From: Paludibacteraceae bacterium
GTDB lineage: Bacteria > Bacteroidota > Bacteroidia > Bacteroidales > Paludibacteraceae
NCBI GenBank assembly: GCA_024401475.1
Contig: JAKSKZ010000013.1
Coordinates: 6,284-70,283 of the forward strand
Direction of reading: 5' to 3'
DNA: 64,000 nucleotides
Shown here: in pieces, positions 1 through 64,000 of the stretch
Position numbering within the stretch: position 1 is the first letter of the stretch
How the letters are laid out: each line of letters begins with the position of its first letter
Made by a program: the position numbers and the translations under genes
Notes under the pieces: generated by a model
Databases searched by the model: none
What the model saw: the letters and a program-made list of their open reading frames with translations, nothing else
Told to the model about the DNA's origin: nothing

Positions 1-207
1 GAAGTTCTCAATAGTAACAGACGCGTGAGGGAAATTCTTGAAGAAACTCAAAGAGAAATCCTCCATGTAGATGTCTGCTTCCAACTGTTTGTTTGCCTCT
101 TGCAGTGCTAAATCTTTAATCTTTCCTTTGAAAGCGAAGGGAAGAATAAGCAACAAAAGCAAAAGAGCGAGTAGGATGCCTCCTACAATCTTTAAAACTT
201 TTTTCAT
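1..207 (-). CDS. AsmA-family protein, N-terminal fragment (gene runs off the left edge)
   Basis: A reverse-strand ATG at 205-207 opens a frame that stays open to position 1: MKKVLKIVGGILLALLLLLLILPFAFKGKIKDLALQEANKQLEADIYMEDFSLSFFKNFPHASVTIENF. It has one N-terminal TM helix followed by a pattern I associate with Bacteroidota AsmA-like N termini. It is missing from the ORF track because the window edge truncates it. Confidence 0.5.
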   Translation of the reverse strand, partial: MKKVLKIVGGILLALLLLLLILPFAFKGKIKDLALQEANKQLEADIYMEDFSLSFFKNFPHASVTIENF

Positions 208-564
208 GTATGAATTAATTAATTATTTGATATACAATTTAGTAGTTGTGTGAAATTAAAGTTTTAGTGCCGATTTTTGTCGGCAGAAAAGTTGAAGCAC
301 ACAGCCTTACAAAGGTAATTTATAATATGGTGATACCGTAATGATTAATGTTTAAAAAACTAAAAATGAAGAATGATTTTCATGTCTGGAAAAGGAGTCT
401 TAGTTTTGATAGAAAACCATGCATTCCCTCCTCTATTTATTTCGTGGCGATTTATACGTTTTTGTTTGTAAAATAACTATTTTTGTAGGGTGGACGAGGA
501 ATATCCCAAGTTTAACTATGGGAAATAAATTCTCGTCTGACACTTTGATAAAAATTCAAAAAAT

Positions 565-2100
565 ATGGGAAAAATTTTCAGGTCGGTTGTCCAACTTTTC
601 GTTTCGATATTCCTCTTCGCTTTCTTTATGGTGAATTGCCAAGACGAGGATTTTACTACGGACTCTTCCTATCGGCTTACTTTGTCTGCAGACACCATCT
701 CTTTCGATACAATTTTCTCGGAAACACTTACCGCAACACAGCGAATAATGGTGTATAATAGGAATGATAAGGATATTCGCATAGATAAAATATATCACGA
801 ATCATCACTTAAATGCTTTCAAATCAACGTGAATGGTAAAAGCGGAGATGTGTTTGACAATGTAGAACTTCGTGCGAAGGATAGTATGTACATTTTTGTG
901 CAGGCAAGGCTTAACGAATTAGGTCAGGACGCACCTTTGTATGTTGTTGATTCCCTTATGTTCCTTTATAATGGCAACAAACAAGATGTGAAATTGACCA
1001 CTTACGGACAAGATGCCCATCGGTTGAAAGGTGTCACCATTGAGAGCAATACGCATTTTGAAAACGACAAGCCTTATTTGATTTTCGATACGCTGAAGGT
1101 GGCCGAAGGGGCTACGCTGGTCATCGATCCAGGCACGAAGCTCTATTTCCATAATAATGCTCATATGCAAGTGAAGGGGCGTGTCGTGGCCAATGGAGAT
1201 TATGCCCATGCTCCTATCCTATTCCGTGGCGACAGAACGGATTATATTTATGACAATATCCAATATGACAAGATTGTAGGTCAATGGGATGGCATCTCGA
1301 TTGCCAAAGAGAGCAAGGGGAATATCTTTAATGGTTGTATCATCCGTAGTTGTAATACGGCTATTCGAATTGACTCGGCCGAAATTGATTTGGACAATAT
1401 GCGTGTGCTCATCAGTAATTCGTGGATCCACAATACGAAAGGCGTCGCATTGAAGGCGACGAATGGGTATATGTATGTTTATAATTCGATTATATCCAAT
1501 GCGTTGAATGCCAATGTCCTGTTGCAAGGGGGACTCTATATGTTTAATCATTGTTCGATTATTGGTCTTCCGAGAAATAGCCGCTACAATAGCTGCGTTG
1601 TCTTGTCTAATTATGAACTCTACTCTGCTAAAGAGGAGTTGATTCCGTTGTATCTTGCTAATTTCAACAATTGTTTGATTACGGGAACATACAAGGATGA
1701 GATAAAGTTGGTTGGCGACAAGGAGAAGGGCTTGTATAATTATATGTTTAGGGGATGCCTGATTAAGATGGGAACTCCGTTGGCAGAAACATCATTAGAT
1801 TCTATAAAGCAAGTTTCCGAAGATGATTTGATGAGTTGGGAGACTCCTCTGGGCGGTTTCTTTGTCAACAACATTTGGAATGCCGATCCTGATTTCAGGA
1901 TGGTGGATTGGGAGAACTACGAATATGACTTCCGTTTGGACTCTGCTTCTGCTGCCATTGGTAAGGCAGATCCTGCGATATACAACCATTTTACAGAGTG
2001 CAAAACAGACATCATGGGAGTGGATAGGATGGGTCGTGACTCGTCAGATATCGGTGCCTTTGTTTGGAGAAAGGAAGAAACTTTGGTTAAAGAAAATTGA
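565..2100 (+). CDS. putative lipoprotein, parallel beta-helix-like repeat protein (function unknown)
   Basis: 511-aa ORF with ATG at 565. The signal peptide ends in a lipobox-like FFMVNC. N/G/I-rich short repeats (NSWIHNTKGVALKATNGYMYVYNSIISNALNANVLLQGG) suggest a right-handed beta-helix. It abuts the next gene, so the two are probably co-transcribed. Confidence 0.6.
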   Translation: MGKIFRSVVQLFVSIFLFAFFMVNCQDEDFTTDSSYRLTLSADTISFDTIFSETLTATQRIMVYNRNDKDIRIDKIYHESSLKCFQINVNGKSGDVFDNVELRAKDSMYIFVQARLNELGQDAPLYVVDSLMFLYNGNKQDVKLTTYGQDAHRLKGVTIESNTHFENDKPYLIFDTLKVAEGATLVIDPGTKLYFHNNAHMQVKGRVVANGDYAHAPILFRGDRTDYIYDNIQYDKIVGQWDGISIAKESKGNIFNGCIIRSCNTAIRIDSAEIDLDNMRVLISNSWIHNTKGVALKATNGYMYVYNSIISNALNANVLLQGGLYMFNHCSIIGLPRNSRYNSCVVLSNYELYSAKEELIPLYLANFNNCLITGTYKDEIKLVGDKEKGLYNYMFRGCLIKMGTPLAETSLDSIKQVSEDDLMSWETPLGGFFVNNIWNADPDFRMVDWENYEYDFRLDSASAAIGKADPAIYNHFTECKTDIMGVDRMGRDSSDIGAFVWRKEETLVKEN

Positions 2101-2105
2101 TAGAG

Positions 2106-3131
2106 ATGAATAGATTTGTTTCGTTTGCTTTTGTTTTTTTGATGTTGCTCTCCCCTTCTGTCCAGGCAGAAGATTTGGTGAGTTTTCGAATTGTGAGTTA
2201 CAATTTGGAAAATCTCTTTGATTGGATGGATGACCCGAAAACGGACGATGATTCGTTTACAGAAGAAGGAGATCATCAATGGACGGAGAAGAAGTTCAGA
2301 CGAAAACTTTCCAATTTGTCAAAGGCACTCGTGGCTGCAGGTGGTTGGCAGACGCCGGTCGTCATAGGTTTGTGCGAGGTGGAGAATGCTTTTGTAGTGA
2401 ACGAGTTGGCGCATAATACGGAGTTGAGTTATGCTGACTATAGTTTCGTTCATCGAGATTCCCCAGATCAGCGTGGCGTGGATGTGGCCATGCTTTATGA
2501 TGCGAAACGCTTCCAACTAATTACTCAGAGTTTCCTCAGGGTACATTTGGAAGAGCGACCAACACGAGACATTCTGTATGCGAAAGGAGTCTTGAAGGAG
2601 ACGGGCGATACGCTACATCTCTTCGTTAACCACTGGCCTTCACGTTATGGAGGAGAACTTGAATCGGAAGCAAAACGAATCAAGGCTGCCCAAGTTTTAA
2701 GGCATACGACCGACAGTATTTTTTCTCATAATAAGGAGGCGAATATTGTTATCATGGGAGATTTTAATGAATATCCATCTAATGAAAGTATATCACGAAC
2801 ATTGGGTGCATTTAAACAATGGGAGCAGGCGGAAGCTGGCAATTTGTATAACACTTGTTTCCAATATGATGGAAACGAATCTGTCGGTTCTCATAAATTT
2901 GAAGGCAGATGGGGCATGTTAGACCAGTTTATCATTTCAGGTCATTTGCTTTCTAATATGAATGGGCTTCACACCAACCTTTCGTTGGTCAATATCTGTA
3001 ATGAGCCATTCTTATTGAAAAAAGATCGTACGGGCTTTGCTCCTAAACGAGCCTTCTTGGGCACTCTTTTTGCCAATGGCTTCAGCGATCACTTGCCCAT
3101 CTATATGGATTTGATAATAAACAAGAAGTGA
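2106..3131 (+). CDS. endonuclease/exonuclease/phosphatase (EEP) family protein, secreted
   Basis: The track ORF begins at a TTG at 2097; the first ATG is at 2106 (MNRFVSFAFVFLMLLSPSVQA signal peptide). EEP hallmarks are present: IVSYNLENLFD, IVIMGDFNEY, and FSDHLPIYMDL near the C terminus. Confidence 0.8.
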   Translation: MNRFVSFAFVFLMLLSPSVQAEDLVSFRIVSYNLENLFDWMDDPKTDDDSFTEEGDHQWTEKKFRRKLSNLSKALVAAGGWQTPVVIGLCEVENAFVVNELAHNTELSYADYSFVHRDSPDQRGVDVAMLYDAKRFQLITQSFLRVHLEERPTRDILYAKGVLKETGDTLHLFVNHWPSRYGGELESEAKRIKAAQVLRHTTDSIFSHNKEANIVIMGDFNEYPSNESISRTLGAFKQWEQAEAGNLYNTCFQYDGNESVGSHKFEGRWGMLDQFIISGHLLSNMNGLHTNLSLVNICNEPFLLKKDRTGFAPKRAFLGTLFANGFSDHLPIYMDLIINKK

Positions 3132-3156
3132 TGATTTCAATAATGATATAACGAAT

Positions 3157-4023
3157 ATGAATAAAGTAAAGAAAGTAGCCGCTATTCATGACCTTTCGGG
3201 GTGTGGAAGGGTTTCGCTCAATGCTGTCATCCCTATCCTTTCTTCAATGGGAATACAGACCTACCCTCTTCCAACGGCCATCCTTTCATCTCATACGCAA
3301 TACGAAGAGTTTAGTTTCTTGGACTTGACGGACCAGATGCCTCTTTTTATGGAGCATTGGAAGAAATTGGGGGTTGAGTTCGACGGCATCTATTCTGGCT
3401 ATCTTGGTTCTCCAAGGCAAATCGCTATTGTGGAGGAGTTTATCCAAACATTCCGAAATCCTAATCAGTTGGTGGTCGTTGACCCGGTGTTGGGCGATAA
3501 TGGCCATTTGTATAAGGCGTTGGATAACAATATGGTTGTTGAAATGCGAGAGTTGGTGAAGAGTGCCGATGTCATCACTCCTAATTTGACGGAGATGTGC
3601 TTGCTTCTTGACAAACCCTATAAGAATTTCTTGTCGGTGGAAGAGTTGAAGGAAGATTTGCTTCGTTTGTCAGAGCAAGGCCCTGAACATATCATAGTGA
3701 CGAGTATTCAGGATAAGGATGATTTGAAAAAGACCTTCGTTGTGGCATATAGCAAGAAAACCAATCGTTTTTGGAAGGTTTGGACCAACTATCTTCCTGC
3801 TCACTATCCTGGTACCGGCGACACCTTCACAAGTATTATTACAGGTGCGTTGTTGCAAGGCGACAGTCTTCCGATTGCCCTTGATAGAGCTGTCCAATTT
3901 ATTCAGATGGGTATGCGTGCCACTTTTGGCTATGAGTATGACAGCCGTGAGGGTATTCTTTTGGAGCGTGTGCTGAAATCGCTGGATGCGCCCGTCCAGA
4001 TAAATAGTTACGAATTATTGTAA
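3157..4023 (+). CDS. pyridoxal/pyridoxamine kinase (ribokinase-like fold)
   Basis: 288 aa. The N terminus AAIHDLSGCGRVSL, VVDPVLGDNG, ITPNLTE and the C-terminal GTGDTF motif are typical of PdxK/PdxY-type kinases. Confidence 0.8.
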   Translation: MNKVKKVAAIHDLSGCGRVSLNAVIPILSSMGIQTYPLPTAILSSHTQYEEFSFLDLTDQMPLFMEHWKKLGVEFDGIYSGYLGSPRQIAIVEEFIQTFRNPNQLVVVDPVLGDNGHLYKALDNNMVVEMRELVKSADVITPNLTEMCLLLDKPYKNFLSVEELKEDLLRLSEQGPEHIIVTSIQDKDDLKKTFVVAYSKKTNRFWKVWTNYLPAHYPGTGDTFTSIITGALLQGDSLPIALDRAVQFIQMGMRATFGYEYDSREGILLERVLKSLDAPVQINSYELL

Positions 4024-4027
4024 GATT

Positions 4028-5587
4028 ATGGTATATAATAACATACAACTTGTTGTTCTGCCCAAGCAGTCTGTTGTAGAGTCTGAGCTAAAAAAGGTAG
4101 TGGGAGAAAAGATAAAAGTCGCTCCTAATCGCATTAATACGGTTCGTATTACGAGAAAATCAATTGATGCTCGTTCCAAGCAAGTGAAGGTGAATCTTTG
4201 TGTGGATGTCTATACAGACAAGAGCCAGCCCGAGGCTATTCAATATCCGTTCCATTATCAAGATGTGAAAGGGAGGCCCGAGGTGATTGTTATCGGTGCG
4301 GGACCTGCTGGATTGTTTGGGGCTTTACGTTTGATTGAATTTGGACTCAAACCAATTGTTTTTGAGCGAGGTAAAGAGGTGGGCGAACGAAAGAAGGATA
4401 TTGCCCAACTTAACCGAAACAACGGTCTTAACCCGGAGTCGAACTACTGCTTTGGAGAAGGCGGTGCCGGTACATTCTCTGATGGCAAGTTGTTTACTCG
4501 TATCAAGAAGAAGAAAGATTGCACACGAATATTGCTCAACTTTCACCAGCATGGTGCACAGGACGAGATTTTGTATGAGGCACATCCGCACATTGGTACG
4601 GACAAATTGCCTGTCGTCATCAAGAATATGCGTGAAACGATTTTGAAATACGGTGGTGAGGTGCATTTCGAGAGCAAAGTGACCGAGATTTTGACGGAAG
4701 GTGATGCTGTCAAGGGTGTTCGTTTGGCGGATGGTACTGAACGTATGTCAAAGGCGATAATCCTTGCGACGGGTCATTCGGCAAGAGATGTTTACGAACA
4801 TCTGCAATCGAAAGGAATAGACTTGGAGGCGAAAGGATTTGCAATGGGCGTGCGTGTGGAACATCCGCAGGCATTGATTGATAGAATCCAATATCATAGT
4901 CCTAAGGGCGATTATCTGCCTTCGGCTGCCTATACGCTCGTCACTCAGGTGGAGGAACGAGGTGTTTACTCCTTCTGTATGTGCCCTGGTGGCTTTATTG
5001 TACCGGCCTCAACCGGCGAAGGGGAAACTGTGGTGAATGGAATGTCGCCTTCGCACAGAAATTCGAAGTATGCCAATTCTGCCATTGTCGTGGAGATTCG
5101 TCCTGAGGATTTGACTGAATATCAAGAGTATGGTGTGATGGCAGGACTGAAGTTCCAACAGGCCTACGAGAAACTTTCGTTCGAAAATGGTGGTGGAAAT
5201 GCGGTGGCTCCTGCCCAGCGTTTGCAAGACTTCATTCAAGGCAAGAAATCCAAAGATTTACCGCAGACATCTTATGTTCCAGGCATCATCTCGTCCGAGA
5301 TGAGTTCGTGGATGCCTAAGTTTATCGGCAAGCGGTTGCAGGCTGGATTCAAGGATTTCGATCGAAAGATGCGTGGCTTTGTAACCAATGATGCCATCAT
5401 CATCGGCGTGGAGTCCAGGACCTCCTCTCCTATTCGCATTCCAAGAGATGCGGAGACTTTGCAGCATGTGACCATAAAGGGTTTGTATCCTTGTGGCGAG
5501 GGAGCCGGATATGCAGGCGGAATCACCTCTTCAGCCATGGACGGAGAGGCTTGTGCCGAAAAGATTTCCGAGTTTCTTTCTAAGTAA
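4028..5587 (+). CDS. NAD(P)/FAD-dependent oxidoreductase (COG2509-like)
   Basis: 519 aa. Rossmann dinucleotide motif VIGAGPAGLFGA. The overall layout matches the widely conserved FAD-dependent-protein family. It sits 4 nt after the kinase gene. Confidence 0.75.
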   Translation: MVYNNIQLVVLPKQSVVESELKKVVGEKIKVAPNRINTVRITRKSIDARSKQVKVNLCVDVYTDKSQPEAIQYPFHYQDVKGRPEVIVIGAGPAGLFGALRLIEFGLKPIVFERGKEVGERKKDIAQLNRNNGLNPESNYCFGEGGAGTFSDGKLFTRIKKKKDCTRILLNFHQHGAQDEILYEAHPHIGTDKLPVVIKNMRETILKYGGEVHFESKVTEILTEGDAVKGVRLADGTERMSKAIILATGHSARDVYEHLQSKGIDLEAKGFAMGVRVEHPQALIDRIQYHSPKGDYLPSAAYTLVTQVEERGVYSFCMCPGGFIVPASTGEGETVVNGMSPSHRNSKYANSAIVVEIRPEDLTEYQEYGVMAGLKFQQAYEKLSFENGGGNAVAPAQRLQDFIQGKKSKDLPQTSYVPGIISSEMSSWMPKFIGKRLQAGFKDFDRKMRGFVTNDAIIIGVESRTSSPIRIPRDAETLQHVTIKGLYPCGEGAGYAGGITSSAMDGEACAEKISEFLSK

Positions 5588-5617
5588 TCCTAAATAATCA
5601 GGTCTTGCGAAGGTTTC

Positions 5618-7189
5618 TTACACCTTCTCGATTTTGCAAGTGTGTTTTTTTGTTTTTTCGTCGTAGTTGATGCCAACGAAGAGTACATCGCCCTTGTATT
5701 GGGTCAAGGCCTGACAATAGTTTTTGGCTTTTATCTGCTCAATGGCGCTTTCTGCACTCTTATTGTGTTTTAGTTCAATTACCAGCGCAGGGATATTGGG
5801 CAAATAAGGAATCAGCACCAAGTCGGCATAGCCTTTGCCTGTCGGCAGTTCTTTCACCAGTGTATAGCGCGTGTTGGCGTAGAAATAGGCCAAGCAAATG
5901 GCACTTTGGAAACAGTGCTCGTCGTTGTAGGTGAGCGGATTGGTCACCTCCGTATGTGCGGCGTCTAACGCTTTTGCAACAGCATCTTCGTCGCCGTTTA
6001 CAGTGGCGTCGAGCAATTTCTTTGATGCGTTGACGATGGTCATAAGTTGCTTATAGTCAGGGCTGAGTTTGACGGACTGAATCCACTGCTGGCGTACCTC
6101 CTCATTGGGTATTTTACAGGTTTTGGTATCCCATTCATAAGAGAGGTATCCCAAATGAATCAGATAAGTAAACACATGGTCTTTGGACTTAAAGCAGTCC
6201 AGCGTATTTAAATATCCATATATGTCAACTTCAACAGAATTTCCTGCGATCATACTGACGACATCCTGCCTAATACCCTCAAAGTCCATGAGTATATACT
6301 CTTGTAATGCTTCAAAAGAACCAGTGGCGGACCAATAACTATCCATTCGCTTACGGATAATTGCCGATACTACTGATTTTGGGTTGAACAAGCTGACTTT
6401 GTCACTGAGTTTATATCCATTGTACCATCGCTCAAACTCTTTGAAATCACAGCCATACTGGTTGCAGAGTTGTTCGGTCTCCTCACGAGTGAAGCCGATG
6501 TGTGCGGCAAACCTATCCGCATCAGTCATCGTATATTCGTCAAACTCGTTCAATTTCGATTGTATTTTGTCTCTAACAATGGGGATGATGCCGGTAATAT
6601 AAGCAAGGGCTATGGCCGGGCGGAGCGTGGCGTTTTTGAACAAGCCGTTTAAGAAACTCAGATAGCTTTGGAAAAGTGAATCGGGAACTTGTTCACGCAC
6701 CAACACATCGTACTCGTCGATGATGATGACGAATTTTTCATTGGTGATTTCATATACGCGAGTTATACATTTGGCGATGTTGTCCGTCTCTTTAAAGGTG
6801 ATGGCGGGGAACTGTTTTACAAATTCCTCTCTTAATGTTTCATCAATTTCCGCTATTAACAAGTCTTTAGAAACTGCTGTTTGGTACAAACCGTTCAAAT
6901 CCAACTTGATTACATTGAACTTGTTGAGGTACTTGTCGTAGTTGGGTGTCTGACCGAACTTCATTTTAGCGAATATTTCGCGGGTGTCACATCCCTTCGA
7001 GTAGTAGGCTGAAATCATGTTGCCCGCCATGCTCTTTCCGAAACGGCGTGGGCGAGACATGCAGACAAAGTCGTGGTCTGTTTCAGCAATTTTGTTCAAT
7101 TCTGCCAAAATCAACGATTTGTCCACATAAATTTCATTTCTTAGACTTTGTTTTAAAGCCTCTGCGTTCGGATTCAGATATAAGCCCAT
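5618..7189 (-). CDS. AAA-ATPase-like protein with C-terminal PD-(D/E)xK nuclease-like domain (PDDEXK_9 type)
   Basis: 523 aa. Motifs: SRPRRFGKSM (Walker A-like), VIIIDEYDV (Walker B), and C-terminal GKGYADLVLIP...VIELK. It is a paralog of the 41978..43591 gene. Confidence 0.8.
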   Translation of the reverse strand: MGLYLNPNAEALKQSLRNEIYVDKSLILAELNKIAETDHDFVCMSRPRRFGKSMAGNMISAYYSKGCDTREIFAKMKFGQTPNYDKYLNKFNVIKLDLNGLYQTAVSKDLLIAEIDETLREEFVKQFPAITFKETDNIAKCITRVYEITNEKFVIIIDEYDVLVREQVPDSLFQSYLSFLNGLFKNATLRPAIALAYITGIIPIVRDKIQSKLNEFDEYTMTDADRFAAHIGFTREETEQLCNQYGCDFKEFERWYNGYKLSDKVSLFNPKSVVSAIIRKRMDSYWSATGSFEALQEYILMDFEGIRQDVVSMIAGNSVEVDIYGYLNTLDCFKSKDHVFTYLIHLGYLSYEWDTKTCKIPNEEVRQQWIQSVKLSPDYKQLMTIVNASKKLLDATVNGDEDAVAKALDAAHTEVTNPLTYNDEHCFQSAICLAYFYANTRYTLVKELPTGKGYADLVLIPYLPNIPALVIELKHNKSAESAIEQIKAKNYCQALTQYKGDVLFVGINYDEKTKKHTCKIEKV

Positions 7190-7308
7190 ACTATAGCTAT
7201 TTTAATTGCAAAACAAATATAAACAGAATATTTGATAATATGTTGTCAAACTTGAAAACGCCAATTAGAAGCCGTTTAAATTTTAAACAGCTTCTAATTA
7301 TGGGAACA

Positions 7309-8148
7309 TTATTGCTTGTTTTTTCTTCTCTTTCTAATTAAGTAGAAAATGACGCCTAAAATGATGAGAATTGGCCAAATATAGAAGATGGCAATGATGA
7401 TTGCCTCAATCAAATCGATGCTGCCACTAAGGGCGTCGGCAAGGCGAGATCCAAAAGAAGGTTCATATTTGCGGGCGTCCGAATCCGCACTTGAATAATC
7501 AGAAATTCTCAACTCGATCTCTAATTCGCTATATGCCACCATTTTATCGATGTTGAGCTTGGCTTGGGTGTGTCGGTCCAATTCTTCTTGAATGCCATCG
7601 ATTTTAGTTTGTATTTCGATGATTTCCGATATTTTGTTGGCTCTTTTTAGCAACACTCTATATTGTTCCAGTGCGGCTTCTTTGCTTTTGATGGAAGATT
7701 GAAAGTCTGAATAGTATTCAGTCATATCCTTCACGGTAATCGTCTTATGAGTCATTTTCCCTCCAATGGAGTACAACTCATCTAAGAATGCATAAAAGTT
7801 GCCGGCAGGAATCTTCGCCGTTGAACTGTAGTTCCATGAGTGTTGCGAATCTTCCGTTTTGTAACCATTATATTTGGCTATGAGCTTGTTCAATTTTTTC
7901 GATACTGAATCTACCGTAGCCTGAGTTACGTCGAATGTGACATTTCCAGATGTGACCAACTTTCGGTCTGTTGGAAGGGCTGGCGCAGGAGGTGGTGGCG
8001 GTGGAACTTCTCCACTAGTTAGAGGCGCTTCTTCGCACTCCACCATTGCTTCATCTGCTGACTCTGCATATGCTTGATCGTGACTCTTTCCGCAAGCAGT
8101 AGTCAACAATATGATTGTTGTGATCAAAATGAATTTTAAGTGTTTCAT
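7309..8148 (-). CDS. DUF4349-like lipoprotein
   Basis: The track ORF extends to 8259. The plausible start is the ATG at 8146-8148, giving MKHLKFILITTIILLTTAC (lipobox). A poly-proline linker PPPPPPAP, a coiled-coil region and a C-terminal TM helix follow. Confidence 0.65.
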   Translation of the reverse strand: MKHLKFILITTIILLTTACGKSHDQAYAESADEAMVECEEAPLTSGEVPPPPPPAPALPTDRKLVTSGNVTFDVTQATVDSVSKKLNKLIAKYNGYKTEDSQHSWNYSSTAKIPAGNFYAFLDELYSIGGKMTHKTITVKDMTEYYSDFQSSIKSKEAALEQYRVLLKRANKISEIIEIQTKIDGIQEELDRHTQAKLNIDKMVAYSELEIELRISDYSSADSDARKYEPSFGSRLADALSGSIDLIEAIIIAIFYIWPILIILGVIFYLIRKRRKNKQ

Positions 8149-8167
8149 AATTATGAATTTAAAAGCA

Positions 8168-9037
8168 TTACAATTTGTCTTCTTTGTTTTTAATAGCATA
8201 GAATGCCTTAATCTCATCCATCTTTTGTTTGGCTGCTTCCCTACCCATGGCATAGACATGACGCATTTTCGTTTCGTTTTGTTCCGTCCTTCCGATGGGG
8301 AGTTCGTCTTCTGGATAGATGAGTAAGGTGTTGCCTAACTGTTCCTGTTCGGAGATGTAATCCAATTCGCGGTTGTACATAATATGGCGCACCGCCATTG
8401 CTTCTGCCACTTTGGGCGTTTTGCGGAGCAGGAATTTTAGGATAGGCATAATCTTAGGCTGCGTCTTCTTGAAGCCTTTAGGCTGCGTTAACACGACGAT
8501 GTTGCGGTCGTAGCCTTGGCTTTGGAAATACTGTAAAGGGATGGAATCGGCCATGCCTCCGTCCAACAGGCGATAACTGCCTATGCAGACCGGTTTGGAT
8601 AGGCAAGGCAAAGATGCCGAAGCACGCAACCATTCAATCTCTTCATATTCAAACTTCTCCAACCTTCGATAGACCGCCTTGCCCGTATCAACATCCGTGC
8701 AGACAATGTGAAAATCTATCGGACTGGCGGCAAAAGTCTCCTTGTCGAATACGTCCAACTCCTTGGGCATATAGTGGTAACTGAATGGACCGTTGACCAA
8801 ATCGCCAGTCTGGATGAGCGATTTAAGCCCCATATAGCGTGGGTCGTCTTTGAAACGAATGTTGTATCTCAGCACGCGTCCCGGCTGGTTGGATTTGTAG
8901 TTGCAGCCAAACGTGGCTCCAGCAGAAACGCCAACAACTCCATCAGGTTGGATGCCGTTCTCCATCATTTCGTCCATGATGCCAGCCGTGAATAGTCCTC
9001 GCATACCACCGCCTTCTAAAACCAAACCTTTTTTCAT
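8168..9037 (-). CDS. patatin-like phospholipase
   Basis: The start is refined to the ATG at 9035-9037 (MKKGLVLEGGGMRG). It has the oxyanion motif GGGMRG, the nucleophile elbow GVSAG, and the Asp of the catalytic dyad in LLDGGMAD. Confidence 0.85.
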   Translation of the reverse strand: MKKGLVLEGGGMRGLFTAGIMDEMMENGIQPDGVVGVSAGATFGCNYKSNQPGRVLRYNIRFKDDPRYMGLKSLIQTGDLVNGPFSYHYMPKELDVFDKETFAASPIDFHIVCTDVDTGKAVYRRLEKFEYEEIEWLRASASLPCLSKPVCIGSYRLLDGGMADSIPLQYFQSQGYDRNIVVLTQPKGFKKTQPKIMPILKFLLRKTPKVAEAMAVRHIMYNRELDYISEQEQLGNTLLIYPEDELPIGRTEQNETKMRHVYAMGREAAKQKMDEIKAFYAIKNKEDKL

Positions 9038-9242
9038 GCTATAAAATCCTATTTTGAGTTTGCAAATATAAAAAATCCACCCAAAGAAACAAAAAATAAA
9101 GGATGTGTCTTGAATTTGCACACTTTGACTATACATTTGCTTAATCTGTTGATTGGTGAAAATTATTATTAATCGGTAGAATGTAATATATCATATCTTG
9201 CTAGTTTTTATATGCTTGTGGCAAAATCTTACAACCATGGAA

Positions 9243-9279
9243 ACAAAAAAGGTCAGAAAGTTTTTCGCTCTCTGACCTT
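9243..9279 (-). terminator. rho-independent terminator downstream of panB (bidirectional shape)
   Basis: A 9-bp stem (aaggtcaga at 9249-9257, tctgacctt at 9271-9279) is preceded by an A-run on the plus strand, which is a T-run on the minus strand. It lies 25 nt after the panB stop. Confidence 0.55.
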
Positions 9280-9303
9280 GATTTTTATTAGTCTAAACGC
9301 TTT

Positions 9304-10122
9304 TTAGTATTGCTCGTTTTCGTTAGGGAAATCACCTGATTTGACGTCCGTGATGTACGATTGCACGGCATTGGTGATTACCTCGTGCAAATCTGCGTAA
9401 CGGCGAAGGAACTTAGGTGAGAAGCCCTTGTTGATGCCGAGCATGTCGTGCATAACCAATACTTGTCCGTCGGCTCCGTTTCCGGCACCGATACCAATGG
9501 TCGGAATGGTAAGAGCCTTGGAAACCTCCGTGGCCAACTTGGCTGGAATCTTCTCCAAAACGATGGCATAACAGCCTGCTTGTTCCAACAATTTAGCATC
9601 GTTGATGAGTTTGGCCGCTTCTGCGTCGTCTTTTGCTCTAAGGGCGTATGAACCATATTTGTTGATGGATTGAGGCATCAAACCTAAGTGACCCATGACA
9701 GGAACGCCTGCGTCTATAATCTTCTTGATTGTGCCTACAAACTCCTCTCCTCCTTCAATCTTGACAGAGTCTGCTCCAGATTCTTTTAGAATACGAATGG
9801 CAGAGCGAACGCCTTCTGCTTCATCGCATTGATAACTACCAAATGGCATATCAACTACAACATGCGCGCGTTTAACACCTCTAACAACGCATTGTGCGTG
9901 GTAGATGAGTTGGTCAAGTGTCACAGGAATTGTCGATGAGAAACCTGACATGACGTTGCCTGCGGAGTCGCCGACAAGGATCACGTCCATTCCAGCCTGG
10001 TCGATGATAGATGCCATGGAGTAGTCGTATGCTGTAAGCATAGAGATTTTCTCTCCGTTGGCTTTCATATCTGCCAAAGACTTGGCTGACACTTTTTTAA
10101 TGCTTTCATTATGTACTGACAT
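9304..10122 (-). CDS. panB: 3-methyl-2-oxobutanoate hydroxymethyltransferase
   Basis: 272 aa, recognisable as PanB along its full length ([39 protein letters not shown]). Confidence 0.93.
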
Positions 10123-10403
10123 CTCTCTTTGTTTTTAAGGGAAGTTTTCACTTCCATTGTTAAAATTAAGAAATAAGGCTTTCCTTACGGTTTAGACTAA
10201 GGAAGTCCCTTTAATAATTCTATACAAAGTTATCTTTTTTGTTAAAAGATTCATCTTAAAAATTATGAAAAATGATGGGCCTAAGTTCAAATAAGAAGTG
10301 CAAAAATAATCCTCGAAAGACGAAGCGTTCATGTCTCATGTAAGATTGTTGTACGACACCATTTTTCGGTTTCAAAACGAAGAGATCTACACCGAACCCT
10401 TCC

Positions 10404-11360
10404 CTACTTAGCTGATTCGAAAAGAGTGTGGCTAAAAATACGGCACTTTTCTTCGATAAATTGGATTCTCAAAGTTGCATCAATCCATGGCTGCGGTATG
10501 CCGCAAGGTCCACCAACTCCATAGATGATGCCTGCCAATCCGCCAGTGACGCAGGCAACCGTGTCTGTGTCGTAGCCGAAATTCACGGCAGCCAGCACCG
10601 CCTCTCTGTAGCTTGCCGTATGGTGGATGCACCAAAGCGCCGTCCGCAACGTGTCGACGACATAGCCAGTACTTACCACCTCTTCGTCTTTGACGAAAAG
10701 AAGGTCGTAAAGGGTTTTGTAAACGACCACCTTCGTTTTTTCTGAAGCAGTCTTTACGGCATCGTCAAACGGAATGCCCCGCATCAAGTCGCGCGCGATA
10801 TTGATGCAGATGACGCAAGCCTCGGTAGATTGTTCATGAGCGTGCGTCACAGCCGACGCCTGCCTGATCTCGTCATCCGAAAAGTTGCAGAATGCCATCG
10901 GCAAGATTCTCATAAGAGAGCCGTTGCCGTTCTCTGACTCATTTCGTCCGCCACAATTTTCAATGGGCATTCCAGCGAGATAGTTTGACATGGCCTTGTC
11001 GATGCAACCGCCCAGACCGAAAGGAGTCTCTTCTATAGAACAATTCTCGCCGGCATCCCACCATTGGATGAATTTCCGCATCATCAGTTCGCTATTCAGC
11101 TTTCCTTTGGCTTCGACAATCGCATCCATGGAGGCAAGTGCCATGGATGTGTCGTCCGACCATGCTCCCCACGGGATACCCGACCAGCGAGACACCCGCG
11201 GGATTCCACCATGCTGCGTATCACAATGATAACCCGAAGCACGGAATGTTCCTCTTGTTTCAAACTCAAAAGGCACGCCCAAAGCATCGCCAACCGCCAT
11301 GCCTAACAGGCAGCTCTTAATTTGCTCAATCGTATATTTCTCTTGTCGTATTGTTGTCAT
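10404..11360 (-). CDS. ADP-ribosylglycohydrolase (ARH/DraG-like) family protein
   Basis: 318 aa with the family motifs GMAVGDALGVPFEF, AWSDDTSMAL and YDTDTVACVTGGLAG, so the metal-binding acidic residues look intact. It is the last gene of a five-gene minus-strand operon. Confidence 0.88.
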   Translation of the reverse strand: MTTIRQEKYTIEQIKSCLLGMAVGDALGVPFEFETRGTFRASGYHCDTQHGGIPRVSRWSGIPWGAWSDDTSMALASMDAIVEAKGKLNSELMMRKFIQWWDAGENCSIEETPFGLGGCIDKAMSNYLAGMPIENCGGRNESENGNGSLMRILPMAFCNFSDDEIRQASAVTHAHEQSTEACVICINIARDLMRGIPFDDAVKTASEKTKVVVYKTLYDLLFVKDEEVVSTGYVVDTLRTALWCIHHTASYREAVLAAVNFGYDTDTVACVTGGLAGIIYGVGGPCGIPQPWIDATLRIQFIEEKCRIFSHTLFESAK

Positions 11361-11422
11361 GGTTAGTCCTATTTGGTTGTTATGAATTCACTGTTTTTCA
11401 TTTTTCGGTAAGAAGTGGCGTA

Positions 11423-12187
11423 TTATAAACTTTTCGGAGATACTCCAATCCCTTCATACCTTTCGTTAATCTCATCGTTGATGATTGGTCGTTGGTGCTG
11501 ATAGAAACCCCTCAAGTCGTCGATGCATTTTCGGAGGCGAGCTGCAAACTGGTCCATTGTAATGTCGGGCATGGAATTGATGAGTTCGAACACGCTATCT
11601 TCGTTTCTTCTGTATATTGAGAAGGAATCAATCATACCTTCGTTTAAGAGTCTTTTGTCTTTCACAAGAAAATCATGGATGTCGTAATCTCTAGTAAAAT
11701 GACTATATCGTTTGATATTGTGAATCTCAAATATGCAATCTGGATGTTGAGAAGAGAACAGACGATTGCTTTTCAGTCTATCGATCAAAGCCTCGTATTC
11801 CAAATTCTTCTGCTTCAATTCAAGACGTAATGCGGCGTTTTTCTGTTCATCCGCAAACGGACGACGCAAATTTCGTGTGAACTCGTAATACGATTTCCAA
11901 CGGATTGACAAATAATTGTCACTCGCCATGTATTCCAACAAGTCGCCAAGTTCCATATCGCCGTTCTCACGATAGAGGGCAGCCTCTTTCTTTAACTCCT
12001 GCCTACTATGTTCCACCAAGTCTTTGTTGATTTGCTTTATCCCAATCCTCAAATCCTTGACGCTATCAAGAACATCATAGTACTCGGCGATCAAGTTGCA
12101 AAATGTTTCCCTCTCATTTGGCATATAATTATCTTTATACCACGCTGACTTAGTTACTAAATCAATCATTAATTGTTTTTTGTTCAT
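11423..12187 (-). CDS. hypothetical protein (paralog of the N-terminal two thirds of 13285..14424)
   Basis: 254 aa, acidic and helical, with no signal peptide or TM segment. It shares blocks with the 13285..14424 product: KSAWYKDNY/QSGWFNQEF, ENGDMELGDLLEY/EDGDMFAAQLIRN, IKRYSHFTRDYDIHDF/TKAKHFNHYTRKHDILSF. Confidence 0.6.
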   Translation of the reverse strand: MNKKQLMIDLVTKSAWYKDNYMPNERETFCNLIAEYYDVLDSVKDLRIGIKQINKDLVEHSRQELKKEAALYRENGDMELGDLLEYMASDNYLSIRWKSYYEFTRNLRRPFADEQKNAALRLELKQKNLEYEALIDRLKSNRLFSSQHPDCIFEIHNIKRYSHFTRDYDIHDFLVKDKRLLNEGMIDSFSIYRRNEDSVFELINSMPDITMDQFAARLRKCIDDLRGFYQHQRPIINDEINERYEGIGVSPKSL

Positions 12188-12223
12188 GACAATAAATTTT
12201 TTTAGTCATCGAAATGACGGGTT

Positions 12224-12781
12224 TTACAATTCTATTTCTTCGTTCGATAAAGTATCAACTACCTGCTGCAACGAGTAAGCTTCGAACTTCTTCTTGGCTT
12301 CAGTATATCTCCTGCTGATTTCTAAAAATGAATAAAACACAGTATGAAATCGATTGAAGCTCATAGATTTCACCCTTCCATCGGGGTAAACGATGCCGCA
12401 ACAATTTGCGCCACTAAGGGGGCTGCCCCCCCATCTATAAGTAAGTGCATCGTTTCCTTCTTTGTCTTTTGTCGTATCAACTTCGCAATTAAGCCACCAT
12501 TCAAGATAGATGCCCAAGGTCGGGGTGGATCTGCATTTCCCTGAAATGGACAATCCGTTTTCTATCGGAACAGGGGCTAAAAACATCCGGCTGTCGCTAA
12601 AAATGCGGTGTGCGTTCCGAAAGAAGAGAAATGCATTTTTTAAGAATAGCCTCCTGTTTGCATCTGCATCAAAAGATGTCGTCTCGTTCACATTCGATTG
12701 CTTTTTTGGGAAACAAGTTAGTTCCTCTCCATTCAACAATACTATTCGATTGTCCGAAACCTCAAACATTTGTTTTTCCAT
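12224..12781 (-). CDS. hypothetical protein
   Basis: The track ORF runs to 12841. The likely start is the ATG at 12779-12781 (MEKQMFEV), which leaves a 26-nt spacer after the upstream gene. I recognise no motif. Confidence 0.55.
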   Translation of the reverse strand: MEKQMFEVSDNRIVLLNGEELTCFPKKQSNVNETTSFDADANRRLFLKNAFLFFRNAHRIFSDSRMFLAPVPIENGLSISGKCRSTPTLGIYLEWWLNCEVDTTKDKEGNDALTYRWGGSPLSGANCCGIVYPDGRVKSMSFNRFHTVFYSFLEISRRYTEAKKKFEAYSLQQVVDTLSNEEIEL

Positions 12782-12807
12782 AAGATTGAATTTATAGAGA
12801 TTATTAA

Positions 12808-13227
12808 TTAAAACTCTTGGGCGATTTGAGCATCGCCCCATTTATGGGCTTTTTTATAGCGGCAAACCTCCGCATTCAGCAAAGGCAAATATTGTATGAT
12901 GGAGCCTTGCAATTTCTCACAAAAATCCACCATGTCGGCAAACGCCTTCTTTCTGGCACCTTGATGTGAAAGTCTTCTTCCCTCAACTTCATTCCACTCA
13001 TCGCCCTCCTTGCAATGAGAAGTGTATTCTGTTTCTATCACTTCTCCCATCAGCCGATATCCTAAATAGAGAAAAGTATATCGAACTAATCCCCATTGGT
13101 TGGAAATACAAGGTGTTTCGTTGTCACGATTGGTCACAAGGAAACGAAACTTACATTTCACAGTCTTTTCCTCCTCGTTCACCTCATAGTCGGAATGTAT
13201 TTCTTGAATTTTAAAAATCTTACTCAT
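12808..13227 (-). CDS. hypothetical small protein
   Basis: 139 aa. It reads as a beta-rich N-terminal half followed by HCKEGDEWNEVEGRRLSHQGARKKAFADM. That pattern reminds me of small phage or plasmid proteins, but I cannot name the family. Confidence 0.55.
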   Translation of the reverse strand: MSKIFKIQEIHSDYEVNEEEKTVKCKFRFLVTNRDNETPCISNQWGLVRYTFLYLGYRLMGEVIETEYTSHCKEGDEWNEVEGRRLSHQGARKKAFADMVDFCEKLQGSIIQYLPLLNAEVCRYKKAHKWGDAQIAQEF

Positions 13228-13284
13228 ACTATTATAATTATTGGTTTCCTCAGTATATTATAACACAAGAAGAAGGAATTAGAA

Positions 13285-14424
13285 CTATAAGACTTGAAAG
13301 CGTTCCATATTTTTTCTTTTCATCAACTCTTCCAACTTGTTGAGAAAAAAGGTATAATCCTTTTCTGCGAAGAATATATTGAAAAGATCTTTTTTCATTT
13401 TGGCTTTCTCCTCTTTGCTGCTTTCGTCATTTAGAGGTCCGATACAAAATTCGCAGATGAATAAAATCAAACCATGTGACACGTCAAATTGGTTGATATG
13501 AGGAGAATACTTCATCATTTTCTCGATTTCAGCTTTGAAGTCGAAGCCTAACTTTGCTGCATCCAGCAGATGCTCTATTTTTTCCGCTTGCGTCAATTCT
13601 CTATACTCAGACGAACATGGATCGAAATAGGTTCGGACAGACGACGTTATCTTTTTGCATGCCTCCATCGCTTCCGTCATGCCATACAAATTCTTCTTTT
13701 CCAAAATCAATTGGTCCAGTTCGCTTTCGCAATCGTAGATGGCATTTATCGCCTTCTCGACATAATCATCCATCCAAGACAAAAGCTCTGTTGCCCCTGT
13801 TTCCTGCAACTTTTTGTAAATTTCCATTTCGCCCAGTCTATAGGAAGGGAAAGAGACGGAAACCTCATCCGAATATAATCTAAAACTCAATATGTCATGC
13901 TTACGTGTATAATGGTTGAAGTGTTTTGCTTTAGTGATTTTCAATAAGTTGAAAACACTTTTCTCTCCTACTTTGAGTTGATCTATATCTCTTAATGCAG
14001 ATGATGAGTTGCTCGGCAAAATCAATTGTTCCAATTTGCTGACAATTCGTTGATACTCAACCTCCATTTCGGCTTTTTGACTCAAGAAAAGTTGTGGATT
14101 CTCGTTGTCTCCTTCAATACAGCGTTTGATGTTGTGAGCACAGAATTTTCTATAATCGTCATAGTCCAAATGGTTTCTGATTAATTGGGCTGCAAACATA
14201 TCGCCATCCTCTTCTTGTTTAAGTGCAAGTAATTCCAAGGTATAATCGGCGTATTCCCTCAATTGAGAATTGAAGCGATCCATTTTCAACCCTACCTCTC
14301 TATACAGTTCTTGATATTCGAAGTATTTCTTAATTATTTCCTCAAAAGCAACTTTTTGCTCGTCTGTGAATTCTTGGTTAAACCAACCAGACTGCTTTAC
14401 TCTATTTAACTCTCTCTTCTTCAT
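13285..14424 (-). CDS. hypothetical protein (longer paralog of 11423..12187)
   Basis: The track ORF starts at 14469. Alignment with the paralog favours the ATG at 14422-14424 (MKKRELNRVKQSGWF). It is the first gene of the operon, with no recognisable catalytic motif, Walker motif or TM segment. Confidence 0.6.
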   Translation of the reverse strand: MKKRELNRVKQSGWFNQEFTDEQKVAFEEIIKKYFEYQELYREVGLKMDRFNSQLREYADYTLELLALKQEEDGDMFAAQLIRNHLDYDDYRKFCAHNIKRCIEGDNENPQLFLSQKAEMEVEYQRIVSKLEQLILPSNSSSALRDIDQLKVGEKSVFNLLKITKAKHFNHYTRKHDILSFRLYSDEVSVSFPSYRLGEMEIYKKLQETGATELLSWMDDYVEKAINAIYDCESELDQLILEKKNLYGMTEAMEACKKITSSVRTYFDPCSSEYRELTQAEKIEHLLDAAKLGFDFKAEIEKMMKYSPHINQFDVSHGLILFICEFCIGPLNDESSKEEKAKMKKDLFNIFFAEKDYTFFLNKLEELMKRKNMERFQVL

Positions 14425-14594
14425 AAGCTCGTAATTTATATTCTTTAACCATATATAAAATGAAATCATGAAATTAGAACCACATCGGAGGGATTTTATA
14501 TTTATCGATTGTGTAAAATGCTTGTTTTTAGATTATTATGATATAAAAATAGAAACGTTTTTTTACTTCATAACTTGGATAGTTTTTTTTGTTC

Positions 14595-14690
14595 CTTGAT
14601 AAAAGTGTAATGATATGACATTTTTATCTTGATAAAAGTGTAAGTAAATAGCATTTTTATCTTGATAAAAGTGTTGTACTGTAAAAAATG
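14595..14690 (+). repeat. three tandem copies of a 33-bp unit (core cttgataaaagtgt)
   Basis: The core recurs at 14595-14608, 14628-14641 and 14661-14674, a 33-bp period. Copies 2 and 3 share catttttatcttgataaaagtgt. The repeats lie immediately upstream of the DUF4143 ATPase gene. Confidence 0.8.
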
Positions 14691-14692
14691 AC

Positions 14693-14700
14693 TATTTTTG
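14693..14700 (+). promoter_or_regulatory. candidate Bacteroidetes -7 promoter box (TAnnTTTG)
   Basis: tatttttg at 14693-14700 matches TAnnTTTG. It sits 16 nt upstream of the ATG at 14716, and the TTG of repeat copy 3 lies about 30 nt further upstream. Confidence 0.4.
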
Positions 14701-14715
14701 CAGAAAATTAGATTT

Positions 14716-15999
14716 ATGCAAAGAGAATGTTTTGAACAACTTATAGAGTGGAAAAATAGTTCGAGAAGAAAACCTTTAATAGTAGAGGGAGCTCGCCAAG
14801 TGGGAAAAACATGGTTGGTGAAGGAGTTCGGCAATAGTCATTACCAAAATTGTATCTATATCAATTTTGAACAAGAAAAGAAATTACAGGGTTTGTTTGA
14901 ACAAGATTTAAATCCTAAAAGGATTATCGAGACATTGCAACTATATGCTAATAAGTCTATAACGCCTAATGACTCTCTCTTATTCTTTGACGAAATACAA
15001 GCTGCGCCATCAGGGATAACATCGTTGAAATATTTCTACGAAAATGCACCTGAATACCATGTCATTGCTGCAGGTTCTCTTCTTGGCATGAGTGTGCATA
15101 CAGGAGAATCTTTCCCTGTTGGAAAGGTGAACTTTCTCCAAATGCATCCAATGTCCTTTGTGGAATTTTTAAAGGCAATTGGCAAAGAACAATTGGCGAA
15201 TGCTCTTTTGAATCAAAGATGGGACATCCTTCATCCTTTCCACGACGAACTATGTAAGGCATTAAAACAATATCTTGTAGTAGGGGGAATGCCGGAAGTC
15301 GTAAAGGAGTTTGCCGAAAGAAGAAATTTTAATGATGTTCAAGAAATACAACGAGATATACTAGATTCCTATGAACGTGATTTTTCCAAGCATGCACCAA
15401 TAAACGAACTTCCTAGAATACGGCAAGTTTGGGAATCAGTTCCTGTTCAACTTGCAAAAGAGAATAAGAAATTCATTTATGGATTGTTGAGAGAAGGAGC
15501 TCGAGCTAAGGATTACGAACTTGCTATCAATTGGATTTGCGACGCGGGCTTGCTTTTGAAGAATAACCGTATTATAAAACCGGAATTGCCGTTGTGTCAT
15601 TATGTCGAGTCAGATATATTTAAGTTGTATCTTGTCGATGTGGGATTACTTTCCGCATTAAGCAATCTGCGTCCGGAAATAATACTTGAAGGGAATCGTA
15701 TTTTTACTGAATATAAGGGAGCTCTAACAGAGCAATTCGTACATCAGCAGTTAGTCCAAAACAAATACGAAGGCGTATATTATTGGACAAACGACCGCAG
15801 TACAGCTGAAGTTGATTTTGTGATTCAGAAAGATGGTGAAGTCGTGCCGATTGAAGTAAAGGCAGAGACTAATGTCCATGCAAAAAGTTTCAAACTGTTT
15901 TGCGAAAAATACACTCCTTCAACGGCAATTAGGACGTCAATGTTGCCGTATAAAGAAGAAAGTTGGATGACGAATGTTCCTTTATATGGAATCATGTAA
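14716..15999 (+). CDS. AAA family ATPase with DUF4143-type C-terminal domain
   Basis: Walker A is EGARQVGKTW and Walker B is LLFFDEIQ. The C-terminal part resembles the restriction-endonuclease-like DUF4143 region (STAEVDFVIQKDGEVVPIEVK). The start is taken at the second ATG (MQRECFEQLIEWKNSS) because that is how this family typically begins. Confidence 0.82.
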   Translation: MQRECFEQLIEWKNSSRRKPLIVEGARQVGKTWLVKEFGNSHYQNCIYINFEQEKKLQGLFEQDLNPKRIIETLQLYANKSITPNDSLLFFDEIQAAPSGITSLKYFYENAPEYHVIAAGSLLGMSVHTGESFPVGKVNFLQMHPMSFVEFLKAIGKEQLANALLNQRWDILHPFHDELCKALKQYLVVGGMPEVVKEFAERRNFNDVQEIQRDILDSYERDFSKHAPINELPRIRQVWESVPVQLAKENKKFIYGLLREGARAKDYELAINWICDAGLLLKNNRIIKPELPLCHYVESDIFKLYLVDVGLLSALSNLRPEIILEGNRIFTEYKGALTEQFVHQQLVQNKYEGVYYWTNDRSTAEVDFVIQKDGEVVPIEVKAETNVHAKSFKLFCEKYTPSTAIRTSMLPYKEESWMTNVPLYGIM

Positions 16000-16030
16000 A
16001 GGTTTGTCATTCAACAAACAACCCCAAGCC

Positions 16031-16804
16031 TTATAGTAACGCAAACTTGTCGGCATCCTTATAAGCTGGGAATTTCGATCTGAAGCGGTCTAATCCTTCT
16101 TTGTTGAGTTCGATGGTCTTGATTGCTTCTTGGTCGGGCTCAAAGTTCAAGATGCAAGCACCTTTGTAATCATAAATGGCAGAGTGCCCTACATGGGCAA
16201 ATCCCATTCCGTCCTCGCCTATTCTATTACAACCACAGACATACGCCTCATTTTCAACAGCTCTGGCTGGAAGCAGGACGTCCCATGACGAGATGCGTGC
16301 GGTAGGCCAATTGGCCGTGTATATGAGTAAGTCGTACTCGTTTTCTTGGTTTCTGGCCCATACGGGGAAACGCAAGTCGTAGCAGATCAACAAACGGATA
16401 TTCCATCCTTTGTAGGAGATGATTTCCTTGCTCTCTCCTGCCGAATAAGATTCGACCTCTTTCCCTATGGAGAACAAGTGCTTTTTGTCTCTGAATTGAC
16501 AGTTCCCATCAGGAGTGACGAAGAAGCCTCTATTGAAGTATTTCCCTTCTTGGGTGGCTGCAAAACTACCACAGATGGCCATATCGTATGCTTTTGATAA
16601 TCGTTTGATTGTCTGCATAGTATTGCCATCCTTTGTCTCTGCAATGCCTTGTGGCGTCATGCTGAAACCTGTGCTGAACATTTCTGGCAGAACCAATAAA
16701 TCGGCCCCGTCTTTCCCCATCTTTGCCAACTCATTTTCTATTTTTTGCAAGTTGGATGAGGGGTTCTCCCAAGCTATGTTATATTGAAATATGGCTACTT
16801 TCAT
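16031..16804 (-). CDS. carbon-nitrogen hydrolase (nitrilase superfamily, omega-amidase-like)
   Basis: 257 aa. The Glu-Lys-Cys triad appears in the expected contexts: LLVLPEMFSTG, FRDKKHLF, RLLICYDLRFP. Its ATG overlaps the stop of the upstream gene by 1 nt. Confidence 0.85.
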   Translation of the reverse strand: MKVAIFQYNIAWENPSSNLQKIENELAKMGKDGADLLVLPEMFSTGFSMTPQGIAETKDGNTMQTIKRLSKAYDMAICGSFAATQEGKYFNRGFFVTPDGNCQFRDKKHLFSIGKEVESYSAGESKEIISYKGWNIRLLICYDLRFPVWARNQENEYDLLIYTANWPTARISSWDVLLPARAVENEAYVCGCNRIGEDGMGFAHVGHSAIYDYKGACILNFEPDQEAIKTIELNKEGLDRFRSKFPAYKDADKFALL

Positions 16805-17361
16805 TATTCCTCGATACCTATAGTGAATCCTTCTGGGTTTCTTCCAACAAAGTCTTTAAAATAGAGTTTTATTTGTCGGATATCCTCTGTTTCATTATCT
16901 GTAGGGATGAATATTTTGTCAATACCAATCTCCTTTTTTTTGTAATCCATATAAGTTAGAAGAATGGGAACATTTGCCTTTTTTGCAATATGATAGAATC
17001 CCAATTTCCACTTAGGGTTGGCTTTTCTTGTACCCTCTGGGGTGATGGCCACTTGGAAACGATCTTGTTGATGAAATCTTTCAACAATCTGATCTACTAA
17101 TGATGTCTTTTTATTTCTATCAACAGGAATACCTCCGATTCTGTTGAAAATCAATCCGAAAGGGAATACAAACCAATCTTTTTTGATTAGGAAGGAAGGG
17201 CGTTTTCCACCAATGGCACAAAACATGATTTTGCCCAAGATGAAATCGAAATTACTTGTGTGAGGAGCCACACAGAAAATACATTTGTTAGGAATTTCAA
17301 CAGAGACGACAGCCTTCCAACCAATCATCTTCATTAAAAATTGACATATCTTTTGTTTCAT
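16804..17361 (-). CDS. lysophospholipid (1-acyl-sn-glycerol-3-phosphate) acyltransferase family protein
   Basis: 185 aa. It has the HX4D motif (APHTSNFD) and the EGTR motif (ITPEGTRKAN). Confidence 0.8.
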   Translation of the reverse strand: MKQKICQFLMKMIGWKAVVSVEIPNKCIFCVAPHTSNFDFILGKIMFCAIGGKRPSFLIKKDWFVFPFGLIFNRIGGIPVDRNKKTSLVDQIVERFHQQDRFQVAITPEGTRKANPKWKLGFYHIAKKANVPILLTYMDYKKKEIGIDKIFIPTDNETEDIRQIKLYFKDFVGRNPEGFTIGIEE

Positions 17362-17458
17362 AACTTTTTCTAACCTAAAAAGGAATAATAAAAATTATTA
17401 TTTGTATTTTGCTACAAAAATAGAATATTCTAATAGAATGAGCAAGTCATTGACCTAT

Positions 17459-18751
17459 TCAGTTTTCAATGTTTGCTTTTAGATTATTGTCATATTTTTT
17501 TACGATAAAGAAGAGCCATCCATAGTTGATGAGAATCATAACAACATTGGCAATGCAATAAAGGGATATGGCAACATTAAAATCTTTTACATAGATACCA
17601 TAACAAAGGCTGGCTAATCTTGCCAAGAAATGTAGGATCTCTATTAGCAGTCCTACTCGTTGGCGAAGGAATAGGTCTGTGAAATAGCATATTGGGGCGA
17701 CCAAAAGCGACGTGGCAAGCCAAGGCAACATCATTCTAACGAACTCGCTCGTCTGTTCCCATCCATCCCCTAAAAGTATATTGACGAGCGAAGGGGTGAT
17801 GAAATATATGATCGTTAGCAAGGGAATGGCAACCGAAAGAGTTGTCCGACTAAACTTTTTAAAGAATGGCATTATCGGTTGTTTGTCGTTGACATTCTGA
17901 GCTGATTTTTGAAAAAAGACTTGATATAGAGATGTGGACAAGATGTTTATTGGCCTGAAAGCCAAAGCAATGGCAAGACTGAAATAGCCAATGTTGTCAT
18001 TTGAAAAATAGAAAGGCAATAGAAAGAATGGTAGATTGCCACTTACGTAGTTGACGAACGAACGAGGCAAGGAAAGCAGCGGGAATTTTGCATATCTGAC
18101 CGCATTCTTTTTACAGTTTTCCCAATCAAAAAATCGTAATGGCTTGAGTTGTGGAAGTGAGGATAATACATTGTGAATCAATGCTATAAATTGTCCTATG
18201 ACCGTTGCGACCGACATGCCGCAGAATGCTATTTTTATATAGCCGAAAATGATTTTAAATAAAGAAATGCTTGTGGCTTGTGTGGTTTGAAAAATGGCGA
18301 TTTTATTGAATTCTGCGTTTTTGGTGTACCAAGAATTTAGTACGTTCCAGAGGGCGCATAGAAAAATATAGGGGGCAATCAGCAGGATGGTCTCTCCTAT
18401 TTTATTGATGCTTGAATCAGCAAATAAATAGACGAAGATAGAGACTAAACCCGCCATGGCACATACCATGGTTGTGCTGATTGTGCTGAGGTGAACGCAA
18501 GCCGCTGAATCCTCCTTCTCTTTAGGAAGAAGGACGGCATTATGGTATTCTGCATTGGCCAACAAGGTTAGCACTCCGCATAGGCTCGTGAAGATACTAT
18601 AGACTCCAAAATCTTCGGATGTGTAGATACGAGTAAGCAGTGGATAGATCAAGAATCCAATGGCAGTGGCCACCGTATTTCCTGAAAGCAAGGCTAATAC
18701 GCTTTTAAACGATTGGGAAATTAGCTTGTTATCTGCTTGTTTTTCTGTCAT
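17459..18751 (-). CDS. oligosaccharide/polysaccharide flippase (MOP/Wzx-like) membrane protein
   Basis: 430 aa, hydrophobic throughout, with roughly 12 predicted TM segments in the layout typical of Wzx-type polysaccharide biosynthesis proteins. Confidence 0.7.
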   Translation of the reverse strand: MTEKQADNKLISQSFKSVLALLSGNTVATAIGFLIYPLLTRIYTSEDFGVYSIFTSLCGVLTLLANAEYHNAVLLPKEKEDSAACVHLSTISTTMVCAMAGLVSIFVYLFADSSINKIGETILLIAPYIFLCALWNVLNSWYTKNAEFNKIAIFQTTQATSISLFKIIFGYIKIAFCGMSVATVIGQFIALIHNVLSSLPQLKPLRFFDWENCKKNAVRYAKFPLLSLPRSFVNYVSGNLPFFLLPFYFSNDNIGYFSLAIALAFRPINILSTSLYQVFFQKSAQNVNDKQPIMPFFKKFSRTTLSVAIPLLTIIYFITPSLVNILLGDGWEQTSEFVRMMLPWLATSLLVAPICYFTDLFLRQRVGLLIEILHFLARLASLCYGIYVKDFNVAISLYCIANVVMILINYGWLFFIVKKYDNNLKANIEN

Positions 18752-18791
18752 TTCGTATCGTTTTCCTAAATACTAAGGTATAGTTATAGAA

Positions 18792-18820
18792 CAAAAAAAG
18801 CACCTCTAATAGAGATGCTT
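18792..18820 (-). terminator. rho-independent terminator after tRNA-Gln
   Basis: Stem agcacctct (18799-18807) pairs with agagatgct (18811-18819), including one G-U pair, around a 3-nt loop. A plus-strand A-run at 18793-18799 gives a T-run on the minus strand. Confidence 0.55.
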
Positions 18821-18822
18821 TG

Positions 18823-18893
18823 TTGTCTCACAAGGATTCGAACCCTGACAAGCAGTGCCAGAAACTGATGTGCTACCATTACACCATGAGACA
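18823..18893 (-). tRNA. tRNA-Gln (anticodon CTG)
   Basis: The reverse complement reads TGTCTCA-TG-GTGT-AATGGTA-GCAC-A-TCAGT-TTCTGGC-ACTGC-TTGT-CAGGG-TTCGAAT-CCTTG-TGAGACA-A. This folds as a cloverleaf with a 7-bp acceptor stem, U8, A14, G18G19, a TTCGAAT T-loop and an anticodon loop TT-CTG-GC. CCA is not encoded. Confidence 0.85.
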
Positions 18894-18979
18894 ATCTCCA
18901 AATACCTTTCGGATTTGCGATGCAAATGTACGCTTTTTTTGTAAAATACAAAAATATGAAAGGGTTTTTGTTGGTTTAT

Positions 18980-19576
18980 TTAGTTGACAAACTGATAAAC
19001 AAAGTGTTTGAGAACGTCGGGGACTGTCGCTATTGTGTAAATCAGTCCAAAAATGGCACCGGAAATGTGTGCTTCGTGACCTATATGGTCTCTGTTCCTT
19101 TTGGCCATATACCAAGAATATGCAAGATATAAAACGGCGAAAATGATGGCTTTAATAGGTATAGCAAAGAAAATGTAAATGTTTGATAATGGGTTGATTA
19201 GTATGTACGAAAAAACAACGGCATTTACTGCACCAGAGGCTCCTACCGCAGTATAAAAAGGGTCGTCTTTGTGGCTTGATAGAGAGATGAGCGATGAAGC
19301 AGGAATGGCAAGAATATAGAGTAATGGAAATAAAAACGCTTTCTCAAATCCTTGATAAACAAATTCTTGTGTTTGCCCGAAAAAGTACAACACCAACATG
19401 TTCATTAGCAGATGTTCCCAGTTGGCATGGACAAAAGCATTGGTTATAAGACGATAATATTGTTTGCGGTGAACAATATCGTAGGCGTTAAATGATAGTT
19501 TGCTAAATAAAGCACTGTCTTGAAAAGCCAAATAAGAGATGACGCAAGTGATCCCTATTATGATTAATGTTATCAT
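18980..19576 (-). CDS. rhomboid family intramembrane serine protease
   Basis: 198 aa and polytopic. It has the nucleophile motif GASGA (AVGASGAVNAVVF) and the catalytic His in a late TM segment (HEAHISGAIFG). Confidence 0.85.
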   Translation of the reverse strand: MITLIIIGITCVISYLAFQDSALFSKLSFNAYDIVHRKQYYRLITNAFVHANWEHLLMNMLVLYFFGQTQEFVYQGFEKAFLFPLLYILAIPASSLISLSSHKDDPFYTAVGASGAVNAVVFSYILINPLSNIYIFFAIPIKAIIFAVLYLAYSWYMAKRNRDHIGHEAHISGAIFGLIYTIATVPDVLKHFVYQFVN

Positions 19577-19579
19577 TTT

Positions 19580-20224
19580 CTATTGTTTTGTGTTTGAGAG
19601 GTAATGTTTACAAAAATTCGATATTCCGCACTCTTCGCATTTAGGACTTCTGGCTGTGCATGTATAGCGACCGTGAAGGAGCAACCAATGGTGAGCTTTG
19701 GATAGAATTTGTGCGGGGATATTCTTTACGAGAACTTTCTCCACTTCGATAGGTGTCTTGCCATTGTTGGTCAAACCAATCCTATTGGATACACGGAATA
19801 CATGAGTGTCAACGGGCATGGCTGGTTGGTCAAAGGCAACTGCCATAATGACATTGGCCGTTTTTCGTCCTACTCCTGGCAATTTTTGTAGTGACTCAGG
19901 ATCGTTAGGAACAATTCCATTGAAGTCTTGTTCAAGCATGACCGCCATGTCGTGCAGGTGCTGTGCTTTGCTATTAGGGTAAGATATACTATGAATGTAT
20001 TCAAGAATCTCGTTCACTGATGCTTGCGACATTGATTTTGCATCTGGCAAAGCTTTGAACAAAGCAGGGGTAACCATGTTTACACGTTTGTCCGTGCATT
20101 GTGCTGAAAGGACAACAGCAACTAACAATTCAAAGTTGTTTGAGAAATCCAATTCGCTTTTGGCGTCTGGAGCGTTATGGATGAACCAATCCAAAACCTG
20201 ATTGTATCGTTCTTTTGTTGTCAT
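19580..20224 (-). CDS. nth: endonuclease III
   Basis: The start is refined to the ATG at 20222-20224 (MTTKERYNQ). It has the HhH-GPD motif LPGVGRKTANVI and the C-terminal 4Fe-4S ligands CTARSPKCEECGISNFC. Confidence 0.9.
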   Translation of the reverse strand: MTTKERYNQVLDWFIHNAPDAKSELDFSNNFELLVAVVLSAQCTDKRVNMVTPALFKALPDAKSMSQASVNEILEYIHSISYPNSKAQHLHDMAVMLEQDFNGIVPNDPESLQKLPGVGRKTANVIMAVAFDQPAMPVDTHVFRVSNRIGLTNNGKTPIEVEKVLVKNIPAQILSKAHHWLLLHGRYTCTARSPKCEECGISNFCKHYLSNTKQ

Positions 20225-20314
20225 AGTATATTTATTCCTAAAAAAAGAGAACAACAAGGGGGCTTGTGTTCTCTTTCAAATCTTATATATTAATAAGAAG
20301 TATCTTGCCTTATA

Positions 20315-20716
20315 TTAGAAAGGTAGGTCGCTTGCCGAATCAGCTGCTGGAGCAGGAGCATCTGCTGCCGTATAGGCAGGTGCTGATCCTAAACCTGCAC
20401 CGAAATTAGGACTTTGCGTAGGCTGTTGAACAGCAGCAGCTACGTTTTGTGGTGCGGAAACTCTCCAAGCTCTAATGTCGTTATACCAACGGCCATTATA
20501 CTCGCGACAATCTATATCAAAGCTAACTGTATATTCTTGACCTTGTTGAATGTTGAATTTTTCGATATTGTCACCCCATACGTTAAAACTCATCTTTTTT
20601 GGATATTGTTGATCCAAACTGTGCTCAATAACGTAATCTTGCTTTTTCCACTCGCCTCTTGCGCTTGTGCCGCTTTGCAAAGGGAGTACAGCTATAATTC
20701 TACCAGTTACTTCCAT
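20315..20716 (-). CDS. DUF3127 domain-containing protein
   Basis: 133 aa. The N-terminal MEVTGRIIAVLPLQSGTSARGEWKKQDYVIE...SFDIDCREYNGRWYNDIRAWRV is the pattern I know as the Bacteroidota DUF3127 OB-like family. The tail is A/P-rich. Confidence 0.78.
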   Translation of the reverse strand: MEVTGRIIAVLPLQSGTSARGEWKKQDYVIEHSLDQQYPKKMSFNVWGDNIEKFNIQQGQEYTVSFDIDCREYNGRWYNDIRAWRVSAPQNVAAAVQQPTQSPNFGAGLGSAPAYTAADAPAPAADSASDLPF

Positions 20717-20800
20717 TTTTTTTCTACTATATTAATATGCAAATATAGAAAGAAAATATGAAGTAGTCTTCACTCTAAATCTATTTTGTTGCTCTTAAAT

Positions 20801-20823
20801 TAGAACGAACGTTCGGTTTATAA
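20801..20823. repeat. left arm of a 23-bp inverted repeat (partner at 23152..23174)
   Basis: tagaacgaacgttcggtttataa compared with the reverse complement of 23152-23174, tagaacgaacgttcagtatataa, gives 21 of 23 identical, including a 14-nt perfect run. Confidence 0.6.
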
Positions 20824-20828
20824 GGATG

Positions 20829-21476
20829 CTATTTTGAGAGTTCCTCGAATGTATTGTCAGAATAGAGGATGATGATCTTTTTGATTGTTCGAGGTTGAGG
20901 AGCAACAGTTGAGACAATTTGCTGAATGGGTTGCTGCTGAATGGTCGGCGTAACTTGAGTTTGTTGCTGAACCTGAATTGGCTGTTGTTGTGAATTTATT
21001 TGGTTTCCCAAATTTTGTTGACTAACAAAGACTCCACCTTCTTCCTTCTTTTGTAAATTATTGACTTGAGCAACATTCTCAACTGTATTTGTTGCATTCT
21101 CTTTGGGATGTACTTCCGGATTTGTTTTTGTAGAAGGTGCAGTTAACTCGTTCTGCGTTGAATTTTTCGGCTCATCATCCAGAAGATCGTCAAATAACGT
21201 ACGCATAAAAGGTTCATTTTTGGTTGTTTTTATTGTAATATTTTGATTTTGTGTTTGTTGCGTGTCATTTTTGTACATATTTCCAGTTCCCATAATTAGC
21301 CATTCTGGATTAATTTTAGGAAAAGCGGTCAAAATATTCTGCACGACATCCATACTTGGCTTATTTCTACCATTAATAATATGTGTAATAGCAGAAGCTT
21401 GTATCTTTATCATCTCAGCGAAGCTCTTACGCGTCAAATTTTCGCTATTTAAGATTTCCTGAATTCTATCTTTCAT
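20829..21476 (-). CDS. XRE-family helix-turn-helix protein with Q/N/T-rich low-complexity tail
   Basis: The start is refined to the ATG at 21474-21476 (MKDRIQEIL). The HTH segment is LTRKSFAEMIKIQASAITHIINGRNKPSMDVVQNIL. The C-terminal half is glutamine-rich (QQPIQVQQQTQVTPTIQQQPIQQ). Confidence 0.75.
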   Translation of the reverse strand: MKDRIQEILNSENLTRKSFAEMIKIQASAITHIINGRNKPSMDVVQNILTAFPKINPEWLIMGTGNMYKNDTQQTQNQNITIKTTKNEPFMRTLFDDLLDDEPKNSTQNELTAPSTKTNPEVHPKENATNTVENVAQVNNLQKKEEGGVFVSQQNLGNQINSQQQPIQVQQQTQVTPTIQQQPIQQIVSTVAPQPRTIKKIIILYSDNTFEELSK

Positions 21477-21520
21477 AAATATACATTTTGTATTATGTAA
21501 AGCATAAGAAATGTAAAGTA

Positions 21521-21540
21521 ATGACATTTGTAAATGTCAT
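21521..21540. promoter_or_regulatory. perfect palindrome upstream of the HTH gene (candidate operator)
   Basis: atgacattt-gt-aaatgtcat has 9-bp perfect arms and lies 45 nt upstream of the HTH start codon. It shares the acatttgtaa core of the repeated motif further upstream. Confidence 0.45.
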
Positions 21541-21548
21541 ATCACATC

Positions 21549-22538
21549 ACAAATGTAACAATAATTTTAGATTTGTGCAAATTACATTTGTAACCTAATT
21601 CTATACAATACAAATGTAAAGTGATACCGATATACAAATGTAATGCATGCGTATTGGCTTGTATGGTACAATTGTAAACCAACATCTATGTTGTATAGAG
21701 AGAAATTAATAGTTATTATGGCAGATCATTATGTCCTATCTTAGGATAACTCACCCTCATAAAATAGAGAAAGGATTCACCATCCCTCTGGTTCGTTATA
21801 GAGTATATTGTTTATTATCAATGAAAATAGCATAGAACGGGGCTCGTCTATAATGCAAATACATGTTCAGGTAGTTGGAGTACTCCTGTGTGGCTAATAA
21901 ACATCAATGATGCCACCAGAAGATAGAAATCTTTATTTATCTATATATCAAGTAGCTAAAAAGAGGCGATTGGATAGAAAAAAAGCCTATTACTACAATA
22001 TTTTGACAAGTATAAACAATTTATTATAGAAGAGTTATAGGTATAAAATCTTAGTGTTGGTTTAGATTTTAAGAATCGAAGAGTATTTAGGTGGGTAGGA
22101 TCAAGAATACAAAGTAGAGTGTAATATATAAATATCTTGATATCAGTTGTTTGAGTGTATTTCATTCAGGCATCTGAAGGTAGCCTTTTTGCACAAAACA
22201 GTCTATATCTAACGTATAACATTAGATTTTATGTGTAAGTCATTGGTTTTAATGGCAATATATTGCAATTATATATCTATAACAACACGATTCCATGGCA
22301 AAAATTACATTAATGCATGGAAATAGCATTCAATGGTTTAGATTTTATATTCTAAACCATTGGTTTTGTGTTGTTTATGTCATATTGATTTAATGTTCGT
22401 TTTACTCTGTATTAAAAGTTGATTACAAATGTACAACTGTATTAAAGCTGTTAATTGTTTTACTTTTGTATTGTTTTATGTTGTTTAGTTCTTTTTTATC
22501 AATTTGAATCCGTTTTACATTTGTATTTACATTTGTAA
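21549..22538. repeat. cluster of at least 8 copies of the motif TTACATTTGTA(A) / TACAAATGTAA in both orientations
   Basis: Copies lie at 21549-21558, 21582-21593, 21608-21620, 21633-21643, 21667-21677 (variant), 22423-22433, 22515-22525 and 22527-22538. The last two are in tandem with 12-bp spacing. Confidence 0.75.
22331..22375 (+). terminator. strong hairpin plus T-rich tail inside the ORF-free region (terminator-like)
   Basis: A 12-bp perfect stem (caatggtttaga at 22331-22342, tctaaaccattg at 22351-22362) encloses an 8-nt loop and is followed by gttttgtgttgttt. No protein gene lies upstream of it. Confidence 0.3.
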
Positions 22539-23151
22539 ACCGTTTATCTTTGTTTTACCTAATTTAGTAATAACCAATGATATTTACAATACTACTCTCC
22601 TATTTATTTAGATTAATTGATATGTATCATCTTGTATTTTGTTATAGTTCCATGTCTAACCATCTCCTCTATTCTATTCATAATGGACAATTCATATCTA
22701 TTTCATTTGTCTAATCTATTATTAATCAATAGTTTGAATGATTGTTGAAAACTTAATCAGAGAATTCTTGTTCAATCAAATTATCTTTATTAAGAGAAAT
22801 ATCAATTTTTTACTTTCATACCACAAATGGTCATAATTGAACCATACAATCTTTATTTGTCGACGTTTAGATTTGTAAAGCACACCTTTTATGGCATTTT
22901 GCATATAATTCCAAATCAAATTAGTCAATGATCCCCCTCGATTAGGAACAAACTAAACATACATTCAATATTTTTTCTATAGCTCGATTTATCACTTCCT
23001 GGATTACCTATTTGCTTATCAACTACACGAATTTCACCATCCATTCGATTCTCATTGAGTTAAATCGGCTGTATTTTATATATATATTATTGTTATTTAG
23101 TTATTTATGTTCAAAAATTCTATGCTCTCCTATTCCAGTAATTTAGAATTT

Positions 23152-23174
23152 TTATATACTGAACGTTCGTTCTA
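23152..23174. repeat. right arm of the 23-bp inverted repeat (partner at 20801..20823)
   Basis: The plus strand reads ttatatactgaacgttcgttcta. Its reverse complement matches 20801-20823 at 21 of 23 positions. Confidence 0.6.
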
Positions 23175-23603
23175 TTTCCATTTTACTTTGTATCGTAATT
23201 ATATTCATGATTATTAAGTTTTCTTTATTATTGTTTCGTTTGAAAAATAAAAGGATCAGTGCTAAATTGAGCTCATTTTATCCAGTTACTATCCTTTCCT
23301 TTTTCGAGTACAAATTAAGAAGGTATATGTGCTAATGGATTGCATATTTGAAATTATTTAAAAAATAGAGGCATATGATTATTACTGATTGTGCTGTGGG
23401 GCACTTTCATTTGCAACAATGTTGCTGCTTTTGATGTGTACGGACAAAACTTCGCCCCTATTTTGATGGAGTTTTTGGGAATGTGAACTTATTTTAAGCC
23501 TCAAATCGTTTTTCTCTATTAGGCTTTATAAACGACGAGAAAAAGGCTATACGCTCGTCTATTTTCCTTATTTTTGTGCATTGTTAACTCTCAAAGGCAA
23601 ATT

Positions 23604-24257
23604 ATGATGACAAATAAGAAAAGAGTCTATAAATGGATCTTTATTGTCTTGGGATTGATTATTCTTCTTGCCATTTTCTATGTTGTGAGAAGAGAGAGTT
23701 CTTTGCAATACAAAATCCCTTATAAGCATTTGTTGCTGCAGTCTAAAAAGTATGGACTTGACACTTCTGTTTGTTTTTACGTTGATTATACCATACCATC
23801 AGGAAGTCGTAGATTTTTCATCTGCGACCTCTTGAATAACACCATTCTCTACTCTGATTATTGTATGCATGGACCTGGGAAAGGTAGCACGGTTGAGCGT
23901 CCCGTTTTTAGTAATGAAATAGGAAGCAATTGCTCATCTTTGGGGGCATTCCGAGTCTGTCGAAATCAATGGGGATATAGACTAAAAGAAAAGAGAAGTA
24001 GGAAGATTGTAGGACTGGAAAGGAGAAATGACCAAGCGGAAACACGAGGGTTGATGATTCATGATTCGAGATTCTTAGATTCTATAGTGATGTTACAGCC
24101 TATTTTAAAAAAGAAGTATCTGCCCTTGAATGCTTCTTCATCTTCAGGGTGCGTTACAATCACTACGAAGGGATTTTCAAAAGTTAGAGGTCTGGTAAAA
24201 GCCAAGGATAAAGATATATTGCTTTATACGGATTATCCAACTAATGGTCCTAAATAG
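23604..24257 (+). CDS. L,D-transpeptidase catalytic domain family protein (YkuD_2-like)
   Basis: The first ATG is at 23604; the track start at 23574 is not an ATG-supported N terminus. There is an N-terminal TM anchor, plus HGPGKGS, GLMIHDS and the catalytic-Cys context SSSGCVTI. Confidence 0.72.
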   Translation: MMTNKKRVYKWIFIVLGLIILLAIFYVVRRESSLQYKIPYKHLLLQSKKYGLDTSVCFYVDYTIPSGSRRFFICDLLNNTILYSDYCMHGPGKGSTVERPVFSNEIGSNCSSLGAFRVCRNQWGYRLKEKRSRKIVGLERRNDQAETRGLMIHDSRFLDSIVMLQPILKKKYLPLNASSSSGCVTITTKGFSKVRGLVKAKDKDILLYTDYPTNGPK

Positions 24258-24387
24258 ATTACATTTTAATCTGAGATTTTGTAAATATTAGTCACTGTGA
24301 TTATGGATTTCCTTTTTTCAAAGTTGGATTATTCCCCTTCTTTTCGTATATTCGCTTTAGTGAATTATTGATTTTATAAACTAAATT

Positions 24388-25506
24388 ATGGAGAAAAATA
24401 ATTACAAGGAGATTGAAACGATTTCGGCATTAAATGATGCCATGGCAAATGCGACATTAGGGGTTTTAGAACATATGGCCTTCCAAGAAATCGACTTTAC
24501 TTCTATAAAAAACACGGATATTCGCTTCAAAGACTGTTTATTTTTAGGATGCTTGATTCCTAATGATTTACAAATGCGAATGGATGACGAATGTGTCGTA
24601 TTTCCAAATATTCGTATGCCTTTTAATGTATTTCCTAGTGCTTTGTACAATGCGGATTCTCTTTATAAAGGATACGATCCGGAAAATGAAGATTCCTTTA
24701 ATGTTTGTTACGATACGACAGTTTATCAGCACTATATAGCCAATGGCAAGCAGGCGAAGGATATTAAGGAGACTTTGACCCGCTCTTTGCACGATCATTT
24801 TATCTCCGACGCAATGTATGATTTGTTGGCAAATTATAGCGAACGGTCTGTTGTTGGAATAATGGGAGGCCATTCGCTAAAGAGAGATGATGCCGGATAT
24901 CGTAAAATCGTATTGATTAGCAAGGAATTAACAGAAAAAGGACGATTGATGATGAGCGGTGGTGGTCCGGGAGCTATGGAAGCCACACATTTGGGTGCTT
25001 GGATGGCAGGAAGAAGTGTTGAAGAGGTGGATGATGCTATCAAAATCCTATGTGATGCCTCGTTGAGTTTCAATGGAGGCAAATGGCTCTCTTCTGCTTT
25101 CAAGGTGATGAAGAAATATCCAAGAGATGAAAAGTATAGAAGTTTGGGCATTCCGACTTGGTTCTATGGTCATGAACCAGCGACGCCGTTTGCTTCTGAT
25201 ATTGCTAAATATTTTGACAATAGTATTCGTGAAGACGGAATATTGGCCATTGCTAAGGGCGGCATCATTTACACGCCTGGTAGTGCCGGTACTATCCAAG
25301 AGGTCTTCCAAGATGCAGCTCAAAACCACTACACCACTTTCGGCTATGCGAGTCCAATGGTCTTCTTAGGCGAAGATTTCTTTACGAAAGATGTTCCGGT
25401 CTATCCATTTATTCAGAACATGGTGGAATGCGGCAGATACAAGAATATGATTCTTTCCATTACAGACGACCCTGCTGTCGTGGTTGATAAGATTATGAAT
25501 TGGTAA
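24388..25506 (+). CDS. LOG-family (TIGR00730-like) nucleotide-binding protein with N-terminal extension
   Basis: 372 aa. It carries the LOG signature motifs SGGGPGAMEATHLGA and YTPGSAGTIQEVFQ. Confidence 0.78.
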   Translation: MEKNNYKEIETISALNDAMANATLGVLEHMAFQEIDFTSIKNTDIRFKDCLFLGCLIPNDLQMRMDDECVVFPNIRMPFNVFPSALYNADSLYKGYDPENEDSFNVCYDTTVYQHYIANGKQAKDIKETLTRSLHDHFISDAMYDLLANYSERSVVGIMGGHSLKRDDAGYRKIVLISKELTEKGRLMMSGGGPGAMEATHLGAWMAGRSVEEVDDAIKILCDASLSFNGGKWLSSAFKVMKKYPRDEKYRSLGIPTWFYGHEPATPFASDIAKYFDNSIREDGILAIAKGGIIYTPGSAGTIQEVFQDAAQNHYTTFGYASPMVFLGEDFFTKDVPVYPFIQNMVECGRYKNMILSITDDPAVVVDKIMNW

Positions 25507-25521
25507 ATTTTGGTTTAGTAC

Positions 25522-25562
25522 AAAAATCCACGGATTAGAAACCTAATTCGTGGATTTTTTGT
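25522..25562 (+). terminator. rho-independent terminator after the LOG-family gene
   Basis: atccacggattag / ctaattcgtggat form a 13-bp stem with one G-U pair, followed by tttttgtttt. It lies about 20 nt after the stop codon. Confidence 0.7.
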
Positions 25563-25856
25563 TTTGTCCCAAACTTTGTGATGTTTGGTGTTTGTTAATC
25601 AGTTAGTATAAATCCAACCTCTCTGACAACTTTACCCAAGGCATTGGTTGTTCAAACTATTTCAGAAAAAAAACTAATCAAAAAACATTGGCGATATGAG
25701 TAATGAAAATGTATATCACATCGAAGGCGTGATATGCAATCATTGCCTTATGAGGGCTTCTTCTTGATGTACATTTTTTCCAATTCCCTAGTTTGTTTGG
25801 GAGAATAGAAGAATCAATATGTAAATATATCTGTACATTTCCAGTTAATTAGCAAA

Positions 25857-27347
25857 TCACTTTTTTTCTATATAAGCTTTAACCATTATGCTATTTTTGT
25901 TTGTGTTTTCTTTTACGGCAAGACTTATTGTATCTCCATTAGTTTTGAATTTTAATTGGTAACCGCTGATCCAATTCGAGTAAAGAATATGGATATTTAG
26001 CGTATTCTCGTCTTCCCATCCATAGCAACTTGCCACGGAGAAGCCGTTTTTCAGCCCTTTAAAGCGATTGACAGCCTTGATAGTGTATGGAGGACATACG
26101 GATGTTTGAACGCTTTCCCAATGCTCTCTTCCCGCCTTTACGTTGTATGTTTCTCCAGTGTTGGTTGTAATAGATATAGATAGCCCTTCTCCGTCTGGAT
26201 TAAGGCGTACCGATTTCCATTCCATGGGATTTTTATCTATTTGAATAGTCTTGCCAAGGAGCGGACTATAGACAGGAGTCGGTATACTGCATTTTTCGGT
26301 TGGAATCATATATCTCTTTTCTGCCTGTTGTAGATCTTCGAAAGCCTTACCTTCTTTCAAAGGAATATCAGTTACAGTTTTTAAAAGATTCCAAACGAGA
26401 TTGCGTTCGTACACTCCGTTTCCTACGTTGGCTTGTGTGATGGCGAAAACCATATCCTCATTGGGTGCAACGATGATGTATTGTCCATAGGCTCCGTCTG
26501 CTCGATAGGCATTAGGATAATTGCATGGCCAAGTCTGATAGCCGTATGCACCTTTTTGTTCCGTCTCTATTTGTTTCTTTGTCATTTCTTTGATCCATTG
26601 GGCAGAGACGAGTTGCTCGCCCTCCCATTTCCCTTGATTGAGAAGCAATTGTCCGAATTTTGCCATAGACAATGCTGATAGTCGTAGTCCCCATCCGCCT
26701 GTGTTATAGCCTTCTGGACTCTCCTCCCATTCGGCATCGGCGATTTGGAGCGGAAGAAAGATCCGTTCGTTTAAAAGGTCAATCACTTTCTTTCCTGTAA
26801 CTTCCTGGACGATAGCTGATAACAGATAGCTCACCATCGAATCATATTTAAAATCCACGCCTGGTGTCTGAATCTTCTTTTTAAGAAAATATCTGATCCA
26901 ATCGTTATGATTGTTTCTCATCACCCAATCTGGTCGTATGCCAGACGACATGGTAAGTAGATGCTTGATTGACAAGGCTTTTAAATTTTCCGAAACAGAA
27001 TCGGGAAGCAATTGAGGAAAAAAACGGATGACTTTGTCTTCTAATTGCAGTTTGCCGTCTTCGATGGCTAAGCCGACCGCAATGCCTACGAATGTCTTTG
27101 ATACAGAATAGAGTGTATGCTGATTGCTTACAGCAAACGGTTGAGGGGCAAATTCTCCAATGATATTTCCATGGCGAAGGATGACTATCTGATGAGCTTC
27201 GCTTTTTTGTAAATTCATCATCGCCTCATAATAGGCCAAGATTTCCTTAGAATCAACTCCTTGTGATTCTGGCGATACTCGTTTTAGTTCGGCAGACGTC
27301 CAATACGGAATAAATGAAAGGAGAAAAAGAATACACAATTTCTTCAT
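25857..27347 (-). CDS. serine hydrolase (class C beta-lactamase / PBP-like fold) with C-terminal extra domain
   Basis: The start is refined to the ATG at 27345-27347 (MKKLCILFLLSF signal peptide). It has the SxxK active-site motif (YSVSKTF). The roughly 150-aa beta-rich C-terminal extension is of unknown function. Confidence 0.82.
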   Translation of the reverse strand: MKKLCILFLLSFIPYWTSAELKRVSPESQGVDSKEILAYYEAMMNLQKSEAHQIVILRHGNIIGEFAPQPFAVSNQHTLYSVSKTFVGIAVGLAIEDGKLQLEDKVIRFFPQLLPDSVSENLKALSIKHLLTMSSGIRPDWVMRNNHNDWIRYFLKKKIQTPGVDFKYDSMVSYLLSAIVQEVTGKKVIDLLNERIFLPLQIADAEWEESPEGYNTGGWGLRLSALSMAKFGQLLLNQGKWEGEQLVSAQWIKEMTKKQIETEQKGAYGYQTWPCNYPNAYRADGAYGQYIIVAPNEDMVFAITQANVGNGVYERNLVWNLLKTVTDIPLKEGKAFEDLQQAEKRYMIPTEKCSIPTPVYSPLLGKTIQIDKNPMEWKSVRLNPDGEGLSISITTNTGETYNVKAGREHWESVQTSVCPPYTIKAVNRFKGLKNGFSVASCYGWEDENTLNIHILYSNWISGYQLKFKTNGDTISLAVKENTNKNSIMVKAYIEKK

Positions 27348-27625
27348 ATTACATTTTTTTGAAAGTAAAACAGGCGAACGGAAGAATAAACCTCGCATTC
27401 GCCTGTCTGTAAATCTATCAATTAGAGCAAATTAAGGTGACCTATAAATTCACCGTTTATAATTTTTAGTAATAAGTGACTCTTTATAAACTTTTGGGTG
27501 TTTTTTGATTTTTTTTGGTGCATCTTGCTTGTCAGTCAGTCACAATGCTCGCACTGTTCCTTCCTTCCGCTCATCCAAAAAATCTCAAAAATTCTTCGAA
27601 ATCAATTTGTAAAGGTCGCTTTGAC

Positions 27626-29440
27626 TTATTGCTGATTCATTGATGCTAAGAGTTCCTCGTTGGAAGATGTACGCTCTATTTGTCCCTTCATGAACTCCAT
27701 GGCTTCGATAGAGGTCATTTCCGACAAATACTTGCGGAGAATCCACATTCTGCGAGAAGTTTCGTCGTTCAGTAGCAAGTCATCACGACGAGTGCTTGAT
27801 GCCATAATATCAGCAGCAGGGAAAATTCTCTTATTGGCCAATTTACGATCAAGTTGCAACTCCATATTACCTGTACCCTTAAATTCCTCAAAGATAACGT
27901 CGTCCATTTTTGAACCGGTTTCTGTAAGAGCTGTGGCGATGATTGTCAAACTACCACCATTTTCAATGTTACGAGCAGCACCGAAGAATCTCTTTGGCTT
28001 TTGCAAAGCATTAGCGTCCACACCACCAGAAAGAACCCTACCTGATGGAGGGGCAACCGTATTGTAAGCACGGGCAAGACGAGTGATGGAATCCAATAGG
28101 ATAACTACATCGTGGCCACACTCAACCATTCTCTTTGCTTTTTCCAAAACGATGTTGGCAATCTTCACGTGGCGGTCGGCTGACTCGTCGAATGTTGACG
28201 CGATAACCTCGGCTTTTACGCTGCGGGCCATGTCTGTAACCTCCTCTGGACGCTCATCAATCAGAAGTACAATCATATATACTTCTGGGTGATTGTCTGC
28301 AATGGCGTTTGCTATGTCCTTCAAAAGGACGGTCTTACCAGTCTTAGGTTGAGCAACGATCAAACCACGTTGGCCTTTACCGATTGGACAGAACATATCG
28401 ACGATTCTGACAGAAACATTGCCTGCATGCCCCTTGGTGAGATTGAACTTCTCTTCAGGGAAGAGCGGTGTCAAATGATCAAATGGCACACGGTCTCTAA
28501 CCACTTCTGGCGAGCAACCGTTGATTGTATCTACGCTGCTTAAAGCAAAATATTTATCAGTATCTTTTGGCGGAGTAATGTAACCAGTTACGACATCACC
28601 TGTTTTCAATCCATAACGTTTGATGAGTTCATGGCCAACGTGAATATCGTCTGGGGATGTTAGGTAGTTGTAGTCTGCAGAACGGAGGAATCCGTAATTC
28701 TCCATTATTTCAAGAACGCCGCCGCCTTTTATCAATTCATTGAAATCATAAACTTTGGGTTTAGGCGGTTGTTGCTGCTGGACAGGTTGTTGATAATTAT
28801 TGTTGTTGTTATTGTACATGCTATTGTACTTGTCAATCTGCTGACGAACATACGGAGAACGTTCTTGTTGTTGATATCCGTTGTTCTCTTTTTGATTTTC
28901 CAAAACTACACTTTGTGTGTCGTTTGGAGTTTCAGCATCTTGATTTGCAGGAGTCTCTTCAGGAGGAAGGATACCCTTCTTCTTGTTCAAAATCATACGA
29001 GCAATAGCCGCTGCCGGATTTCCTGCCGACATAGTATCCAACCCGCCTCTACCGTTTACACGATTTTGTTGGTAATTGTTATTATACCGTGGTTGTTGGT
29101 TCTGTTGTTGGTTATAACCCCTTTGATATTGATTATTGTTATAAGATTCTCTTCTCTGTTCTACAGGTTGGTTGTTGCTGTAACCATTATCGTTATTAGG
29201 CTCATCCTCATTTCCCATTTCTGGTGTTTGCTCTTGAGTGCTAACTTCTGTCTCAACATAATCATCATTCTTAGGACTTTCTTGCGATGAAACTGCAACA
29301 TCTTGAATCGCTTGTTCGTCCAATATTTTGTGGATCAGTTCATCCTTTCGGTATGATTCCACTTTTTTTATTCCCAAGTGCTTGGCAATGATTCTTAAAT
29401 CGACAAGTGTTTTTTCTTGTAATTGAAGTATGTTATCCAT
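27626..29440 (-). CDS. rho: transcription termination factor Rho with long N/Q-rich insertion
   Basis: 604 aa. The N-terminal Rho_N helix bundle ([25 protein letters not shown]) is followed by about 190 aa of low-complexity N/Q/Y sequence. Then come the RNA-binding domain and the ATPase (Walker A AQPKTGKT, Walker [17 protein letters not shown]). Confidence 0.95.
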
Positions 29441-29604
29441 AAATCTTAAAAAAAGATTGATATTCTATATTCTCGAAAATCTATAAATACAAAATACTGA
29501 AAATACAAATAGAATGTATTTGTAGTCTGAACTTTAACAATGTCTGTATCTGATATAAATTGGTTGCTAGAAAACGCAACAACATTGAACTGTTAAAAAC
29601 AATG

Positions 29605-29612
29605 CAAATATA
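29605..29612 (-). promoter_or_regulatory. candidate -7 promoter box (TAnnTTTG) for rho
   Basis: Plus-strand caaatata is tatatttg on the minus strand. It lies about 165 nt upstream of the rho ATG and downstream of the tilS stop. Confidence 0.3.
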
Positions 29613-29652
29613 GTTGGATTTTTTTAGAAAAGAACAGAGTGGGCGTGTTTTT

Positions 29653-30978
29653 TTATTGTCCTATCTCAATTTTTAAAACTTTTTTTGTTTCGTCTGTAAT
29701 CTTAAAACGGTCATCACTCCGTTCTCCAATTATCCAAACTATCTGATTGTCAGATGTCAATAGCCATACTTGGCTTTTTTTATATACGGAGAACCGGTTA
29801 TCGACGAAGTAGTCGCTTAGTTTCTTTTTTCCTTTCATGCCGAAGGGTACGAACGAGTCGCCCTGCTTCCATCGCCTTAGTTGAAGGGGGAATTTTAATT
29901 TGTCGTAATCCAAAAAGCAATATTTCTTGGCTTTTTCTATGACAACAGACGAAGCGTCTTCTATCTTGAATTTTAAGTTGATAGGAACCTCTACGATAGT
30001 TGTATTGGCAGGCACGTCAAAAGAGACACTCTCGTTTTTTTCTGTTTTATAGAGAATTAGCACGTCCCTATCCTTTTGCAAAGTGTACTCTTCGGATTGG
30101 AAAAGCTTGCCCGACTCTCCGTCAATACTATTGGTTATGTTTTGTATGGTGGACGAGGAAAAACCGAAAGGTTGCAAAATCTCAAACAGTAGAAGTTGTA
30201 CGTTTCCCTCTTTCTTGAGTTGATCGATGAATAGATGCCAGACGTTATCGTCAATTTGTTTCATCACGTTTCCTCGGGCATCATTTATTTTTTCGTCTAC
30301 GTACTCTTCCGTATTTTTTAGATAGGAAATAGTTTGGAGCAATGAATTTTTGAAAGATGGATTGATGCTTTCGAAGAGAGGTATGATGTTGTTTCTGAAT
30401 TTGTTACGGACATACACAATCTCCTTATTGGTGGAATCCTCAACATGCTCCAATCCCTTTTTATTTAGGTACTGGAGGATTTCCTTTCGTGAGACACAAA
30501 GCAATGGTCGGACAATATTTCCATTTTTAGGTTTTATGCCCGTCAGACCATGAATGCCGCTGCCTCTTGTTAGATTGATAAGAAAAGTTTCCACAACATC
30601 ATCGGCATGATGAGCGATGGCGATGTGTTTCGCACCCGTTTCTCGTAGCTGCTCGGAAAACCAATTATACCGAAGTTCTCTGGCGGCCATTTCTATAGAT
30701 ATTTTGTGTTCTGATGCGTACGATTCGGTTTCGAAATCGACCTTTCGATAATCAATGTTTAGAGTTTTAACCCATTGTTCTACAAATCGTTCGTCACGCA
30801 TTGACTCCTCGCCGCGAAGGTGAAAATTGCAATGAAGAGCAATACAGTCATAACCTAATTCGCAAAGCACGGCAAGCAGAGCAACCGAATCGGCTCCTCC
30901 GCTTAACCCTACTGCAATTTTATCTTTATGTGAAAAAAGCTTTTCTTGTTCAATAAAACGACTGACTCTCTTCTTCAT
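29653..30978 (-). CDS. tilS: tRNA(Ile)-lysidine synthetase
   Basis: 441 aa. It has the PP-loop motif GLSGGADSVAL and the overall TilS layout with a C-terminal substrate-binding domain. Confidence 0.9.
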   Translation of the reverse strand: MKKRVSRFIEQEKLFSHKDKIAVGLSGGADSVALLAVLCELGYDCIALHCNFHLRGEESMRDERFVEQWVKTLNIDYRKVDFETESYASEHKISIEMAARELRYNWFSEQLRETGAKHIAIAHHADDVVETFLINLTRGSGIHGLTGIKPKNGNIVRPLLCVSRKEILQYLNKKGLEHVEDSTNKEIVYVRNKFRNNIIPLFESINPSFKNSLLQTISYLKNTEEYVDEKINDARGNVMKQIDDNVWHLFIDQLKKEGNVQLLLFEILQPFGFSSSTIQNITNSIDGESGKLFQSEEYTLQKDRDVLILYKTEKNESVSFDVPANTTIVEVPINLKFKIEDASSVVIEKAKKYCFLDYDKLKFPLQLRRWKQGDSFVPFGMKGKKKLSDYFVDNRFSVYKKSQVWLLTSDNQIVWIIGERSDDRFKITDETKKVLKIEIGQ

Positions 30979-30991
30979 TTTAGTCCTATAA

Positions 30992-31867
30992 TTACCACAA
31001 ACGTTCCAAAACGGTCTTGACTAAACCTTCCATTGAACCTTTGTATTCGGTATTCATATCTTTGTTGACACGCCCTGCAATGATGCAACATACGGTCATT
31101 GCCTTGTGTCCCAACAACTTGGAAAGTCCAGCTACTGCAGAGCTCTCCATTTCAAAGTTAGTGATTTTTTCGCCGTTATAATCGAACGACATGATTTTCT
31201 CGTTTAGTTTTTCGTCTGCCAACGGAATGCGTACAAACCTTCCTTGCGGGCCATAGAAGCCTGGGGCCGAAATGGTCACGCCTTTCACCATGTCAAAGCC
31301 GATTTTCTTGACTAAATCTTCGTCTGCACTAACCACATAAGGGCTTGCCAAACGTGGCATCCAGTTGGTATGTTGGCAGAAAGCCTTTTCGAAATCGTAA
31401 TCCAGTATGCCCTCTCCTACTTGGTAGTAACCTAACAATCCGTCAAATCCGATAGAACGACGGGAGACAACATAGGAGCCGATTGGACAGAAATCTTGTA
31501 AGCCGCCTGAAGTCCCGATTCTAACCAATGTCATGGAGGTATGCTTCTCTTTTTCTGTCCTTTTCTCGAAGTCGATGTTTTTTAGCGCATCCAACTCCGT
31601 CAAGACAATGTCGATGTTGTCGGTGCCGATTCCGTGCGAAACACACGAAACACGATTACCTTTGTATTTTCCTGTAATGGTATGGAACTCACGACTTTGA
31701 ACGTCACATTCAATAGAATCTTTGTCAAAGTAGCTTGCCACCATGTTCACTCGATTGGGATCGCCGACAAGAATCACCGTATCCGCCAATTGGTTGGGTT
31801 TTAGGTGAAGATGGAATACAGATCCGTCTGCATTTACTATAAATTCTGAAGATGGAATTATTCTCAT
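30992..31867 (-). CDS. nucleoside phosphorylase (PNP_UDP_1 family)
   Basis: 291 aa. Motifs LVRIGTSGGL and ITNFEMESSAV are typical of uridine/purine nucleoside phosphorylase family 1. Confidence 0.8.
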   Translation of the reverse strand: MRIIPSSEFIVNADGSVFHLHLKPNQLADTVILVGDPNRVNMVASYFDKDSIECDVQSREFHTITGKYKGNRVSCVSHGIGTDNIDIVLTELDALKNIDFEKRTEKEKHTSMTLVRIGTSGGLQDFCPIGSYVVSRRSIGFDGLLGYYQVGEGILDYDFEKAFCQHTNWMPRLASPYVVSADEDLVKKIGFDMVKGVTISAPGFYGPQGRFVRIPLADEKLNEKIMSFDYNGEKITNFEMESSAVAGLSKLLGHKAMTVCCIIAGRVNKDMNTEYKGSMEGLVKTVLERLW

Positions 31868-32082
31868 AATTGTATGTGTTTTCGTGATTGTAAAATATTT
31901 CAGGCTGAATTGTCAATTAGCCTCTAACAAATTTAAAATTATTTTTTGAAAAGACAAGTGTATGGATCGAAGAACTGAACATCGTCTGTCGTTTATTTCC
32001 TATGACAAAAACGTAGGGCACCTTATTGGGATTTGGAGTTTTTCTTCGCATCGTATATCTTTGCGTAAAGGCTATTTTTAGG

Positions 32083-33723
32083 ATGACAAATAATACTTAC
32101 ATTCATACATTTTCCGAAGAGGCAGTTCTTATCGATTTGCCACAAAAATTCACATTCCCTTTTCATTATACACCACACCCGCTTTGCTGTATTGCAGCGA
32201 AAAAGGTGCAAGATTATTTGAGTCAAAAAACGGAGTGGAAAGAGGAACTGCAAAAGGGTAAAATGTTTGGTGTTTTAGTGGTGAAATCTTTTGATGGAAC
32301 GCTTGGTTTCTTGGCTGCATTCTCTGGAAATTTGCAAAAAAGTAACCTTCACCCCTATTTTGTCCCGCCGATTTATGACTTACTTCAGCCTGATGGATTT
32401 TTTAAATTAGAAGAGTTGAAAATCAGCGAGATAAATCATAAAATTAGTTCAATTCAAAATAGCGAAGATTATATAAATGCTTGCGAATGTATTAAATTCG
32501 CAAAAAATGAGGCGGAAAAAAGGCTAAAAGAAATGAAACTTTCGATGAAAGACTCGAAGGCTGAGCGAGACAGGCGAAAGTTGGTTGGTGTTTCGGAAGA
32601 AGAGCTGGCGTCGATGATAAAAGAGAGCCAATTTCAGAAGGCAGAATACAAACGTTTGGAGAAGAAATTAAGTGAAGAGATAGAGGGTATGCAAGCTAAA
32701 ATCCTTGCTTATGAAACAGAAATCTCCTCGTTAAAAAAGGAACGTAAGAACCGTTCGGAAGCACTACAAATGCGTCTTTTTGAACAATTCCAAATTCGTA
32801 ATGCCAAGGGTGAAGTGAAAGGTTTGTGTGAGATTTTTGCTCCTACTTCGCAAGGTGTTCCTCCTGCAGGTGCTGGTGAATGTGCAGCTCCGAAATTGCT
32901 ACAACATGCCTATTTGCATGGTTACGAACCCATCGCCATGGCCGAATTTTGGTGGGGCGATTCTCCTAAGGCAGAGATACGACATCATTTGCATTACTAC
33001 CCCGCTTGTAAACTAAAATGCGAACCTATATTGAACTTTATGTTGCAAGGTTTAGAGGTGGATGAAAATCCTCTTGAGAAAGATTCTTTTGTCAATGAAC
33101 CTTTGGACATTGTCTATGAAGATGATTATCTGATGGTTATAAACAAACCTGCAGGGATGCTTTCTGTGCCAGGCAAGTCCGATCGTTTGTCGGTTTACGA
33201 TCGTGTGAAAGTGTTGTATTCTCAGGCTACCGGACCATTGGTCGTTCATCGTTTGGATATGGCAACCTCTGGATTGCTGTTGATTGCCAAGGATAAGGAG
33301 GTGCATAAAAATTTGCAAGAACAGTTTCTCAATCGAACCATAAAAAAGTGCTATGCAGCCATATTGGATGGTACCGTTCCTTCGGATAAGGGTTTGATAT
33401 CTTTACCATTAATGCCTGATTATGAGGACCGTCCGCGACAAATAGTTTCTCGTACTCATGGAAAGAATGCCGTCACAAGATATGAGGTGGTTGAAAGGAA
33501 GGGAGGAAAAACGCAAATATTGTTTTATCCAGAAACAGGTCGTACCCATCAATTGCGGGTTCATTCTGCTCATACCGAAGGATTGTCGTGTCCGATTGTG
33601 GGAGATGAGTTGTATGGGACAAAATCGGATAGACTTTATCTTCATGCACAAAAATTAGAATTCACTCATCCTATTACAAATGAGAGAATTAAGTTGGAGA
33701 AACTACCCTCTTGGACGTTTTAA
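32083..33723 (+). CDS. RluA-family pseudouridine synthase with long N-terminal coiled-coil extension
   Basis: The first ATG is at 32083 (MTNNTYIHTF). The catalytic-Asp motif is VHRLDMATSGLLLIAKD, with a C-terminal GRTHQLRVH. About 340 aa of N-terminal domain precede the catalytic core. Confidence 0.85.
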   Translation: MTNNTYIHTFSEEAVLIDLPQKFTFPFHYTPHPLCCIAAKKVQDYLSQKTEWKEELQKGKMFGVLVVKSFDGTLGFLAAFSGNLQKSNLHPYFVPPIYDLLQPDGFFKLEELKISEINHKISSIQNSEDYINACECIKFAKNEAEKRLKEMKLSMKDSKAERDRRKLVGVSEEELASMIKESQFQKAEYKRLEKKLSEEIEGMQAKILAYETEISSLKKERKNRSEALQMRLFEQFQIRNAKGEVKGLCEIFAPTSQGVPPAGAGECAAPKLLQHAYLHGYEPIAMAEFWWGDSPKAEIRHHLHYYPACKLKCEPILNFMLQGLEVDENPLEKDSFVNEPLDIVYEDDYLMVINKPAGMLSVPGKSDRLSVYDRVKVLYSQATGPLVVHRLDMATSGLLLIAKDKEVHKNLQEQFLNRTIKKCYAAILDGTVPSDKGLISLPLMPDYEDRPRQIVSRTHGKNAVTRYEVVERKGGKTQILFYPETGRTHQLRVHSAHTEGLSCPIVGDELYGTKSDRLYLHAQKLEFTHPITNERIKLEKLPSWTF

Positions 33724-33749
33724 TGGATTGACATTAGAACTCTCCTGCT

Positions 33750-34382
33750 TCAACGTTTTCCCCAAACCATCACAAACTCTTCGTATATTCTATAGGATAA
33801 TTCAAAGCGAATTTTTTCTTCGGTCTTTGTTTCGTAGCCATAAAAAATACCAGAATCATTCATCAGGAAAGGTTCGATATGCAGGTCCGTTTGAAAATCT
33901 ATGTCCCTCTGATTCATCATCTTAAACATGCTCTCTTTGGCAGACCATTGGAGTAGCAGATGATCCATCTCGTTCTCTTTGTTGGTGTTGGCTAATTCAA
34001 ATTCGGATAGAAAACGATTTTTCACACGAAAAATCTTATCCCTCTTTTGTTCTATATCTATTCCAACGATAGCATTAGAATGAAGCAATATTGCCAAATA
34101 ACCGCTCGTGTGCGATATGCTGATTTTCATCGGGTTGCCTTCAATCGATGGTTTCCCGTCTTCGTCATGTTGTATTTCGTTTTCACATCCAGTGAGAACT
34201 TTTAGCATGACACGAGAGGTTAGAAATTCTTGCCTACGCTTTTTGAAGGGGAATTTGCTGATGTATTGTCTATATTCTTCTTGGCGAATGTCGAAGTAAG
34301 CCAATAGTTCCTCTTCGCTTTCCTCCATTTTCCACAAGGCTAAAATGGAGCCATCGTCGAAATGTTCTTTTGAGAATAGCAT
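33750..34382 (-). CDS. 4'-phosphopantetheinyl transferase superfamily protein
   Basis: 210 aa. It has the metal-binding motif VGIDIEQ and the WSAKESMFK motif. Confidence 0.8.
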   Translation of the reverse strand: MLFSKEHFDDGSILALWKMEESEEELLAYFDIRQEEYRQYISKFPFKKRRQEFLTSRVMLKVLTGCENEIQHDEDGKPSIEGNPMKISISHTSGYLAILLHSNAIVGIDIEQKRDKIFRVKNRFLSEFELANTNKENEMDHLLLQWSAKESMFKMMNQRDIDFQTDLHIEPFLMNDSGIFYGYETKTEEKIRFELSYRIYEEFVMVWGKR

Positions 34383-34391
34383 ATAACCTAA

Positions 34392-35120
34392 TTACTTCTT
34401 TTTTTCCAAGATTTCCTTCGTAAAGAATACGAAAATACTGATAACTACCAAGTAATACATCACATCGCGACTATCGATCACGCCTCGGCTCATTGACTCA
34501 TAATGGGTGTTGATACCGATGGAAGAGATTAACGTCGCTGTTTTTCCCGACAAAATCATGGAGGCCACCAAGTCAAAACCACAATAGATGAACACACATA
34601 AAACTGCCGACAATATAAATGCAATAATTTGATTATCAGTCAGCGACGATGCAAATACACCAATTGAAACATATACGGCTGCTAAGAAAAACAGGCCGAT
34701 ATAAGATCCCCAAGTTCCACCCACATCCATTACTCCGATTGGATCACCAAGCAGATAAACAGAAATGAAATAAACTAAGGTTGGAATCAGCGAGAACAAA
34801 ACGAGTAGGACGCCAGCCAAATATTTCGACATCACAATGCTCATTTTTGTAATCGGACGCGTCAACAATAGTTCGATTGTTCCTGTGCGCTTTTCTTCTG
34901 CAAATAGCCTCATTGTGACGGCTGGTACAAGGAATAGGTATAGCCATGGAGCCAACTCGAAAAGGCCTCCCATGCTCGCGTATCCCGAATCTAATATATT
35001 ATACATTCCTGGAAATACCCAAAGAAACAATCCTGTGATTACCAAGAAAACACCAATGACGATATAACCCATTGGTGAGGCAAAAAAGTTGCTGAATTCT
35101 TTTTTTAATAGAACGAACAT
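34392..35120 (-). CDS. ABC-2 type transporter permease (GldF-like)
   Basis: 242 aa with six hydrophobic segments, and the N terminus resembles GldF-type permeases. No ATPase or GldG-like partner lies adjacent. Confidence 0.7.
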   Translation of the reverse strand: MFVLLKKEFSNFFASPMGYIVIGVFLVITGLFLWVFPGMYNILDSGYASMGGLFELAPWLYLFLVPAVTMRLFAEEKRTGTIELLLTRPITKMSIVMSKYLAGVLLVLFSLIPTLVYFISVYLLGDPIGVMDVGGTWGSYIGLFFLAAVYVSIGVFASSLTDNQIIAFILSAVLCVFIYCGFDLVASMILSGKTATLISSIGINTHYESMSRGVIDSRDVMYYLVVISIFVFFTKEILEKKK

Positions 35121-35293
35121 ATCTATTTATTACAATCGTCTTGTTATCCAAAATGGGTGAATGTTATATCCCCCTTAAATATATTATGCAAATATAACAC
35201 ATTTGGAAATATAGACATCCCTTAGATTGAATTTTGTGCTTAGAACTATTGCTTTTGTTAAATTGGCATAGCTTTTGATTAAATATTTCTGAA

Positions 35294-37951
35294 ATGACAA
35301 AAAATACGATGAAAGAGAACACAAAGATATATTTTCAGAAAGCCAAAACACTTATTTTTAAAGCTTTAAATGCAAGTCTAAAACTTGCTAAAGACCTTTA
35401 TCGCATACTTAGTCCTATTGGTATTCTTCTATTTAATAAGGTTAAGTCAAAAGTCACATTTCTATATGAATTAATAAAGAAATATGGAAAGAAGTTCATC
35501 CATCTTTTCAAATCAAAGTGGCAAGTCAAGGCGTTGGTTTTGGCGGGCCCCCCTTTAGTTTTCTTGCTTTTTGTGACGCTATTTATCTATGCTGTCGATG
35601 GCAATTGGTTCGGTTGGTTTGGTGCTTCGCCTAACAGCGAAACGTTGGATAAGCCCATACAAGTGGAAGCATCTGAAATTTATAGTGCCGATGGTGTCAT
35701 GATTGGTAAATATTTCACGGAAAATCGTTCGTCTGTCGATTTCAAGGGTATCTCTCCCATCCTTATCGAAACTTTGGTTCATACGGAGGATGAGCGATTT
35801 TACGAACATCATGGTGTTGACTATTGGGGTATTGTTGGTGCTTTCAAAGATGCCATTTTCGGGAATGCTCGTGGTGCAAGTACGATTACGCAGCAGTTGG
35901 TCAAAAATTTGTTTAAAATCAGGTCGGAATATATGGATGGAAAATTGTGCAAAGTCTCAGGCTTTAGTACAATGATTATCAAGGTGAAAGAGTGCTTGGG
36001 CGCTCGACGTATTGAAGACCGATACTCTAAGGAACAGATATTGAACATGTATCTAAATACGGTCTATTTTGGAAGCAACGCTTATGGCATAAAGGCCGCG
36101 GCAAAGACCTATTTCAACACGACGCCCGACAAACTCACCTACGAACAATCGGCTTGCTTGGTGGGTATTTTGAAGGCGAACACTTACTACAATCCGAAAA
36201 AAAATCCCGAGAATAATCTTCGTCGCAGGAATGTGATTTTAAATTTAATGCATGAACAAGGTGTTTTTTCAAAGCAAGTTTGCGACTCTCTTTGTGACAT
36301 TCCGTTGATGCTTAATTTTAAGCAAGAGTCTAATCTGAATGGCAAGGCTTTATATTTTAGAGATTTGGTTTATAACGAATTGCAAAGTTGGTGTGATGAG
36401 AATGGCGTAAATCTCTATCAAGATGGATTGAAAATCTATACGACGATTGATTCTCGTATGCAAGAATATGCAGAGTCCGCAGTCTCAAAACAAATGGCCG
36501 AATTGCAGAAAAAATTTGACCAAGGCTGGGGAAAGAACAACCCTTGGCGTGATCGTTCAAATAAAGAGTTGAAAAACTTTATTGATGATCGTGCTGTTCA
36601 AACGGATGCCTACAAGGCCTTGTCTATGCGATTTAAGGGGAACAAGGATTCTATTATGAGCCACATGAAGCGACCTCACAAAATGAAGGTTTTTGATTAT
36701 AAGCGAGGCGTTAAAGATACCATTATGAGTAGTTTGGACTCTTTGAAATATACGCTTAGATTCTTGCATTGTGGATTTTTGGCCATGGAACCCCAAACTG
36801 GCTATGTAAAAGCTTGGGTTGGTGATGTTGATTACAATTATTGGCAATATGACAAGGTCTTGGCCAAACGACAACCTGGTTCGACATTTAAATTGTTCGT
36901 GTATGCGGAGCATGTTCGCCAAGGCGGTTGTCCTTGCGACGTTCGTGTGGATTCGGCTGTGAATTGGAGTTATAGAGATCGCGAGGATGGAAAGATAACG
37001 CTATGGCAACCTAAAAATGCTAATGGCGAATTTTCAGACGAAGAGATGACGTTGAAGACAGCCTTCGCTCGTTCCATCAACAGTGTTGCCGTGCAGTTGA
37101 CTCGTGAAATTGGTGCGAAAAATATTGTATCGTTGGCGCATAAGATGGGTATAGAGTCTGACATAGAACCCAATCCGTCCGTTTGTTTAGGATCTGAGGA
37201 TGTCTCTTTGTTGGAGATGATTACCGCTTACTCCGTCATTGCGGACGAAGGAAGAAAGCATAAACCGATTTTTGTCACTCGCATAGAAGATAAGAATGGA
37301 AAAGTTCTCTATAAGTCAAAAATATCAACAGAAACAGTGCTTGATTACGAAACTGCCTTCTTGATGAGAGAGATGCTTCGAGAGGGACTGGTGGACGAGA
37401 AAGGCACATCGCAAGGATTGCATAGGTATAACATCTTCCAAAACACTGATTTCGGAGGTAAAACAGGATCCACTTCTAACTATTCCGATGCTTGGTATAT
37501 TGGAATCTCGCCAAATTTGGTGGCCGGAGCTTGGGTTGGCGGCGAATATCGTTGCATTCACTTTAGAAATGGAGCAGAAGGACAAGGTGGAAGGGCGGCT
37601 CTTCCAATATTTGGCCGTTTCATGGAAAAGACGATGAACGACAAGCGATTAAAAGGCTACAGAGGTCGTTTTGAAGAACCAAAGCAAGAGATAAGCAAAA
37701 TGTATGCTTGCGAGAAGATTGAGCCGAAATCGGAAGGCGGAGGAGTGCGAGGATTTTGGAAACGACTCTTTGGCAAGAAGGACCCCGTTATCAATGAGCA
37801 AGGCGACACTGTCTTGACGGAGCGTGAAATTCGTCGTCGTGAACGCAAAGCCGAAAAAGAGGCCAAGAGAGCCAAAAAAGAACAAGAAAAGGCCGAAAAG
37901 GCCGAAAAAGAGAAAGGCAAGAAGAAATGGTGGAAACGAAATAGGGAATGA
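35294..37951 (+). CDS. bifunctional class A penicillin-binding protein (PBP1A-type glycosyltransferase/transpeptidase)
   Basis: 885 aa. GT51 motifs: HTEDERFYEHHGVD and GASTITQQLVKN. Transpeptidase motifs: PGSTFK (SxxK), SINS (SxN) and GKTGST (KTG). The C-terminal tail is K/E-rich. Confidence 0.92.
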   Translation: MTKNTMKENTKIYFQKAKTLIFKALNASLKLAKDLYRILSPIGILLFNKVKSKVTFLYELIKKYGKKFIHLFKSKWQVKALVLAGPPLVFLLFVTLFIYAVDGNWFGWFGASPNSETLDKPIQVEASEIYSADGVMIGKYFTENRSSVDFKGISPILIETLVHTEDERFYEHHGVDYWGIVGAFKDAIFGNARGASTITQQLVKNLFKIRSEYMDGKLCKVSGFSTMIIKVKECLGARRIEDRYSKEQILNMYLNTVYFGSNAYGIKAAAKTYFNTTPDKLTYEQSACLVGILKANTYYNPKKNPENNLRRRNVILNLMHEQGVFSKQVCDSLCDIPLMLNFKQESNLNGKALYFRDLVYNELQSWCDENGVNLYQDGLKIYTTIDSRMQEYAESAVSKQMAELQKKFDQGWGKNNPWRDRSNKELKNFIDDRAVQTDAYKALSMRFKGNKDSIMSHMKRPHKMKVFDYKRGVKDTIMSSLDSLKYTLRFLHCGFLAMEPQTGYVKAWVGDVDYNYWQYDKVLAKRQPGSTFKLFVYAEHVRQGGCPCDVRVDSAVNWSYRDREDGKITLWQPKNANGEFSDEEMTLKTAFARSINSVAVQLTREIGAKNIVSLAHKMGIESDIEPNPSVCLGSEDVSLLEMITAYSVIADEGRKHKPIFVTRIEDKNGKVLYKSKISTETVLDYETAFLMREMLREGLVDEKGTSQGLHRYNIFQNTDFGGKTGSTSNYSDAWYIGISPNLVAGAWVGGEYRCIHFRNGAEGQGGRAALPIFGRFMEKTMNDKRLKGYRGRFEEPKQEISKMYACEKIEPKSEGGGVRGFWKRLFGKKDPVINEQGDTVLTEREIRRRERKAEKEAKRAKKEQEKAEKAEKEKGKKKWWKRNRE

Positions 37952-38130
37952 TGTGTGTGGTATGTTTGTTTCACTATAGTTATCGTATTTAGGGAAAATT
38001 GTAAATATGCTAATCGAATAGTTTCCAACTAAATACGAATCGGGAAATAGAAAAAACTCTTCGTCTTGTTATTTATATTTCAAAATTTTATATTAAATAT
38101 GCATAATATATAATCAACTTACGAAGAAGA

Positions 38131-38985
38131 ATGAAACTATTTAAATTTAAAAACCAAGCATTGTTTATCGGTGCTTTATTGTTAAGTGCTTGTTCTAGTT
38201 CTAATCCAGAACAAAAGAAATGCGTTGTTGTCAGCCACCCGGACACTTTTCATGTCGGAGGTGTAAGTTTCAATATGATTAATATTGAAGGAGGCTCGTT
38301 CATCATGGGGGCACAATATGCCAATCCAGCCTTGGAGAATTACGATTCAATCGCCACTACCATGGAATCTCCAGTACATAAAGTAGAGGTTGCTTCGTTT
38401 GCTTTGGGAGAAACGGAGGTCACACAAGGTTTGTGGAAGGCTGTCATGAAAGAGCCTTTGACTTGGAATGATTCGGTAGGCATCGGCGACGACTACCCTA
38501 CTTATGTTTGTTCCTTCGAGAAGGTTATAGATTTTTTAGCTGCGTTGAATGACAGTCTTCATCAAAGTGGTCAGCTTGCGACCGATAAGAACGTTTGCTT
38601 ACCCAACGAGAACGAATGGGAGTATGCTGCCAAAGGCGGAAAAAACAATATGAAGACTCTTTATTCTGGTAGCAATAATTTGGATGAAGTGGGTTGGTAT
38701 GAACTGAATTCAGGACTAAGGGCTCATCCTGTGGCCCAAAAGCAGCCTAATGCTTTAGGTATTTACGATATGAACGGAAATGTTTGGGAATGGTGTTCTA
38801 ATCAAAAATGCGACTATCCTCTTACGGCAGCAAGCGAAGTTATTTCCAAAGAAGATAAAATTCCGCACATAATTAGAGGAGGATCTTTCGGATACACGGC
38901 TCACGGAGCCCGCAACACTTGCCGTGGTTACAACTTCGTATGGTATGGTGATAACAATATAGGTTTTAGATTGTGCATCAAATAA
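38131..38985 (+). CDS. formylglycine-generating enzyme (SUMF1/FGE-sulfatase) family lipoprotein
   Basis: 284 aa. It has a lipobox (LLSAC) and the characteristic GNVWEWC and RGGSF motifs. Confidence 0.85.
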   Translation: MKLFKFKNQALFIGALLLSACSSSNPEQKKCVVVSHPDTFHVGGVSFNMINIEGGSFIMGAQYANPALENYDSIATTMESPVHKVEVASFALGETEVTQGLWKAVMKEPLTWNDSVGIGDDYPTYVCSFEKVIDFLAALNDSLHQSGQLATDKNVCLPNENEWEYAAKGGKNNMKTLYSGSNNLDEVGWYELNSGLRAHPVAQKQPNALGIYDMNGNVWEWCSNQKCDYPLTAASEVISKEDKIPHIIRGGSFGYTAHGARNTCRGYNFVWYGDNNIGFRLCIK

Positions 38986-39007
38986 ATTGATTTTATAAAA
39001 AAAAGTA

Positions 39008-39040
39008 AAAGGCCTTGGAATTGAGATTTCAAGGCCTTTC
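39008..39040. terminator. bidirectional terminator hairpin between the convergent FGE and LRR genes
   Basis: aaaggccttgga...ttcaaggccttt is flanked by A-rich sequence on one side and T-rich on the other. A diverged copy at 43783-43815 carries a compensatory double change (g12/c35 to t/a) that keeps the stem paired. Confidence 0.65.
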
Positions 39041-39069
39041 TTATTATAGATTAGAATGTTATGTCTATC

Positions 39070-40485
39070 CTATGCCCCATGTCCCTTATATATCATACAA
39101 AATATACCCAACAAGATTGCCAAAATTAGAGCAAGCCCTAAGAAAAAGAAAAGTATAGATTTGCCCCATGGAAAGAAGATGTGCAAGATGCAGATGATAA
39201 CAATCGGAATGACGATGTACAAAAGAAAGAGAAAACCTAATGTACGTAATCCGTCCCACGTATCACTGCTATAGGCTGTGCTTTCTACGATTACGTTCTC
39301 TCCAACCTTCAATTTGCTTAAATTCTTACAGTTATGGAAAGCATCTTCTCCAATGTAAGTTAGAGCGTTGGGAACATTGATTGAATGCAGTTGTTGGCAA
39401 TCATAAAAGGTGCAATTTTGTATCTGCTCCAGACTATCTGGCAATGTCACTTTCTTGAGGTTCGAACAGTCTGCGAAAGCATCATTCCCTATTGAAGTCA
39501 CAGCGTTTGGTATTGTAATTTCTTCTAAAGCAGAACATTGTGCAAACGTCTGGCTCCCTATGCTTTCAAGAGAAGAAGGGAACGTGATTTTTTTTAGTTG
39601 GCAACATCCTTCAAACGTATTAAACTCTATTGACTTTATTGAGTTTGGAAAATCAATTTCTGAAAGTTGTGAACACCGCCTGAAAGCATCATGTTCGATT
39701 TGATTTAAATTTCGAGGGAAACGGATGCTTTTTATGCCAGTATTTTCAAAGGCATGTCTTCCTATAGACTGAAGATTGTCTGGAAGATTAATTACTTCAA
39801 GTTTTTGGCAATTCTTAAACGCAAAATTGTCGATGTCAATAACGCTTTGAAGTATATCAATACTTTTCGGACAATAATCAACTGGACCTATCCATCCGTA
39901 GCATCTTGTACCATTTGCGTAGTACAACAAACCTCCTAGGTTGCTACAACCGTAGAATGCATTAAATCCAATAGAGGAAACATTATTCATATTGCCCAAG
40001 ATTTCCCTTATTCCCGTCTTTCTAAAGGCTTCATCCCCGATTACTTCCAAACTATCAGGAAATTCGATGCTACTTAGATTGATACAGTTTTCAAATGCAC
40101 TACTTTTTATTATACGGAGGGAATTGGGAAATTTAACAGACTTCAGGTTGTTGCAGTTGCGGAAAGAGGATTCCTCTATACATGTAACACCTTCGGGAAT
40201 TTGAATTTCCTCCAAGTTGTAAAAATAAGAAAATGTACGCTCTCCGATTGTTTGCAAGGAGGAGGGAAAAACTATTTTTTGTATGGAATCATTTAAAGAA
40301 TAGATGCCATTTAAAAATCCTATATCATCTTTGTTTATAACGGTGACACCATCATTGATTATCAATGTGTTATCTATTATAGTGATTTTTTTGTCCGATT
40401 CCATTTCTAATTTATTTTTAGAACTTATTGGGTTGGTGATAAGAAAAATAAGGAAGGTTAGAATTAGGCGTATTAATATTGTCAT
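39070..40485 (-). CDS. BspA-type leucine-rich repeat protein with C-terminal membrane anchor
   Basis: 471 aa. After the signal peptide come many repeats of the type F..C..L..I.IP..V..I...AF..C. The C terminus has two hydrophobic helices (FLFLLYIVIPIVIICILHIFF and ILFFFLGLALILAILLGIFCMI). Confidence 0.85.
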   Translation of the reverse strand: MTILIRLILTFLIFLITNPISSKNKLEMESDKKITIIDNTLIINDGVTVINKDDIGFLNGIYSLNDSIQKIVFPSSLQTIGERTFSYFYNLEEIQIPEGVTCIEESSFRNCNNLKSVKFPNSLRIIKSSAFENCINLSSIEFPDSLEVIGDEAFRKTGIREILGNMNNVSSIGFNAFYGCSNLGGLLYYANGTRCYGWIGPVDYCPKSIDILQSVIDIDNFAFKNCQKLEVINLPDNLQSIGRHAFENTGIKSIRFPRNLNQIEHDAFRRCSQLSEIDFPNSIKSIEFNTFEGCCQLKKITFPSSLESIGSQTFAQCSALEEITIPNAVTSIGNDAFADCSNLKKVTLPDSLEQIQNCTFYDCQQLHSINVPNALTYIGEDAFHNCKNLSKLKVGENVIVESTAYSSDTWDGLRTLGFLFLLYIVIPIVIICILHIFFPWGKSILFFFLGLALILAILLGIFCMIYKGHGA

Positions 40486-40520
40486 AAATTAAGAGTCAAT
40501 AATATACTACAAATATAAAA

Positions 40521-40553
40521 CAAAAAAGGCTGAATCACAAACCGGATCCAGCC
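40521..40553 (-). terminator. rho-independent terminator of the nucleoside hydrolase gene copy
   Basis: Stem ggctgaatc (40528-40536) pairs with gatccagcc (40545-40553) with one mismatch. A plus-strand A-run gives a T-run on the minus strand. The same structure recurs at about 50373-50405. Confidence 0.55.
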
Positions 40554-40576
40554 TAAATAATTTGTGATGTTGAAGG

Positions 40577-41413
40577 TTACTTCAAACTTTCCTTAATTGT
40601 GTTTACCAAGAAATCCTTTTCCATATCTGTGGCAACATGGATAAGTTTGCCATCTGCAGCCTCTTCAATGTGGCCGATATTGTTGGCAGTGAGTTTGTAA
40701 TCCTTGATGGAGAACTTGCTCTTATTGTAGTAGTAAAGCACTGGTAGGCAGTCGTGAATAACGCAGCCTGTCGCGTCTTTTGTGTATTTCACGTTAGATG
40801 CGTAGTTTTGAAGAAGGATGCTCTTCATTTCTGGGTATTTGCTAAAATCCATGCTGTCAATCTCTGTCTTGGCAATGCTTGCATATACCTCCGTAATGTC
40901 GAGAGGGAAAATGGTGATGTCGAGAGCCGAAGATAGAACGGTTTGAACAGCTGGACCATCACCTGCGAAGTTGTACTCTGTTTGACCCTCTTTGTTGAAG
41001 TGCGTGATACCACCTCCCATGATATAGACATTCTTGATGTGAGACACCGTTTCCGGATATTTTGTGATCAAATTAGCAAGAGTTGACAACGGACCCACTG
41101 CGATATATGTCACGCTATCCTTTTGGTTGATTTCTGACGCAAGATAAGCCAAATCCTTATTAGTTGCAATCATACTATCCGTCACTCCATATTTAATTGC
41201 CATAGAGTCTGCAATGCCAGCCAAACCGTCTGTTCCGTGGAAATCGCCACAAGTAACTTCATGCCCATCGGAAGGTTCTCCGATGCCTTGGCACAAAACA
41301 CTGTTCATGTTCAAATATTTCGCCATGATGTTCATGTTACGAGTCGTATATTTGAAAGGCATATTTCCGAATGTAGAAATCATATACTCAGGCTCTCCGA
41401 TAGTCTTTGCGAA
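40577..41413 (-). pseudogene. 5'-truncated copy of the inosine-uridine-preferring nucleoside hydrolase gene
   Basis: It encodes residues equivalent to about 60-337 of the intact paralog at 50429..51442. It lacks the lipoprotein signal and the catalytic DxDxxxDD motif. The track ORF only begins at a GTG in unrelated sequence at 41447-41449. Confidence 0.75.
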
Positions 41414-41977
41414 GAAAATATTACACACAGAGGCGCATACCCGTTTCACCTATCCGTTCTCTAAATTAGAGTTGAGGGTGAGGCGTTATAGCAAGGAGTT
41501 GTATGAGGAGTTGGAGAAATATGTGAAAAGTTGATACAACCAAAAAGCGCGGACATTAGCCCGCGCTTCTCTTTTCTATATCGGAACCGATTACTTCACG
41601 TTTCCAACCTTGATAAGGTACTCCGCGATTTGAACAGTAATCCGTCATTTTCAACCATCTTGCCAGAATAGTGCGTGATGGCTACCTTCGTGCCAAAAAC
41701 GTAAAAGTTATGGAAAGAAAAAGAAATATGCAGATGTTGACATTTGGGTATTTTTCTCGATTATTTGGTTCTGAAGTTTTGTTAGGCTATATTCTTAGAA
41801 GAGATAATTTGGCATTTGCTGAAATGTTCTTTTCTCAATAATACATATTTCTGCCGAAAATATGTTAAAGATTGCACAAAACAAGATAAAACTGATTGTT
41901 TTTTAAAGAAAAAATCGTATTCTTGCCGTCAAATGTCGGTTAAAAGGACATTGAAAGCCCCCAAAAAGCAGATTATA

Positions 41978-43591
41978 ATGAGCAGATTCAGATACCCGAT
42001 TGACAATGACCAGTTCCAGGAAATAAGGGAACAGGGACTATTGTATGTTGACAAGACTGACATGATGTATGATCTTGCCAACAGGTATAAGTACATTTTT
42101 CTGGCTCGTCCTCGACGTTTTGGCAAATCTCTGCTTTGCAACACCTTTAAGGCCTACTTTCAGGGACAGAAAGAGCTGTTCGAGGGGCTGAAGGTGATGA
42201 AGCTGGAGAAACAGTGGAAAAAGTTCCCTGTACTTCATTTTATTTTGAGTGGTCTGAAGGACTGTAGCCTTGATGACGCTAAAGGAAAATTGGAACTACT
42301 AATTTCTAAATACGAAAAAGATTTTGGTAGAAATGAAGCAGAGAAAACTCCTGGTGCTCGCTTTAGTGGCTTAATACATCGTGCATTTGAGCAGACTGGC
42401 GAAAAAGTAGTTGTTATTCTTGATGAATATGACTCGGCTATTATGCGACTGATGTACATGCCAGAACAACTTGATGAAATGCGTTCTTTGCTGCGTGAGT
42501 TCTATCAGGTGCTGAAGGATGAAGGCGAGTATCTCCGTTTCGTCTTCATCACTGGCGTTACCAAATTCTCACAGCTCAGCATCTTCTCAGAGTTGAATAA
42601 TCTGAATCAAATATCTTTTGATGATAAATACTCTGGATTATGCGGTATTACGCAAGAAGAATTAGATACAACTCTCCGTCCATGTATTGAGGAATATGCA
42701 GATGCCCTTAATGTTACTGTGGATGAAGCATATGCTTTGCTAAAGAAGAACTATGATGGTTATCATTTCTCGCCAAGAAGCAAGGATGTATATGCACCAT
42801 TCAGCCTATTGAAAGCTTTGGACAAACAAACAACCGATCCATATTGGTTCGATTCTGGAACCTCCAAGTCACTGATAGATCACTTACAGCACCAACCAGA
42901 GTTCAATCCACTGGATTTTGATGGAGCTGAGCTATCAATCAATGCTTTTAATGTGCCATGCGAGAAGGCTAGTACACCAATCCCTTTGCTTTACCAAAGT
43001 GGTTATCTTACAATCGCTTCATATGACAAGGAATTGGATTCATACACACTCCATTTTCCCAATTACGAAGTAAGGCGGGGTATGATAGAAAGCCTGACCA
43101 ATTATCTGATGGATGCTGACGATTTGGAACGAGATGCAGCAGTTCTGTTAATGGCACGAGCTTTTAAGAATAGCGATTTATCTACAGCACTGTTGGGGCT
43201 ACGTTCTTGGATTGCCAGCCTTCCCTACGACATTATCACCCAAAAGGAATGGATGGCGAAGAAGAAACGAGAGGCATTCTACAAGCTGCTTATCTATGTC
43301 ATCTTCTCCATGCTCAATAGCAAGGTCGATACCGAAGTCAAGAGCATCCTGGGTCGTGCCGATGTGGTGATCAAGACCAAGACAGACATCTTTGTGCTGG
43401 AACTGAAGGTAGACGACTCTGTCGAGAATGCCTTGGCACAGATTGACAGCAAGGGGTATGCTATCCCATACGAGGCTGACGATCGGAAAGTGACTAAGTG
43501 CGGAGTTTGTATCTCAAGCGAACAGCGCAACATCACCCACTGGCGAATTACCGATGCAGAAGGATGCATCTTAAACGAAATGAAATTCTAA
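41978..43591 (+). CDS. AAA-ATPase-like protein with C-terminal PD-(D/E)xK nuclease-like domain (PDDEXK_9 type)
   Basis: The start is refined to the ATG at 41978 (MSRFRYPIDNDQF). Motifs: ARPRRFGKSL, VVILDEYDS, and C-terminal GRADVVIKTKTDIFVLELKVD. It is a paralog of 5618..7189. Confidence 0.8.
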   Translation: MSRFRYPIDNDQFQEIREQGLLYVDKTDMMYDLANRYKYIFLARPRRFGKSLLCNTFKAYFQGQKELFEGLKVMKLEKQWKKFPVLHFILSGLKDCSLDDAKGKLELLISKYEKDFGRNEAEKTPGARFSGLIHRAFEQTGEKVVVILDEYDSAIMRLMYMPEQLDEMRSLLREFYQVLKDEGEYLRFVFITGVTKFSQLSIFSELNNLNQISFDDKYSGLCGITQEELDTTLRPCIEEYADALNVTVDEAYALLKKNYDGYHFSPRSKDVYAPFSLLKALDKQTTDPYWFDSGTSKSLIDHLQHQPEFNPLDFDGAELSINAFNVPCEKASTPIPLLYQSGYLTIASYDKELDSYTLHFPNYEVRRGMIESLTNYLMDADDLERDAAVLLMARAFKNSDLSTALLGLRSWIASLPYDIITQKEWMAKKKREAFYKLLIYVIFSMLNSKVDTEVKSILGRADVVIKTKTDIFVLELKVDDSVENALAQIDSKGYAIPYEADDRKVTKCGVCISSEQRNITHWRITDAEGCILNEMKF

Positions 43592-43775
43592 ATTATTGCT
43601 GTCCGGTACTTTCAATTTAGAAGTGCAAGAAAAAGAGTCGGATGAAGGATGCAGAGGCTAGTGTATTTTCAGAATATAAAGGAAATTACATACTTAATGT
43701 TCAACAAATCAGCAATTGTGGTATAACTCGTATTTTTCATTAATTTCAATTTGGCTCAAACATTATATAATAACA

Positions 43776-43846
43776 AAAATAAAAGTCCTTGGAATTGATA
43801 TTTCAAGGACTTTCTTGTTTATATATCAGAATGTTATGTCTATCCT
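43776..43846. repeat. diverged copy of the 39001..39071 terminator-plus-spacer segment
   Basis: aaaaataaaagtccttggaattgatatttcaaggactttcttgtttatatatcagaatgttatgtctatcct aligns with 39001-39071 with a few substitutions and one indel. Both copies end in gaatgttatgtctatcct. Confidence 0.75.
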
Positions 43847-44101
43847 GTAAGCGTCCAATCTGAAAAAATCAATCAAATTGGACGCTTACTAGAAGGTTGC
43901 AGCTACAAGAATTTCGCAATCAGAACGAAGAAATCATGTCTTTCATAAAGTCTTGTCAAGGAGTGTTCCTGTCGCCCAAGGTATTCTGGTGGTGGGCTGG
44001 CATCTCATACGCCACTTCGTTATATTCACTCTGGTGTATTTTGCAAATGGTTCTTCAGTGGTTGAAATACTAGACTGGTCTTGCCTGGAATAGATCAATA
44101 C

Positions 44102-44130
44102 AAAAATGTGCGACAATGTCGCACATTTTT
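44102..44130. terminator. bidirectional terminator-like palindrome downstream of the AlbA_2 gene
   Basis: aaaaatgtgcgaca-a-tgtcgcacattttt is a near-perfect palindrome flanked by an A-run and a T-run. It lies 43 nt after the stop at 44173. Confidence 0.55.
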
Positions 44131-44172
44131 ACAAGACACACTTTTCGATCGTCGCAAATCACGACGGTGATT

Positions 44173-45600
44173 TTATTCTTTATCAAGCACTTCCCAATGT
44201 CCACTATAACCACTACCTACATAACGGATATGTGGAATTTTAGCAAGGTGGCGCTTGATAGTCATTGAGGTAACCCCAAATTGTTTCGCCAATTCTTCTG
44301 TGGTAATATTAAGATTATCTTTAATAGCCTTCTCTATTTTTTCATCGAGAGTATCTTCTTGAGTAACACCTTGAGTAACACCTTGAGTAACATCTTGAGT
44401 AACATCTTGAGTACCACTCTTAGCAGGTCTCATAAATGTCACCACAACAAAGCCACCATTGACAGTCCATGTTGGTGCTGCTACACCTCTCTTTTGGCAA
44501 GCCTCCATGATGCGTTTTACACCAGAGCCCCAGTTCTCAATATAGGTTGTGCTATATAGTACATTGGCTATAAGTGGATTGTACGGATATGAGATATGTG
44601 GCTGGAAGATATTCTCTGGTGTAATCTGTGGAGGTAGTATGCCAGGATTCTCAATTTCGATGCGGTCATCGTAGATGGCAATGCCTATGGTCAGGTTATA
44701 ACGTTCGTACTGACGATGGCAAAGGGCATTCAATACCACTTCACGCAGAGCTTCGGCAGGTACTTCCAGATATTCATCACGAACCAGCCCGACTATCTTT
44801 CCATGCATATTCAGGTGCTTGCGGAAGAAATTCATAGCCTCATTAAGCAGTACGAAGATATTTCCCTCCACTCGCTGGTTGTCGATAAACTCATTCTTAT
44901 CTGTCCCTTGGAACCGAGCCAAACGCATAGTGAATTGCGTGTACATGCCTGTTTCTTTTGTAAAGAGTGCGGTGGCAGCGTTTAGAGGTTTGTTATCTGT
45001 CGTCAACTTCCATTTTCCTAACACATCCTCAATGGGTTCTGTTAGAGCCAAATCTGACAACCGACCTCTTTCAACACCAAGACGAACAACACCACGTATC
45101 AGTTTCTCGTCCAATGAACTGATATCTGTAAACTCCGATAGTTGTCTTTCCCATGCGAACATGTCTGGCTTACTTCTACGTAACCGCTCTTCATACATGT
45201 CGCGTGGCATCTCCTTCGTTGTACTCTCCACCTTATAGTAAGGACAACCATGATAAGTATAAGGCACCATGCCCCATGCCCATCCATCAAAGTGCATGGC
45301 AATTACTTTGTTGTCTGGGCAATCAGGAACATCGATATACTCAACCCGGACATCAACCTGTGGCTCCATGTAACTCAGAGCCTGGGCAATCTCCCGTTGG
45401 GTATTGTCAGTAACCTGCTGGCCCTGAATCTTCAATGATTTGGGAGCGACACCGAAGATGAGCCACCCACCTTCTGTGTTCAAGAAGGCACAAGCAGAAT
45501 GCATGCCATCCTTCAGTTCACCCGTGGTCTTTTTCAACTCCAACTGACGATGCTCGTCAGCTTGTATCAGTTCCTTCAGTTCTTCTATTGTAAGTGCCAT
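44173..45600 (-). CDS. AlbA_2 (Schlafen-like) / HATPase_c_4 / wHTH protein (often annotated RecG-like ATP-binding or putative DNA-binding protein)
   Basis: 475 aa. The N-terminal AlbA_2-type segment reads EHRQLELKKTTGELKDGMHSACAFLNTEGGWLIFGV. The central region (ALREVVLNALCHRQYERYN...IEIENPG) is like the RecG C-terminal ATPase-like domain. The C terminus is an HTH (ITTEELAKQFGVTSMTIKRHL). A TQ(D/G)V tetrapeptide repeat linker is also present. Confidence 0.8.
   Translation of the reverse strand: MALTIEELKELIQADEHRQLELKKTTGELKDGMHSACAFLNTEGGWLIFGVAPKSLKIQGQQVTDNTQREIAQALSYMEPQVDVRVEYIDVPDCPDNKVIAMHFDGWAWGMVPYTYHGCPYYKVESTTKEMPRDMYEERLRRSKPDMFAWERQLSEFTDISSLDEKLIRGVVRLGVERGRLSDLALTEPIEDVLGKWKLTTDNKPLNAATALFTKETGMYTQFTMRLARFQGTDKNEFIDNQRVEGNIFVLLNEAMNFFRKHLNMHGKIVGLVRDEYLEVPAEALREVVLNALCHRQYERYNLTIGIAIYDDRIEIENPGILPPQITPENIFQPHISYPYNPLIANVLYSTTYIENWGSGVKRIMEACQKRGVAAPTWTVNGGFVVVTFMRPAKSGTQDVTQDVTQGVTQGVTQEDTLDEKIEKAIKDNLNITTEELAKQFGVTSMTIKRHLAKIPHIRYVGSGYSGHWEVLDKE
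44358..44415. repeat. 12-bp tandem repeat (about 4.8 copies) inside the AlbA_2 gene
   Basis: cttgagtaacac x2, cttgagtaacat x2 and a partial cttgagtacc, encoding GTQDVTQDVTQGVTQGVTQ on the minus strand. The repeat is in frame. Confidence 0.85.
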
Positions 45601-45632
45601 ATATTTATAACGTTCTGTTCTGTTTTATATTG

Positions 45633-45965
45633 TCACATATTTATGTACTTCACAGGATTTTGGCTTTTGCCATAGAAGGTTGTTACGTCTTTTCCAATGT
45701 ATGTTGTATGTTCGTCTTCAACTCCCAGGAACTCACACCTTCCAATGTGTTTAGGGCCTTCGGTGTATTTCCAATCTACAGGATTATAGACTTATTCCAC
45801 AATTCCATTAACAATAGCAAGAACGTGCGTAGCCTTTCTTGCACGGTTTATATCAACCTTCCAATACTTACGGGTCATCTCATAGAGATTCTCCCTTTTT
45901 ACTTTCCCTACTTTTACACAGATAATGCAGTCTTCGGGATTAGGTCTCAATTCATTTGTCACCAT
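45633..45965 (-). pseudogene. 110-codon reading frame interrupted by one in-frame TAA (or a 57-aa small protein)
   Basis: From the ATG at 45963-45965 it reads MVTNELRPNPEDCIICVKVGKVKRENLYEMTRKYWKVDINRARKATHVLAIVNGIVE, then TAA at 45792-45794. The same frame continues VYNPVDWKYTEGPKHIGRCEFLGVEDEHTTYIGKDVTTFYGKSQNPVKYINM to a TGA at 45633-45635. Both halves are below the 60-aa cutoff of the ORF track. Confidence 0.45.
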
Positions 45966-46000
45966 ATTCGGATATTATTAATTGACATTTTTGTATAGCG

Positions 46001-49000
46001 CTATTTGTTAGGATCATACTCTGTTCCACAATTCGGACAAACACGATGCCCATCACTTCGCATCTGCATAGAATTTCCACACTTATAGCAAAAATACTCA
46101 TGCTTCTCCCAATGTCCTAAATCGTGTTCTACAAACGTTCTGAGTCTGTCTGAAAGAAACCCTCCAGTCATATGTAGATGGCTTATTCGCAGTCTAAAGT
46201 TTTCTGTTGAACAACAAGCTCCGCATTCGGGACAAATATACTGTCCATTTGGACATTGCTTTGAGTCGCGGCTATCTATAGTCGCATTACACTTTTGCTT
46301 ATTGAAACAGTGGTTGAGATATACGATAAATCCCTTCTTTTTACAATTGTCATTGGTGCAGGAAAATTCCGTAACAGCCCTTGACGTGAAATTTGTTATA
46401 TCTGAAGGCTTCATCAGTTTACCGCATTCACGACATTTTAGATGCTCGTAAAACTTGGCAAAACTCTTCAAATAGGATGAAAGAATGATGTAATGGCCGA
46501 ATTTTGTTCGTTTCCCATTTTTATTTATGTAGTCGGGGGATATTCCCAAAATACGCATAAAATCAAGAATAGTGTAATACTCCCATTCATCATCAGTACG
46601 ATACCTTACAGGCGGACGGAAGCAAGGCTTGTTGCCGCACCAATAAAAAGCAAGATCATGATAATTGCCCACTTTATCTGAAAGACGACATTCGCAGAAT
46701 TCTTCCTGATCTTCTCCTTTGGTTTCAAATCCGACAAAATTGTTCAGACCTTTATATTTAAAATTGAACGGTCTTGCTATTGCAAAAAGTTCTGCCTCGT
46801 AAGCTTCGTCAAAATAAAAGGAAACTCCATTTTGTTCATTTACAATTTGGTATTCATTCTCCTTGTATGTTATTTGTATCTGCTGGATGGCACGGGCATA
46901 ATACTTATTATTATAATCTTTTATATTGCCATATTCATCAATCATCTTCTGAGGGATGAAAACTCTTAGTCTGCCATCTTGTATCTTACTGATTATGCCA
47001 TTGAAATAGCTGTTACGTTTCCAATTGCTTCTATCGTCAGGGAGTTCATTTACCACCCATCTGCCAGAACATTGAGTAACAATACTTCTAATGCCAATCC
47101 ACTCGTCCGTATCTTCTCTACCTTCAAGCAACTGAAGCATAACATTGTTATCCAGAGTCTTTGATTGGTCCTTCTCACGCAATTTCAAATATGTAAAAGC
47201 AATTTCCAGAGGGAAGCATATCGGCCTCTCTCCATTGGAAATGAGATTATAAAAGGATTCTGCCGTGTGATGGATTTTTCCCTCACTCATAGACTTAAAA
47301 AGTTTCTTGACGATCTTTATCTGTAGGTACGGTGGCAGGATTGCAAAGACTTCTTTCAAAGAAGCCGTCGATGTTGTGGTCTTAGAAAGAACTGCCCACC
47401 ATATCACGGCAAGTCTTTGATTAATATTATTTGTTTTCTTGAAGTTCTGTATTTGGCTCGTAAAACTTGTTTCCCAATTTCGCAGTGTATAGAAATCACT
47501 ATCGCCACCTGGCATGTTGGCTGTCATAAGTTCGGTCAAGAGAACAGCAAGTGCAACATTTTCGTCGGTCATTTCCATTGATTGTAATCTCTGCGCAATC
47601 AGCGGGAATAAATTAACCTCTGTCGTTTCCAGAACCTTTGCATGTGTTCTGTTTTTGAGCGAAGGTTTATCATACCATCGCTCCTTTTCTGCATACACTC
47701 CATTAAGGGAAATTGCGTTGATGATAATCTCTACAATATTCTCTGGCAACGACGTGACAACATCATGTTCAAATAGAATCAGAAGGTCTTCTACCGACCT
47801 GCTGTTGATGTAGTCATCCCATACTGAAGAGCACTGGCCATCTGGAATCAACTTCTTCAAATCTTTGAGAAAAGTACAATTCTCCCGTTCAGGATAGCGA
47901 GAATAATACTTTTTTTCTCTCTCTTCCAATGGCTTACCGTCAAAGAAATGGCTAAGTGGGGTTGTTTCTACCACCTCTTTTGCCCTCGCAATGACAATAT
48001 TAGCAAATTCGATGCTATGATCAAACAATTCAGAAGCGTCTTTGACAAATTTCTTTATGTCCGCATACCCCCATTGTGAAACAATTTGCTCCGACAAGGC
48101 TAATGTTTCATCTATTGTAAGCCATGAATGAAAACCAGTTGATACCTCAGAAAGCACACCTATGGACTGTGTTTCTCTCAATATGGGGATAAGTCCTTGT
48201 TTAATTTCCACTTTCTCTGCTTTTTCATAGATTGAGCTATAATGCTCGTATGCTGAGAAGAAGTCGGACTTTATTCTGTAGGGAGAATTTAGGTTGGTGC
48301 GCAACAACTCTTTTAGTTTATCCTTTATCAATGGAAGCAATTTCTGCCTGAAAGGATTTAGAAAATCTTCACCCATAACCGAAAGTTGCCCGATATCGCC
48401 AATCACTTGCCAATACTTCTTCTCCTCGATAGCTTTATCAAGGATTTGTGAGATTGACAATGCCAATTCTTCTCTAAAGGACTGGAAATCTTCTACGGAC
48501 AGGTTGTTGAGATAGGTGAAGAAATCGTTTCTTCTGTAGTCATTATGCTGTTTCCCAACAAATGCCGTCAATTCTTTCTTGAAACGATTTGTCTTCACCA
48601 AAGTCAAACACTTAGCTTTTTCCTCTTCATACTGCTTGGAGGTCAAGCGGAGGTACGACCACAGTTTGCTTACAGCATTCTGCTTATCGCGGTCAACATA
48701 CATCCCCGTCCTCCTTCTGTGTTCACTCGAAGCTTTTAGGTCATCTTCAAATATATCCGAACGTGTGGACAATTCTTCAAACACCTCGTTAATTTTGCCA
48801 TCCACCATTGTCTCGATGCATTGTTTGGCATACTTCACACATTCGTTGGGGATATACTCAAATGATTTCTCAACATCTTGCCAATCAGAGAGTGTACTGT
48901 TGGCATTGAGTTTCTGTTCCAGCCATTTCTGTACAAGGTCTGCATCGTCGAAATATCTAACAATGGTTGGATATATTATCAATACAGCCAGCCGTTCTTC

Positions 49001-49546
49001 ATCAGTAAAGATAGAGAGAAGTGACTGCCAGATGGACTTATCTTCTGTTGAGAACTGTCGGTCAAAGATATATCGATCTTTGGAGTATTCGTTCTGTTTG
49101 TAATGGTCTACAAAGAACTTAAAGTGTTCAGACGTTTTTTCTGGGGTACGCTCTGCATCCTCCTCAATTATACGTTTCACCTTATCTGCAACCATACCTA
49201 AAGGTTTGAAGGTATGCGTATAGAGATTCATTTTTCGATTGTCTTTATACTCAATATACTCATGGTCTCCGTAATAAGACAATGCTAGCTGTGCATCCTC
49301 ATCTGACTTGGTAATGCGTCTGACATTCACTGCTCGTTTCTTGCCGTTGTCCTGCTTGTCCACCTGAAAAACAACAATCTGCCCTTCTTTCTTTGCTTCA
49401 TCCTCAATGAAACTCGCAGAACAAACATAAAAGTCTTGGTTGTATTTAGGTGACGGCATATTACAATTGTTAGACGCAATGAAGCCGAAGTCCTTGTTTG
49501 TGTCTAAGAACTTCACCGCACCTATAAAGTATTTGTCTGTAAACAT
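46001..49546 (-). CDS. large uncharacterised protein: N-terminal cold-shock-like OB domain, long helical middle, C-terminal cluster of zinc ribbons
   Basis: The 1181-aa ORF is the longest in the window. The N terminus GAVKFLDTNKDFGFIASN...IVVFQVDKQDNGKKRAVNV resembles the CspA-type GxVKWFNxxKGFGFI fold. About 900 aa follow without Walker or nuclease motifs. The last roughly 250 aa hold at least four Cys clusters, including CRECGK...CTNDNC, CPNGQYICPECGACC and CYKCGNSMQMRSDGHRVCPNCG. Confidence 0.8.
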   Translation of the reverse strand: MFTDKYFIGAVKFLDTNKDFGFIASNNCNMPSPKYNQDFYVCSASFIEDEAKKEGQIVVFQVDKQDNGKKRAVNVRRITKSDEDAQLALSYYGDHEYIEYKDNRKMNLYTHTFKPLGMVADKVKRIIEEDAERTPEKTSEHFKFFVDHYKQNEYSKDRYIFDRQFSTEDKSIWQSLLSIFTDEERLAVLIIYPTIVRYFDDADLVQKWLEQKLNANSTLSDWQDVEKSFEYIPNECVKYAKQCIETMVDGKINEVFEELSTRSDIFEDDLKASSEHRRRTGMYVDRDKQNAVSKLWSYLRLTSKQYEEEKAKCLTLVKTNRFKKELTAFVGKQHNDYRRNDFFTYLNNLSVEDFQSFREELALSISQILDKAIEEKKYWQVIGDIGQLSVMGEDFLNPFRQKLLPLIKDKLKELLRTNLNSPYRIKSDFFSAYEHYSSIYEKAEKVEIKQGLIPILRETQSIGVLSEVSTGFHSWLTIDETLALSEQIVSQWGYADIKKFVKDASELFDHSIEFANIVIARAKEVVETTPLSHFFDGKPLEEREKKYYSRYPERENCTFLKDLKKLIPDGQCSSVWDDYINSRSVEDLLILFEHDVVTSLPENIVEIIINAISLNGVYAEKERWYDKPSLKNRTHAKVLETTEVNLFPLIAQRLQSMEMTDENVALAVLLTELMTANMPGGDSDFYTLRNWETSFTSQIQNFKKTNNINQRLAVIWWAVLSKTTTSTASLKEVFAILPPYLQIKIVKKLFKSMSEGKIHHTAESFYNLISNGERPICFPLEIAFTYLKLREKDQSKTLDNNVMLQLLEGREDTDEWIGIRSIVTQCSGRWVVNELPDDRSNWKRNSYFNGIISKIQDGRLRVFIPQKMIDEYGNIKDYNNKYYARAIQQIQITYKENEYQIVNEQNGVSFYFDEAYEAELFAIARPFNFKYKGLNNFVGFETKGEDQEEFCECRLSDKVGNYHDLAFYWCGNKPCFRPPVRYRTDDEWEYYTILDFMRILGISPDYINKNGKRTKFGHYIILSSYLKSFAKFYEHLKCRECGKLMKPSDITNFTSRAVTEFSCTNDNCKKKGFIVYLNHCFNKQKCNATIDSRDSKQCPNGQYICPECGACCSTENFRLRISHLHMTGGFLSDRLRTFVEHDLGHWEKHEYFCYKCGNSMQMRSDGHRVCPNCGTEYDPNK

Positions 49547-49568
49547 CTATTTTATTAATTTCATATTA

Positions 49569-49576
49569 CAAATATA
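49569..49576 (-). promoter_or_regulatory. candidate -7 promoter box (TAnnTTTG) for the 1181-aa gene
   Basis: Plus-strand caaatata is tatatttg on the minus strand. It lies 23 nt upstream of the ATG at 49546 and downstream of the hairpin terminator at 49592-49620. Confidence 0.4.
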
Positions 49577-49591
49577 GCCTAAAAACGCTAT

Positions 49592-49620
49592 AAAACAATA
49601 AAATCAGCCCGAAGGCTGAT
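49592..49620 (-). terminator. hairpin terminator between the IS66 remnant and the 1181-aa gene
   Basis: Stem atcagcc (49603-49609), loop cgaa, stem ggctgat (49614-49620). On the minus strand it is followed by tttattgtttta. Confidence 0.5.
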
Positions 49621-49631
49621 TCTAAACCATT

Positions 49632-49823
49632 CTAAATCTCATTGATTCTGTCTGGCAGTTTGACCTTGTCACGCTTCTTCGACATGGTTATGAACACGTC
49701 GCCGTTGTAGGGGTCACGACCGAGCATCTCCCGTATGGTGTTGCAGAGGCGGAAGTGTCCGAGGCGCATGTCGGTGATGCCCTCCACGTAAAAGTACCTG
49801 TAGTCCGGATTGAGGTTCAGCAT
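49632..49823 (-). pseudogene. truncated IS66 Orf2 (TnpB accessory protein)
   Basis: YFYVEGITDMRLGHFRLCNTIREMLGRDPYNGDVFITMSKKRDKVKL fits the IS66 Orf2 consensus (..TDMRKGFDGL....DP.SG.LF.F.N.RRD..K.L). The expected WD..GF..KRLE continuation is replaced by PDRINEI-stop. Confidence 0.7.
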
Positions 49824-50134
49824 AGCACGGCGATTTTTTCAACCAGGCTTTTCAGTTCGTTCAGGCTGATGGACTCGTGCCTTAGATTCAAACCGTTCGG
49901 TAGTACAAGGTCTGCCTTGACTGAAATTTCAGTTTGTGCTGGTATTGTTGTTTGTTCCTGCTCGACGACTTCAACTGGAACCAGTTTGGGTTTTGTCTGC
50001 ACCGTAAGCCATTCGACATATTCCGCTATCGGAACACCCGACTGTTTGCAGATTTTGGAGATGGTCACTCCATCCTTGCCTTTGTTTGCCTCATACATGT
50101 CACGTATCTGGCACATTTTCTTTTCGCTTGCCAT
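49817..50134 (-). CDS. IS66-family orf1-like HTH accessory protein
   Basis: The plausible start is the ATG at 50132-50134 (MASEKKMCQIRDMYEANKGKDGVTISKICKQSGVPIAEYVEWL). The track's upstream extension runs into the LRR remnant and is not credible. Confidence 0.5.
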   Translation of the reverse strand: MASEKKMCQIRDMYEANKGKDGVTISKICKQSGVPIAEYVEWLTVQTKPKLVPVEVVEQEQTTIPAQTEISVKADLVLPNGLNLRHESISLNELKSLVEKIAVLC

Positions 50135-50231
50135 ATTTTCTAAATTTTTGTGTTCGCGACAAAGATAAGGGCAAAGGCAAGTTTTGTATTGGATGCTTAC
50201 GTCTATCCTATGCGCAAAAAGATTGACGGTC

Positions 50232-50355
50232 TTATGCCCCTTGTCCCTTATATACAAGGCAAAATACACCCAACAAGATTGCCAAAATTAGTGCAATCCC
50301 TAAGACAAAGAAAAGTATAGATTTGCCCCATGGAAAGAGAATGTGTAAGATGCAT
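50232..50355 (-). pseudogene. remnant of the 3' end of a BspA-type LRR gene paralog
   Basis: The minus-strand reading ...ILFPWGKSILFFVLGIALILAILLGVFCLVYKGQGA-stop parallels the C terminus of 39070..40485 (FFPWGKSILFFFLGLALILAILLGIFCMIYKGHGA). Nothing of the LRR body remains. Confidence 0.7.
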
Positions 50356-50368
50356 ATATACACAAACA

Positions 50369-51265
50369 TAAACAAAAAAGGCTGAATTTCAAACTAAATC
50401 CAGCCTAAATGATCTGTGATGTTGAAGGTTACTTCAAACTTTCCTTAATTGTGTTCACCAAGAAATCCTTTTCCATCTCTGTAGCGACATGGATGAGTTT
50501 ACCCTCAGCCGCCTCTTCAATGTGACCGATGTTGTTGGCCGTGAGTTTGTAATCCTTGATGGAGAACTTGCTCTTATTGTAGTAGTAAAGCACTGGTAGG
50601 CAGTCGTGAATAACGCAGCCTGTCGCGTCTTTTGTGTATTTCACGTTAGATGCGTAGTTTTGAAGAAGGATGCTCTTCATTTCTGGGTATTTGCTAAAAT
50701 CCATGCTGTCAATCTCTGTCTTGGCAATGCTTGCATATACCTCCGTAATGTCGAGAGGGAAAATGGTGATGTCGAGAGCCGAAGATAGAACGGTTTGAAC
50801 AGCTGGACCATCACCTGCGAAGTTGTACTCTGTTTGACCCTCTTTGTTGAAGTGCGTGATACCACCTCCCATGATATAGACATTCTTGATGTGAGACACC
50901 GTTTCCGGATATTTTGTGATCAAATTAGCAAGAGTTGACAACGGACCCACTGCGATATATGTCACGCTATCCTTTTGGTTGATTTCTGACGCAAGATAAG
51001 CCAAATCCTTATTAGTTGCAATCATACTATCCGTCACTCCATATTTAATTGCCATAGAGTCTGCAATGCCAGCCAAACCGTCTGTTCCGTGGAAATCGCC
51101 ACAAGTAACTTCATGCCCATCGGAAGGTTCTCCGATGCCTTGGCACAAAACACTGTTCATGTTCAAATATTTCGCCATGATGTTCATGTTACGAGTCGTA
51201 TATTTGAAAGGCATATTTCCGAATGTAGAAATCATATACTCAGGCTCTCCGATAGTCTTTGCGAA
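50369..51265. repeat. right copy of the 897-bp direct duplication (partner 40517..41413)
   Basis: See the left copy. The antisense track ORFs at 50606..50788 and 50677..50883 are identical in sequence to 40754..40936 and 40825..41031. Confidence 0.85.
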
Positions 51266-51442
51266 CATCAAGATGGCACAAGCGTCATCTGTTCCTGGAT
51301 CACAATCAAAAACGGTAGCAGTTGCTTTTTGAACCGTTTCTGGCTTAACAACATTATTAGATTGTTCAGAATTTCCTTTAGAGCCACAAGAAGAGAGGGC
51401 TACACAAAGGGATGATAGAATGACAAATGCTTTTTTTCTCAT
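50429..51442 (-). CDS. inosine-uridine-preferring nucleoside hydrolase family lipoprotein (intact copy)
   Basis: 337 aa. It has a lipoprotein signal (MRKKAFVILSSLCVALSSC) and the N-terminal aspartate cluster VFDCDPGTDDACAI (DxDxxxDD). Confidence 0.88.
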   Translation of the reverse strand: MRKKAFVILSSLCVALSSCGSKGNSEQSNNVVKPETVQKATATVFDCDPGTDDACAILMFAKTIGEPEYMISTFGNMPFKYTTRNMNIMAKYLNMNSVLCQGIGEPSDGHEVTCGDFHGTDGLAGIADSMAIKYGVTDSMIATNKDLAYLASEINQKDSVTYIAVGPLSTLANLITKYPETVSHIKNVYIMGGGITHFNKEGQTEYNFAGDGPAVQTVLSSALDITIFPLDITEVYASIAKTEIDSMDFSKYPEMKSILLQNYASNVKYTKDATGCVIHDCLPVLYYYNKSKFSIKDYKLTANNIGHIEEAAEGKLIHVATEMEKDFLVNTIKESLK

Positions 51443-51489
51443 TTCGAGTTGATTTTGATTTGTTATATATATGTGTTGTTTATTGATTC

Positions 51490-52068
51490 TTAAAAATTTA
51501 CAGTACGAACAGGTGCTGCAAACGAGCTGAAATCAGCCTTCGCGTTTGTCAAGAAATAGACGGCTGTATTGTCGTCGTTTTCATTATACATGGAACGAAG
51601 ATTGGGATATTCATCCAACATGGATTTCTTTGCCTCGATGCGATTGTCCTCCACCAATGTGGCTTCCACTCTCACCCACTCTTTACCGTTGAAGGCACAG
51701 ATTTCCACTTTAGGATTTGCAGCAATTTGCTTTGCCACATTCTTCTTATGACCTGTTTGGATATAGAGTTTTCCTTCAAAAATATTGACCGTGCCAAAAG
51801 GTCTAACGCGAGGTTGGTCTCCATCCATTGTGGCGATATAGTAGGTTTGGCAAGCCTTTAAAAAATCATATACTTCTCTCATTTCTGCTGGATTTTGTGA
51901 TTTATAAGTGGTTGGATCTAAGGAAACAACCGCTTCCGTTTCTAATTTTTCTTGTTGAGCCGAACATGCTTGGGGACATTGAGTTGGACAGTTGGCTTTG
52001 TCGCATTTTGAACAACAACTTGCCATGCAAGCGGAAAACAATAGTGCTGAAATAAAAATATTTTTCAT
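51490..52068 (-). CDS. pyridoxamine 5'-phosphate oxidase-like (split-barrel flavin-binding) family lipoprotein with Cys-rich linker
   Basis: The start is refined to the ATG at 52066-52068 (MKNIFISALLFSAC). A Cys-rich stretch MASCCSKCDKANCPTQCPQACS follows. The PNPOx-like core reads YYIATMDGDQPRVRPFG...GKLYIQTGHKKNVAKQIAANPKVEI. Confidence 0.75.
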   Translation of the reverse strand: MKNIFISALLFSACMASCCSKCDKANCPTQCPQACSAQQEKLETEAVVSLDPTTYKSQNPAEMREVYDFLKACQTYYIATMDGDQPRVRPFGTVNIFEGKLYIQTGHKKNVAKQIAANPKVEICAFNGKEWVRVEATLVEDNRIEAKKSMLDEYPNLRSMYNENDDNTAVYFLTNAKADFSSFAAPVRTVNF

Positions 52069-52084
52069 GCGATTAATTATGTAA

Positions 52085-52120
52085 TAAAAAACCGAGTAGT
52101 CGACGACCACTCGGTTTTTT
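52085..52120. terminator. bidirectional terminator after the Ca-ATPase gene
   Basis: aaccgagt (52090-52097) pairs with actcggtt (52109-52116), flanked by an A-run and a T-run. It lies about 20 nt downstream of the ATPase stop at 52137. Confidence 0.65.
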
Positions 52121-52136
52121 GAATTATTGGTTTGGA

Positions 52137-54974
52137 TTATTTCTTAGAGAACAATCTGAGGATTTCTCCGATCCAAAGAACTATGGATGTGCCACCGATG
52201 ATGTAAGCCCAATCCTCTATCTTGAGAGGTACAACGTTGAACATCTCGCCACCGATAGTGACAATCAAGATTTGACCAACGATGATACCGATTGCAATGC
52301 CCAAGAAGCCTGTGCAACCCTTGAAATGGAAGGCTGAACGACCTGTCATGAATGCACGAGCATTAAACATGTTCCAGAATTGAAGCATTACGAAAATCGT
52401 AAAGAACATACTCAACTCGTATGGTGTCAACTCATTGTCGGCTTCGAGACCTGCAAAGTTCAACAAGTCTGCCATTGAACTAATTTCATAGTGTTGGAAG
52501 ATGTAAAGCAATCCGAACAAGAAGAAGAAGAACAAACCACCAACACCCAAGATGCTGACAGCCATAGGCTTACTGATGATAAATGCCTCACGATCACGAG
52601 GATTGTCGTTCATAACCTTCTTTGTTGGAGGCAATGAAGCCAAAGCCATAGCGGCAAATGTATCCATGATCAAGTTCACCCACAACATTTGGGTTACTGT
52701 AAGCGGAGACTCTGTACCCATGAAGGCACCTACCAATACGATGAAACAAGCTACGACATTCACCGTCATTTGGAAGAGGATGAAGCGTTGGATGTTTTGA
52801 TACAATGAACGGCCCCACATCACGGCACGACCGATACTGCTGAATGAGTTGTCGATGATAGTGATGTCACTAGCCTCTTTGGCAACCGATGTACCGTCGC
52901 CCATAGAAAGACCGACGTGGGCAGCCTTCAACGCAGGCGCATCGTTTGTTCCGTCACCAGTAACGGCAACCACTTGGTTCTTCTTTTGCAAAGACTCAAC
53001 CAAACGTTTTTTATCCATTGGACGAGCACGAGCGATGATTTTCAAATCAAGCACACGATCCATCACCTCTTCGTCTGACAAAGCGGCAAATTCTGGACCT
53101 GTGATAATGTTTCTATCTGTATCGCCCTCTTTCCAAAGACCGATCTGACGACCAATCTCTCTTGCTGTTCCTGGCGTATCTCCAGTAACAATCTTAACGT
53201 TGATTCCAGCAGTCAAGCACTCGCCTACTGCGTCTGGTACATCGCTACGGACAGGGTCAGCGATAGCACAAACACCCAAGAATGTCAAGTTGTCTGCAGC
53301 CACCTTGTTCTCAACAATAGTCTTGTCGCCATCCTCCAAGATTTGATAAGCAAAACCAAGCGTTCTCATGGCTTGATTTTGATAGCCAAGCAACAATGCG
53401 TCGATAGCAGCCTTGTCTTTGTTAGCACAAGTCGTCTTACATAGAGAGTGAACAATTTCAGGAGCACCCTTTACATACAAAATCTTCTTTCCGTTGAGAA
53501 GAGATGATTTTACGACGGTAGCCATATATTTACGCTCCGTAGAGAATGGAAGTTCCTCAACGCGTTGAGCATTCTCCTTCAATGGCAAATAGTCGATGTT
53601 GTTAGCATTCAACCACAAAAGCAACGCACCTTCTGTTGGGTTACCCAAAACTATTGGCTTGTCTGGAGTTGACTTGTCCAAAGAAGCTGTTGAGTTTACG
53701 GCAATACCCTCAATGATGAGGTTGCTAAGTTCGTCGTTGCCCAATTTTTGGTCAGCCAAAGAGAAGAAGTTTGTCTCATGGATTCTCATTTGGTTTTGAG
53801 TAAGCGTACCAGTCTTATCCGTACAAATCACGGTTGTGGCACCCATAGTCTCGCAAGCGTGCATCTTACGAACCAAGTTTTGAGTCTGCAACATTCTACG
53901 CATACTGTAAGCCAAGCTCAATGTGACAGCCATTGGCAAACCTTCTGGAACAGCCACAACGATAAGTGTTACGGCAATCATCAATGTGTTAAGCGTATAA
54001 GCCAACAAAGAAGAAAGTTCGCTTCCAACATAATTGTTGATGCCAACTACGGCTCCGATAAACACCGCGAAGAAACCAACAACGATAGAGATGCAAGTTG
54101 TCGCACTGAACTCATCAAACTTCTTGATGAGAAGATAGAAGAATATGGCAACAGGCAAAATCAAAGTGAATGCCATCGGATTCCATTCGAAGAACACCAA
54201 CAATTTACCGACAATGATAAGAGCTGCGAAGATGTAACTCATGTTGGTGATCATGTTACCAAGACCATCCAATTGCTCGTTAAGAGGAGTCTTAACGCTG
54301 TCGTCAATTTGAGCAGCTTCGAAAACCTTACCATTTTCAGTCTTGTCTCCTACTGCAAACACACGCATAACTCCGTGGCCTTCCATCACCTTGGTGCCTC
54401 TCATGACATGGTTGGATGCAAATGTAGCTTCCTTGTCAAACTCCTCAACCACAGTCGTTTTAGCACAAATAGGCTCTCCTGTCAATGTTGATTCGTCAAC
54501 GTGGAGAGTAACGGATTCTAACAACTCACCATCGGCAGGGATCTCATCACCTGTCTCGATGATGACAATGTCGCCGACAACGATGTCTTTTTTGCTAATT
54601 TGGCTTGTGTTTCCGTTACGGATAACCTTAACAAGCTCATCATCATTCACTTGGTTGAGAATAGCAAACTCACGGTCTGCCTTCAACTCGAAGATGAACG
54701 CCAATCCTGTTGCCAACAAAATGGCAACGAAAATACCGATTGGTTCAAAAAATACGCCAAGCCCTTCATTTAGACCGAAATACTCATAGCAAGAGATTCC
54801 GATAGAGAGCACTCCGGCAACAAGCAAAATTATGATGAGAGGATCGCTGAACTTCTCAAGGAATTTCATCCATAGCGGCTCCTTCTCAGGCGGAGTGAGA
54901 ATATTCACACCGTTTTTCTGCCTACTCTCTAACACTTCTGCGTCAGAGAGTCCTACGTAATGTTGTTTTTGCAT
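52137..54974 (-). CDS. calcium-translocating P-type ATPase (PMCA/SERCA-like, type IIA/IIB)
   Basis: 945 aa. It has the phosphorylation site CTDKTGTLT, the actuator TGEP, the hinge TGDGTNDAPALK, an N-terminal cation-ATPase domain and 10 TM segments. Confidence 0.92.
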   Translation of the reverse strand: MQKQHYVGLSDAEVLESRQKNGVNILTPPEKEPLWMKFLEKFSDPLIIILLVAGVLSIGISCYEYFGLNEGLGVFFEPIGIFVAILLATGLAFIFELKADREFAILNQVNDDELVKVIRNGNTSQISKKDIVVGDIVIIETGDEIPADGELLESVTLHVDESTLTGEPICAKTTVVEEFDKEATFASNHVMRGTKVMEGHGVMRVFAVGDKTENGKVFEAAQIDDSVKTPLNEQLDGLGNMITNMSYIFAALIIVGKLLVFFEWNPMAFTLILPVAIFFYLLIKKFDEFSATTCISIVVGFFAVFIGAVVGINNYVGSELSSLLAYTLNTLMIAVTLIVVAVPEGLPMAVTLSLAYSMRRMLQTQNLVRKMHACETMGATTVICTDKTGTLTQNQMRIHETNFFSLADQKLGNDELSNLIIEGIAVNSTASLDKSTPDKPIVLGNPTEGALLLWLNANNIDYLPLKENAQRVEELPFSTERKYMATVVKSSLLNGKKILYVKGAPEIVHSLCKTTCANKDKAAIDALLLGYQNQAMRTLGFAYQILEDGDKTIVENKVAADNLTFLGVCAIADPVRSDVPDAVGECLTAGINVKIVTGDTPGTAREIGRQIGLWKEGDTDRNIITGPEFAALSDEEVMDRVLDLKIIARARPMDKKRLVESLQKKNQVVAVTGDGTNDAPALKAAHVGLSMGDGTSVAKEASDITIIDNSFSSIGRAVMWGRSLYQNIQRFILFQMTVNVVACFIVLVGAFMGTESPLTVTQMLWVNLIMDTFAAMALASLPPTKKVMNDNPRDREAFIISKPMAVSILGVGGLFFFFLFGLLYIFQHYEISSMADLLNFAGLEADNELTPYELSMFFTIFVMLQFWNMFNARAFMTGRSAFHFKGCTGFLGIAIGIIVGQILIVTIGGEMFNVVPLKIEDWAYIIGGTSIVLWIGEILRLFSKK

Positions 54975-55072
54975 AAAAATTATTATTAATGTTTTGATAT
55001 ATCAATTTTAAGTTCTAATAACAACCAAGCTAAATACTTTTCTATTGAACTTATCTCCAATCATCCAAATTG

Positions 55073-55080
55073 CAAATATA
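55073..55080 (-). promoter_or_regulatory. candidate -7 promoter box (TAnnTTTG) for the Ca-ATPase gene
   Basis: Plus-strand caaatata is tatatttg on the minus strand. It lies about 100 nt upstream of the ATG at 54974, inside the 180-nt gap after the PrsW gene. Confidence 0.35.
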
Positions 55081-55154
55081 GTGAATTTCTTAAAGTTATG
55101 CTTTACGAAATCTTATTTCATTTATGAATAATTATTGAACCCTATTGAAAATGA

Positions 55155-56195
55155 TTAATCTCGCAATTTTGACTGGTAATTTGTGCTATCCTTCAAGTAG
55201 GTCATAAGCAATACAACACTGACAAAAGTTATAGGATAGGCAATTAGAATGGTCCCGAGGAAACTTCCACAGAAGGTGTCGTATACGCCGTGCAGAACTG
55301 CTGGAATAGTAATTGCCAAGAAATAGAGCGAAATTCGATATTTGGGATATAGCTTGGCAAAAGAGATGAAATATCCCGCAATTCCACTCCAAATGGCATG
55401 GAAAAATGGAAGGCTGGTCAATCGTGCAATGTTTGCCAAAAATCCGTCCCCGTAATTCAACTGTGAGTTGAGCGTCATTTGATATTGGACACCTTCAAAA
55501 ACACCAAATGCAATTCCCGACATAAGTCCGTAAAACACAAGCGTTTGAGGAATTAAGGGTTGTTTGGCATATTTGAAAATCAATAGCAAAGGAAGAAGTT
55601 TCACTGTTTCCTCTGTCACCCCAACACCAAACACAAAACCTATCAAATTCAGAGGAAAAGACATATCCAAAAATGAATAGAAAGGATTTAGGGAAGGTAA
55701 TCCTAACAGGCTCCATACGAGAAATATGAATGCTTGCGTACAAAAAAAGACCGACAGGGTACTTTTTAGAGTAACTTGTTGTGTCTTAAAAAGATAATAG
55801 AAAAACATTGCCCATATTGCCGAAAAATAGAGGGAAACGAAATAGAACATCAAGTAGCCACTTCCTAAAAATGAACCTAAAACTAAAGGCAACATTCCCA
55901 CCAAAGCCATAGTCATCAACTTTTTGTCAGAGAGCCATGCTTTGTTTTCGAATGCTTCGCGTGGTATAACTAATTCGCTTCCTATGGTTTGAAGTTGGGA
56001 TATCAAGCCTCCGTTGTGTTCGATTTGAGGTTTTAAACCCAACCTCTTCAAAAAATATCCAACAGTATCCTCCTCTGAAGTGTTGCTGTCAATTGCCTTA
56101 TCTACAAGAAGAATTTTCCCTGAATTGACAAAAGACAAGACTACAGATTCATCGTATGGTCCGTATTGAGTATTATTTCTAATGATATAGAGCAT
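55155..56195 (-). CDS. GYF_2-like domain fused to a PrsW-family intramembrane protease
   Basis: 346 aa. The N terminus MLYIIRNNTQYGPYDESVVLSFVNSGKILLVDKAID fits the GYF_2 pattern (Y....G...GP(F/Y)....V......G.I). About 8 TM segments carry PrsW-type motifs: TEETVKLLP (EExxK), FGVFEG and FHAIWSGIAG. Confidence 0.72.
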   Translation of the reverse strand: MLYIIRNNTQYGPYDESVVLSFVNSGKILLVDKAIDSNTSEEDTVGYFLKRLGLKPQIEHNGGLISQLQTIGSELVIPREAFENKAWLSDKKLMTMALVGMLPLVLGSFLGSGYLMFYFVSLYFSAIWAMFFYYLFKTQQVTLKSTLSVFFCTQAFIFLVWSLLGLPSLNPFYSFLDMSFPLNLIGFVFGVGVTEETVKLLPLLLIFKYAKQPLIPQTLVFYGLMSGIAFGVFEGVQYQMTLNSQLNYGDGFLANIARLTSLPFFHAIWSGIAGYFISFAKLYPKYRISLYFLAITIPAVLHGVYDTFCGSFLGTILIAYPITFVSVVLLMTYLKDSTNYQSKLRD

Positions 56196-56246
56196 CTGTA
56201 TTTTCTAAAGAAATGATTTAAAAATAATTTCTTACTTACTTATCAT

Positions 56247-57722
56247 TCAATTATTTACCAATTGTACAATAATTAACCTACCTCCGTCTTCTGTAGAGAG
56301 AAGAATTTTCTTTCCTTCAGTTAGTTCTACAAACTGACCGATTTCTATCTTCTTATCAAGATCTTTGTCATAAAGACTATTCAATCTTCTATTAATCAAG
56401 ATCCATTTGCCATTATGGAAATGGAAATCCCCTACTGGCTTTTTATCCTCATCTTTTGTCTTTTCGTTAGGAGTGATGAATCGATTGACATGCCACATAT
56501 AGAGGGTTTGTTTGTCATAGACCATCAACCTATAATTTTCTGGTTTGAAGACGCCTGCCTTGGGTGAATAATATAAGTTGAGGATAGGTAAAACGCCGTG
56601 AAACTCTGTGCCACAGAATGGGCATTTCGGTTTCAACTTGTTGTCAAAAACAAACCAATGTTCTTGGCACTTAGGGTTTTGACATGGTTGCACCAAATCC
56701 GTCGTCTTGATCAATGCCTCTTCCCATTCGTTAGCCGTTGGGCGTAAAGACGGATTGTGCAAGCCATCGATGAAAGCCCTATCAAACAACGCTTTAAGGT
56801 ATGGGCCAGTTATTGTATAAGGCAATTTTGTCACATCTCCTTGAGGCAATTCGCTGGGAGCCAATTGATCTACTTTTGGACGGTTGCTTGTATCTGTAGG
56901 ATGTTCGATGAACAAAGCCTTTGCACCCATTGTCAGCTCCTCATCTTTGGCAGGTTCCAAATCGTGTACCTTTCCTCCGCGCAAAGGATGACGATAGAGC
57001 AAATACATATAGATTAAAACAGCCAACGCATGGCGGTCAGTCGCAATGCTAGGCAATTTTTTATTGGGGTCGCTCAACGGCAATGCTCTAGTTTCCAATA
57101 CCTCCGGTGCAATGAAATCAGGTGTGCCCACAACATCTGGCGGGTACTTACCAGGCACCACAAGTCCGTCAATATCAATGATAGAGGCTCTTCCAGTCTC
57201 CGGATCCACCAAAACGTTCTTGTAAGAAAGGTCTGAATGGGCCAAACCGGCAGAGTGTAAGCGTTTAACCGCTCTTGCAATCTGTATGCACATGTGATAG
57301 TGCGTCAGCCAAGTTCCCTTTTCTGATTCAGTGAGGAATTTGTTCCTCAATTTGGCAGAAGCGAACCATTTACCTTCCTTTTCCTTTCCTTGGAATTTTC
57401 CGCTACTGAAAAAGAAATGAGATTGATATGTTGGACAGACAATGCCTATTTTACCATTCCATTCAACCATTTTGGTTGGCCAGCAAAAGAGATTCTTCCA
57501 ATATTCTCCACCCTCTTGATTGAAAATTCGCTCACGATAAATGCCTGTAATGTTTTGCAAACGATCTTTTGCATTTGCATCTTGCTTATCACGAAAGAAG
57601 CCTACAACATAGCTCTTGTCTGGACTGAAATAGACATCCTTCATGGCGCCTTGTCCCTTTATCTCGTCAACAAATTCAACTTTGGAACCGTCTGTCGCTG
57701 TCAGTTTTATAATCTGTGCCAT
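56247..57722 (-). CDS. eukaryotic-like Ser/Thr protein kinase with zinc ribbon and C-terminal beta-rich domain (TerY-P-type kinase)
   Basis: 491 aa. It has the catalytic loop LAHSDLSYKNVLV, the metal-binding IIDIDG and the activation-segment end GTPDFIAPE. A CQNPKCQEHW...CPFCG zinc ribbon and a roughly 110-aa C-terminal domain follow. Confidence 0.78.
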   Translation of the reverse strand: MAQIIKLTATDGSKVEFVDEIKGQGAMKDVYFSPDKSYVVGFFRDKQDANAKDRLQNITGIYRERIFNQEGGEYWKNLFCWPTKMVEWNGKIGIVCPTYQSHFFFSSGKFQGKEKEGKWFASAKLRNKFLTESEKGTWLTHYHMCIQIARAVKRLHSAGLAHSDLSYKNVLVDPETGRASIIDIDGLVVPGKYPPDVVGTPDFIAPEVLETRALPLSDPNKKLPSIATDRHALAVLIYMYLLYRHPLRGGKVHDLEPAKDEELTMGAKALFIEHPTDTSNRPKVDQLAPSELPQGDVTKLPYTITGPYLKALFDRAFIDGLHNPSLRPTANEWEEALIKTTDLVQPCQNPKCQEHWFVFDNKLKPKCPFCGTEFHGVLPILNLYYSPKAGVFKPENYRLMVYDKQTLYMWHVNRFITPNEKTKDEDKKPVGDFHFHNGKWILINRRLNSLYDKDLDKKIEIGQFVELTEGKKILLSTEDGGRLIIVQLVNN

Positions 57723-57724
57723 AT

Positions 57725-59125
57725 TTAGTATAAAATCGCAATTGTTCTATCGTCGTGGTTGCCTGAAGACCAAAAATCCAACCAACTCAATAGTTTTTCG
57801 TTTATCTGTTCGTTGTTATTTGAAAAATCAATCTCATGATTGAGGTTTTCCCATAGTTTGTCCCACATCTCCACTTTATTCAAATTCGCATCTGTTTCAA
57901 ACATAGGGTCTGAAACTCCATCTGACATCAAGAATAGACTAGTAAAGTCCTCCACGATGGCAAATTTCAGACGTCCGTAGAGAGAAGCCGTGTCTGAAAA
58001 AATTTCTGGCATGGTCAAAAAACGAGTCTGTCCTGCATATTCACCGCCATCAGGAGTTCCCATTAGATTAATTCGATGGGAGCTCTTGTCGTAAATACAA
58101 ATTGCACCATCACCAACCCAAAAAGAGGCGATGAACCATCCGAACTCAAACTTCTTGCAGATTGTTAGCAATAGTGTCGTGGCATAATCTTTTAGTTGTG
58201 CTCCTTTCAAAGTCGCTTCGTCCTTAATGGCACGATGTGCTTTAAAAGCCGCATTTCCAACTATATTCCAAAGGTTATCTCCGACATATTTTCTATTGGT
58301 TGGATTCTCCGCATCGTCATTATAGAATTTTATAAACTCCTCAAACATGGTAGAATCTTTCAAAGCCTCTTTGCAATGGTTGATGACCGTTTCGCAGGCA
58401 ATTTGAGAGCCTTTTCGTGAGTATTTTGCAGACCCCGCCCCATCAGCCACAGCAGTTAAATACCACTTTGAGTCTGTATATTCAATCTTAAAGTCATCGT
58501 CTCTTGCTTTGCCCTCGTGTGCGTGCGAACGGCCACGCTGACTAGCTACAACAACATTCTTCTCATTCTCGACAGATAACAAGAACGATTCAGAATCAGG
58601 TTTGTAATACTCTATTTCAGAGGAAGTTGGAATATTTTTCCATAAAGATCGTGGGTCGGGATTCACTGCAATATGAAAAACTCTTTCCAATATGTTTTTT
58701 CCAGGAATCCAACCTCGATAATAGCACTTCATTTTTATATCAAAATCGCCTGCAATGGTCGGTGTTCCTTTTATCGTAAACGCATTAGCCGCTTCGTCTT
58801 TTAAAAATTGAAGACCGACATTTTCTAAACCTTCGAATTCGATTCTTTCAAACTCGTCATCATCAATGATGAACGATTGAGCGTATTCTTTATTGGTAGT
58901 TCCATTGGGGAACGATATATCAAGTGCATTCATTTTATCTTGGATTGAGGATTCCTTTTCTTGCCAATTTTGAGTGTAACTAACCCATAATTTTTCCACT
59001 GAGAAATTGATGAATTCTTCAAACATTTCCGGGGATATGCTTGTCCCGAATGAATTCAACTTCTCTTTTATTAGACAAGACATTTCTCTGTTTTGTATTT
59101 CTTTTTCCGAATTATTTTCGTCCAT
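57725..59125 (-). CDS. PP2C-family protein phosphatase with about 190-aa N-terminal extension
   Basis: 466 aa. PP2C motifs: LTAVADGAGSAKYS and LFLMSDGVSDP. The N-terminal part contains an Ig-like-looking segment (FTIKGTPTIAGDFDIKMKCYY). Its stop lies 2 nt before the kinase ATG. Confidence 0.8.
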   Translation of the reverse strand: MDENNSEKEIQNREMSCLIKEKLNSFGTSISPEMFEEFINFSVEKLWVSYTQNWQEKESSIQDKMNALDISFPNGTTNKEYAQSFIIDDDEFERIEFEGLENVGLQFLKDEAANAFTIKGTPTIAGDFDIKMKCYYRGWIPGKNILERVFHIAVNPDPRSLWKNIPTSSEIEYYKPDSESFLLSVENEKNVVVASQRGRSHAHEGKARDDDFKIEYTDSKWYLTAVADGAGSAKYSRKGSQIACETVINHCKEALKDSTMFEEFIKFYNDDAENPTNRKYVGDNLWNIVGNAAFKAHRAIKDEATLKGAQLKDYATTLLLTICKKFEFGWFIASFWVGDGAICIYDKSSHRINLMGTPDGGEYAGQTRFLTMPEIFSDTASLYGRLKFAIVEDFTSLFLMSDGVSDPMFETDANLNKVEMWDKLWENLNHEIDFSNNNEQINEKLLSWLDFWSSGNHDDRTIAILY

Positions 59126-59156
59126 TCTTTCTTCGTTAATAGTTTAACATTGGCAG

Positions 59157-59777
59157 TTATAAAAATGAGGTGGGACTAATATACACTTTTCCTGGTCCTT
59201 TTACCTGTAGTAAACTTAGGCCTTCACCATGAAACATATTCGATATAGACCAATTGGCACTTATCTGGTTCTCGGAAACACCTTGCAATGCCAACAAATG
59301 GTTTTCATCCACCTCTATGCTTTCGTTATATGCTAAATCTATGGTTATTGGCGAACCGATACTATCTATAAATACAGTTGCCGAACCTTCGATTTTTTGA
59401 AGGAAGGAGACGCCACTCATTAATCCGTTAATCGAGATTCCAAGTCCTAGTTCGACTTTGTTAGTGGCTGCAATATATGCCCCTCTCCTACACAAGAAAC
59501 GTTCACCATTCAACTTTATAGGCAATATGCCGGCTCTGCTGGCAAATGTCATTTTTTTAGTTTGAGTGGATTTATTTTCATACTCAATAATGAAAATGGA
59601 TTCTCCCGACAACTTGGATTTGACAATTGAAGTCAAAGAAGAGCCGGTTGTCTGCAAACTTTTGTCTATGCCGCTTTCTAAATAGACCAAAGTTCCTTTT
59701 TCTGCATAAAACTTTTCTCCAGGTTCAAGCGTCACTTGGAGTGTTCGAAATTCGTATCCAGTTAATTTACATTCCAT
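59157..59777 (-). CDS. AIM24 / TIGR00266-like family protein
   Basis: 206 aa and beta-rich. It fits the family pattern: LEPGEKFYAEKGTLVYL, GESIFIIEY, RRGAYIAAT and the C-terminal GEGLSLLQVKGPGKVYI. Confidence 0.72.
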   Translation of the reverse strand: MECKLTGYEFRTLQVTLEPGEKFYAEKGTLVYLESGIDKSLQTTGSSLTSIVKSKLSGESIFIIEYENKSTQTKKMTFASRAGILPIKLNGERFLCRRGAYIAATNKVELGLGISINGLMSGVSFLQKIEGSATVFIDSIGSPITIDLAYNESIEVDENHLLALQGVSENQISANWSISNMFHGEGLSLLQVKGPGKVYISPTSFL

Positions 59778-59807
59778 TATTGTTCTATTCGTATATTCAG
59801 TTATTCT

Positions 59808-60443
59808 TTAAATGACAATATTAACTTCTTCTGGCGGAGGAGGTAAGACTAAGTCTTCCACGGCTCCTATGCTTTTGTTGCCGACTCCTATAGAATCTGA
59901 AACCCATTTGAAAAATTGCTTGAATGTTGTACTGTCTGCCGTATCCAAAGAGAATACCTGATTAGTCAGCATTTTTAGTGGATCTGTTTGAGCATGCATA
60001 CCAGCTGCACAAGCTACAATACTTGCAAAGTGACGTTTCTTCACCTCTGGAATCATGCTATTATACAATTGAATATCAGAAGGTTTTCCGTCTGTCATCA
60101 AGAATAACAAAGGCATCCAATCTCCTTTCTGTTGGGTGGAACTGAGTTTCACCTCTTTATCAACCACAGAACATAGCAATTCTAATGCCGCTCCCGTATG
60201 AGTTGGACCGGAGTCAGGCGTTGTTATTGTTGGCAACTGAAACTCTCCTATTTGCGTCAAAGGATTCAATTGTTTAACCTCTCGGTCGTAGGTGATGATA
60301 CTCAACCACACCGTTTCCAAAGCATACGGATCTTGACGAAGAGATGCCAGCATAGCTTCCAAACCGACTTTTACAGATTCTATCGGCTCTCCTTTCATCG
60401 ATCCTGATGTATCTATCAATAAATAAACTGGTAATCTGCGCAT
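59808..60443 (-). CDS. vWA domain protein (TerY-like), copy 2
   Basis: 211 aa. It has the MIDAS motif LLIDTSGSM, then LFLMTDGKPSD, and the C-terminal tail LPPPPEEVNIVI. Confidence 0.85.
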   Translation of the reverse strand: MRRLPVYLLIDTSGSMKGEPIESVKVGLEAMLASLRQDPYALETVWLSIITYDREVKQLNPLTQIGEFQLPTITTPDSGPTHTGAALELLCSVVDKEVKLSSTQQKGDWMPLLFLMTDGKPSDIQLYNSMIPEVKKRHFASIVACAAGMHAQTDPLKMLTNQVFSLDTADSTTFKQFFKWVSDSIGVGNKSIGAVEDLVLPPPPEEVNIVI

Positions 60444-60526
60444 ATTCTATTCTCCCCTTTTAAAAATGCGGACAGAGCTCCACAATTGAGAGAAACTCCA
60501 TCCGCTTGTCTTTGTGAGATTAATCA

Positions 60527-61165
60527 CTACACCACAATGTTTACTTCAGGTGGTGGAGGTGGCAACTCGCTCATGCTTGTCATTTCGGTTCCAGCATCCT
60601 CAACTTTCATGCTTCCTGCACTGACTGAGGCAGAAACCCATTTGAAGAATGACTTGATGGTTGCACTATCGGCTGTGTCCAATTGAACAACACACTCTGT
60701 AATCTTTTTAAGAGTTTCAGTGTTAGCTCCTTGGCCGGCAGCACAAGCCACTACCATTCCAAATTTGCGTTTCTTGAACTCTGCCAAACCTGCATTCAAA
60801 TCGTCTGTTGGTTCGCCGTCGGTCATAATGAAAACCAAAGGTTTCCAATCGCCCTTCTTTTCCATGGTTGATTTGGTCACTTCCGCATCTACTCTATTGG
60901 CCAAAAGAGCAAGTGCTTCACCTAATGCAGTACAACCATTGGCTGTGATATTAGGTTGTTGGAAACTTGACAATTCCGTAAGCGGAGTAATCTGCTTTGC
61001 AGAACTATCGAAGGTAATGATGCTCAAAAACGCAGTTTCCAACGCGTAAGGATCTGTCCTTAATGTAGAGACCAAAACCTGCACACCATTCTTGACGGCC
61101 TCAATAGGCTCGCCATACATAGAACCTGATGTGTCTAACAAAATGTAAACTGGTAATCTCCTCAT
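60527..61165 (-). CDS. vWA domain protein (TerY-like), copy 1
   Basis: 212 aa. It has the MIDAS motif ILLDTSGSM, then VFIMTDGEPTD, and the C-terminal tail LPPPPPEVNIVV. Confidence 0.85.
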   Translation of the reverse strand: MRRLPVYILLDTSGSMYGEPIEAVKNGVQVLVSTLRTDPYALETAFLSIITFDSSAKQITPLTELSSFQQPNITANGCTALGEALALLANRVDAEVTKSTMEKKGDWKPLVFIMTDGEPTDDLNAGLAEFKKRKFGMVVACAAGQGANTETLKKITECVVQLDTADSATIKSFFKWVSASVSAGSMKVEDAGTEMTSMSELPPPPPEVNIVV

Positions 61166-61176
61166 TTTCCTATAAA

Positions 61177-61839
61177 TTATTTAGCGTAATTTTTTAAGAT
61201 TCTGTCTATTGTGTAGCAGAGATTTTGATCTTTGTAAGCATCGCCAATTGCAGCGAACTTCCACTCCCCATTGTGACGGTACAACTTACCCATAATTAGA
61301 GCAGTTGCTCCTTTGTATTGAGGATGAGATGAAACATCATATTTGGCAAAAACATCTTTCACCTTCGATGGAGTTCCTTCAAACATGCGGATGTATGCGT
61401 ATGGAATTTCCGAAAAGTCCTCTTTCCCACAGTTATTGAGGAAGAAGAAGATTTGTTGGACATTCGGATCAACCTTGTTCAAATTAACTGTAATAATCTC
61501 ATTGTCAAGTTCATCGTTACTGCCACTATCTCCCTTCAAATCATCACCGGAATGATGGAATGCGCCATCAGATGAATCTACCTTTCCTGGTTTCCTACCG
61601 AATTTGCTTAAAAAATCCGTTCTGTAAAGAGGCGAATAAATGTGGTCGTATAAATTGCCGTCGGCATCAATCATGATGCAACTCAAGTCCAAATCGACAT
61701 CCGTTACATTTTTCATCAAGCCGAAAAATGATCTGTTTTCTATACCTCCCCAATTACAACCAACACAAAACTCTGTTAGTTTTGAACCATTTGACTTCTC
61801 CAAATTGATTCTTTGTCCTTTTTCCAATCGTATAGCCAT
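61177..61839 (-). CDS. divergent TerD-family protein (TerZ/TerX-like)
   Basis: 220 aa. The N terminus MAIRLEKGQRINLEK, the loop SGDDLKGDSGSNDELDNEIITVNL and the C-terminal GEWKFAAIGDAY follow the TerD fold pattern, with insertions. Confidence 0.8.
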   Translation of the reverse strand: MAIRLEKGQRINLEKSNGSKLTEFCVGCNWGGIENRSFFGLMKNVTDVDLDLSCIMIDADGNLYDHIYSPLYRTDFLSKFGRKPGKVDSSDGAFHHSGDDLKGDSGSNDELDNEIITVNLNKVDPNVQQIFFFLNNCGKEDFSEIPYAYIRMFEGTPSKVKDVFAKYDVSSHPQYKGATALIMGKLYRHNGEWKFAAIGDAYKDQNLCYTIDRILKNYAK

Positions 61840-61846
61840 AATCGTA

Positions 61847-62398
61847 TCAATTATATTTTGTCAAATAACCTTCCAATCCTTGCTTGTCGCCAACACCTGC
61901 GGCTTCAAACTTCCAAACTCCATTCTTTTTATAAATACGGCCGAATTCGACAGAAGTTTCGATGCTGAAATCCTCCTCCAATTCGTATTTCAAGATTTCC
62001 TCTTTTGTGTCTGTATTGTAGATACGAACAAAAGAGTTGTGAACTTGACCGAAGTTTTGCTTGCGTTCGGTAGCCTTGTGAATAGTAACAACAATACGGA
62101 TGTCCTCTGCTCTGAAATCAATTTTGCTCAAATCGATAAGGATGCTTTCGTCATCGCCCTCTCCGTCACCCGTAAGGTTATCACCCGTGTGGACGACTGC
62201 TTCGTCGGGTGATTTCAAGTTGTTGTAAAAGACGAAATATTCGTCAGAGATCAATTTTTGGTTGCTTCCCAAGATAAAAACAGAAGCATCCAAGTCAAAA
62301 TCATTACCTGACGCTGATTGGTTGACGTCCCAACCCAATCCGATGGTGAATTTCATAACCTCCAAATTCACCCTTTGTCCTTTCTCCAAATTAATCAT
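61847..62398 (-). CDS. TerD-family stress protein
   Basis: 183 aa. Motifs: MINLEKGQRVNL, DLDASVF, the acidic Ca-binding loop HTGDNLTGDGEGDDESILIDL, and GVWKFEAAGVG. Confidence 0.9.
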   Translation of the reverse strand: MINLEKGQRVNLEVMKFTIGLGWDVNQSASGNDFDLDASVFILGSNQKLISDEYFVFYNNLKSPDEAVVHTGDNLTGDGEGDDESILIDLSKIDFRAEDIRIVVTIHKATERKQNFGQVHNSFVRIYNTDTKEEILKYELEEDFSIETSVEFGRIYKKNGVWKFEAAGVGDKQGLEGYLTKYN

Positions 62399-62414
62399 AT
62401 TTGCGTAATCTTAT

Positions 62415-62972
62415 TTATCCAACATATTTGTCCACGAAAAATTGCAACCCACCCTTGTAGCCTATGCCAAGTGCTTCAAACTTCCAAATGCCACCTCTGC
62501 GGTATAGACGACCGAACTCGATAGCTGTTTCAATGGAGAAATCTTCGTCCAAATCGTATTTTGCAATTTCCTCGTTGTTTTCCAAGTTATAAATTCGGAT
62601 ATAAGAGTTGTGAACCTGTCCGAAGTTTTGTTTGCGGGCATCCGCTTCATGAATGGTGACGGTGAAAATGATTTCTTCGATGCGCGCATCCACCTTGCTC
62701 ATATCAACAGTCAATGTTTCGCAATCTCCACCATCATCCGATCCTGTCAAGTCATCGCCTGATGATTGAACGGCTTCGTCTGGAGACACTTGATTGTTAT
62801 AAAAAACGAAGAATTCGTCTAATGGCAATTTCTTGTTTGAACCAAGCATAAAAGCTGACGCATCCAAATCAAAATCAAATCCTGAACCTGGATTTGCTTG
62901 CCAACCTAATCCTACGCCCACTTTTGAAAGACCTACCTCAATTCTTTGTCCTTTTGATAAATTAATAGCCAT
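62415..62972 (-). CDS. TerD-family stress protein
   Basis: 185 aa. Motifs: MAINLSKGQRIEV, DLDASAF, SGDDLTGSDDGGDCETLTVDM, and GIWKFEALGIG. It is the first gene of the operon. Confidence 0.9.
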   Translation of the reverse strand: MAINLSKGQRIEVGLSKVGVGLGWQANPGSGFDFDLDASAFMLGSNKKLPLDEFFVFYNNQVSPDEAVQSSGDDLTGSDDGGDCETLTVDMSKVDARIEEIIFTVTIHEADARKQNFGQVHNSYIRIYNLENNEEIAKYDLDEDFSIETAIEFGRLYRRGGIWKFEALGIGYKGGLQFFVDKYVG

Positions 62973-63406
62973 ATCTTTATTCTTTATATAGATGGTGCTT
63001 TATCATATACCACCTTAGGGTTATAAACATCGGGGTGAATTGCTAAGAATCACCTTATTTTCTTCATTTAGAGTTCGTTGGAATGTTTTGTTTAATCAAG
63101 GTATGAAGTATTCTTTTCTTTGACTAATTTCATGGTCAAATAGGAAAATCCAGTATTATTTCATTACAAAAAAAAACGTATTGCTTCATCTCTGTTTTAA
63201 TCTTCAACTCGACAAATGTCCCATTGGCATTTGTTTATTTCCTCTGAAATTCTCTTGATGTAAACTTATAAAATAAATCTGAATATTAGAATGGTTTTAA
63301 CTAATTTTATCAAATGATGATTTGAATATGGCAAACTAAATTCTTCTAAAGAACTTATCTATGATTAGGCACCATAATCAGATGCTTGTGTTTTAACAGT
63401 CACCAG

Positions 63407-63937
63407 TTATTCGTTCATAATCTTCTGCAAAATCAAACAATTCTTCCATCCTTCGGGAGTATTATTCCAAGACTTCAAGCATCCGCAGTCCACAAAACCT
63501 TCGTTCTTAAAAAGTTGAATGCTAGCGATGTTTCCTTCGTTTATATGACAATATAATTGATGAAGTTTCAAGATGGAAAATGCATAGTTACACAATAAAG
63601 AAAGAGCTTGCGTTGCATAGCCTTTTGATTGGTAGTTGGGATCTATTAGTATGCCTACCCCAGCGCGATTGTGATGAGGGTCAAAATCAAAGAGGTCGAT
63701 GGTTCCGATAGATATGGACTCCTTTTTCAATTCCACCATTAGCCGGAGCTGCTTTGAGGTGTAAATGTCAACGCCTTGCTGTTCTTCGATGTATTGACGG
63801 AGGACAAAACGAGAATAGGGCGCAAGGCTGTTGCCTTCCGCCCAAAACAAATCCTCATTTTCCCAATTATATAGAGCCGAAAGATCTTCGGGTTCTAATG
63901 CTCTTAGGCGAATTTCATTGGTTTCAAGACACCCCAT
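63407..63937 (-). CDS. GNAT family N-acetyltransferase (RimJ/RimL-like)
   Basis: 176 aa. It has the acetyl-CoA binding segment AGVGILIDPNYQSKGYATQAL and the typical RimJ-like N terminus (LRALEPEDL..LY.WEN). Confidence 0.85.
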   Translation of the reverse strand: MGCLETNEIRLRALEPEDLSALYNWENEDLFWAEGNSLAPYSRFVLRQYIEEQQGVDIYTSKQLRLMVELKKESISIGTIDLFDFDPHHNRAGVGILIDPNYQSKGYATQALSLLCNYAFSILKLHQLYCHINEGNIASIQLFKNEGFVDCGCLKSWNNTPEGWKNCLILQKIMNE

Positions 63938-63938
63938 T

Positions 63939-64000
63939 TTATCTCAAACGGTCAAGGGAACGAACCAAATCTTCGTCTTTTTGTATTTTTTTGTTAGCCA
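63939..64000 (-). CDS. 3' end of an unidentified gene running off the right edge
   Basis: The minus-strand frame ...WLTKKIQKDEDLVRSLDRLR ends in a TAA at 63939-63941, just 1 nt before the GNAT start codon, which looks like operon-style packing. The fragment is too short to identify. Confidence 0.3.
   Translation of the reverse strand, partial: ANKKIQKDEDLVRSLDRLR

Follow-up and report, generated by a model that had tools for sequence, protein, structure and literature searches.

Between panB and a CN-hydrolase gene of a gut Paludibacteraceae bacterium lies an island that we read as a writer-less ADP-ribose eraser module, acquired by horizontal insertion, whose role would be to counter ADP-ribosylation of foreign origin. 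It would represent, in Bacteroidales, a variant of the 'ARG-centric' systems known from prediction; we put the probability of this reading at roughly 0.45. Positions below are those of the window, the whole 64,000-nucleotide stretch analyzed, in which the following features matter:

10241–16040, inserted accessory island of ~5.8 kb, holding the five-gene cassette and a divergent DUF4143 ATPase gene
10311–10325, minus strand, terminator-like hairpin followed by a T-run, 3' of the ARH stop codon (consensus scan)
10404–11360, minus strand, ARH, 318-aa ARH/DraG-type ADP-ribosylglycohydrolase, catalytic core
11423–12187, minus strand, g4, helical protein of 254 aa that includes a beta-hairpin, conserved partner of ARH
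12224–12781, minus strand, g3, 185 aa (205 aa with an upstream ATG, which would overlap g2)
12808–13227, minus strand, g2, 139-aa orphan protein
13285–14424, minus strand, g1, 379 aa from the ATG of the initial annotation (394 aa from an upstream ATG)
14588–14686, three 33-bp tandem repeats (repeat family D1) in the shared divergent promoter region of g1 and the ATPase gene
14698–15999, plus strand, AAA_14/DUF4143 ATPase, divergent to the cassette, within the same insertion

The layout proposed in the initial annotation was accurate: five minus-strand genes separated by 57, 26, 36 and 62 nt when its start codons are used, with panB downstream and the DUF4143/AAA_14 ATPase gene upstream and divergent. 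Family alignments agree with the 379-aa start of g1 and the 185-aa start of g3. A consensus scan found a single minus-strand terminator-like site within 10300–14500, the hairpin at 10325–10311, and none among the five genes; a Bacteroidetes -7 box (TAnnTTTG) occurs in none of the four internal spacers. This pattern is compatible with, rather than proof of, a single transcript spanning all five genes.

In the same-genus genomes G001, G002 and G005 (sister species), panB has the CN-hydrolase gene as its direct neighbour, 129–207 nt away, and nucleotide homology to these genomes runs up to ~10136–10240 on the panB side and resumes from ~16041–16050. The intervening ~5.8 kb is, judging from these alignments, acquired DNA. 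No direct or inverted repeats were found flanking the island. The same junction carries another insertion in a fourth sister species, and the next junction along also holds other insertions in relatives. Gut Bacteroidales carry acquired interbacterial defence (AID and rAID) islands, which are arrays of orphan immunity genes, and our island resembles these as an acquired array of small, putatively cytoplasmic proteins of unassigned, possibly protective, function. The proposal of a recombinase-associated immunity island nevertheless finds no support here, as the island contains neither a recombinase nor repeated intergenic cassettes, and no known immunity families were detected in it.

The view of the cassette as a syntenic unit likewise gained no support: all five genes occur together only in strains of this species, and elsewhere only g4 and ARH travel jointly, while g3 keeps other partners. 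The "operon" is thus best described as a mosaic whose conserved core is g4 plus ARH, because this adjacent pair recurs at an unrelated locus in the sister species G005, where a 61%-identical g4 ortholog lies 38 nt upstream of a 79%-identical ARH gene. A second contig (L013) shows the pair as well; four further g4-family loci (L030, L031, L032, L144) have no ARH. Composition is uneven too, with a GC content of 0.51 in ARH versus 0.38–0.42 in g1–g4, and divergence between strains is mosaic (1–2 nt differences in g4 versus 36–38 nt in ARH).

As first described, only the last of the five genes is recognizable, matching Pfam ADP_ribosyl_GH (PF03747) over its full length at 2.7e-59 and PHROG 6572 at 9.5e-64, whereas g1–g4 gave no credible match in Pfam, PHROGs, PADLOC or NCBIfam. 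Its nearest solved structures are Lmo0067 (8za7, 8e-39) and then Tri1 (6dre, 7e-33), with a T. thermophilus ARH and DraG also close. The metal-binding motifs are intact: GDALG and SDDTS align with near-identical GD-LG/GDAIG and SDD-S/TDDTS in Lmo0067 and Tri1, and the first aspartate of DTDT is kept in both, the motif reading DTDT in Lmo0067 and DADS in Tri1. The gene evolves with a within-species dN/dS of ~0.2 and is accessory rather than housekeeping: within the family, 15 of 401 genomes carry it, most genomes of genus and family lack it, and beyond the genus the next-best match shares only 44% identity.

No known ADP-ribosyltransferase is encoded among the five genes, in agreement with the initial annotation. 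Its further suggestion that one of the unannotated proteins is the writer gained no support, since the confident g3 and g4 models have no ART, Sir2, macro, TIR or NADase-like match in the PDB; this fold check covers g3, g4 and, by paralogy with g4, the N-terminal half of g1. In the genome at large, ADPrib_exo_Tox had 0 matches, so no Tre1-like ART was seen, and the DRAT and DarT Pfam profiles also had 0 matches, with control genomes equally silent. A PARP-catalytic-like domain (37 bits, above the Pfam cut-off) is present in a membrane-anchored protein encoded on another contig. The idea of phage-derived cargo fared no better: g1–g4 have 0 PHROG matches, IMG/VR yielded nothing when scanned with g1 or g3 as single proteins, an approach limited to close relatives, or with the g3-family profile, INPHARED nothing for g2, g3 and g4, and the plasmid collection PLSDB nothing for g3.

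At least two of the unannotated proteins can nonetheless be tied to ADP-ribose biology, g4 through its pairing with ARH in the sister species and g3 through its family, which adjoins NADAR, PARG, NrtR and ARH genes. The g4 model (AF2; pLDDT 83.5, pTM 0.72) had no fold match in a Foldseek search of the PDB (best E 0.68). The longer g1 is paralogous to g4 (BLASTP 9e-10, 23% identity across ~200 aa) and has a C-terminal extension of ~180 aa; no copy turned up in 40 relatives searched, a search of 5.8 billion proteins gave a single cluster at 93% identity, and its dN/dS is ~0.5. When 1.84 billion representatives were scanned in full by HMMER, a g1/g4 profile returned only 6 matches.

g3 is one of the short proteins in a Bacteroidales domain family that has no name and is here called 'G3'; the family comprises 99 protein clusters at 190 genome loci and is marked by the motifs DSRMFLAPV, PTLGxYLEWW and GSPLSGxN. 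In the family alignment E94 and N126 are invariant and D63, S64, R65, S120 and D134 nearly so, which points to a catalytic function more than to a passive, accessory one. The AF2 model (pLDDT 84.9, pTM 0.82) had no fold match in the PDB (best E 0.26) or the viral BFVD (best E 0.39), and the predicted fold of the family thus resembles no structure solved so far. Members occur fused to sigma-70 region 2, LRR domains or long coiled coils, and in tandem arrays of two or three genes (L071, L094, L097).

The link of g3 to ADP-ribose comes from the neighbourhoods of this family, in which g3 genes share short co-directional arrays with ADP-ribose erasers and processing enzymes. Across 80 loci examined over ±6 kb, in counts that ignore shared ancestry, a divergent NADAR occurs at 13, PARG at 9, NrtR at 3 and ARH at 2 (one an ARH–DSP-phosphatase fusion, L060), together with NT5C at 11 and Metallophos at 6, and these partners appear in many differing gene orders. 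The NADAR gene typically precedes the g3-family gene on the same strand, ~13 nt away, and all 14 NADAR members tested match Pfam NADAR, the sole PDB match of their profile being YbiA. In the sister species the g3 ortholog immediately precedes genes for NrtR-Nudix and microbial PARG, 15 kb from g4 plus ARH. Among 101 genomes sampled evenly across the order, 9 carry NADAR and 1 carries PARG, a background that predicts far fewer than one locus co-located by chance. The family is repeatedly found across Bacteroidales beside four different kinds of ADP-ribose-removing enzymes, and its neighbourhoods are enriched for NADAR, microbial PARG, NrtR-Nudix, ARH, HAD 5'-nucleotidase and calcineurin-like phosphoesterase genes.

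We therefore favor the writer-less eraser module named at the outset, a reading that takes ARH as accessory and acquired, keeps the missing known writer of the initial annotation and leaves unsupported its writer among the unannotated proteins, phage cargo and five-gene synteny. An ADP-ribosyltransferase of foreign origin, brought by a phage or secreted as an effector by a competitor, would modify a host protein, most likely on arginine because the nearest characterized relatives of ARH include the arginine-specific Tri1 and DraG alongside Lmo0067. ARH would then remove the ADP-ribose. In this scheme g4/g1 and g3 are not the writer but accessory factors, either non-catalytic or of a novel kind, with a part in target recognition, chaperoning or sensing. 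ARG-centric systems are computational predictions of a host counter to viral ADP-ribosylation, described from actinobacteria, planctomycetes and proteobacteria (Iyer, Burroughs, Anantharaman & Aravind 2022, PMC9503650, section 3.8). They combine an uncoupled eraser with a transcription factor of the Nudix type, phosphatases (R-P, calcineurin-like or HAD), additional NADAR or macro domains, and variable, fast-evolving accessories; vWA, SseB, TY-Chap1-3, ARPP and REases are among the components named (PMC9503650, section 3.8). Our island shares with them a glycohydrolase lacking a coupled ART or sirtuin, a variable and fast-evolving accessory set and a patchy distribution, and related g3 loci supply the NrtR-type Nudix regulator, the DSP/R-P phosphatase–ARH fusion, calcineurin-like and HAD 5'-nucleotidase phosphatases and extra NADAR/macro erasers. 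It differs in its Bacteroidales host, in lacking the Nudix/WYL regulator and phosphatase typical of most such systems, and in its g3 and g1/g4 families, which are not among the section 3.8 components; g3 also lacks the invariant Cys and Gln of ARPP. If the reading is correct, it adds new accessory protein families to these systems. Against it, the g4–ARH link comes from only two species, both in one genus; 56 of 80 g3 loci have no recognized eraser within 6 kb; and the polar residues of G3 suggest catalysis. In one strain contig (L005) g1 has a premature stop and g3 is frameshifted, so both are dispensable to ARH.

That strain would also suit a toxin–antidote or abortive-infection system, in which g3 (or g4) is a new-fold NAD-consuming or ADP-ribosylating toxin and the adjacent eraser an interchangeable antidote, since inactivation of g3 with retention of ARH is what is seen with toxins. 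By analogy, DarT with macro or NADAR and Tre1 with Tri1 would be precedents, and erasers of three unrelated folds immediately adjoin g3-family genes whose conserved polar residues look like an active site, with no other writer nearby. We consider this unlikely, given a confident g3 model without an ART, Sir2 or TIR-like fold, the many loci with no recognized eraser, the tandem arrays, the fusions atypical of toxins, and the position of g4 between g3 and ARH. The pairing of g3 with interchangeable NADAR, PARG/macro and ARH erasers does recall DarTG, in which DarT is paired with a macro or NADAR antitoxin, and phage orphan NADARs, which act in counter-defence (bioRxiv 10.1101/2024.07.11.602962), are likewise orphan erasers deployed in conflicts. 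Here, however, the eraser is an ARH, and the g3 family was not found in the phage collections searched (IMG/VR with the profile, INPHARED with g3). Tri1, the ARH-type immunity protein to the Serratia proteamaculans T6SS effector Tre1, has the same fold, and orphan Tri1-like protectors also occur without their writer; our ARH match, by contrast, begins at model position 62 and lacks the Tri1 N-terminal extension, scores 143 bits against an NCBIfam Tri1 equivalog cut-off of 490, and has a conserved helical partner gene where Tri1 has none.

A mosaic of unrelated cargo in an insertion hotspot, with g4 plus ARH as one unit and g1, g2, g3 and the ATPase gene as hitch-hikers, seems somewhat unlikely. 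The species-restricted assembly, the 15 kb between g3 and g4 plus ARH in the sister species, the GC gap and mosaic divergence, the decay of g1 and g3 and the other insertions at both junctions would all suit it; it sits poorly with the tight co-directional spacing that ends at a single terminator-like site, with a g3 family independently tied to ADP-ribose erasers in many genomes, which makes chance adjacency to ARH improbable, and with g1 being a paralog of ARH's conserved partner. An endogenous DraT/DraG-type cycle with its writer elsewhere in the genome is very improbable: although ARH is a DraG-related hydrolase and the PARP-catalytic-like protein could be a candidate, the gene is rare in genus and family, lies in an acquired island rather than a nif regulon, unlike a housekeeping or nitrogenase switch, and, at 119.6, falls far short of the NCBIfam cut-off of 337 for DraG equivalogs, with DRAT giving no match, a silence shared by the controls.

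g2 had no homologs in four same-genus genomes, INPHARED or PDB sequences; its only relatives are 95–96% identical copies from the same species, evolving with a dN/dS of ~0.4, and it is by these searches a species-restricted orphan. The divergent ATPase may be linked to the cassette by position only, because the genome holds about 17 genes of the DUF4143 ATPase type; it carries Pfam AAA_14 and DUF4143 domains and matches the PADLOC candidate PDC-S01 at 3e-187.

ADP-ribosylation is widely used as a weapon in phage-bacterium and interbacterial conflict, and to our knowledge little is known about the ways in which cells undo ADP-ribosylation by outside enzymes. The five minus-strand genes considered here (the cassette) end in a predicted ADP-ribosylglycohydrolase (ARH), preceded by four genes that we call g1 to g4. 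An ORF listing returned exactly the coordinates given in the initial annotation for these co-directional genes and the same spacers between them (57, 26, 36 and 62 nt from g1 to ARH):

10404-11360, minus strand: ARH, 318 aa
11423-12187, minus strand: g4, 254 aa
12224-12781, minus strand: g3, 185 aa
12808-13227, minus strand: g2, 139 aa
13285-14424, minus strand: g1, 379 aa
14588-14686: three 33-bp tandem repeats
14698-15999, divergent from the cassette: AAA_14/DUF4143 ATPase, PADLOC candidate PDC-S01

As first described, only the last gene is recognisable: ARH has a full-length Pfam match, whereas g1-g4 have no credible family match in Pfam, PHROGs, PADLOC or NCBIfam, where hits to PHP, DUF6471, RecX and an endolysin PHROG all fell far under the cut-offs and were discarded as sub-threshold noise. 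A terminator scan found a single minus-strand terminator-like hairpin, directly past the ARH stop codon, and a scan of the internal spacers found no Bacteroidetes -7 box, which together make one transcript across the cassette plausible. A sigma-70 promoter scan was disregarded because it called no more sites than in shuffled sequence. The tandem repeats, with a TTTTTATCTTGATAAAAGTGTAA core, take up the promoter region from which g1 and the DUF4143 ATPase gene diverge and could be operator sites common to both transcription units.

The cassette and the ATPase gene lie between panB and a CN-hydrolase gene, which adjoin each other in three congeneric species (G001, G002 and the sister species G005; gap 129-207 nt). 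DNA homology of the window to those genomes ends at about 10136-10240 and starts again at about 16041; the island, comprising the five genes and the divergent ATPase, is therefore a ~5.8-kb insertion at this junction. The ATPase may be an independent passenger, since the 3.6-Mb genome has about 17 genes of this kind; another DUF4143/AAA_14 ATPase gene lies ~5 kb from a g4-family gene in contig L031. Flanking repeats or att-like sites were not found at the island boundaries. Recombinase-associated orphan-immunity (rAID-type) islands are defined by an associated recombinase and repeated intergenic cassettes. We rejected this identity because there is no recombinase ORF between 10241 and 16040 and no repeated intergenic segment apart from the three 33-bp promoter repeats. 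The suggestion of phage-derived cargo also found no support for g1-g4, which have no match in PHROGs or in the viral collections against which each was run: IMG/VR gave no relatives of g1, g3 or the g3-family profile, and INPHARED none of g2, g3 or g4. PLSDB likewise gave no match for g3, and for want of any match in these three collections we rejected a viral or plasmid origin for the genes so searched.

ARH matches Pfam PF03747 (ADP_ribosyl_GH) at 2.7e-59 and 201.7 bits (cut-off 26.2) over residues 17-284 and model positions 2-283 of 287, which places it by sequence in the ARH/DraG superfamily. Its nearest solved relatives are Lmo0067 (8za7), Tri1 (6dre), a Thermus ARH and DraG. In the alignments, GDALG and SDDTS have near-identical counterparts and the first aspartate of DTDT is kept. 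The proposal that the acidic/Thr metal-binding motifs are retained thus appears sound, with GDALG..E, SDDTS and DTDT aligning with Lmo0067 and Tri1, the latter having DADS in place of DTDT. In Tri1, an N-terminal extension occludes the cognate effector. The match of ARH to the Tri1 model NF041672 (ADP-ribosylarginine hydrolase Tri1) covers model positions 62-358 and begins at residue 6, leaving no room for such an extension; nor, by the g1-g4 family searches, is a Tre1-type ADP-ribosyltransferase effector adjacent to ARH. We rejected equivalog identity with Tri1 (143.2 bits against a cut-off of 490, without the extension or a cognate writer) and with DraG (TIGR02662, 119.6 bits against 337, again with no cognate writer found). 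ARH is patchily distributed: of 401 Paludibacteraceae genomes 15 carry it, and beyond the genus identity reaches no more than 44%. It is also the sole cassette gene with phage relatives, which are distant (30-35% identical) and found in jumbo phages of other phyla.

Co-occurrence of the five genes across Bacteroidales was not borne out: other contigs with the full set all come from the same species and carry it at the same locus. The gene g1 was not found in 40 related genomes and has one relative, 93% identical, among 5.8 billion protein clusters, while g2 has no relatives outside its own species among four same-genus genomes, INPHARED and PDB sequences. g1 and g4 are distant paralogs (BLASTP 9e-10), and their joint profile recovered six proteins in a full HMMER scan of 1.84 billion representatives. 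In the sister species G005, a g4 ortholog (61% identity) is followed after 38 nt by an ARH (79% identity). The pair is flanked there by an outer-membrane efflux gene on one side and a gene for a small lipoprotein on the other, away from panB, and is also present on contig L013. This pairing at another locus marks g4 and ARH as a mobile two-gene core. The contexts of the remaining g1/g4-family members contain no ARH, and no g1/g4 or g3 gene lies within about 1.5 kb of thirteen other ARH loci in the family. The "operon" is thus a mosaic built around g4 and ARH.

Strain comparisons and base composition differ from gene to gene. ARH has a GC fraction of 0.51 against 0.38-0.42 for g1-g4, and within-species dN/dS is ~0.2 for ARH and 0.4-0.5 for g1 and g2, with g4 almost invariant. 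Between the window and the strains represented by contigs L005 and L007, g4 differs at 1-2 of 762 nt, as against 36-38 of 954 nt in ARH and 44 of 1137 nt in g1; the near-identity of g4 suggests a recent recombination or sweep confined to that gene. On L005, g1 (4454-5593) has a nonsense codon (Q207 to stop) and g3 (6097-6655) has lost two single nucleotides, one from a G7 run, within GSPLSG, its best-conserved motif; g2, g4 and ARH are intact there, and assembly error is a possible source of the two breaks.

The initial annotation had proposed a reversible-modification system whose writer, the enzyme adding ADP-ribose, is one of the unknown proteins. The AlphaFold2 models do not favour this. 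The g3 model (55-sequence alignment; pLDDT 84.9, pTM 0.82) found nothing comparable by Foldseek in PDB (best E 0.26, TM at most 0.24) or BFVD (best E 0.39). The g4 model (eight sequences; pLDDT 83.5, pTM 0.72) consists of long helices and one beta-hairpin that carries a conserved H-x-T-x-x-H-D-I motif, and in PDB it found only non-significant generic helical bundles and BAR domains. Across these searches no match had E below 0.26 or TM above 0.27, and we rejected a cryptic ART, Sir2, macro or TIR fold for g3 and g4 from these confident models; g2 and the C-terminal half of g1 lie outside them. The N-terminal half of g1 is probably also unlike these folds, because g1 is a paralog of g4. Searches of the g2 sequence and the g3 and g4 profiles against sequences of solved structures gave nothing under E 0.08, and Pfam, PHROGs, PADLOC and NCBIfam contained no ART or SIR2 family match among g1-g4. 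Pfam likewise detected neither a macro nor a NADAR domain in the five genes, and the whole genome has no match to ADPrib_exo_Tox. On another contig (L141; G000:C4:7969-11202), unlinked to the cassette, positions 997-1971 encode a 324-aa protein that is a possible endogenous ADP-ribosyltransferase: judged by eye, its N-terminal half resembles membrane-spanning helices, and its C-terminal PARP-catalytic-like domain passes the Pfam cut-off with 37 bits.

The g3 family is unnamed and comprises 99 protein clusters of 34-57% identity, with 190 loci in species-representative genomes and conserved motifs DSRMFLAPV, PTLGxYLEWW, GSPLSGxN and RYxxAKxxYEAY. It is scarce in an even order sample (2 of 301 genomes), and 79 of the best 80 of the 190 loci are titled as Bacteroidales-lineage (Paludibacteraceae, Prevotella, Bacteroidaceae, Muribaculaceae); gut and rumen are the main sample types. 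The exception, L071, is a 5.7-kb contig labelled Bifidobacteriaceae with three tandem g3-family genes, and is probably misbinned since all the other listed loci are Bacteroidales-lineage. Most members are ~350 aa long with a C-terminal coiled coil, the window's copy being a short form, and in a few the domain is joined to sigma-70 region 2, LRR domains or a NADAR-like N-terminus. None of the 80 loci has a g1, g2 or g4 relative, and the contexts of the g4 and g3 families share nothing except BspA-type LRR proteins.

What does recur around g3-family genes is a set of enzymes that remove ADP-ribose (erasers), with regulators and phosphatases.

Families within 6 kb of the best 80 of 190 g3 loci, counted regardless of shared ancestry
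Divergent NADAR: 13/80, usually ~13 nt upstream on the same strand as g3, sometimes duplicated
Microbial PARG: 9/80
NrtR-Nudix: 3/80
ARH: 2/80
NT5C (HAD 5'-nucleotidase): 11/80
Calcineurin-like phosphoesterase (Metallophos): 6/80
LigT-like 2H phosphoesterase: 5/80 by neighbour clustering, with Pfam LigT_PEase in 3 immediate neighbours
AAA ATPase (~580 aa): 15/80

All 14 tested members of the g3-adjacent NADAR group match Pfam NADAR, their profile's only PDB match is YbiA, and NADAR is the commonest Pfam family among 150 immediate same-strand neighbours of g3 genes. At least one recognised eraser or regulator occurs at 24 of the 80 loci and none at the other 56. In the even order sample NADAR occurs in 9 of 101 genomes and PARG in 1 of 101, and in a ~3.5-Mb genome chance alone would place such genes in the same 12 kb at far fewer than one locus. 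Genome context links the family to four classes of ADP-ribose erasers, and the variation in gene order among the loci suggests that these associations arose several times independently. In G005 the g3 ortholog is followed directly by an NrtR-type Nudix regulator gene and a microbial-type PARG gene, and in a Bacteroidaceae MAG (L060, 187-5341) an AAA ATPase is followed by a g3 homolog (347 aa), a 196-aa ORF and a 445-aa fusion of ARH with a DSP/R-P phosphatase. HNH, SprT-like and serine-recombinase genes are also recurrent near g3 genes. At 11 loci (L092 and L103, both at 7050-7838, and nine more) a 262-aa shortened MetK-like protein with only the S-AdoMet_synt_N domain lies directly downstream of the g3-family gene, often with a serine recombinase a few genes on. 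Separately, L139 (G417:C1:602000-616000), from another Bacteroidales family, has at 5068-10143 a seven-gene supercluster of erasers with no writer and no g3-family gene: NrtR, NADAR, ARH, microbial PARG, a macro-like 157-aa protein, a 104-aa ORF and a MacroD-like protein, of which NADAR and PARG were assigned by Pfam match and the other five by eye from ORF translations.

These partners recall the ARG-centric systems of Iyer et al., which are predicted to undo ADP-ribosylation by viral enzymes (PMC9503650, section 3.8). Such systems, still predictions only, were described in other phyla, with different accessory proteins; more than 42% have a Nudix-HTH or WYL-HTH regulator, more than 55% have a coupled phosphatase (R-P/DSP, calcineurin-like, HD or HAD 5'-nucleotidase), and ARH fused to a DSP/R-P phosphatase is their core architecture (PMC9503650). 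Like them, the cassette carries an ARH with no genomically coupled ART or sirtuin, as judged from the family searches and the g3 and g4 models, and it has hallmarks of a conflict system in its patchy ARH and g3, its rare g1/g4 family, its variable gene orders and its fast evolution (dN/dS of 0.4-0.5 for g1 and g2). The partners of the g3 family, which are variable and evolve fast, match the ARG-centric components nearly item for item (writer-less eraser, NrtR, DSP, calcineurin-like or HAD phosphatases, extra NADAR or macro), and we therefore read the island as a Bacteroidales variant of these systems, a tentative reading to which we give a probability of roughly 45%. We call it a variant rather than a member because this copy lacks both regulator and phosphatase: no Nudix-HTH or WYL-HTH gene lies in the island, although NrtR follows the g3 ortholog in G005, and the window's cassette has no phosphatase, although related g3 loci have the ARH-DSP fusion, NT5C or Metallophos. 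ARH would perform the chemistry, the removal of ADP-ribose, and g4/g1 and g3 would represent new families of accessory proteins that serve in target recognition, as chaperones or as sensors. The observation in the initial annotation is confirmed, and its interpretation partly supported. On the variant reading, the locus would add a Bacteroidales version of a predicted ARG-centric system, in gut and rumen bacteria, together with two uncharacterised protein families tied to it.

Other explanations assign the g3 gene, or the whole island, a different role. A toxin-antidote arrangement, with g3 as a toxin of novel fold and the erasers as its antidotes, would suit the tight coupling of NADAR to g3, the family's invariant or near-invariant polar residues, among them D63, S64, R65, E94, N126 and D134, and a strain in which g3 is lost and ARH retained, but many g3 loci have no eraser, g3 genes occur in tandem arrays and some g3 fusions look regulatory, and we regard it as unlikely. 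It is quite improbable that the g3-family domain is, more specifically, a new NAD+/ADP-ribose-using enzyme with a fold absent from PDB, a new writer or toxin whose antidotes are the neighbouring ARH, NADAR and PARG; if true, it would define a new toxin-antidote or abortive-infection class in Bacteroidales. DarTG systems place a DarT toxin next to a macro or NADAR antitoxin; the genome gave no DarT match (control genomes were silent too), and NADAR and PARG neighbour g3 homologs in other genomes.

A further possibility is that the genes are unrelated cargo gathered in an insertion hotspot. In a fifth same-genus species, ~2.1 kb lies at the same junction between panB and the CN-hydrolase gene (L057; G003:C23:71200-73450), with ORFs that by eye look like decayed, duplicated Rpn/PDDEXK-type transposase remnants, and in a same-species strain (L004, 2412-6297) five small ORFs without assigned function and a 474-aa AAA ATPase lie between panB and a patatin gene, a second strain-variable insertion on the other side of panB from the cassette. 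These insertions make the site a hotspot; we place the cargo explanation on the unlikely side. An endogenous cycle like that of DraT/DraG would join an ARH to a cognate writer; the genome has no DRAT match, which is weak evidence because control genomes were silent too, ARH falls far short of the DraG equivalog cut-off, and we consider such a cycle very improbable.

Of these results the g3 family is the most useful, as a confidently predicted fold without a match in the libraries searched and with links to erasers. Some of the records with family members have the titles of named strains instead of MAGs (Hoylesella loescheii An865, Prevotella pectinovora P4-76 and Prevotellamassilia timonensis Marseille-P2831), and if these are cultured isolates, the role of g3 as eraser accessory or novel toxin is directly testable; either outcome would give a function to an unnamed family. 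In H. loescheii An865 (L065, 5602-6531), a 129-aa ORF directly precedes a short g3 gene and is, by eye, very similar to the N-terminal sigma-70 region 2 of the fusion proteins P0053 and P0054. The arrangement mirrors these fused proteins, and an ARH gene lies 3 kb downstream.

What the first reader, a model, noticed from the sequence alone, without database searches (positions are those of the whole stretch)
41414..50368. About 9-kb mosaic insert bracketed by a direct duplication of the nucleoside-hydrolase locus
The 897-bp segment 40517-41413 is repeated at 50369-51265, an exact offset of 9852. It holds the NH terminator and most of the nucleoside hydrolase gene. The left copy of the gene is cut at 41413/41414 and has lost its signal peptide and catalytic DxDxxxDD motif. 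The right copy is intact.

Between the copies, in order, lie:
- short gene debris;
- a PDDEXK_9-type AAA ATPase;
- an AlbA_2/Schlafen-like ATPase;
- a small ORF broken by an in-frame stop;
- a 1181-aa unknown protein;
- a truncated IS66 remnant;
- the last roughly 40 codons of a second BspA-type LRR gene.

A direct duplication of target-homologous DNA flanking foreign cargo is what a single-crossover (Campbell-type) integration would leave. Illegitimate or homologous recombination between paralogous loci could give the same result. No integrase or intact transposase is present. The cargo genes are of the kind usually found in defence or accessory islands.
Basis: partly seen in the sequence, partly recalled or inferred. 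Interest (0 to 1): 0.62.

Follow-up and report, generated by a model that had tools for sequence, protein, structure and literature searches.

The report
Old gene duplication plus IS66-derived transposon
The 9-kb "insert" is two unrelated layers in a variable spot of a rumen/gut Paludibacteraceae genome: an old duplication of the nucleoside-hydrolase/LRR locus around a DUF1703 ATPase-nuclease gene, and a recent 6.35-kb IS66-type transposon without a transposase that carries defence-island genes. This is ordinary genome plasticity, not one integration event.

Summary
The duplication is real. Segment 40502-41413 matches 50356-51265 (912 bp, 97.6%). Of this, 725 bp are identical and the 3' ~190 bp are only about 89% identical. 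The left nucleoside hydrolase (NH) copy lacks its first 58 codons. The repeat sits at about 2x depth in five independent gut metagenomes, and the 41413/41414 junction is present at 1x in all of them.

The interval is not one insert.

Layer 1 (41414-43846) holds the 3' stub of an unknown gene, an intact DUF1703 gene (AAA-ATPase_like + PDDEXK_9) and a second LRR-type terminator. It is found in every strain sampled, including one about 5% diverged.

Layer 2 (43847-50200, 6,354 bp) is bounded by IS66-family inverted repeats (GTAAGCGTCCAAT / GTAAGCATCCAAT) and a 9-bp direct repeat (GTCTATCCT).
- It keeps a tnpA-like ORF and half of tnpB, and has no tnpC.
- It carries a Schlafen/AlbA_2 ATPase, a broken PD-T4-3-like ORF and a 1181-aa protein of unknown function.
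- It is absent from four other metagenomes of the same species, and one of them holds the exact empty-site sequence.

Removing layer 2 rejoins the LRR tail to its terminator.

No integrase, replication gene or compositional difference supports a Campbell-type integration. The two copies co-vary between strains, which points to gene conversion. Interest is moderate to low.

The parts
38995..39071 (.). T1: hairpin terminator shared by the FGE-sulfatase-like gene (+) and LRR-A (-). It is homologous to T2.
   Evidence: 88% identical to 43770-43846. Sequence read.
39070..40485 (-). LRR-A, an intact BspA-type leucine-rich-repeat surface protein (471 aa)
   Evidence: Pfam LRR_5, 2.3e-93.
40502..41413 (.). 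Left copy of the duplicated block. It holds the NH terminator and 279 of the 337 NH codons.
   Evidence: Segment 40689-41413 is identical to 50541-51265.
40577..41413 (-). NH', a 5'-truncated nucleoside hydrolase pseudogene. It lacks the signal peptide and the DxDxxxDD motif.
   Evidence: Pfam IU_nuc_hydro model positions 30-261 only. Translation.
41414..41573 (+). Stub of about 40 C-terminal codons of an unknown + strand gene (ends at 41534), followed by a GC-rich hairpin (about 41546-41573). Junction J1 lies at 41413/41414.
   Evidence: ORF and sequence read. No homologue in any fetched locus. J1 is spanned by contigs in X2 and X9 and by L035.
41978..43591 (+). Intact DUF1703-type gene (AAA-ATPase_like + PDDEXK_9 nuclease), 537 aa from the ATG at 41978
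   Evidence: Pfam 2.4e-60 and 9.4e-17, both domains full length. It belongs to a highly multi-copy family in these metagenomes (depth 150-360x against 2-70x).
43608..43661 (.). Short multi-copy repeat downstream of the DUF1703 gene
   Evidence: Found inside unrelated 4-26 kb contigs in X2, X3, X4 and X15.
43770..43846 (.). T2: terminator belonging to the LRR-B remnant, separated from it by the transposon
   Evidence: The reconstructed empty site aligns contiguously with 38995-39195.
43838..43846 (.). Left copy of the target-site duplication, GTCTATCCT
43847..50200 (.). 6,354-bp IS66-family-ended element without a transposase (composite, or a transporter IS with its core deleted)
   Evidence: Inverted repeats, target-site duplication and internal content. 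Absent in X3, X4 and X15 and absent or rare in X2. Exact empty-site contig in X3.
43847..43889 (.). 43-bp IR-17 bp-IR palindrome (GTAAGCGTCCAAT...ATTGGACGCTTAC). This mini IS66 remnant forms the left end.
   Evidence: It is its own unitig at 211x (3x genome depth) in X1, with at least 3 different right flanks.
44173..45600 (-). Schlafen/AlbA_2 + HATPase_c_4 + wHTH ATP-binding protein (475 aa)
   Evidence: Pfam. PHROG 12156, 8e-59, full length. PADLOC hits only to pAgo-associated domain models.
45636..45962 (-). PD-T4-3-like 109-aa gene inactivated by one in-frame stop
   Evidence: 91% identical to the intact L012 gene, with a stop at codon 57. PADLOC PD-T4-3, 6e-7.
46001..49546 (-). 1181-aa protein with an N-terminal cold-shock-like OB fold, an alpha-solenoid and a Cys-rich beta/zinc-ribbon C-terminal domain. 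Its function is unknown.
49569..49655 (.). Multi-copy module made of the last 8 codons and terminator of an abundant unrelated gene. It also provides the promoter region of the 1181-aa gene. It is joined to tnpB' at 49655/49656.
   Evidence: Depth 500-5900x. Alternative continuation TGTCAGTTTTTCGTAG in X1, X2, X3, X4, X11, X15 and X19.
49656..49823 (-). 5' 56 codons of IS66 tnpB. The rest of tnpB and all of tnpC are missing.
   Evidence: Pfam TnpB_IS66, model positions 2-49 of 101, 1.5e-9. NCBIfam IS66_TnpB, 5e-8.
49817..50134 (-). tnpA-like ORF (105 aa). It is assigned by position only and overlaps the tnpB start (ATGCTGA).
   Evidence: No Pfam or NCBIfam hit.
50188..50200 (-). Right terminal inverted repeat (reverse complement GTAAGCATCCAAT)
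   Evidence: A unitig covering 50171-50330 runs across the end at 72x (1x) in X1.
50201..50209 (.). Right copy of the target-site duplication, GTCTATCCT
50234..50357 (-). LRR-B remnant, the last ~41 codons (TM anchor) of a second BspA-type LRR gene. The gene body (equivalent to 39196-40501) is deleted.
   Evidence: 89% identical to 39068-39195. Translation.
50356..51265 (.). Right copy of the duplicated block
50429..51442 (-). Intact lipoprotein nucleoside hydrolase (337 aa). It is syntenic with PNPOx and the P-type ATPase, as in relatives.

Best explanation
The interval is the sum of at least two unrelated events at a synteny-breakpoint hot spot of a Paludibacteraceae chromosome.

(1) An old segmental duplication.
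- The unit [terminator - BspA-type LRR gene - 3' 837 bp of NH] exists twice, separated by a gene stub and a DUF1703 ATPase-nuclease gene.
- The left NH copy ends at an illegitimate junction (41413/41414).
- The right LRR copy later lost its body.
- The two NH copies keep recombining, so gene conversion holds 725 bp identical while the 3' ends differ.
- This layer is present in all sampled strains. It is inferred to be chromosomal rearrangement, not integration of an element.

(2) A recent transposition.
- A 6,354-bp derivative of an IS66-family element inserted about 25 bp downstream of the stop codon of the LRR-B remnant, between that stop and its terminator.
- The insertion duplicated 8-9 bp of target.
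- The element keeps both 13-bp termini, a tnpA-like ORF and the first half of tnpB. A 5.8-kb cargo replaces the rest of tnpB and all of tnpC.
- Its left end is a 43-bp IR-IR mini-element.
- It therefore has to be moved in trans by a full-length IS66 transposase. Such copies are abundant in the same metagenomes.
- The cargo comes from defence islands: a Schlafen/AlbA_2 ATPase, a dead PD-T4-3-like gene and a 1181-aa CSD-solenoid-zinc-ribbon protein.

Shown: the repeats, the inverted repeats, the direct repeat, the domain content, presence and absence across samples, and an empty-site sequence.
Inferred: the order of events, mobilisation in trans, gene conversion, and a defence role for the cargo.
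For: Duplication:
- Sequence evidence.
- The repeat unitig sits at about 2x depth: X1 149 vs 70-73, X2 23.9 vs 11-12, X4 43.6 vs 21-25, X3 24.3 vs 15-17.5, X15 87.7 vs 47-62.
- J1 unitigs sit at 1x in the same runs, in X9, and in L035, a contig only 95.4% identical overall.

Gene conversion and recombination:
- In X2 a single 725-bp unitig at 2x depth differs from the window at 7 sites, so both copies changed together.
- L035's truncated copy carries the right-copy allele at 11 of the 12 sites that distinguish the two copies in the NH 3' end.
- That 3' end differs at 10 synonymous and 2 conservative sites (pS 0.44, pN 0.022). It diverged under purifying selection and not by pseudogene decay.

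Hot spot:
- The 84% PBP1A relative continues with SbcCD.
- The 86% NH relatives continue with MBL-fold and M13 peptidase genes.

Transposon:
- There are only three copies of GTAAGCRTCCAA in 64 kb, all at the element's ends.
- The termini match at 12 of 13 positions, and a 9-bp direct repeat lies exactly outside them.
- The termini share GTAAGCGTCC with ISPsk01, and IS66 elements with passenger genes are known (PMC12888890).
- An 8-bp direct repeat was reported for an IS66-family member (PMC12898284).
- tnpB is truncated.
- Depth is about 0 over 44815-49503 in X3, X4 and X15, although their flanks are present.
- An X3 contig reads T2 + one GTCTATCCT + the LRR tail.
- Deleting the element restores contiguity with 38995-39195.
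- X19 and X20 hold the hairpin-plus-cargo junction at 24-28x but none of the NH or LRR flank. The X19 contig has 350 nt of different left flank.
- A full-length IS66 relative sits at 156x in X1 and about 600x in X20.

Cargo origin:
- Segment 45599-49539 is 97% identical to L012.
- Homologues of the 1181-aa gene lie beside type I R-M/AAA_15, helicase-WYL/AAA_21/RloB/RES/AEP-TOTE, and BREX/relaxase/Rep3 genes.
Against: - No pre-duplication allele (single NH next to a full LRR gene, without the DUF1703 segment) was found. The mechanism and direction of layer 1 therefore remain inferred.
- The internal junction between cargo and tnpB' (49655/49656) could not be confirmed independently. In X1 a 1,445-bp contig runs through 49656 into a full-length IS66 without a branch and differs from the window at 5 sites. 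No indexed run holds the junction words. Logan contigs drop minor branches, so this is absence of evidence only.
- The X3 empty-site contig diverges from the window to the left of 43760. It could in principle come from a paralogous LRR 3' flank. Against that, its depth (10.7x) plus the alternative allele (4.7x) adds up to the strain depth.
- The only right-end contig seen in X19 does not repeat the bases that flank the X19 left end. A second complete insertion with its own target duplication is therefore not demonstrated.
- The direct repeat is 9 bp, not the canonical 8.
Confidence: 0.72

Rival explanations
1. Campbell-type integration, applied to the inner part. In this model a circular DNA of about 3.5 kb carries [gene stub - DUF1703 - T2 - LRR tail - 5'-truncated NH]. 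It recombines once with the chromosomal NH gene and so duplicates the homologous segment. The IS66 element arrives later.
For: - The topology fits: direct repeats of target-homologous DNA flank non-homologous DNA, and one copy is truncated exactly at the repeat end.
- The 3' end of NH, the LRR tail and the terminator of one copy look like an allele from another lineage that evolved as a functional gene (pS 0.44, pN/pS 0.05).
Against: - There is no replication, mobilisation, integrase or phage gene.
- Composition equals the backbone.
- No empty site exists in any of six samples or in L035.
- A diverged donor predicts divergence along the whole repeat, but 725 bp are identical. That needs an extra gene-conversion step.
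- L035 shows the truncated copy with the other 3'-end type, so the 3'-end difference is not tied to the origin of the junction.
Confidence: 0.12
2. Ancient tandem paralogues followed by deletions. In this model two complete [T-LRR-NH] units once flanked gene Z and the DUF1703 gene. A deletion from NH codon 58 into gene Z made J1, and another deletion removed the body of LRR-B. Gene conversion explains the identical block. This is a specific version of layer 1 of the best explanation.
For: - The stub at 41414-41534 reads like the C-terminus of a truncated + strand gene followed by a terminator.
- The 3'-end divergence bears the signature of purifying selection.
- The copies evolve in concert in X2.
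Against: - The related species L001 and L002 show a single NH gene within the DNA fetched around it.
- A synonymous divergence of 0.44 next to 0% requires a very sharp and stable boundary to the conversion tract.
Confidence: 0.3
3. The cargo was not transposed with the IS. In this model a complete IS66 inserted here and made the target duplication. Its interior was later replaced in situ by recombination with a defence-island segment, so the 6.35-kb unit never moved as a whole.
For: - X1 unitigs suggest the IS66 next to the LRR tail may continue into a full-length tnpB-tnpC.
- The cargo is a patchwork of modules with their own boundaries at 49539, 45599 and 43890.
Against: - The left end (mini-IS hairpin joined to the cargo) occurs with other flanks, and without this locus, in X19 and X20.
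- No sample shows IS66 alone at this target. Samples have either everything or nothing.
Confidence: 0.15
4. Assembly artefact. In this model the duplication or the insert is a mis-join of repeats in a metagenome-assembled genome.
For: - The window's IS66 part (49656-49824) differs at 5 sites from the only X1 contig covering it.
- The 49655/49656 junction is unconfirmed.
Against: - The repeat sits at 2x depth and its junctions at 1x in five runs from at least three studies.
- L035 spans J1 independently.
- The IR-to-flank unitig at 50171-50330 sits at 1x in X1.
- There is no shared k-mer at 49655/49656 that could mislead an assembler, only a 6-nt CAGTTT microhomology.
Confidence: 0.04

Closest known systems
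IS66-family insertion sequences with passenger genes (tIS66, e.g. ISPa75-fosZ; PMC12888890)
   Same: - The termini start with GTAAGCGTCC (ISPsk01: GTAAGCGTCCGG...).
- The element duplicates about 8 bp of target.
- The tnpA-tnpB order at one end is the same.
- Non-transposition genes sit between the ends.
   Different: - The described tIS66 elements keep tnpA, tnpB and the DDE transposase and add one passenger gene downstream.
- Here tnpC and half of tnpB are gone.
- The cargo is 5.8 kb.
- The other end is a 43-bp IR-IR mini-element.
- The element is therefore non-autonomous and closer to a composite or MITE-bounded transposon.
MITEs and composite transposons mobilised in trans
   Same: - The terminal inverted repeats match those of an autonomous IS present in the same community.
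- There is no transposase.
- A target-site duplication is present.
- Presence or absence varies between strains.
   Different: - At 6.35 kb it is much larger than a MITE.
- Its two ends are unequal remnants (43 bp and 545 bp), not two full IS copies.
Campbell-type (single-crossover) integration of circular DNA
   Same: - Direct repeats of target-homologous DNA bracket the intervening DNA.
- One gene copy is truncated.
   Different: - There are no element functions, no empty site and no compositional signal.
- Identity between the repeats is mosaic.
- Most of the intervening DNA has another, demonstrable origin.
DUF1703 (AAA-ATPase_like + PDDEXK_9) gene-family expansions (Cardinium cCpun, PMC6387759)
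   Same: - The two-domain architecture is the same.
- The family is multi-copy and its members recombine.
- These metagenomes hold many near-identical fragments of it.
   Different: - Here only a single copy sits between the repeats.
- No evidence was obtained that the gene itself is mobile.
Defence islands on mobile elements (type I R-M, BREX, Gabija/PARIS-like AAA_21, RloB)
   Same: Homologues of the 1181-aa gene, and a Schlafen/AlbA_2 ATPase, lie in such islands.
   Different: - No cargo gene matches a complete known defence system in PADLOC.
- The only recognisable defence gene, the PD-T4-3-like one, is broken.

Membership tests
IS66-family transposable element | Terminal inverted repeats beginning 5'-GTAAGCG | tested here: met
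   GTAAGCGTCCAAT at 43847 and GTAAGCATCCAAT (reverse complement) at 50200 match at 12 of 13 positions. There are no other copies in the window apart from the inner arm of the hairpin. They share GTAAGCGTCC with ISPsk01.
IS66-family transposable element | Direct target duplication of about 8 bp immediately outside the inverted repeats | tested here: met
   GTCTATCCT lies on both sides. It is 9 bp long, and the extra base may be chance. The same sequence is uninterrupted in the paralogous left locus at 39062-39070.
IS66-family transposable element | tnpA, tnpB and the DDE transposase tnpC | tested here: not met
   Only a tnpA-like ORF (no family hit) and TnpB model positions 2-49 of 101 are present, and there is no tnpC. 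It is a defective derivative, not an autonomous IS66.
IS66-family transposable element | Empty-site allele, or presence/absence between strains | tested here: met
   X3, X4 and X15 lack 44815-49503, and X2 is near zero there. An X3 contig holds T2, a single GTCTATCCT and the LRR tail. Caveat: that contig differs from the window to the left of 43760.
IS66-family transposable element | The same unit at another site with its own target duplication | tested here: inconclusive
   X19 and X20 hold the left end plus cargo with foreign flanks. The right end could not be linked and no matching duplication was seen.
Campbell-type integrated element | Direct repeats of the homologous target flanking the element | tested here: met
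Campbell-type integrated element | Replication, mobilisation or integration functions, or foreign composition, between the repeats | tested here: not met
   Pfam, NCBIfam, PADLOC and PHROGs find none. Tetranucleotide distance lies within the backbone range.
Campbell-type integrated element | An allele without the whole insert in relatives | tested here: not met
   J1 sits at 1x in X1-X4, X9 and X15 and is present in L035. The closest other species break synteny at this point.
Segmental duplication under gene conversion | Two copies per genome | tested here: met
   The repeat unitig sits at 1.5-2.1x flank depth in five runs.
Segmental duplication under gene conversion | The copies co-vary between strains | tested here: met
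   The X2 unitig at 2x depth has 7 differences from the window, so both copies changed together. L035's left copy carries right-type 3' alleles. Unitigs cannot phase the copies directly.
DUF1703 family | N-terminal AAA-ATPase_like (PF09820) and C-terminal PDDEXK_9 (PF08011) | tested here: met
   Both domains are full length.
Known anti-phage defence system (PADLOC) | A match of the cargo proteins to a complete described system | tested here: not met
   The Schlafen/AlbA_2 protein hits only pAgo-associated domain models. The 1181-aa protein has only a weak CSD hit. The PD-T4-3-like ORF is partial and broken.

The most novel reading that the evidence does not exclude
The 1181-aa protein may be the founding example of a large uncharacterised family of single-gene anti-phage or anti-plasmid defence proteins.
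- Its architecture is a cold-shock/OB fold, an alpha-solenoid and a Cys-rich C-terminal domain with no structural match in the PDB.
- The family has 807 clusters at 50% identity. Distant members also begin with a CSD or S1 domain.
- The members sampled lie in defence islands.
- Here the gene is spread between genomes on an IS66 derivative that has lost its transposase.
Probability: 0.3. Interest if true: 0.6.

Novelty: new member of a known kind. Interest (0 to 1): 0.36.

Why it matters
- For annotation, the region should be split into a fixed segmental duplication and a polymorphic transposon. This avoids inferring a non-existent integrative element.
- It is a clean natural example of an IS66-family element turned into a cargo carrier without a transposase, with a 43-bp mini-IS as one end. 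IS66 transposition is poorly understood, and such derivatives show which end sequences suffice.
- The cargo points to a widespread unannotated protein family that sits in defence islands and could be tested directly.
- None of this is unexpected for Bacteroidales genomes.

Tried and rejected
- Exact-sequence look-ups of the window's NH, LRR and Schlafen proteins found nothing on record. The tnpA look-up gave only a 318-bp contig.
- The genome-contig scan with NH found two related species (86% aa) whose synteny stops at NH, so it gave no empty site.
- The metagenome-contig scan gave one 1.8-kb locus.
- NH homologue search: the species is rare, and only a truncated-copy contig was useful.
- The PBP1A anchor shows relatives continuing with SbcCD.
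- No plasmid match to the IS66 end.
- No IMG/VR match to the 1181-aa family or to the 43-bp hairpin.
- No Rfam family in 38-52 kb.
- PDB sequence search gives only weak CSD hits.
- Foldseek of the full model gives only generic HEAT-like solenoids (TM 0.15 or less). The C-terminal domain alone has no hit at E <= 1e-3.
- An attempt to show a second insertion with its own target duplication in X19 failed, because the flanks do not match.
- An attempt to confirm junction 49655/49656 in public runs failed.
- A compositional test for foreign origin was negative.
- An outgroup comparison of the two NH 3' ends was uninformative (81-82% to both).

Full report
**Observation**

A self-comparison of the window confirms the repeat: 40502-41413 matches 50356-51265 (912 bp, 97.6%). 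The offset of 9852 holds without gaps from 40518.

The copies are mosaic. All 19 mismatches fall in 40536-40688, and 40689-41413 (725 bp) is identical to 50541-51265.

Two further homologies tie the loci together:
- The LRR C-terminal tail (39068-39195 and 50230-50357, 89%).
- The terminator behind it (38995-39071 and 43770-43846, 88%).

The right nucleoside hydrolase (NH) copy is complete, with a lipoprotein signal and the DCDPGTDD motif. The left copy starts at model position 30 and lacks both.

**Organism and context**

NH relatives at 86% amino-acid identity are rumen Paludibacteraceae MAGs. The block to the right (PNPOx, P-type ATPase, PrsW, kinase, PP2C) is syntenic in them. Downstream of NH they carry MBL-fold and M13-peptidase genes that are absent from the window.

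On the left, an 84% PBP1A relative continues with SbcCD, not with the FGE-sulfatase, LRR and NH genes.

The interval 37952-50429 is therefore a synteny breakpoint. Its base and tetranucleotide composition does not differ from the backbone.

**Independent sequence data**

Logan contigs of public gut and rumen metagenomes were laid on the region.
- Five runs from at least three studies (X1, X2, X3, X4, X15) hold the flanks at 1x.
- The same runs hold the repeated block at 1.5-2.1x.
- They hold the 41413/41414 junction region at 1x.
- Contigs cross the junction in X2 and X9.
- Logan contig L035, from another study and only 95.4% identical, runs from the NH' stop through the junction into the DUF1703 gene.

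The duplication and its left junction are therefore real. They predate the strain divergence sampled here and were present in every strain seen. No allele without them was found.

**A nested transposon**

Runs X3, X4 and X15 lack 44815-49503, and depth there is near zero in X2. An X3 contig joins 43837 to 50201, skipping 6,363 bp, with 9 bp shared.

Reading the ends shows the structure ...GTCTATCCT | GTAAGCGTCCAAT ... ATTGGATGCTTAC | GTCTATCCT....
- The 13-bp termini are inverted repeats that match at 12 of 13 positions.
- They begin with the IS66-family signature. ISPsk01 has GTAAGCGTCCGG (PMC12888890).
- They are the only such motifs in the window.
- The 9-bp direct repeat is what an insertion with an ~8-bp stagger leaves. 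An 8-bp repeat was reported for an IS66-family member (PMC12898284).

Deleting 43847-50209 produces a sequence collinear with the left locus, terminator directly followed by LRR tail. The same GTCTATCCT is uninterrupted there. The 'second LRR tail' is thus the other half of the insertion target.

**Anatomy of the element (43847-50200, 6,354 bp)**

- The right 545 bp are IS66: a tnpA-like ORF, then tnpB overlapping it. tnpB stops being IS66 after codon 56 (Pfam TnpB_IS66 positions 2-49 of 101). There is no tnpC.
- At 49655/49656 tnpB' is fused, across a 6-nt CAGTTT microhomology, to the last codons and terminator of an unrelated and very abundant gene (depth 500-5900x).
- Next come the 1181-aa gene and a PD-T4-3-like 109-aa gene with one in-frame stop. 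Together these are 97% identical to contig L012.
- Next comes a Schlafen/AlbA_2-HATPase_c_4-HTH gene.
- The left end is a 43-bp palindrome made of two termini 17 bp apart.

In X1 this 43-bp unit is a separate unitig at 3x genome depth with at least three right flanks. It behaves like a tiny MITE.

Full-length relatives of the IS66 part are abundant in the same samples. They could supply the transposase in trans.

X19 and X20 hold the hairpin-cargo junction at 24-28x but none of this locus. The X19 contig has 350 nt of different left flank. The unit, or at least its left end with cargo, therefore exists elsewhere.

**Caveats on the element**

- The cargo/tnpB' junction was not found in any public run. 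In X1 the only contig over 49656-49824 continues into a full-length IS66 and differs from the window at five sites.
- Logan contigs drop minor branches, so this is not evidence of absence. The truncation is nevertheless documented only by the window.
- The X3 empty-site contig departs from the window to the left of 43760.
- X2, X4 and part of X3 carry a third, unidentified sequence to the left of 50218. The spot downstream of the LRR tail is hypervariable.
- No matching target duplication could be shown for X19.

**The older layer**

Without the transposon, the DNA between the repeats is:
- a ~40-codon 3' stub of a + strand gene with a hairpin;
- an intact DUF1703 gene (AAA-ATPase_like + PDDEXK_9);
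- a short multi-copy repeat;
- terminator T2.

DUF1703 genes form recombining multi-copy families (PMC6387759). They are hugely multi-copy in these metagenomes. Nothing in this layer resembles a plasmid, phage or ICE function.

The two NH 3' ends differ at 10 synonymous and 2 conservative sites (pS 0.44, pN 0.022). This means long separate evolution as functional genes, not decay after truncation.

The adjacent 725 bp are nevertheless identical. In X2 both copies share seven differences from the window. In L035 the truncated copy carries the right-copy alleles at 11 of the 12 distinguishing 3' sites.

The copies therefore exchange sequence, by gene conversion or by allelic import. The present 3'-end difference is not linked to the origin of the junction.

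A simple Campbell event with a diverged donor would give divergence along the whole repeat. With an identical donor it would give none. Either way a second recombination step is needed, and the model gains nothing over a chromosomal duplication followed by deletions.

I rank them as follows:
- Chromosomal segmental duplication or paralogous units with later deletions and conversion is most likely.
- Campbell integration is possible but unsupported (about 0.12).
- Assembly artefact is unlikely.

**The cargo**

The 1181-aa protein has 74 near-full-length relatives at 39-96% identity with no Pfam annotation. A profile search finds 807 clusters at 50% identity. Many share only the last ~230-470 residues. 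Distant members also begin with a CSD or S1 domain and have a HARP-like motif.

The AlphaFold2 model is confident (pLDDT 85.6). It shows an N-terminal OB fold, a long alpha-solenoid and a beta-rich C-terminal domain with about 20 invariant Cys/His residues. Foldseek finds only generic solenoids for the whole protein and nothing significant for the C-terminal domain.

In three of the five gene neighbourhoods fetched, homologues lie in defence islands:
- type I R-M with AAA_15/21 next to NikA/HTH_17;
- helicase-WYL, AAA_21, RloB, RES and AEP-TOTE;
- BREX next to a relaxase and Rep3.

In the other two (L012, L018/L019) the neighbours are housekeeping or LRR genes.

A Schlafen/AlbA_2 ATPase follows the gene in one other lineage, with a DNA_pol3_alpha-fragment gene between them. 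That ATPase is only 25% identical to the one here. The 1181-aa family is absent from IMG/VR. The Schlafen protein matches a phage family annotated as helicase.

A defence role is a reasonable but untested inference.

**Verdict**

The single-insert, Campbell-type reading is only partly right.

The region combines an old duplication that is homogenised by recombination with a recent IS66-derived cargo transposon lacking a transposase, both at a hypervariable site. This is a new member of known kinds of element and is of moderate to low interest. The uncharacterised 1181-aa family is the most promising lead.

Noticed in passing
window 43847-43889: A 43-bp palindrome made of two IS66 termini 17 bp apart. 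In run X1 it is a separate unitig at about 3x genome depth with at least 3 different flanks, so it behaves like a very small MITE. It has no exact copy in IMG/VR.
   Followed up: partly
window 46001-49546, and loci L012-L019, L025-L033: The 1181-aa protein belongs to a large unannotated family. There are 807 clusters at 50% identity with a conserved Cys-rich C-terminal module. Distant members also start with a CSD or S1 domain and carry a HARP-like motif. Three of the five neighbourhoods fetched are defence islands. The confident AF2 model has no PDB analogue for the C-terminal domain.
   Followed up: partly
window 49569-49655: An 87-bp segment at 500-5900x depth in several metagenomes. It holds the last 8 codons ('..PDRINEI*') and terminator of an abundant unidentified gene, and here it supplies the upstream region of the 1181-aa gene.
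   Followed up: no
window 43608-43661: A 40-54-bp multi-copy repeat downstream of the DUF1703 gene. It also sits inside unrelated 4-26 kb contigs in X2, X3, X4 and X15. It may be a REP-like element.
   Followed up: no
left of window 50218, in runs X2, X4 and part of X3: A third allele. A 1.4-1.5 kb contig of unknown content ('...GGGAATATTCGACCTATAGGTC') replaces 43662-50217 next to the LRR-B tail, at full strain depth in X2 and X4.
   Followed up: partly
L035 (SRR28408167), equivalent to window 40563-42028: In a strain 95.4% identical over this stretch, the truncated NH copy carries the alleles of the window's right copy at 11 of the 12 copy-distinguishing 3' sites. The sequence upstream of the DUF1703 gene (41886-42010) is strongly diverged.
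   Followed up: partly
L013/L014 13570-14871: A 433-aa protein made only of the DNA_pol3_alpha NTPase and finger domains. It sits between the 1185-aa homologue and a Schlafen/AlbA_2 ATPase in a type I R-M island. This is an odd stand-alone polymerase fragment in a defence context.
   Followed up: no
window 37972-38025: Run X3 shows a dense cluster of about 12 substitutions and a 1-bp deletion in the PBP1A 3' end and intergenic region. The surrounding kilobases are nearly identical, so this looks like a recombination tract.
   Followed up: no
window 21001-23000: GC drops to 0.26-0.32 against a window mean of about 0.40. Not examined.
   Followed up: no
X19 left flank of the element: The foreign flank in X19 ends ...TTTTTTTTGCATATATCCT directly before the IR. 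It shares TATCCT with the window's target and, like it, lies just after a terminator-like hairpin and T-run. This may reflect a target preference of this IS66 lineage.
   Followed up: no

Follow-up and report, generated by a model that had tools for sequence, protein, structure and literature searches.

A 1181-residue protein with a cold-shock-like domain and a cysteine-rich core as a candidate defence gene

Accessory genes are found within restriction-type defence loci. PrrC and RloC are anticodon nucleases embedded in Type I restriction-modification (RM) loci, whereas PARIS and BrxU/GmrSD form a second layer inside BREX or RM loci. Here we describe a gene encoding a protein of 1181 amino acids, which is a member of a large and widespread uncharacterised family of stand-alone proteins. 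The protein is a credible candidate for a new defence gene because its relatives repeatedly adjoin, or sit inside, restriction-type defence operons.

The gene, its family and the architecture of the protein

The longest open reading frame (ORF) of the window, which is the whole 64-kb stretch of DNA analysed, lies at 46001..49546 on the minus strand, stop codon included, and starts with ATG. The ORF is real and intact, with neither a frameshift nor an internal stop in 3.5 kb. Its length and rank agreed with the original prediction, and the N-terminal and Cys-cluster sequences quoted there were found in the translation. The dN/dS ratio was 0.08-0.25 against relatives and 0.51 against the closest relative, and these values indicate, at the level of sequence comparison, that the gene is under purifying selection.

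The protein had been called an orphan, which is wrong. Full-length homologues form 74 clusters at 36-96% identity, and the C-terminal core is shared by 814 representative clusters, of which 302 reach E<=1e-30, from rumen and gut Bacteroidales, Clostridia, Enterobacteria and environmental metagenomes. The statement that it belongs to no named family stands: in Pfam, NCBIfam, PADLOC and PHROG, no family covered the protein beyond sub-threshold matches to the cold-shock domain (CSD) and zinc ribbons. The system models of PADLOC v2.0.0 gave only a weak CSD_V match to the window protein and none to the homologues on Klebsiella and Prevotella plasmids, and sequence and profile searches of the PDB returned the CSD only. 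We found no description of the family in the literature, where one may still exist. An origin from phage was rejected, as none of 50,697 phage records contained a homologue.

The protein consists of a cold-shock-like OB domain, approximately 740 helical residues, a HARP-like beta/alpha unit and a Cys-rich core of 236 residues; the segments below are all encoded on the minus strand. The OB domain (residues 9-78; 49313..49522) was delimited using Pfam, the family profile, the model and the family alignment. It retains an RNP1-like KDFGFI and part of RNP2 (DFYV), separated by a 13-residue insert; the aligned family shows no variation at these residues. The Pfam CSD profile (PF00313) matched residues 9-77 of the window protein with 18.8 bits (E 1.5e-3), short of the cutoff of 27, which distant superfamily members pass with 28.9-56.8 bits. 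The family profile matched solved CSD proteins (2mqh, E 1.1e-3), and Foldseek aligned the N-terminus of the model with two viral CSD proteins at a probability of 1.0. Five strands at residues 6-76 of the model, together with the RNP1 and RNP2 residues, correspond to a five-stranded OB barrel. The CspA-type resemblance noted from the sequence was therefore borne out by the sub-cutoff Pfam match, the profile match and the structural comparison. Across the superfamily, the N-terminal domain is a CSD, two CSDs or S1.

The helical part begins with a well-conserved region (residues 81-200; 48947..49306; conservation 0.59-0.75, helices in the model), followed by a poorly conserved alpha-solenoid (residues 201-560; 47867..48946; column conservation 0.29-0.54), which varies more within the family than any other part. 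In Foldseek the solenoid drew only generic HEAT/importin-type matches with a TM score of about 0.1, and generic alpha-solenoid matches of that level were also all that the full-length model returned, so that no known fold was accepted for it. A third helical region (residues 561-822; 47081..47866) was recognised by its column conservation and superfamily matches, and from about residue 700 on it is common to distant superfamily members too. Next comes a beta-beta-alpha-beta-beta-alpha unit (about residues 858-930; 46757..46975). Distant relatives match Pfam HARP (PF07443) here with up to 30.4 bits at a cutoff of 25, and the profile also matched five of the 35 members of one set of relatives (A2). 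The window protein has no direct Pfam HARP match, and it aligns to the HARP segment of the relatives with matching secondary structure. The original prediction of two nucleic-acid-binding modules on a scaffold was correct as far as it went but incomplete, because this HARP-like unit precedes the Cys core.

The Cys-rich core (residues 946-1181; 46004..46711) was defined by the superfamily alignment and the model. Throughout the superfamily the alignment shows 17 Cys and one His without variation, namely C951, C970, C975, C1038, C1041, C1063, C1068, C1080, C1086, C1098, C1105, C1108, C1111, C1112, C1153, C1156 and C1170, with H1145; W988, D995, Y1076, N1082, D1091, R1093 and S1113 are invariant as well. 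All four of the Cys clusters pointed out beforehand are conserved. The pairs C1038/C1041 and C1063/C1068, and likewise C1153/C1156 and C1170/C1173, show little or no variation and are placed on short strands of the model, the arrangement of a zinc ribbon with two CxxC-type pairs on beta hairpins around a putative metal (Zn or Fe-S). Matches to Pfam DZR and A2L were below cutoff. The core defines the family and would be held together by about four putative metal sites. The full-length and core models are both confident; the core model (pLDDT 88.9, pTM 0.76) matched no PDB fold in Foldseek (best E 0.037), and the core sequence matched no PDB sequence.

No effector domain could be identified in the family. 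A motif scan was without Walker A, HExxH, DEAD, PLD or GIY, in keeping with the earlier remark that no enzymatic motif is recognisable, and no membrane segment was found in the protein. Several candidate folds were considered and rejected. H1079 ends a strand as in an HNH or beta-beta-alpha-metal site, but relatives have N, T, R, K, F or Y at this position, and no HNH family matched the window protein or the relatives examined. The window sequence RLRISH fits the Rx4-6H pattern of HEPN RNases, but its His is unconserved in the family. For PD-(D/E)xK and for a deaminase-like C-E...PCxxC, the candidate residues were unconserved or the secondary structure did not fit. The single-strand-DNA-binding zinc finger zf-GRF was considered for the CxC...FYxC...C segment (CxC...FYWC...C), but this profile matched none of 35 members at E<=1.

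The 5′ end of the gene and its island

Comparison with relatives revealed a remnant of the ancestral start at 49547..49564 (minus strand). All close relatives begin with MKLIYGADKYF and read through the position where the window copy has ATG AAA TTA ATA AAA TAG (MKLIK-stop). The ancestral ATG is thus kept in the window at 49564-49562 with a stop after five codons, and the annotated ATG of the 1181-residue ORF comes immediately after that stop. A leader of approximately 110 nt that is common to the relatives is missing from the window copy. Its place is occupied by an intrinsic-terminator-like hairpin at 49599..49624 (minus strand), which comprises 11 pairs and a T-run and closes an upstream IS66 fragment. 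This fragment, the remainder of a TnpB (Orf2) gene at 49632..49823 (minus strand), matched Pfam TnpB_IS66 with E 1.5e-9 over profile positions 2-49 of 101 and represents IS debris just upstream. Between hairpin and gene, a putative promoter element, TATATTTG, was read at 49569..49576 (minus strand), 5 nt before the ancestral ATG and 22 nt before the ATG of the ORF; it fits TAnnTTTG, the consensus of the Bacteroidetes -7 box. The hairpin and the box had both been predicted and are present, but the suggestion that the gene forms its own expression unit has to be tempered, as the native leader is absent and the ancestral start runs into a stop. Because the 5′ end is damaged and the leader replaced, the window copy may be weakly expressed or its decay may be under way.

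The window copy lies within a small, acquired island of 8.9 kb (41414-50355) between 912-bp direct repeats of 97.6% identity. The left copy (40502..41413) holds a 5′-truncated nucleoside hydrolase gene, and the right copy (50356..51265) lies inside an intact nucleoside hydrolase gene. Near-identical relatives (91-97% nucleotide identity) share with the window only 45572-49539, which corresponds to the gene and a small ORF downstream, and near-identical copies of the gene were found in unrelated flanks. This ORF of 110 codons (45633..45965, minus strand), directly downstream of the gene, matches phrog_5356 (E 1.2e-9); comparison with relatives showed that it is broken in the window by TAA at codon 58 (45792-45794) and intact in no relatives other than the four closest. 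We rejected it as a partner since it is confined to these four.

The original prediction had pointed to a neighbouring Schlafen-like ATPase. Its adjacency is unconserved among the homologue neighbourhoods surveyed: homology to close relatives stops at 45572-45630, before the AlbA_2 gene, and no AlbA_2 gene adjoins a homologue in the contexts examined, and a two-gene Schlafen/AlbA_2 system was rejected on these contexts. No conserved partner of any kind was present in the homologue neighbourhoods examined, and neither hsd genes nor another RM system were found near the window copy.

Contexts of the relatives and what the family may do

In 7 of 26 distinct close-family contexts, hsdM-hsdS-hsdR runs in the same direction directly upstream of the homologue, 10 bp to about 1 kb away, and the lineages concerned range in identity from 95% to 35%. 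Five or six further contexts adjoin other methyltransferase-based systems, and neighbours of family and superfamily members include BREX, a type IIG RM with T5orf172 and a mixed defence island. On a Prevotella plasmid, a homologue lies 2 bp after hsdR. In Enterobacteria a homologue lies between hsdS and hsdR, both on Klebsiella plasmids (129 records), which are conjugative, and on E. coli chromosomes (199 of 5426 genomes); this hsd-embedded homologue is related to the family with an hhalign probability of 99.4% (E 3e-21). WP_250852115 is an hsd-embedded homologue of E. coli. One superfamily member is located between pglX and pglZ-brxL of a BREX locus, and another directly after mcrB-mcrC. Relatives also occur in mobile contexts, with plasmids, relaxase or Rep genes and IS elements. 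In about half of the distinct contexts no restriction system adjoins the homologue, and the neighbours include housekeeping genes, namely those for FBPase and a Na/H exchanger. The defence-related reading of the original prediction is therefore retained on the recurrence of relatives in or near Type I RM, BREX, McrBC and type IIG systems, but not on its Schlafen/AlbA_2 basis. A role as an abortive-infection sensor, which that prediction raised, is putative.

From these contexts and the domain content we infer a defence role, a ligand and each step of the following mechanism. We consider it an even call that the family is a defence-island gene adding a further layer of immunity alongside modification-based systems (Type I RM, BREX, McrBC and type IIG). 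The CSD, or S1 in other members, would act as a single-strand binder at the N-terminus, and it is followed by the long helical scaffold with its fast-evolving middle and by the HARP-like unit. The HARP domain of SMARCAL1 recognises forked DNA, and the nucleic-acid-binding parts may recognise single-stranded or branched nucleic acid of an invading phage or plasmid. The invader would then be blocked by sequestration, or by an unrecognised catalytic site in the core, for which the invariant D995, D1091, R1093 and H1145 and the near-invariant E1147 are candidate residues. A stronger version, which we regard as doubtful, is that the core is a new metal-cluster fold and the effector of an unrecognised, widespread single-gene immune system guarding Type I RM, BREX and McrBC. 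Such a guard might respond to nucleic acid from invaders that have evaded restriction, or to DNA mimics with anti-restriction activity, and go on to destroy or sequester nucleic acid; if this is true, roughly 4% of complete E. coli genomes harbour testable members of the system.

Gene context alone does not tell whether a gene of this kind is a defence effector, a regulator or a selfish passenger of RM loci, and the latter two were weighed. The protein could be a regulator or safety device of restriction systems instead of an antiviral effector, binding host replication forks or single-stranded DNA and, in restriction alleviation or establishment control, keeping translocating restriction enzymes off host DNA that is unmodified or hemimethylated, or else tuning the expression of these enzymes. 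Mobile RM systems require establishment control, and restriction alleviation is reportedly a described phenomenon. The location of homologues inside hsd and BREX operons, beyond mere proximity, is consistent with this role, as are the putative fork-binding HARP-like unit combined with a CSD and the failure to find an effector domain. However, many copies, including that of the window, have no restriction system within reach, near-identical copies move from one context to another unaccompanied by RM genes, and a protein of 1100-1200 residues whose middle evolves fast would be an atypical regulator; we therefore judge this role unlikely, and if it were right the family would represent RM accessory factors of a new class. 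The mobile contexts of the relatives suggest another possibility, that family members are selfish or maintenance genes hitch-hiking with mobile elements in variable regions and that the window copy is a functionless, decaying remnant. The repeats of 912 bp bounding the island, the IS66 fragment, the stop after the ancestral start, the broken neighbouring ORF and the dN/dS of 0.51 against the closest relative agree with such a fate. Nevertheless, a 3.5-kb ORF free of frameshifts and internal stops needs selection to stay open for long, dN/dS is low against the other relatives, an ATG immediately follows the MKLIK stop and the phage records contained no homologue, all of which render a selfish origin or remnant state improbable.

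A third alternative, modelled on PrrC, assumes a latent toxin that targets RNA and is under the guard of the restriction complex. The RM proteins would keep this toxin silent until an anti-restriction protein of a phage disables them and sets it free, whereupon the CSD or S1 would recruit RNA and the Cys core would serve as a new ribonuclease. The Enterobacterial order hsdM-hsdS-X-hsdR is that of the prr locus, the domains at the N-terminus (a CSD, a pair of CSDs or S1) are of types that typically bind RNA, and the core carries invariant Asp, Arg and His. In contrast, there is no ABC-ATPase, Walker A or other anticodon-nuclease feature, the HEPN-like RxxxxH of the window protein is unconserved, stand-alone copies would have no guard and the nuclease activity is pure conjecture, so that we rate the toxin as very unlikely.

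If the family is a second-layer defence gene, it would constitute a widespread system without a recognisable effector, whose core fold is unmatched among solved structures. That homologues are repeatedly inserted in operons of Type I RM and BREX is relevant to how back-up or control of first-line restriction is achieved. Because homologues sit in hsd operons of E. coli and Klebsiella, the hypothesis is directly testable in standard hosts.

Comparison with known systems

We compared the family with the systems that it resembles in position or in parts. Like PrrC and RloC, it provides an accessory gene inside or directly after the hsd operon, between hsdS and hsdR in the Enterobacterial relatives, and an RNA-binding type of N-terminal domain is plausible for it. 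Unlike them, the 1181-residue protein has no Walker A, ABC-ATPase head, known nuclease motif or ATPase family match, and many members of its family stand alone; no sequence or domain relationship was apparent in the motif scan and family searches. The location in a Type I RM operon applies to many relatives, whereas the window copy is without hsd genes.

The individual parts find counterparts elsewhere. With CspA the protein shares an OB fold with the RNP1-like KDFGFI and aromatic RNP2 residues, although CspA has approximately 70 residues compared with 1181 and the window CSD is below the Pfam cutoff. The eukaryotic Lin28 likewise combines a CSD with Cys-based putative metal modules, but these are CCHC knuckles in Lin28, and ribbons and a cluster of seven Cys plus His in the present protein. 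The HARP-like unit resembles that of SMARCAL1 and ZRANB3 in that distant relatives pass the HARP cutoff just before the Cys core and the pattern of the window protein agrees with theirs; it differs in the absence of an SNF2 motor and of a direct HARP match in the window protein, and Foldseek retrieved no HARP structure. Finally, whereas the protein has none of the ATPase, Toprim or DUF262-type nuclease domains of PARIS and BrxU/GmrSD and no match to the PADLOC models of these or other systems, it is likened to these systems by position, with one superfamily member located between pglX and pglZ and others flanking BREX, McrBC or Type I RM.

The protein and its family

The ORF at 46001..49546 (-) is real, with an ATG start and 1181 codons, and is the longest in the window; the residues originally quoted from it are all present in the protein. 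It had been described as an orphan, and this is contradicted by a word-indexed search, which returned 74 clusters of full-length homologues with 36-96% identity, and by a profile of 45 members, which matched 814 clusters at E<=1e-3 (302 at E<=1e-30) when searched against 1.84 billion representatives. Most matches of this wider superfamily are 1000-1280 residues long, with homology confined to the last 230-480 residues. Hits in the species-representative genome set came from rumen/gut Prevotellaceae, other Bacteroidales, Paludibacteraceae and one Clostridia bin. Pfam annotation was found on 0/74 of the full-length clusters, and no publication on the family was found in the literature searched.

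The full-length structural model was confident (pLDDT 85.2), and a separate model of the last 359 residues gave pLDDT 88.9 and pTM 0.76. Six regions are distinguishable along the protein, and the domain description in the original prediction proved correct. Residues 9-78 are modeled as a five-stranded OB barrel; the proposed resemblance to a cold-shock domain (CSD) is upheld by solved CSD proteins matched with the family profile and by superposition of the model on viral CSD proteins (probability 1.0), although the direct Pfam score, 18.8 bits, is below the cutoff of 27. In distant relatives, one or two CSDs score above the Pfam cutoff, or an S1 domain is present. Residues 81-200 form a conserved helical region and residues 561-822 conserved helices; across the family, conservation is lowest in residues 201-560, which resemble only generic alpha-solenoids. 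A beta-beta-alpha-beta-beta-alpha unit at residues ~858-930 aligns with the Pfam HARP matches of distant relatives, in which scores reach 30.4 bits (cutoff 25); the Pfam scan gave no direct HARP match in the window protein itself. Charge differs along the protein: mildly basic in the CSD and the Cys-rich core, acidic in the helical body.

Residues 946-1181 make up the family-defining core. The Cys residues invariant superfamily-wide are C951, C970, C975, C1038, C1041, C1063, C1068, C1080, C1086, C1098, C1105, C1108, C1111, C1112, C1153, C1156 and C1170, and the other invariant residues are H1145, W988, D995, Y1076, N1082, D1091, R1093 and S1113. This pattern reads as two classical ribbons, a three-Cys site and a seven-Cys-plus-His cluster, which would hold zinc or iron-sulfur.

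Searches of Pfam, NCBIfam, PADLOC and PHROGs gave weak CSD and ribbon matches and nothing else, and PDB sequence and profile searches gave no match beyond CSD proteins. Foldseek comparison of the C-terminal model with PDB assigned no fold (best E 0.037, probability 0.18); as modeled, the core has no counterpart among solved PDB structures. Simple pattern searches for Walker A, HExxH, DEAD, PLD and GIY motifs and for membrane segments were all negative. The predicted lack of a recognizable enzymatic motif was borne out by pattern, family and PDB fold searches, none of which revealed an enzyme. Assignments to HNH, HEPN, PD-(D/E)xK and zf-GRF were dropped after residue conservation was checked or family HMMs were scanned. 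A deaminase-like reading of C-E...PCxxC does not fit either, since the model shows beta strands there, not helices.

Neighbors of the family genes

No conserved partner gene was found among the homologue loci examined. The gene had been linked to its Schlafen-like (AlbA_2) neighbor, and a survey of homologue neighborhoods was proposed. Close relatives with 91-97% nucleotide identity have only 45572-49539 in common with the window, that is, the large gene and a 110-codon ORF, and their flanks are unrelated. The AlbA_2 gene is not among what is shared and therefore is not a partner, which refutes that link; restriction or defense neighbors were present in many contexts. What recurs is a class of neighbor, rather than one partner gene.

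After near-identical upstream flanks were merged, the full-length family genes occupied 26 distinct contexts. In 7/26, hsdM-hsdS-hsdR immediately precedes the gene on its own strand; the lineages concerned range from 95% to 35% identity and include one whose divergent HsdR was confirmed by Pfam. Other methyltransferase-based systems adjoin the gene in five or six further contexts: BREX, a type IIG enzyme with T5orf172, a methyltransferase-specificity fusion, a WYL plus N6-methyltransferase-GHKL set and a weak N6-methyltransferase fragment. One context is a dense defense island with RloB/AAA_21, RES, AEP-TOTE helicase and WYL genes, and for some members the context is plainly housekeeping. In one lineage (L025 3445-7991 and L051 3016-7567), three genes directly upstream encode a WYL regulator, an 817-829-aa protein with N6-methyltransferase (Pfam match in the L051 copy) and GHKL ATPase domains, and a 338-aa protein; this set may be an uncharacterized methylation-based system.

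The restriction-neighbor pattern also holds in the wider superfamily. On 129 Klebsiella plasmids, hsdS and hsdR are separated by a YecA-like gene followed by a homologue of 615 residues, whose homology to the core is secure (hhalign probability 99.4%, E 3e-21). The YecA-like gene and homologue occur together in 199/5426 complete E. coli genomes, one example being in an island that also has an integrase, DUF262 genes and Hhe. A Prevotella plasmid homologue starts 2 bp downstream of hsdR, another member is sited between pglX and pglZ-brxL, and a further one comes right after mcrB-mcrC. No homologue was found in phage records.

Some further arrangements were observed. The enterobacterial YecA-family gene (7092-7775 in locus L027; 9001-9684 in the E. 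coli locus L109) lies inside the hsd operon just upstream of the homologue, which it overlaps, and is matched by the PADLOC candidate PDC-S12 (E 7e-97); in Enterobacteria, these two genes may constitute a pair. For a distant subgroup of 1055 aa from human gut metagenomes (L083-L088), the neighbors are invariably a NusG-like gene on the upstream side and, on the downstream side, a gene for a 770-aa RDD-plus-DnaJ protein, a context unlike the restriction-linked ones. In L099 (5517-8753), the gene is in two pieces, one of 418 aa with the CSD and one of 654 aa with the core, and adjoins an AAA_15/AAA_21 plus DUF3696 ATPase.

The island and the 5′ end of the window copy

Direct repeats of 912 bp (40502-41413 and 50356-51265; 97.6% identity) enclose the 8.9-kb island (41414-50355) in which the gene lies. 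The repeats correspond to the 3′ portion of a gene for inosine-uridine nucleoside hydrolase; its left gene copy (40577-41449) is 5′-truncated, its right gene copy (50429-51442) is complete, and this arrangement suggests that a circular element was inserted by homologous recombination. The remainder of the window is housekeeping (Rho, TilS, penicillin-binding protein, cation ATPase), and no restriction system was found within the 64 kb. Other cargo of the island comprises an AAA-ATPase_like plus PDDEXK_9 protein (41816-43591) and the AlbA_2 plus HATPase_c_4 plus HTH protein (44173-45600), which has weak PADLOC matches to Argonaute-associated models (E 5e-13). A 150-aa ORF at 49817-50269 (-), between an IS66 fragment and the right-hand repeat, had no family match in Pfam, NCBIfam or PHROGs. 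The 110-codon ORF directly 3′ of the large gene, 45633-45965 (-), is interrupted in the window by a TAA at codon 58; among relatives it is confined to the four closest, with intact copies only in L010, L011, L014 and L029, and it matches phage family phrog_5356 of unknown function (E 1.2e-9) and, weakly, DUF7717.

Upstream of the ORF, the predicted hairpin was found at 49624-49599, where 11 pairs and a T-run make a good terminator-like structure, and TATATTTG is located at 49576-49569. Close relatives all begin MKLIYGADKYF; the ancestral ATG is kept in the window at 49564-49562, but reads MKLIK-stop, and the ATG of the ORF follows immediately. A leader of ~110 nt common to the close relatives (GTTATATAAGCATTGTGAAGGTTTCAAGGAAACAGTTAGGCGTATAAAATA..., about 9870-9982 in L014, also in L010-L013) precedes the gene regardless of the sequence farther upstream and could be a native promoter or regulatory RNA; it is absent from the window, where the hairpin and a fragment of IS66 TnpB take its place. 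Therefore, judged from the sequence, the window copy may be re-promoted, weakly expressed or recently disabled.

Possible role

The best-supported reading is a stand-alone defense-island protein that binds nucleic acid via several modules, the role in defense being suggested by context. Such a protein would supplement modification-based restriction as a second layer and, as its domains suggest, might sense single-stranded or branched nucleic acid. Rival readings are a factor that controls or alleviates restriction and a PrrC-like guarded toxin. The gene could also be a selfish passenger whose copy in this window is decaying. It is under purifying selection: dN/dS was 0.08-0.25 in comparisons with relatives, and 0.51 when the closest relative was used.

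The relatives in E. coli and Klebsiella make the gene readily testable. The gene is credible as a new version of a known theme, that of accessory genes riding in restriction loci.
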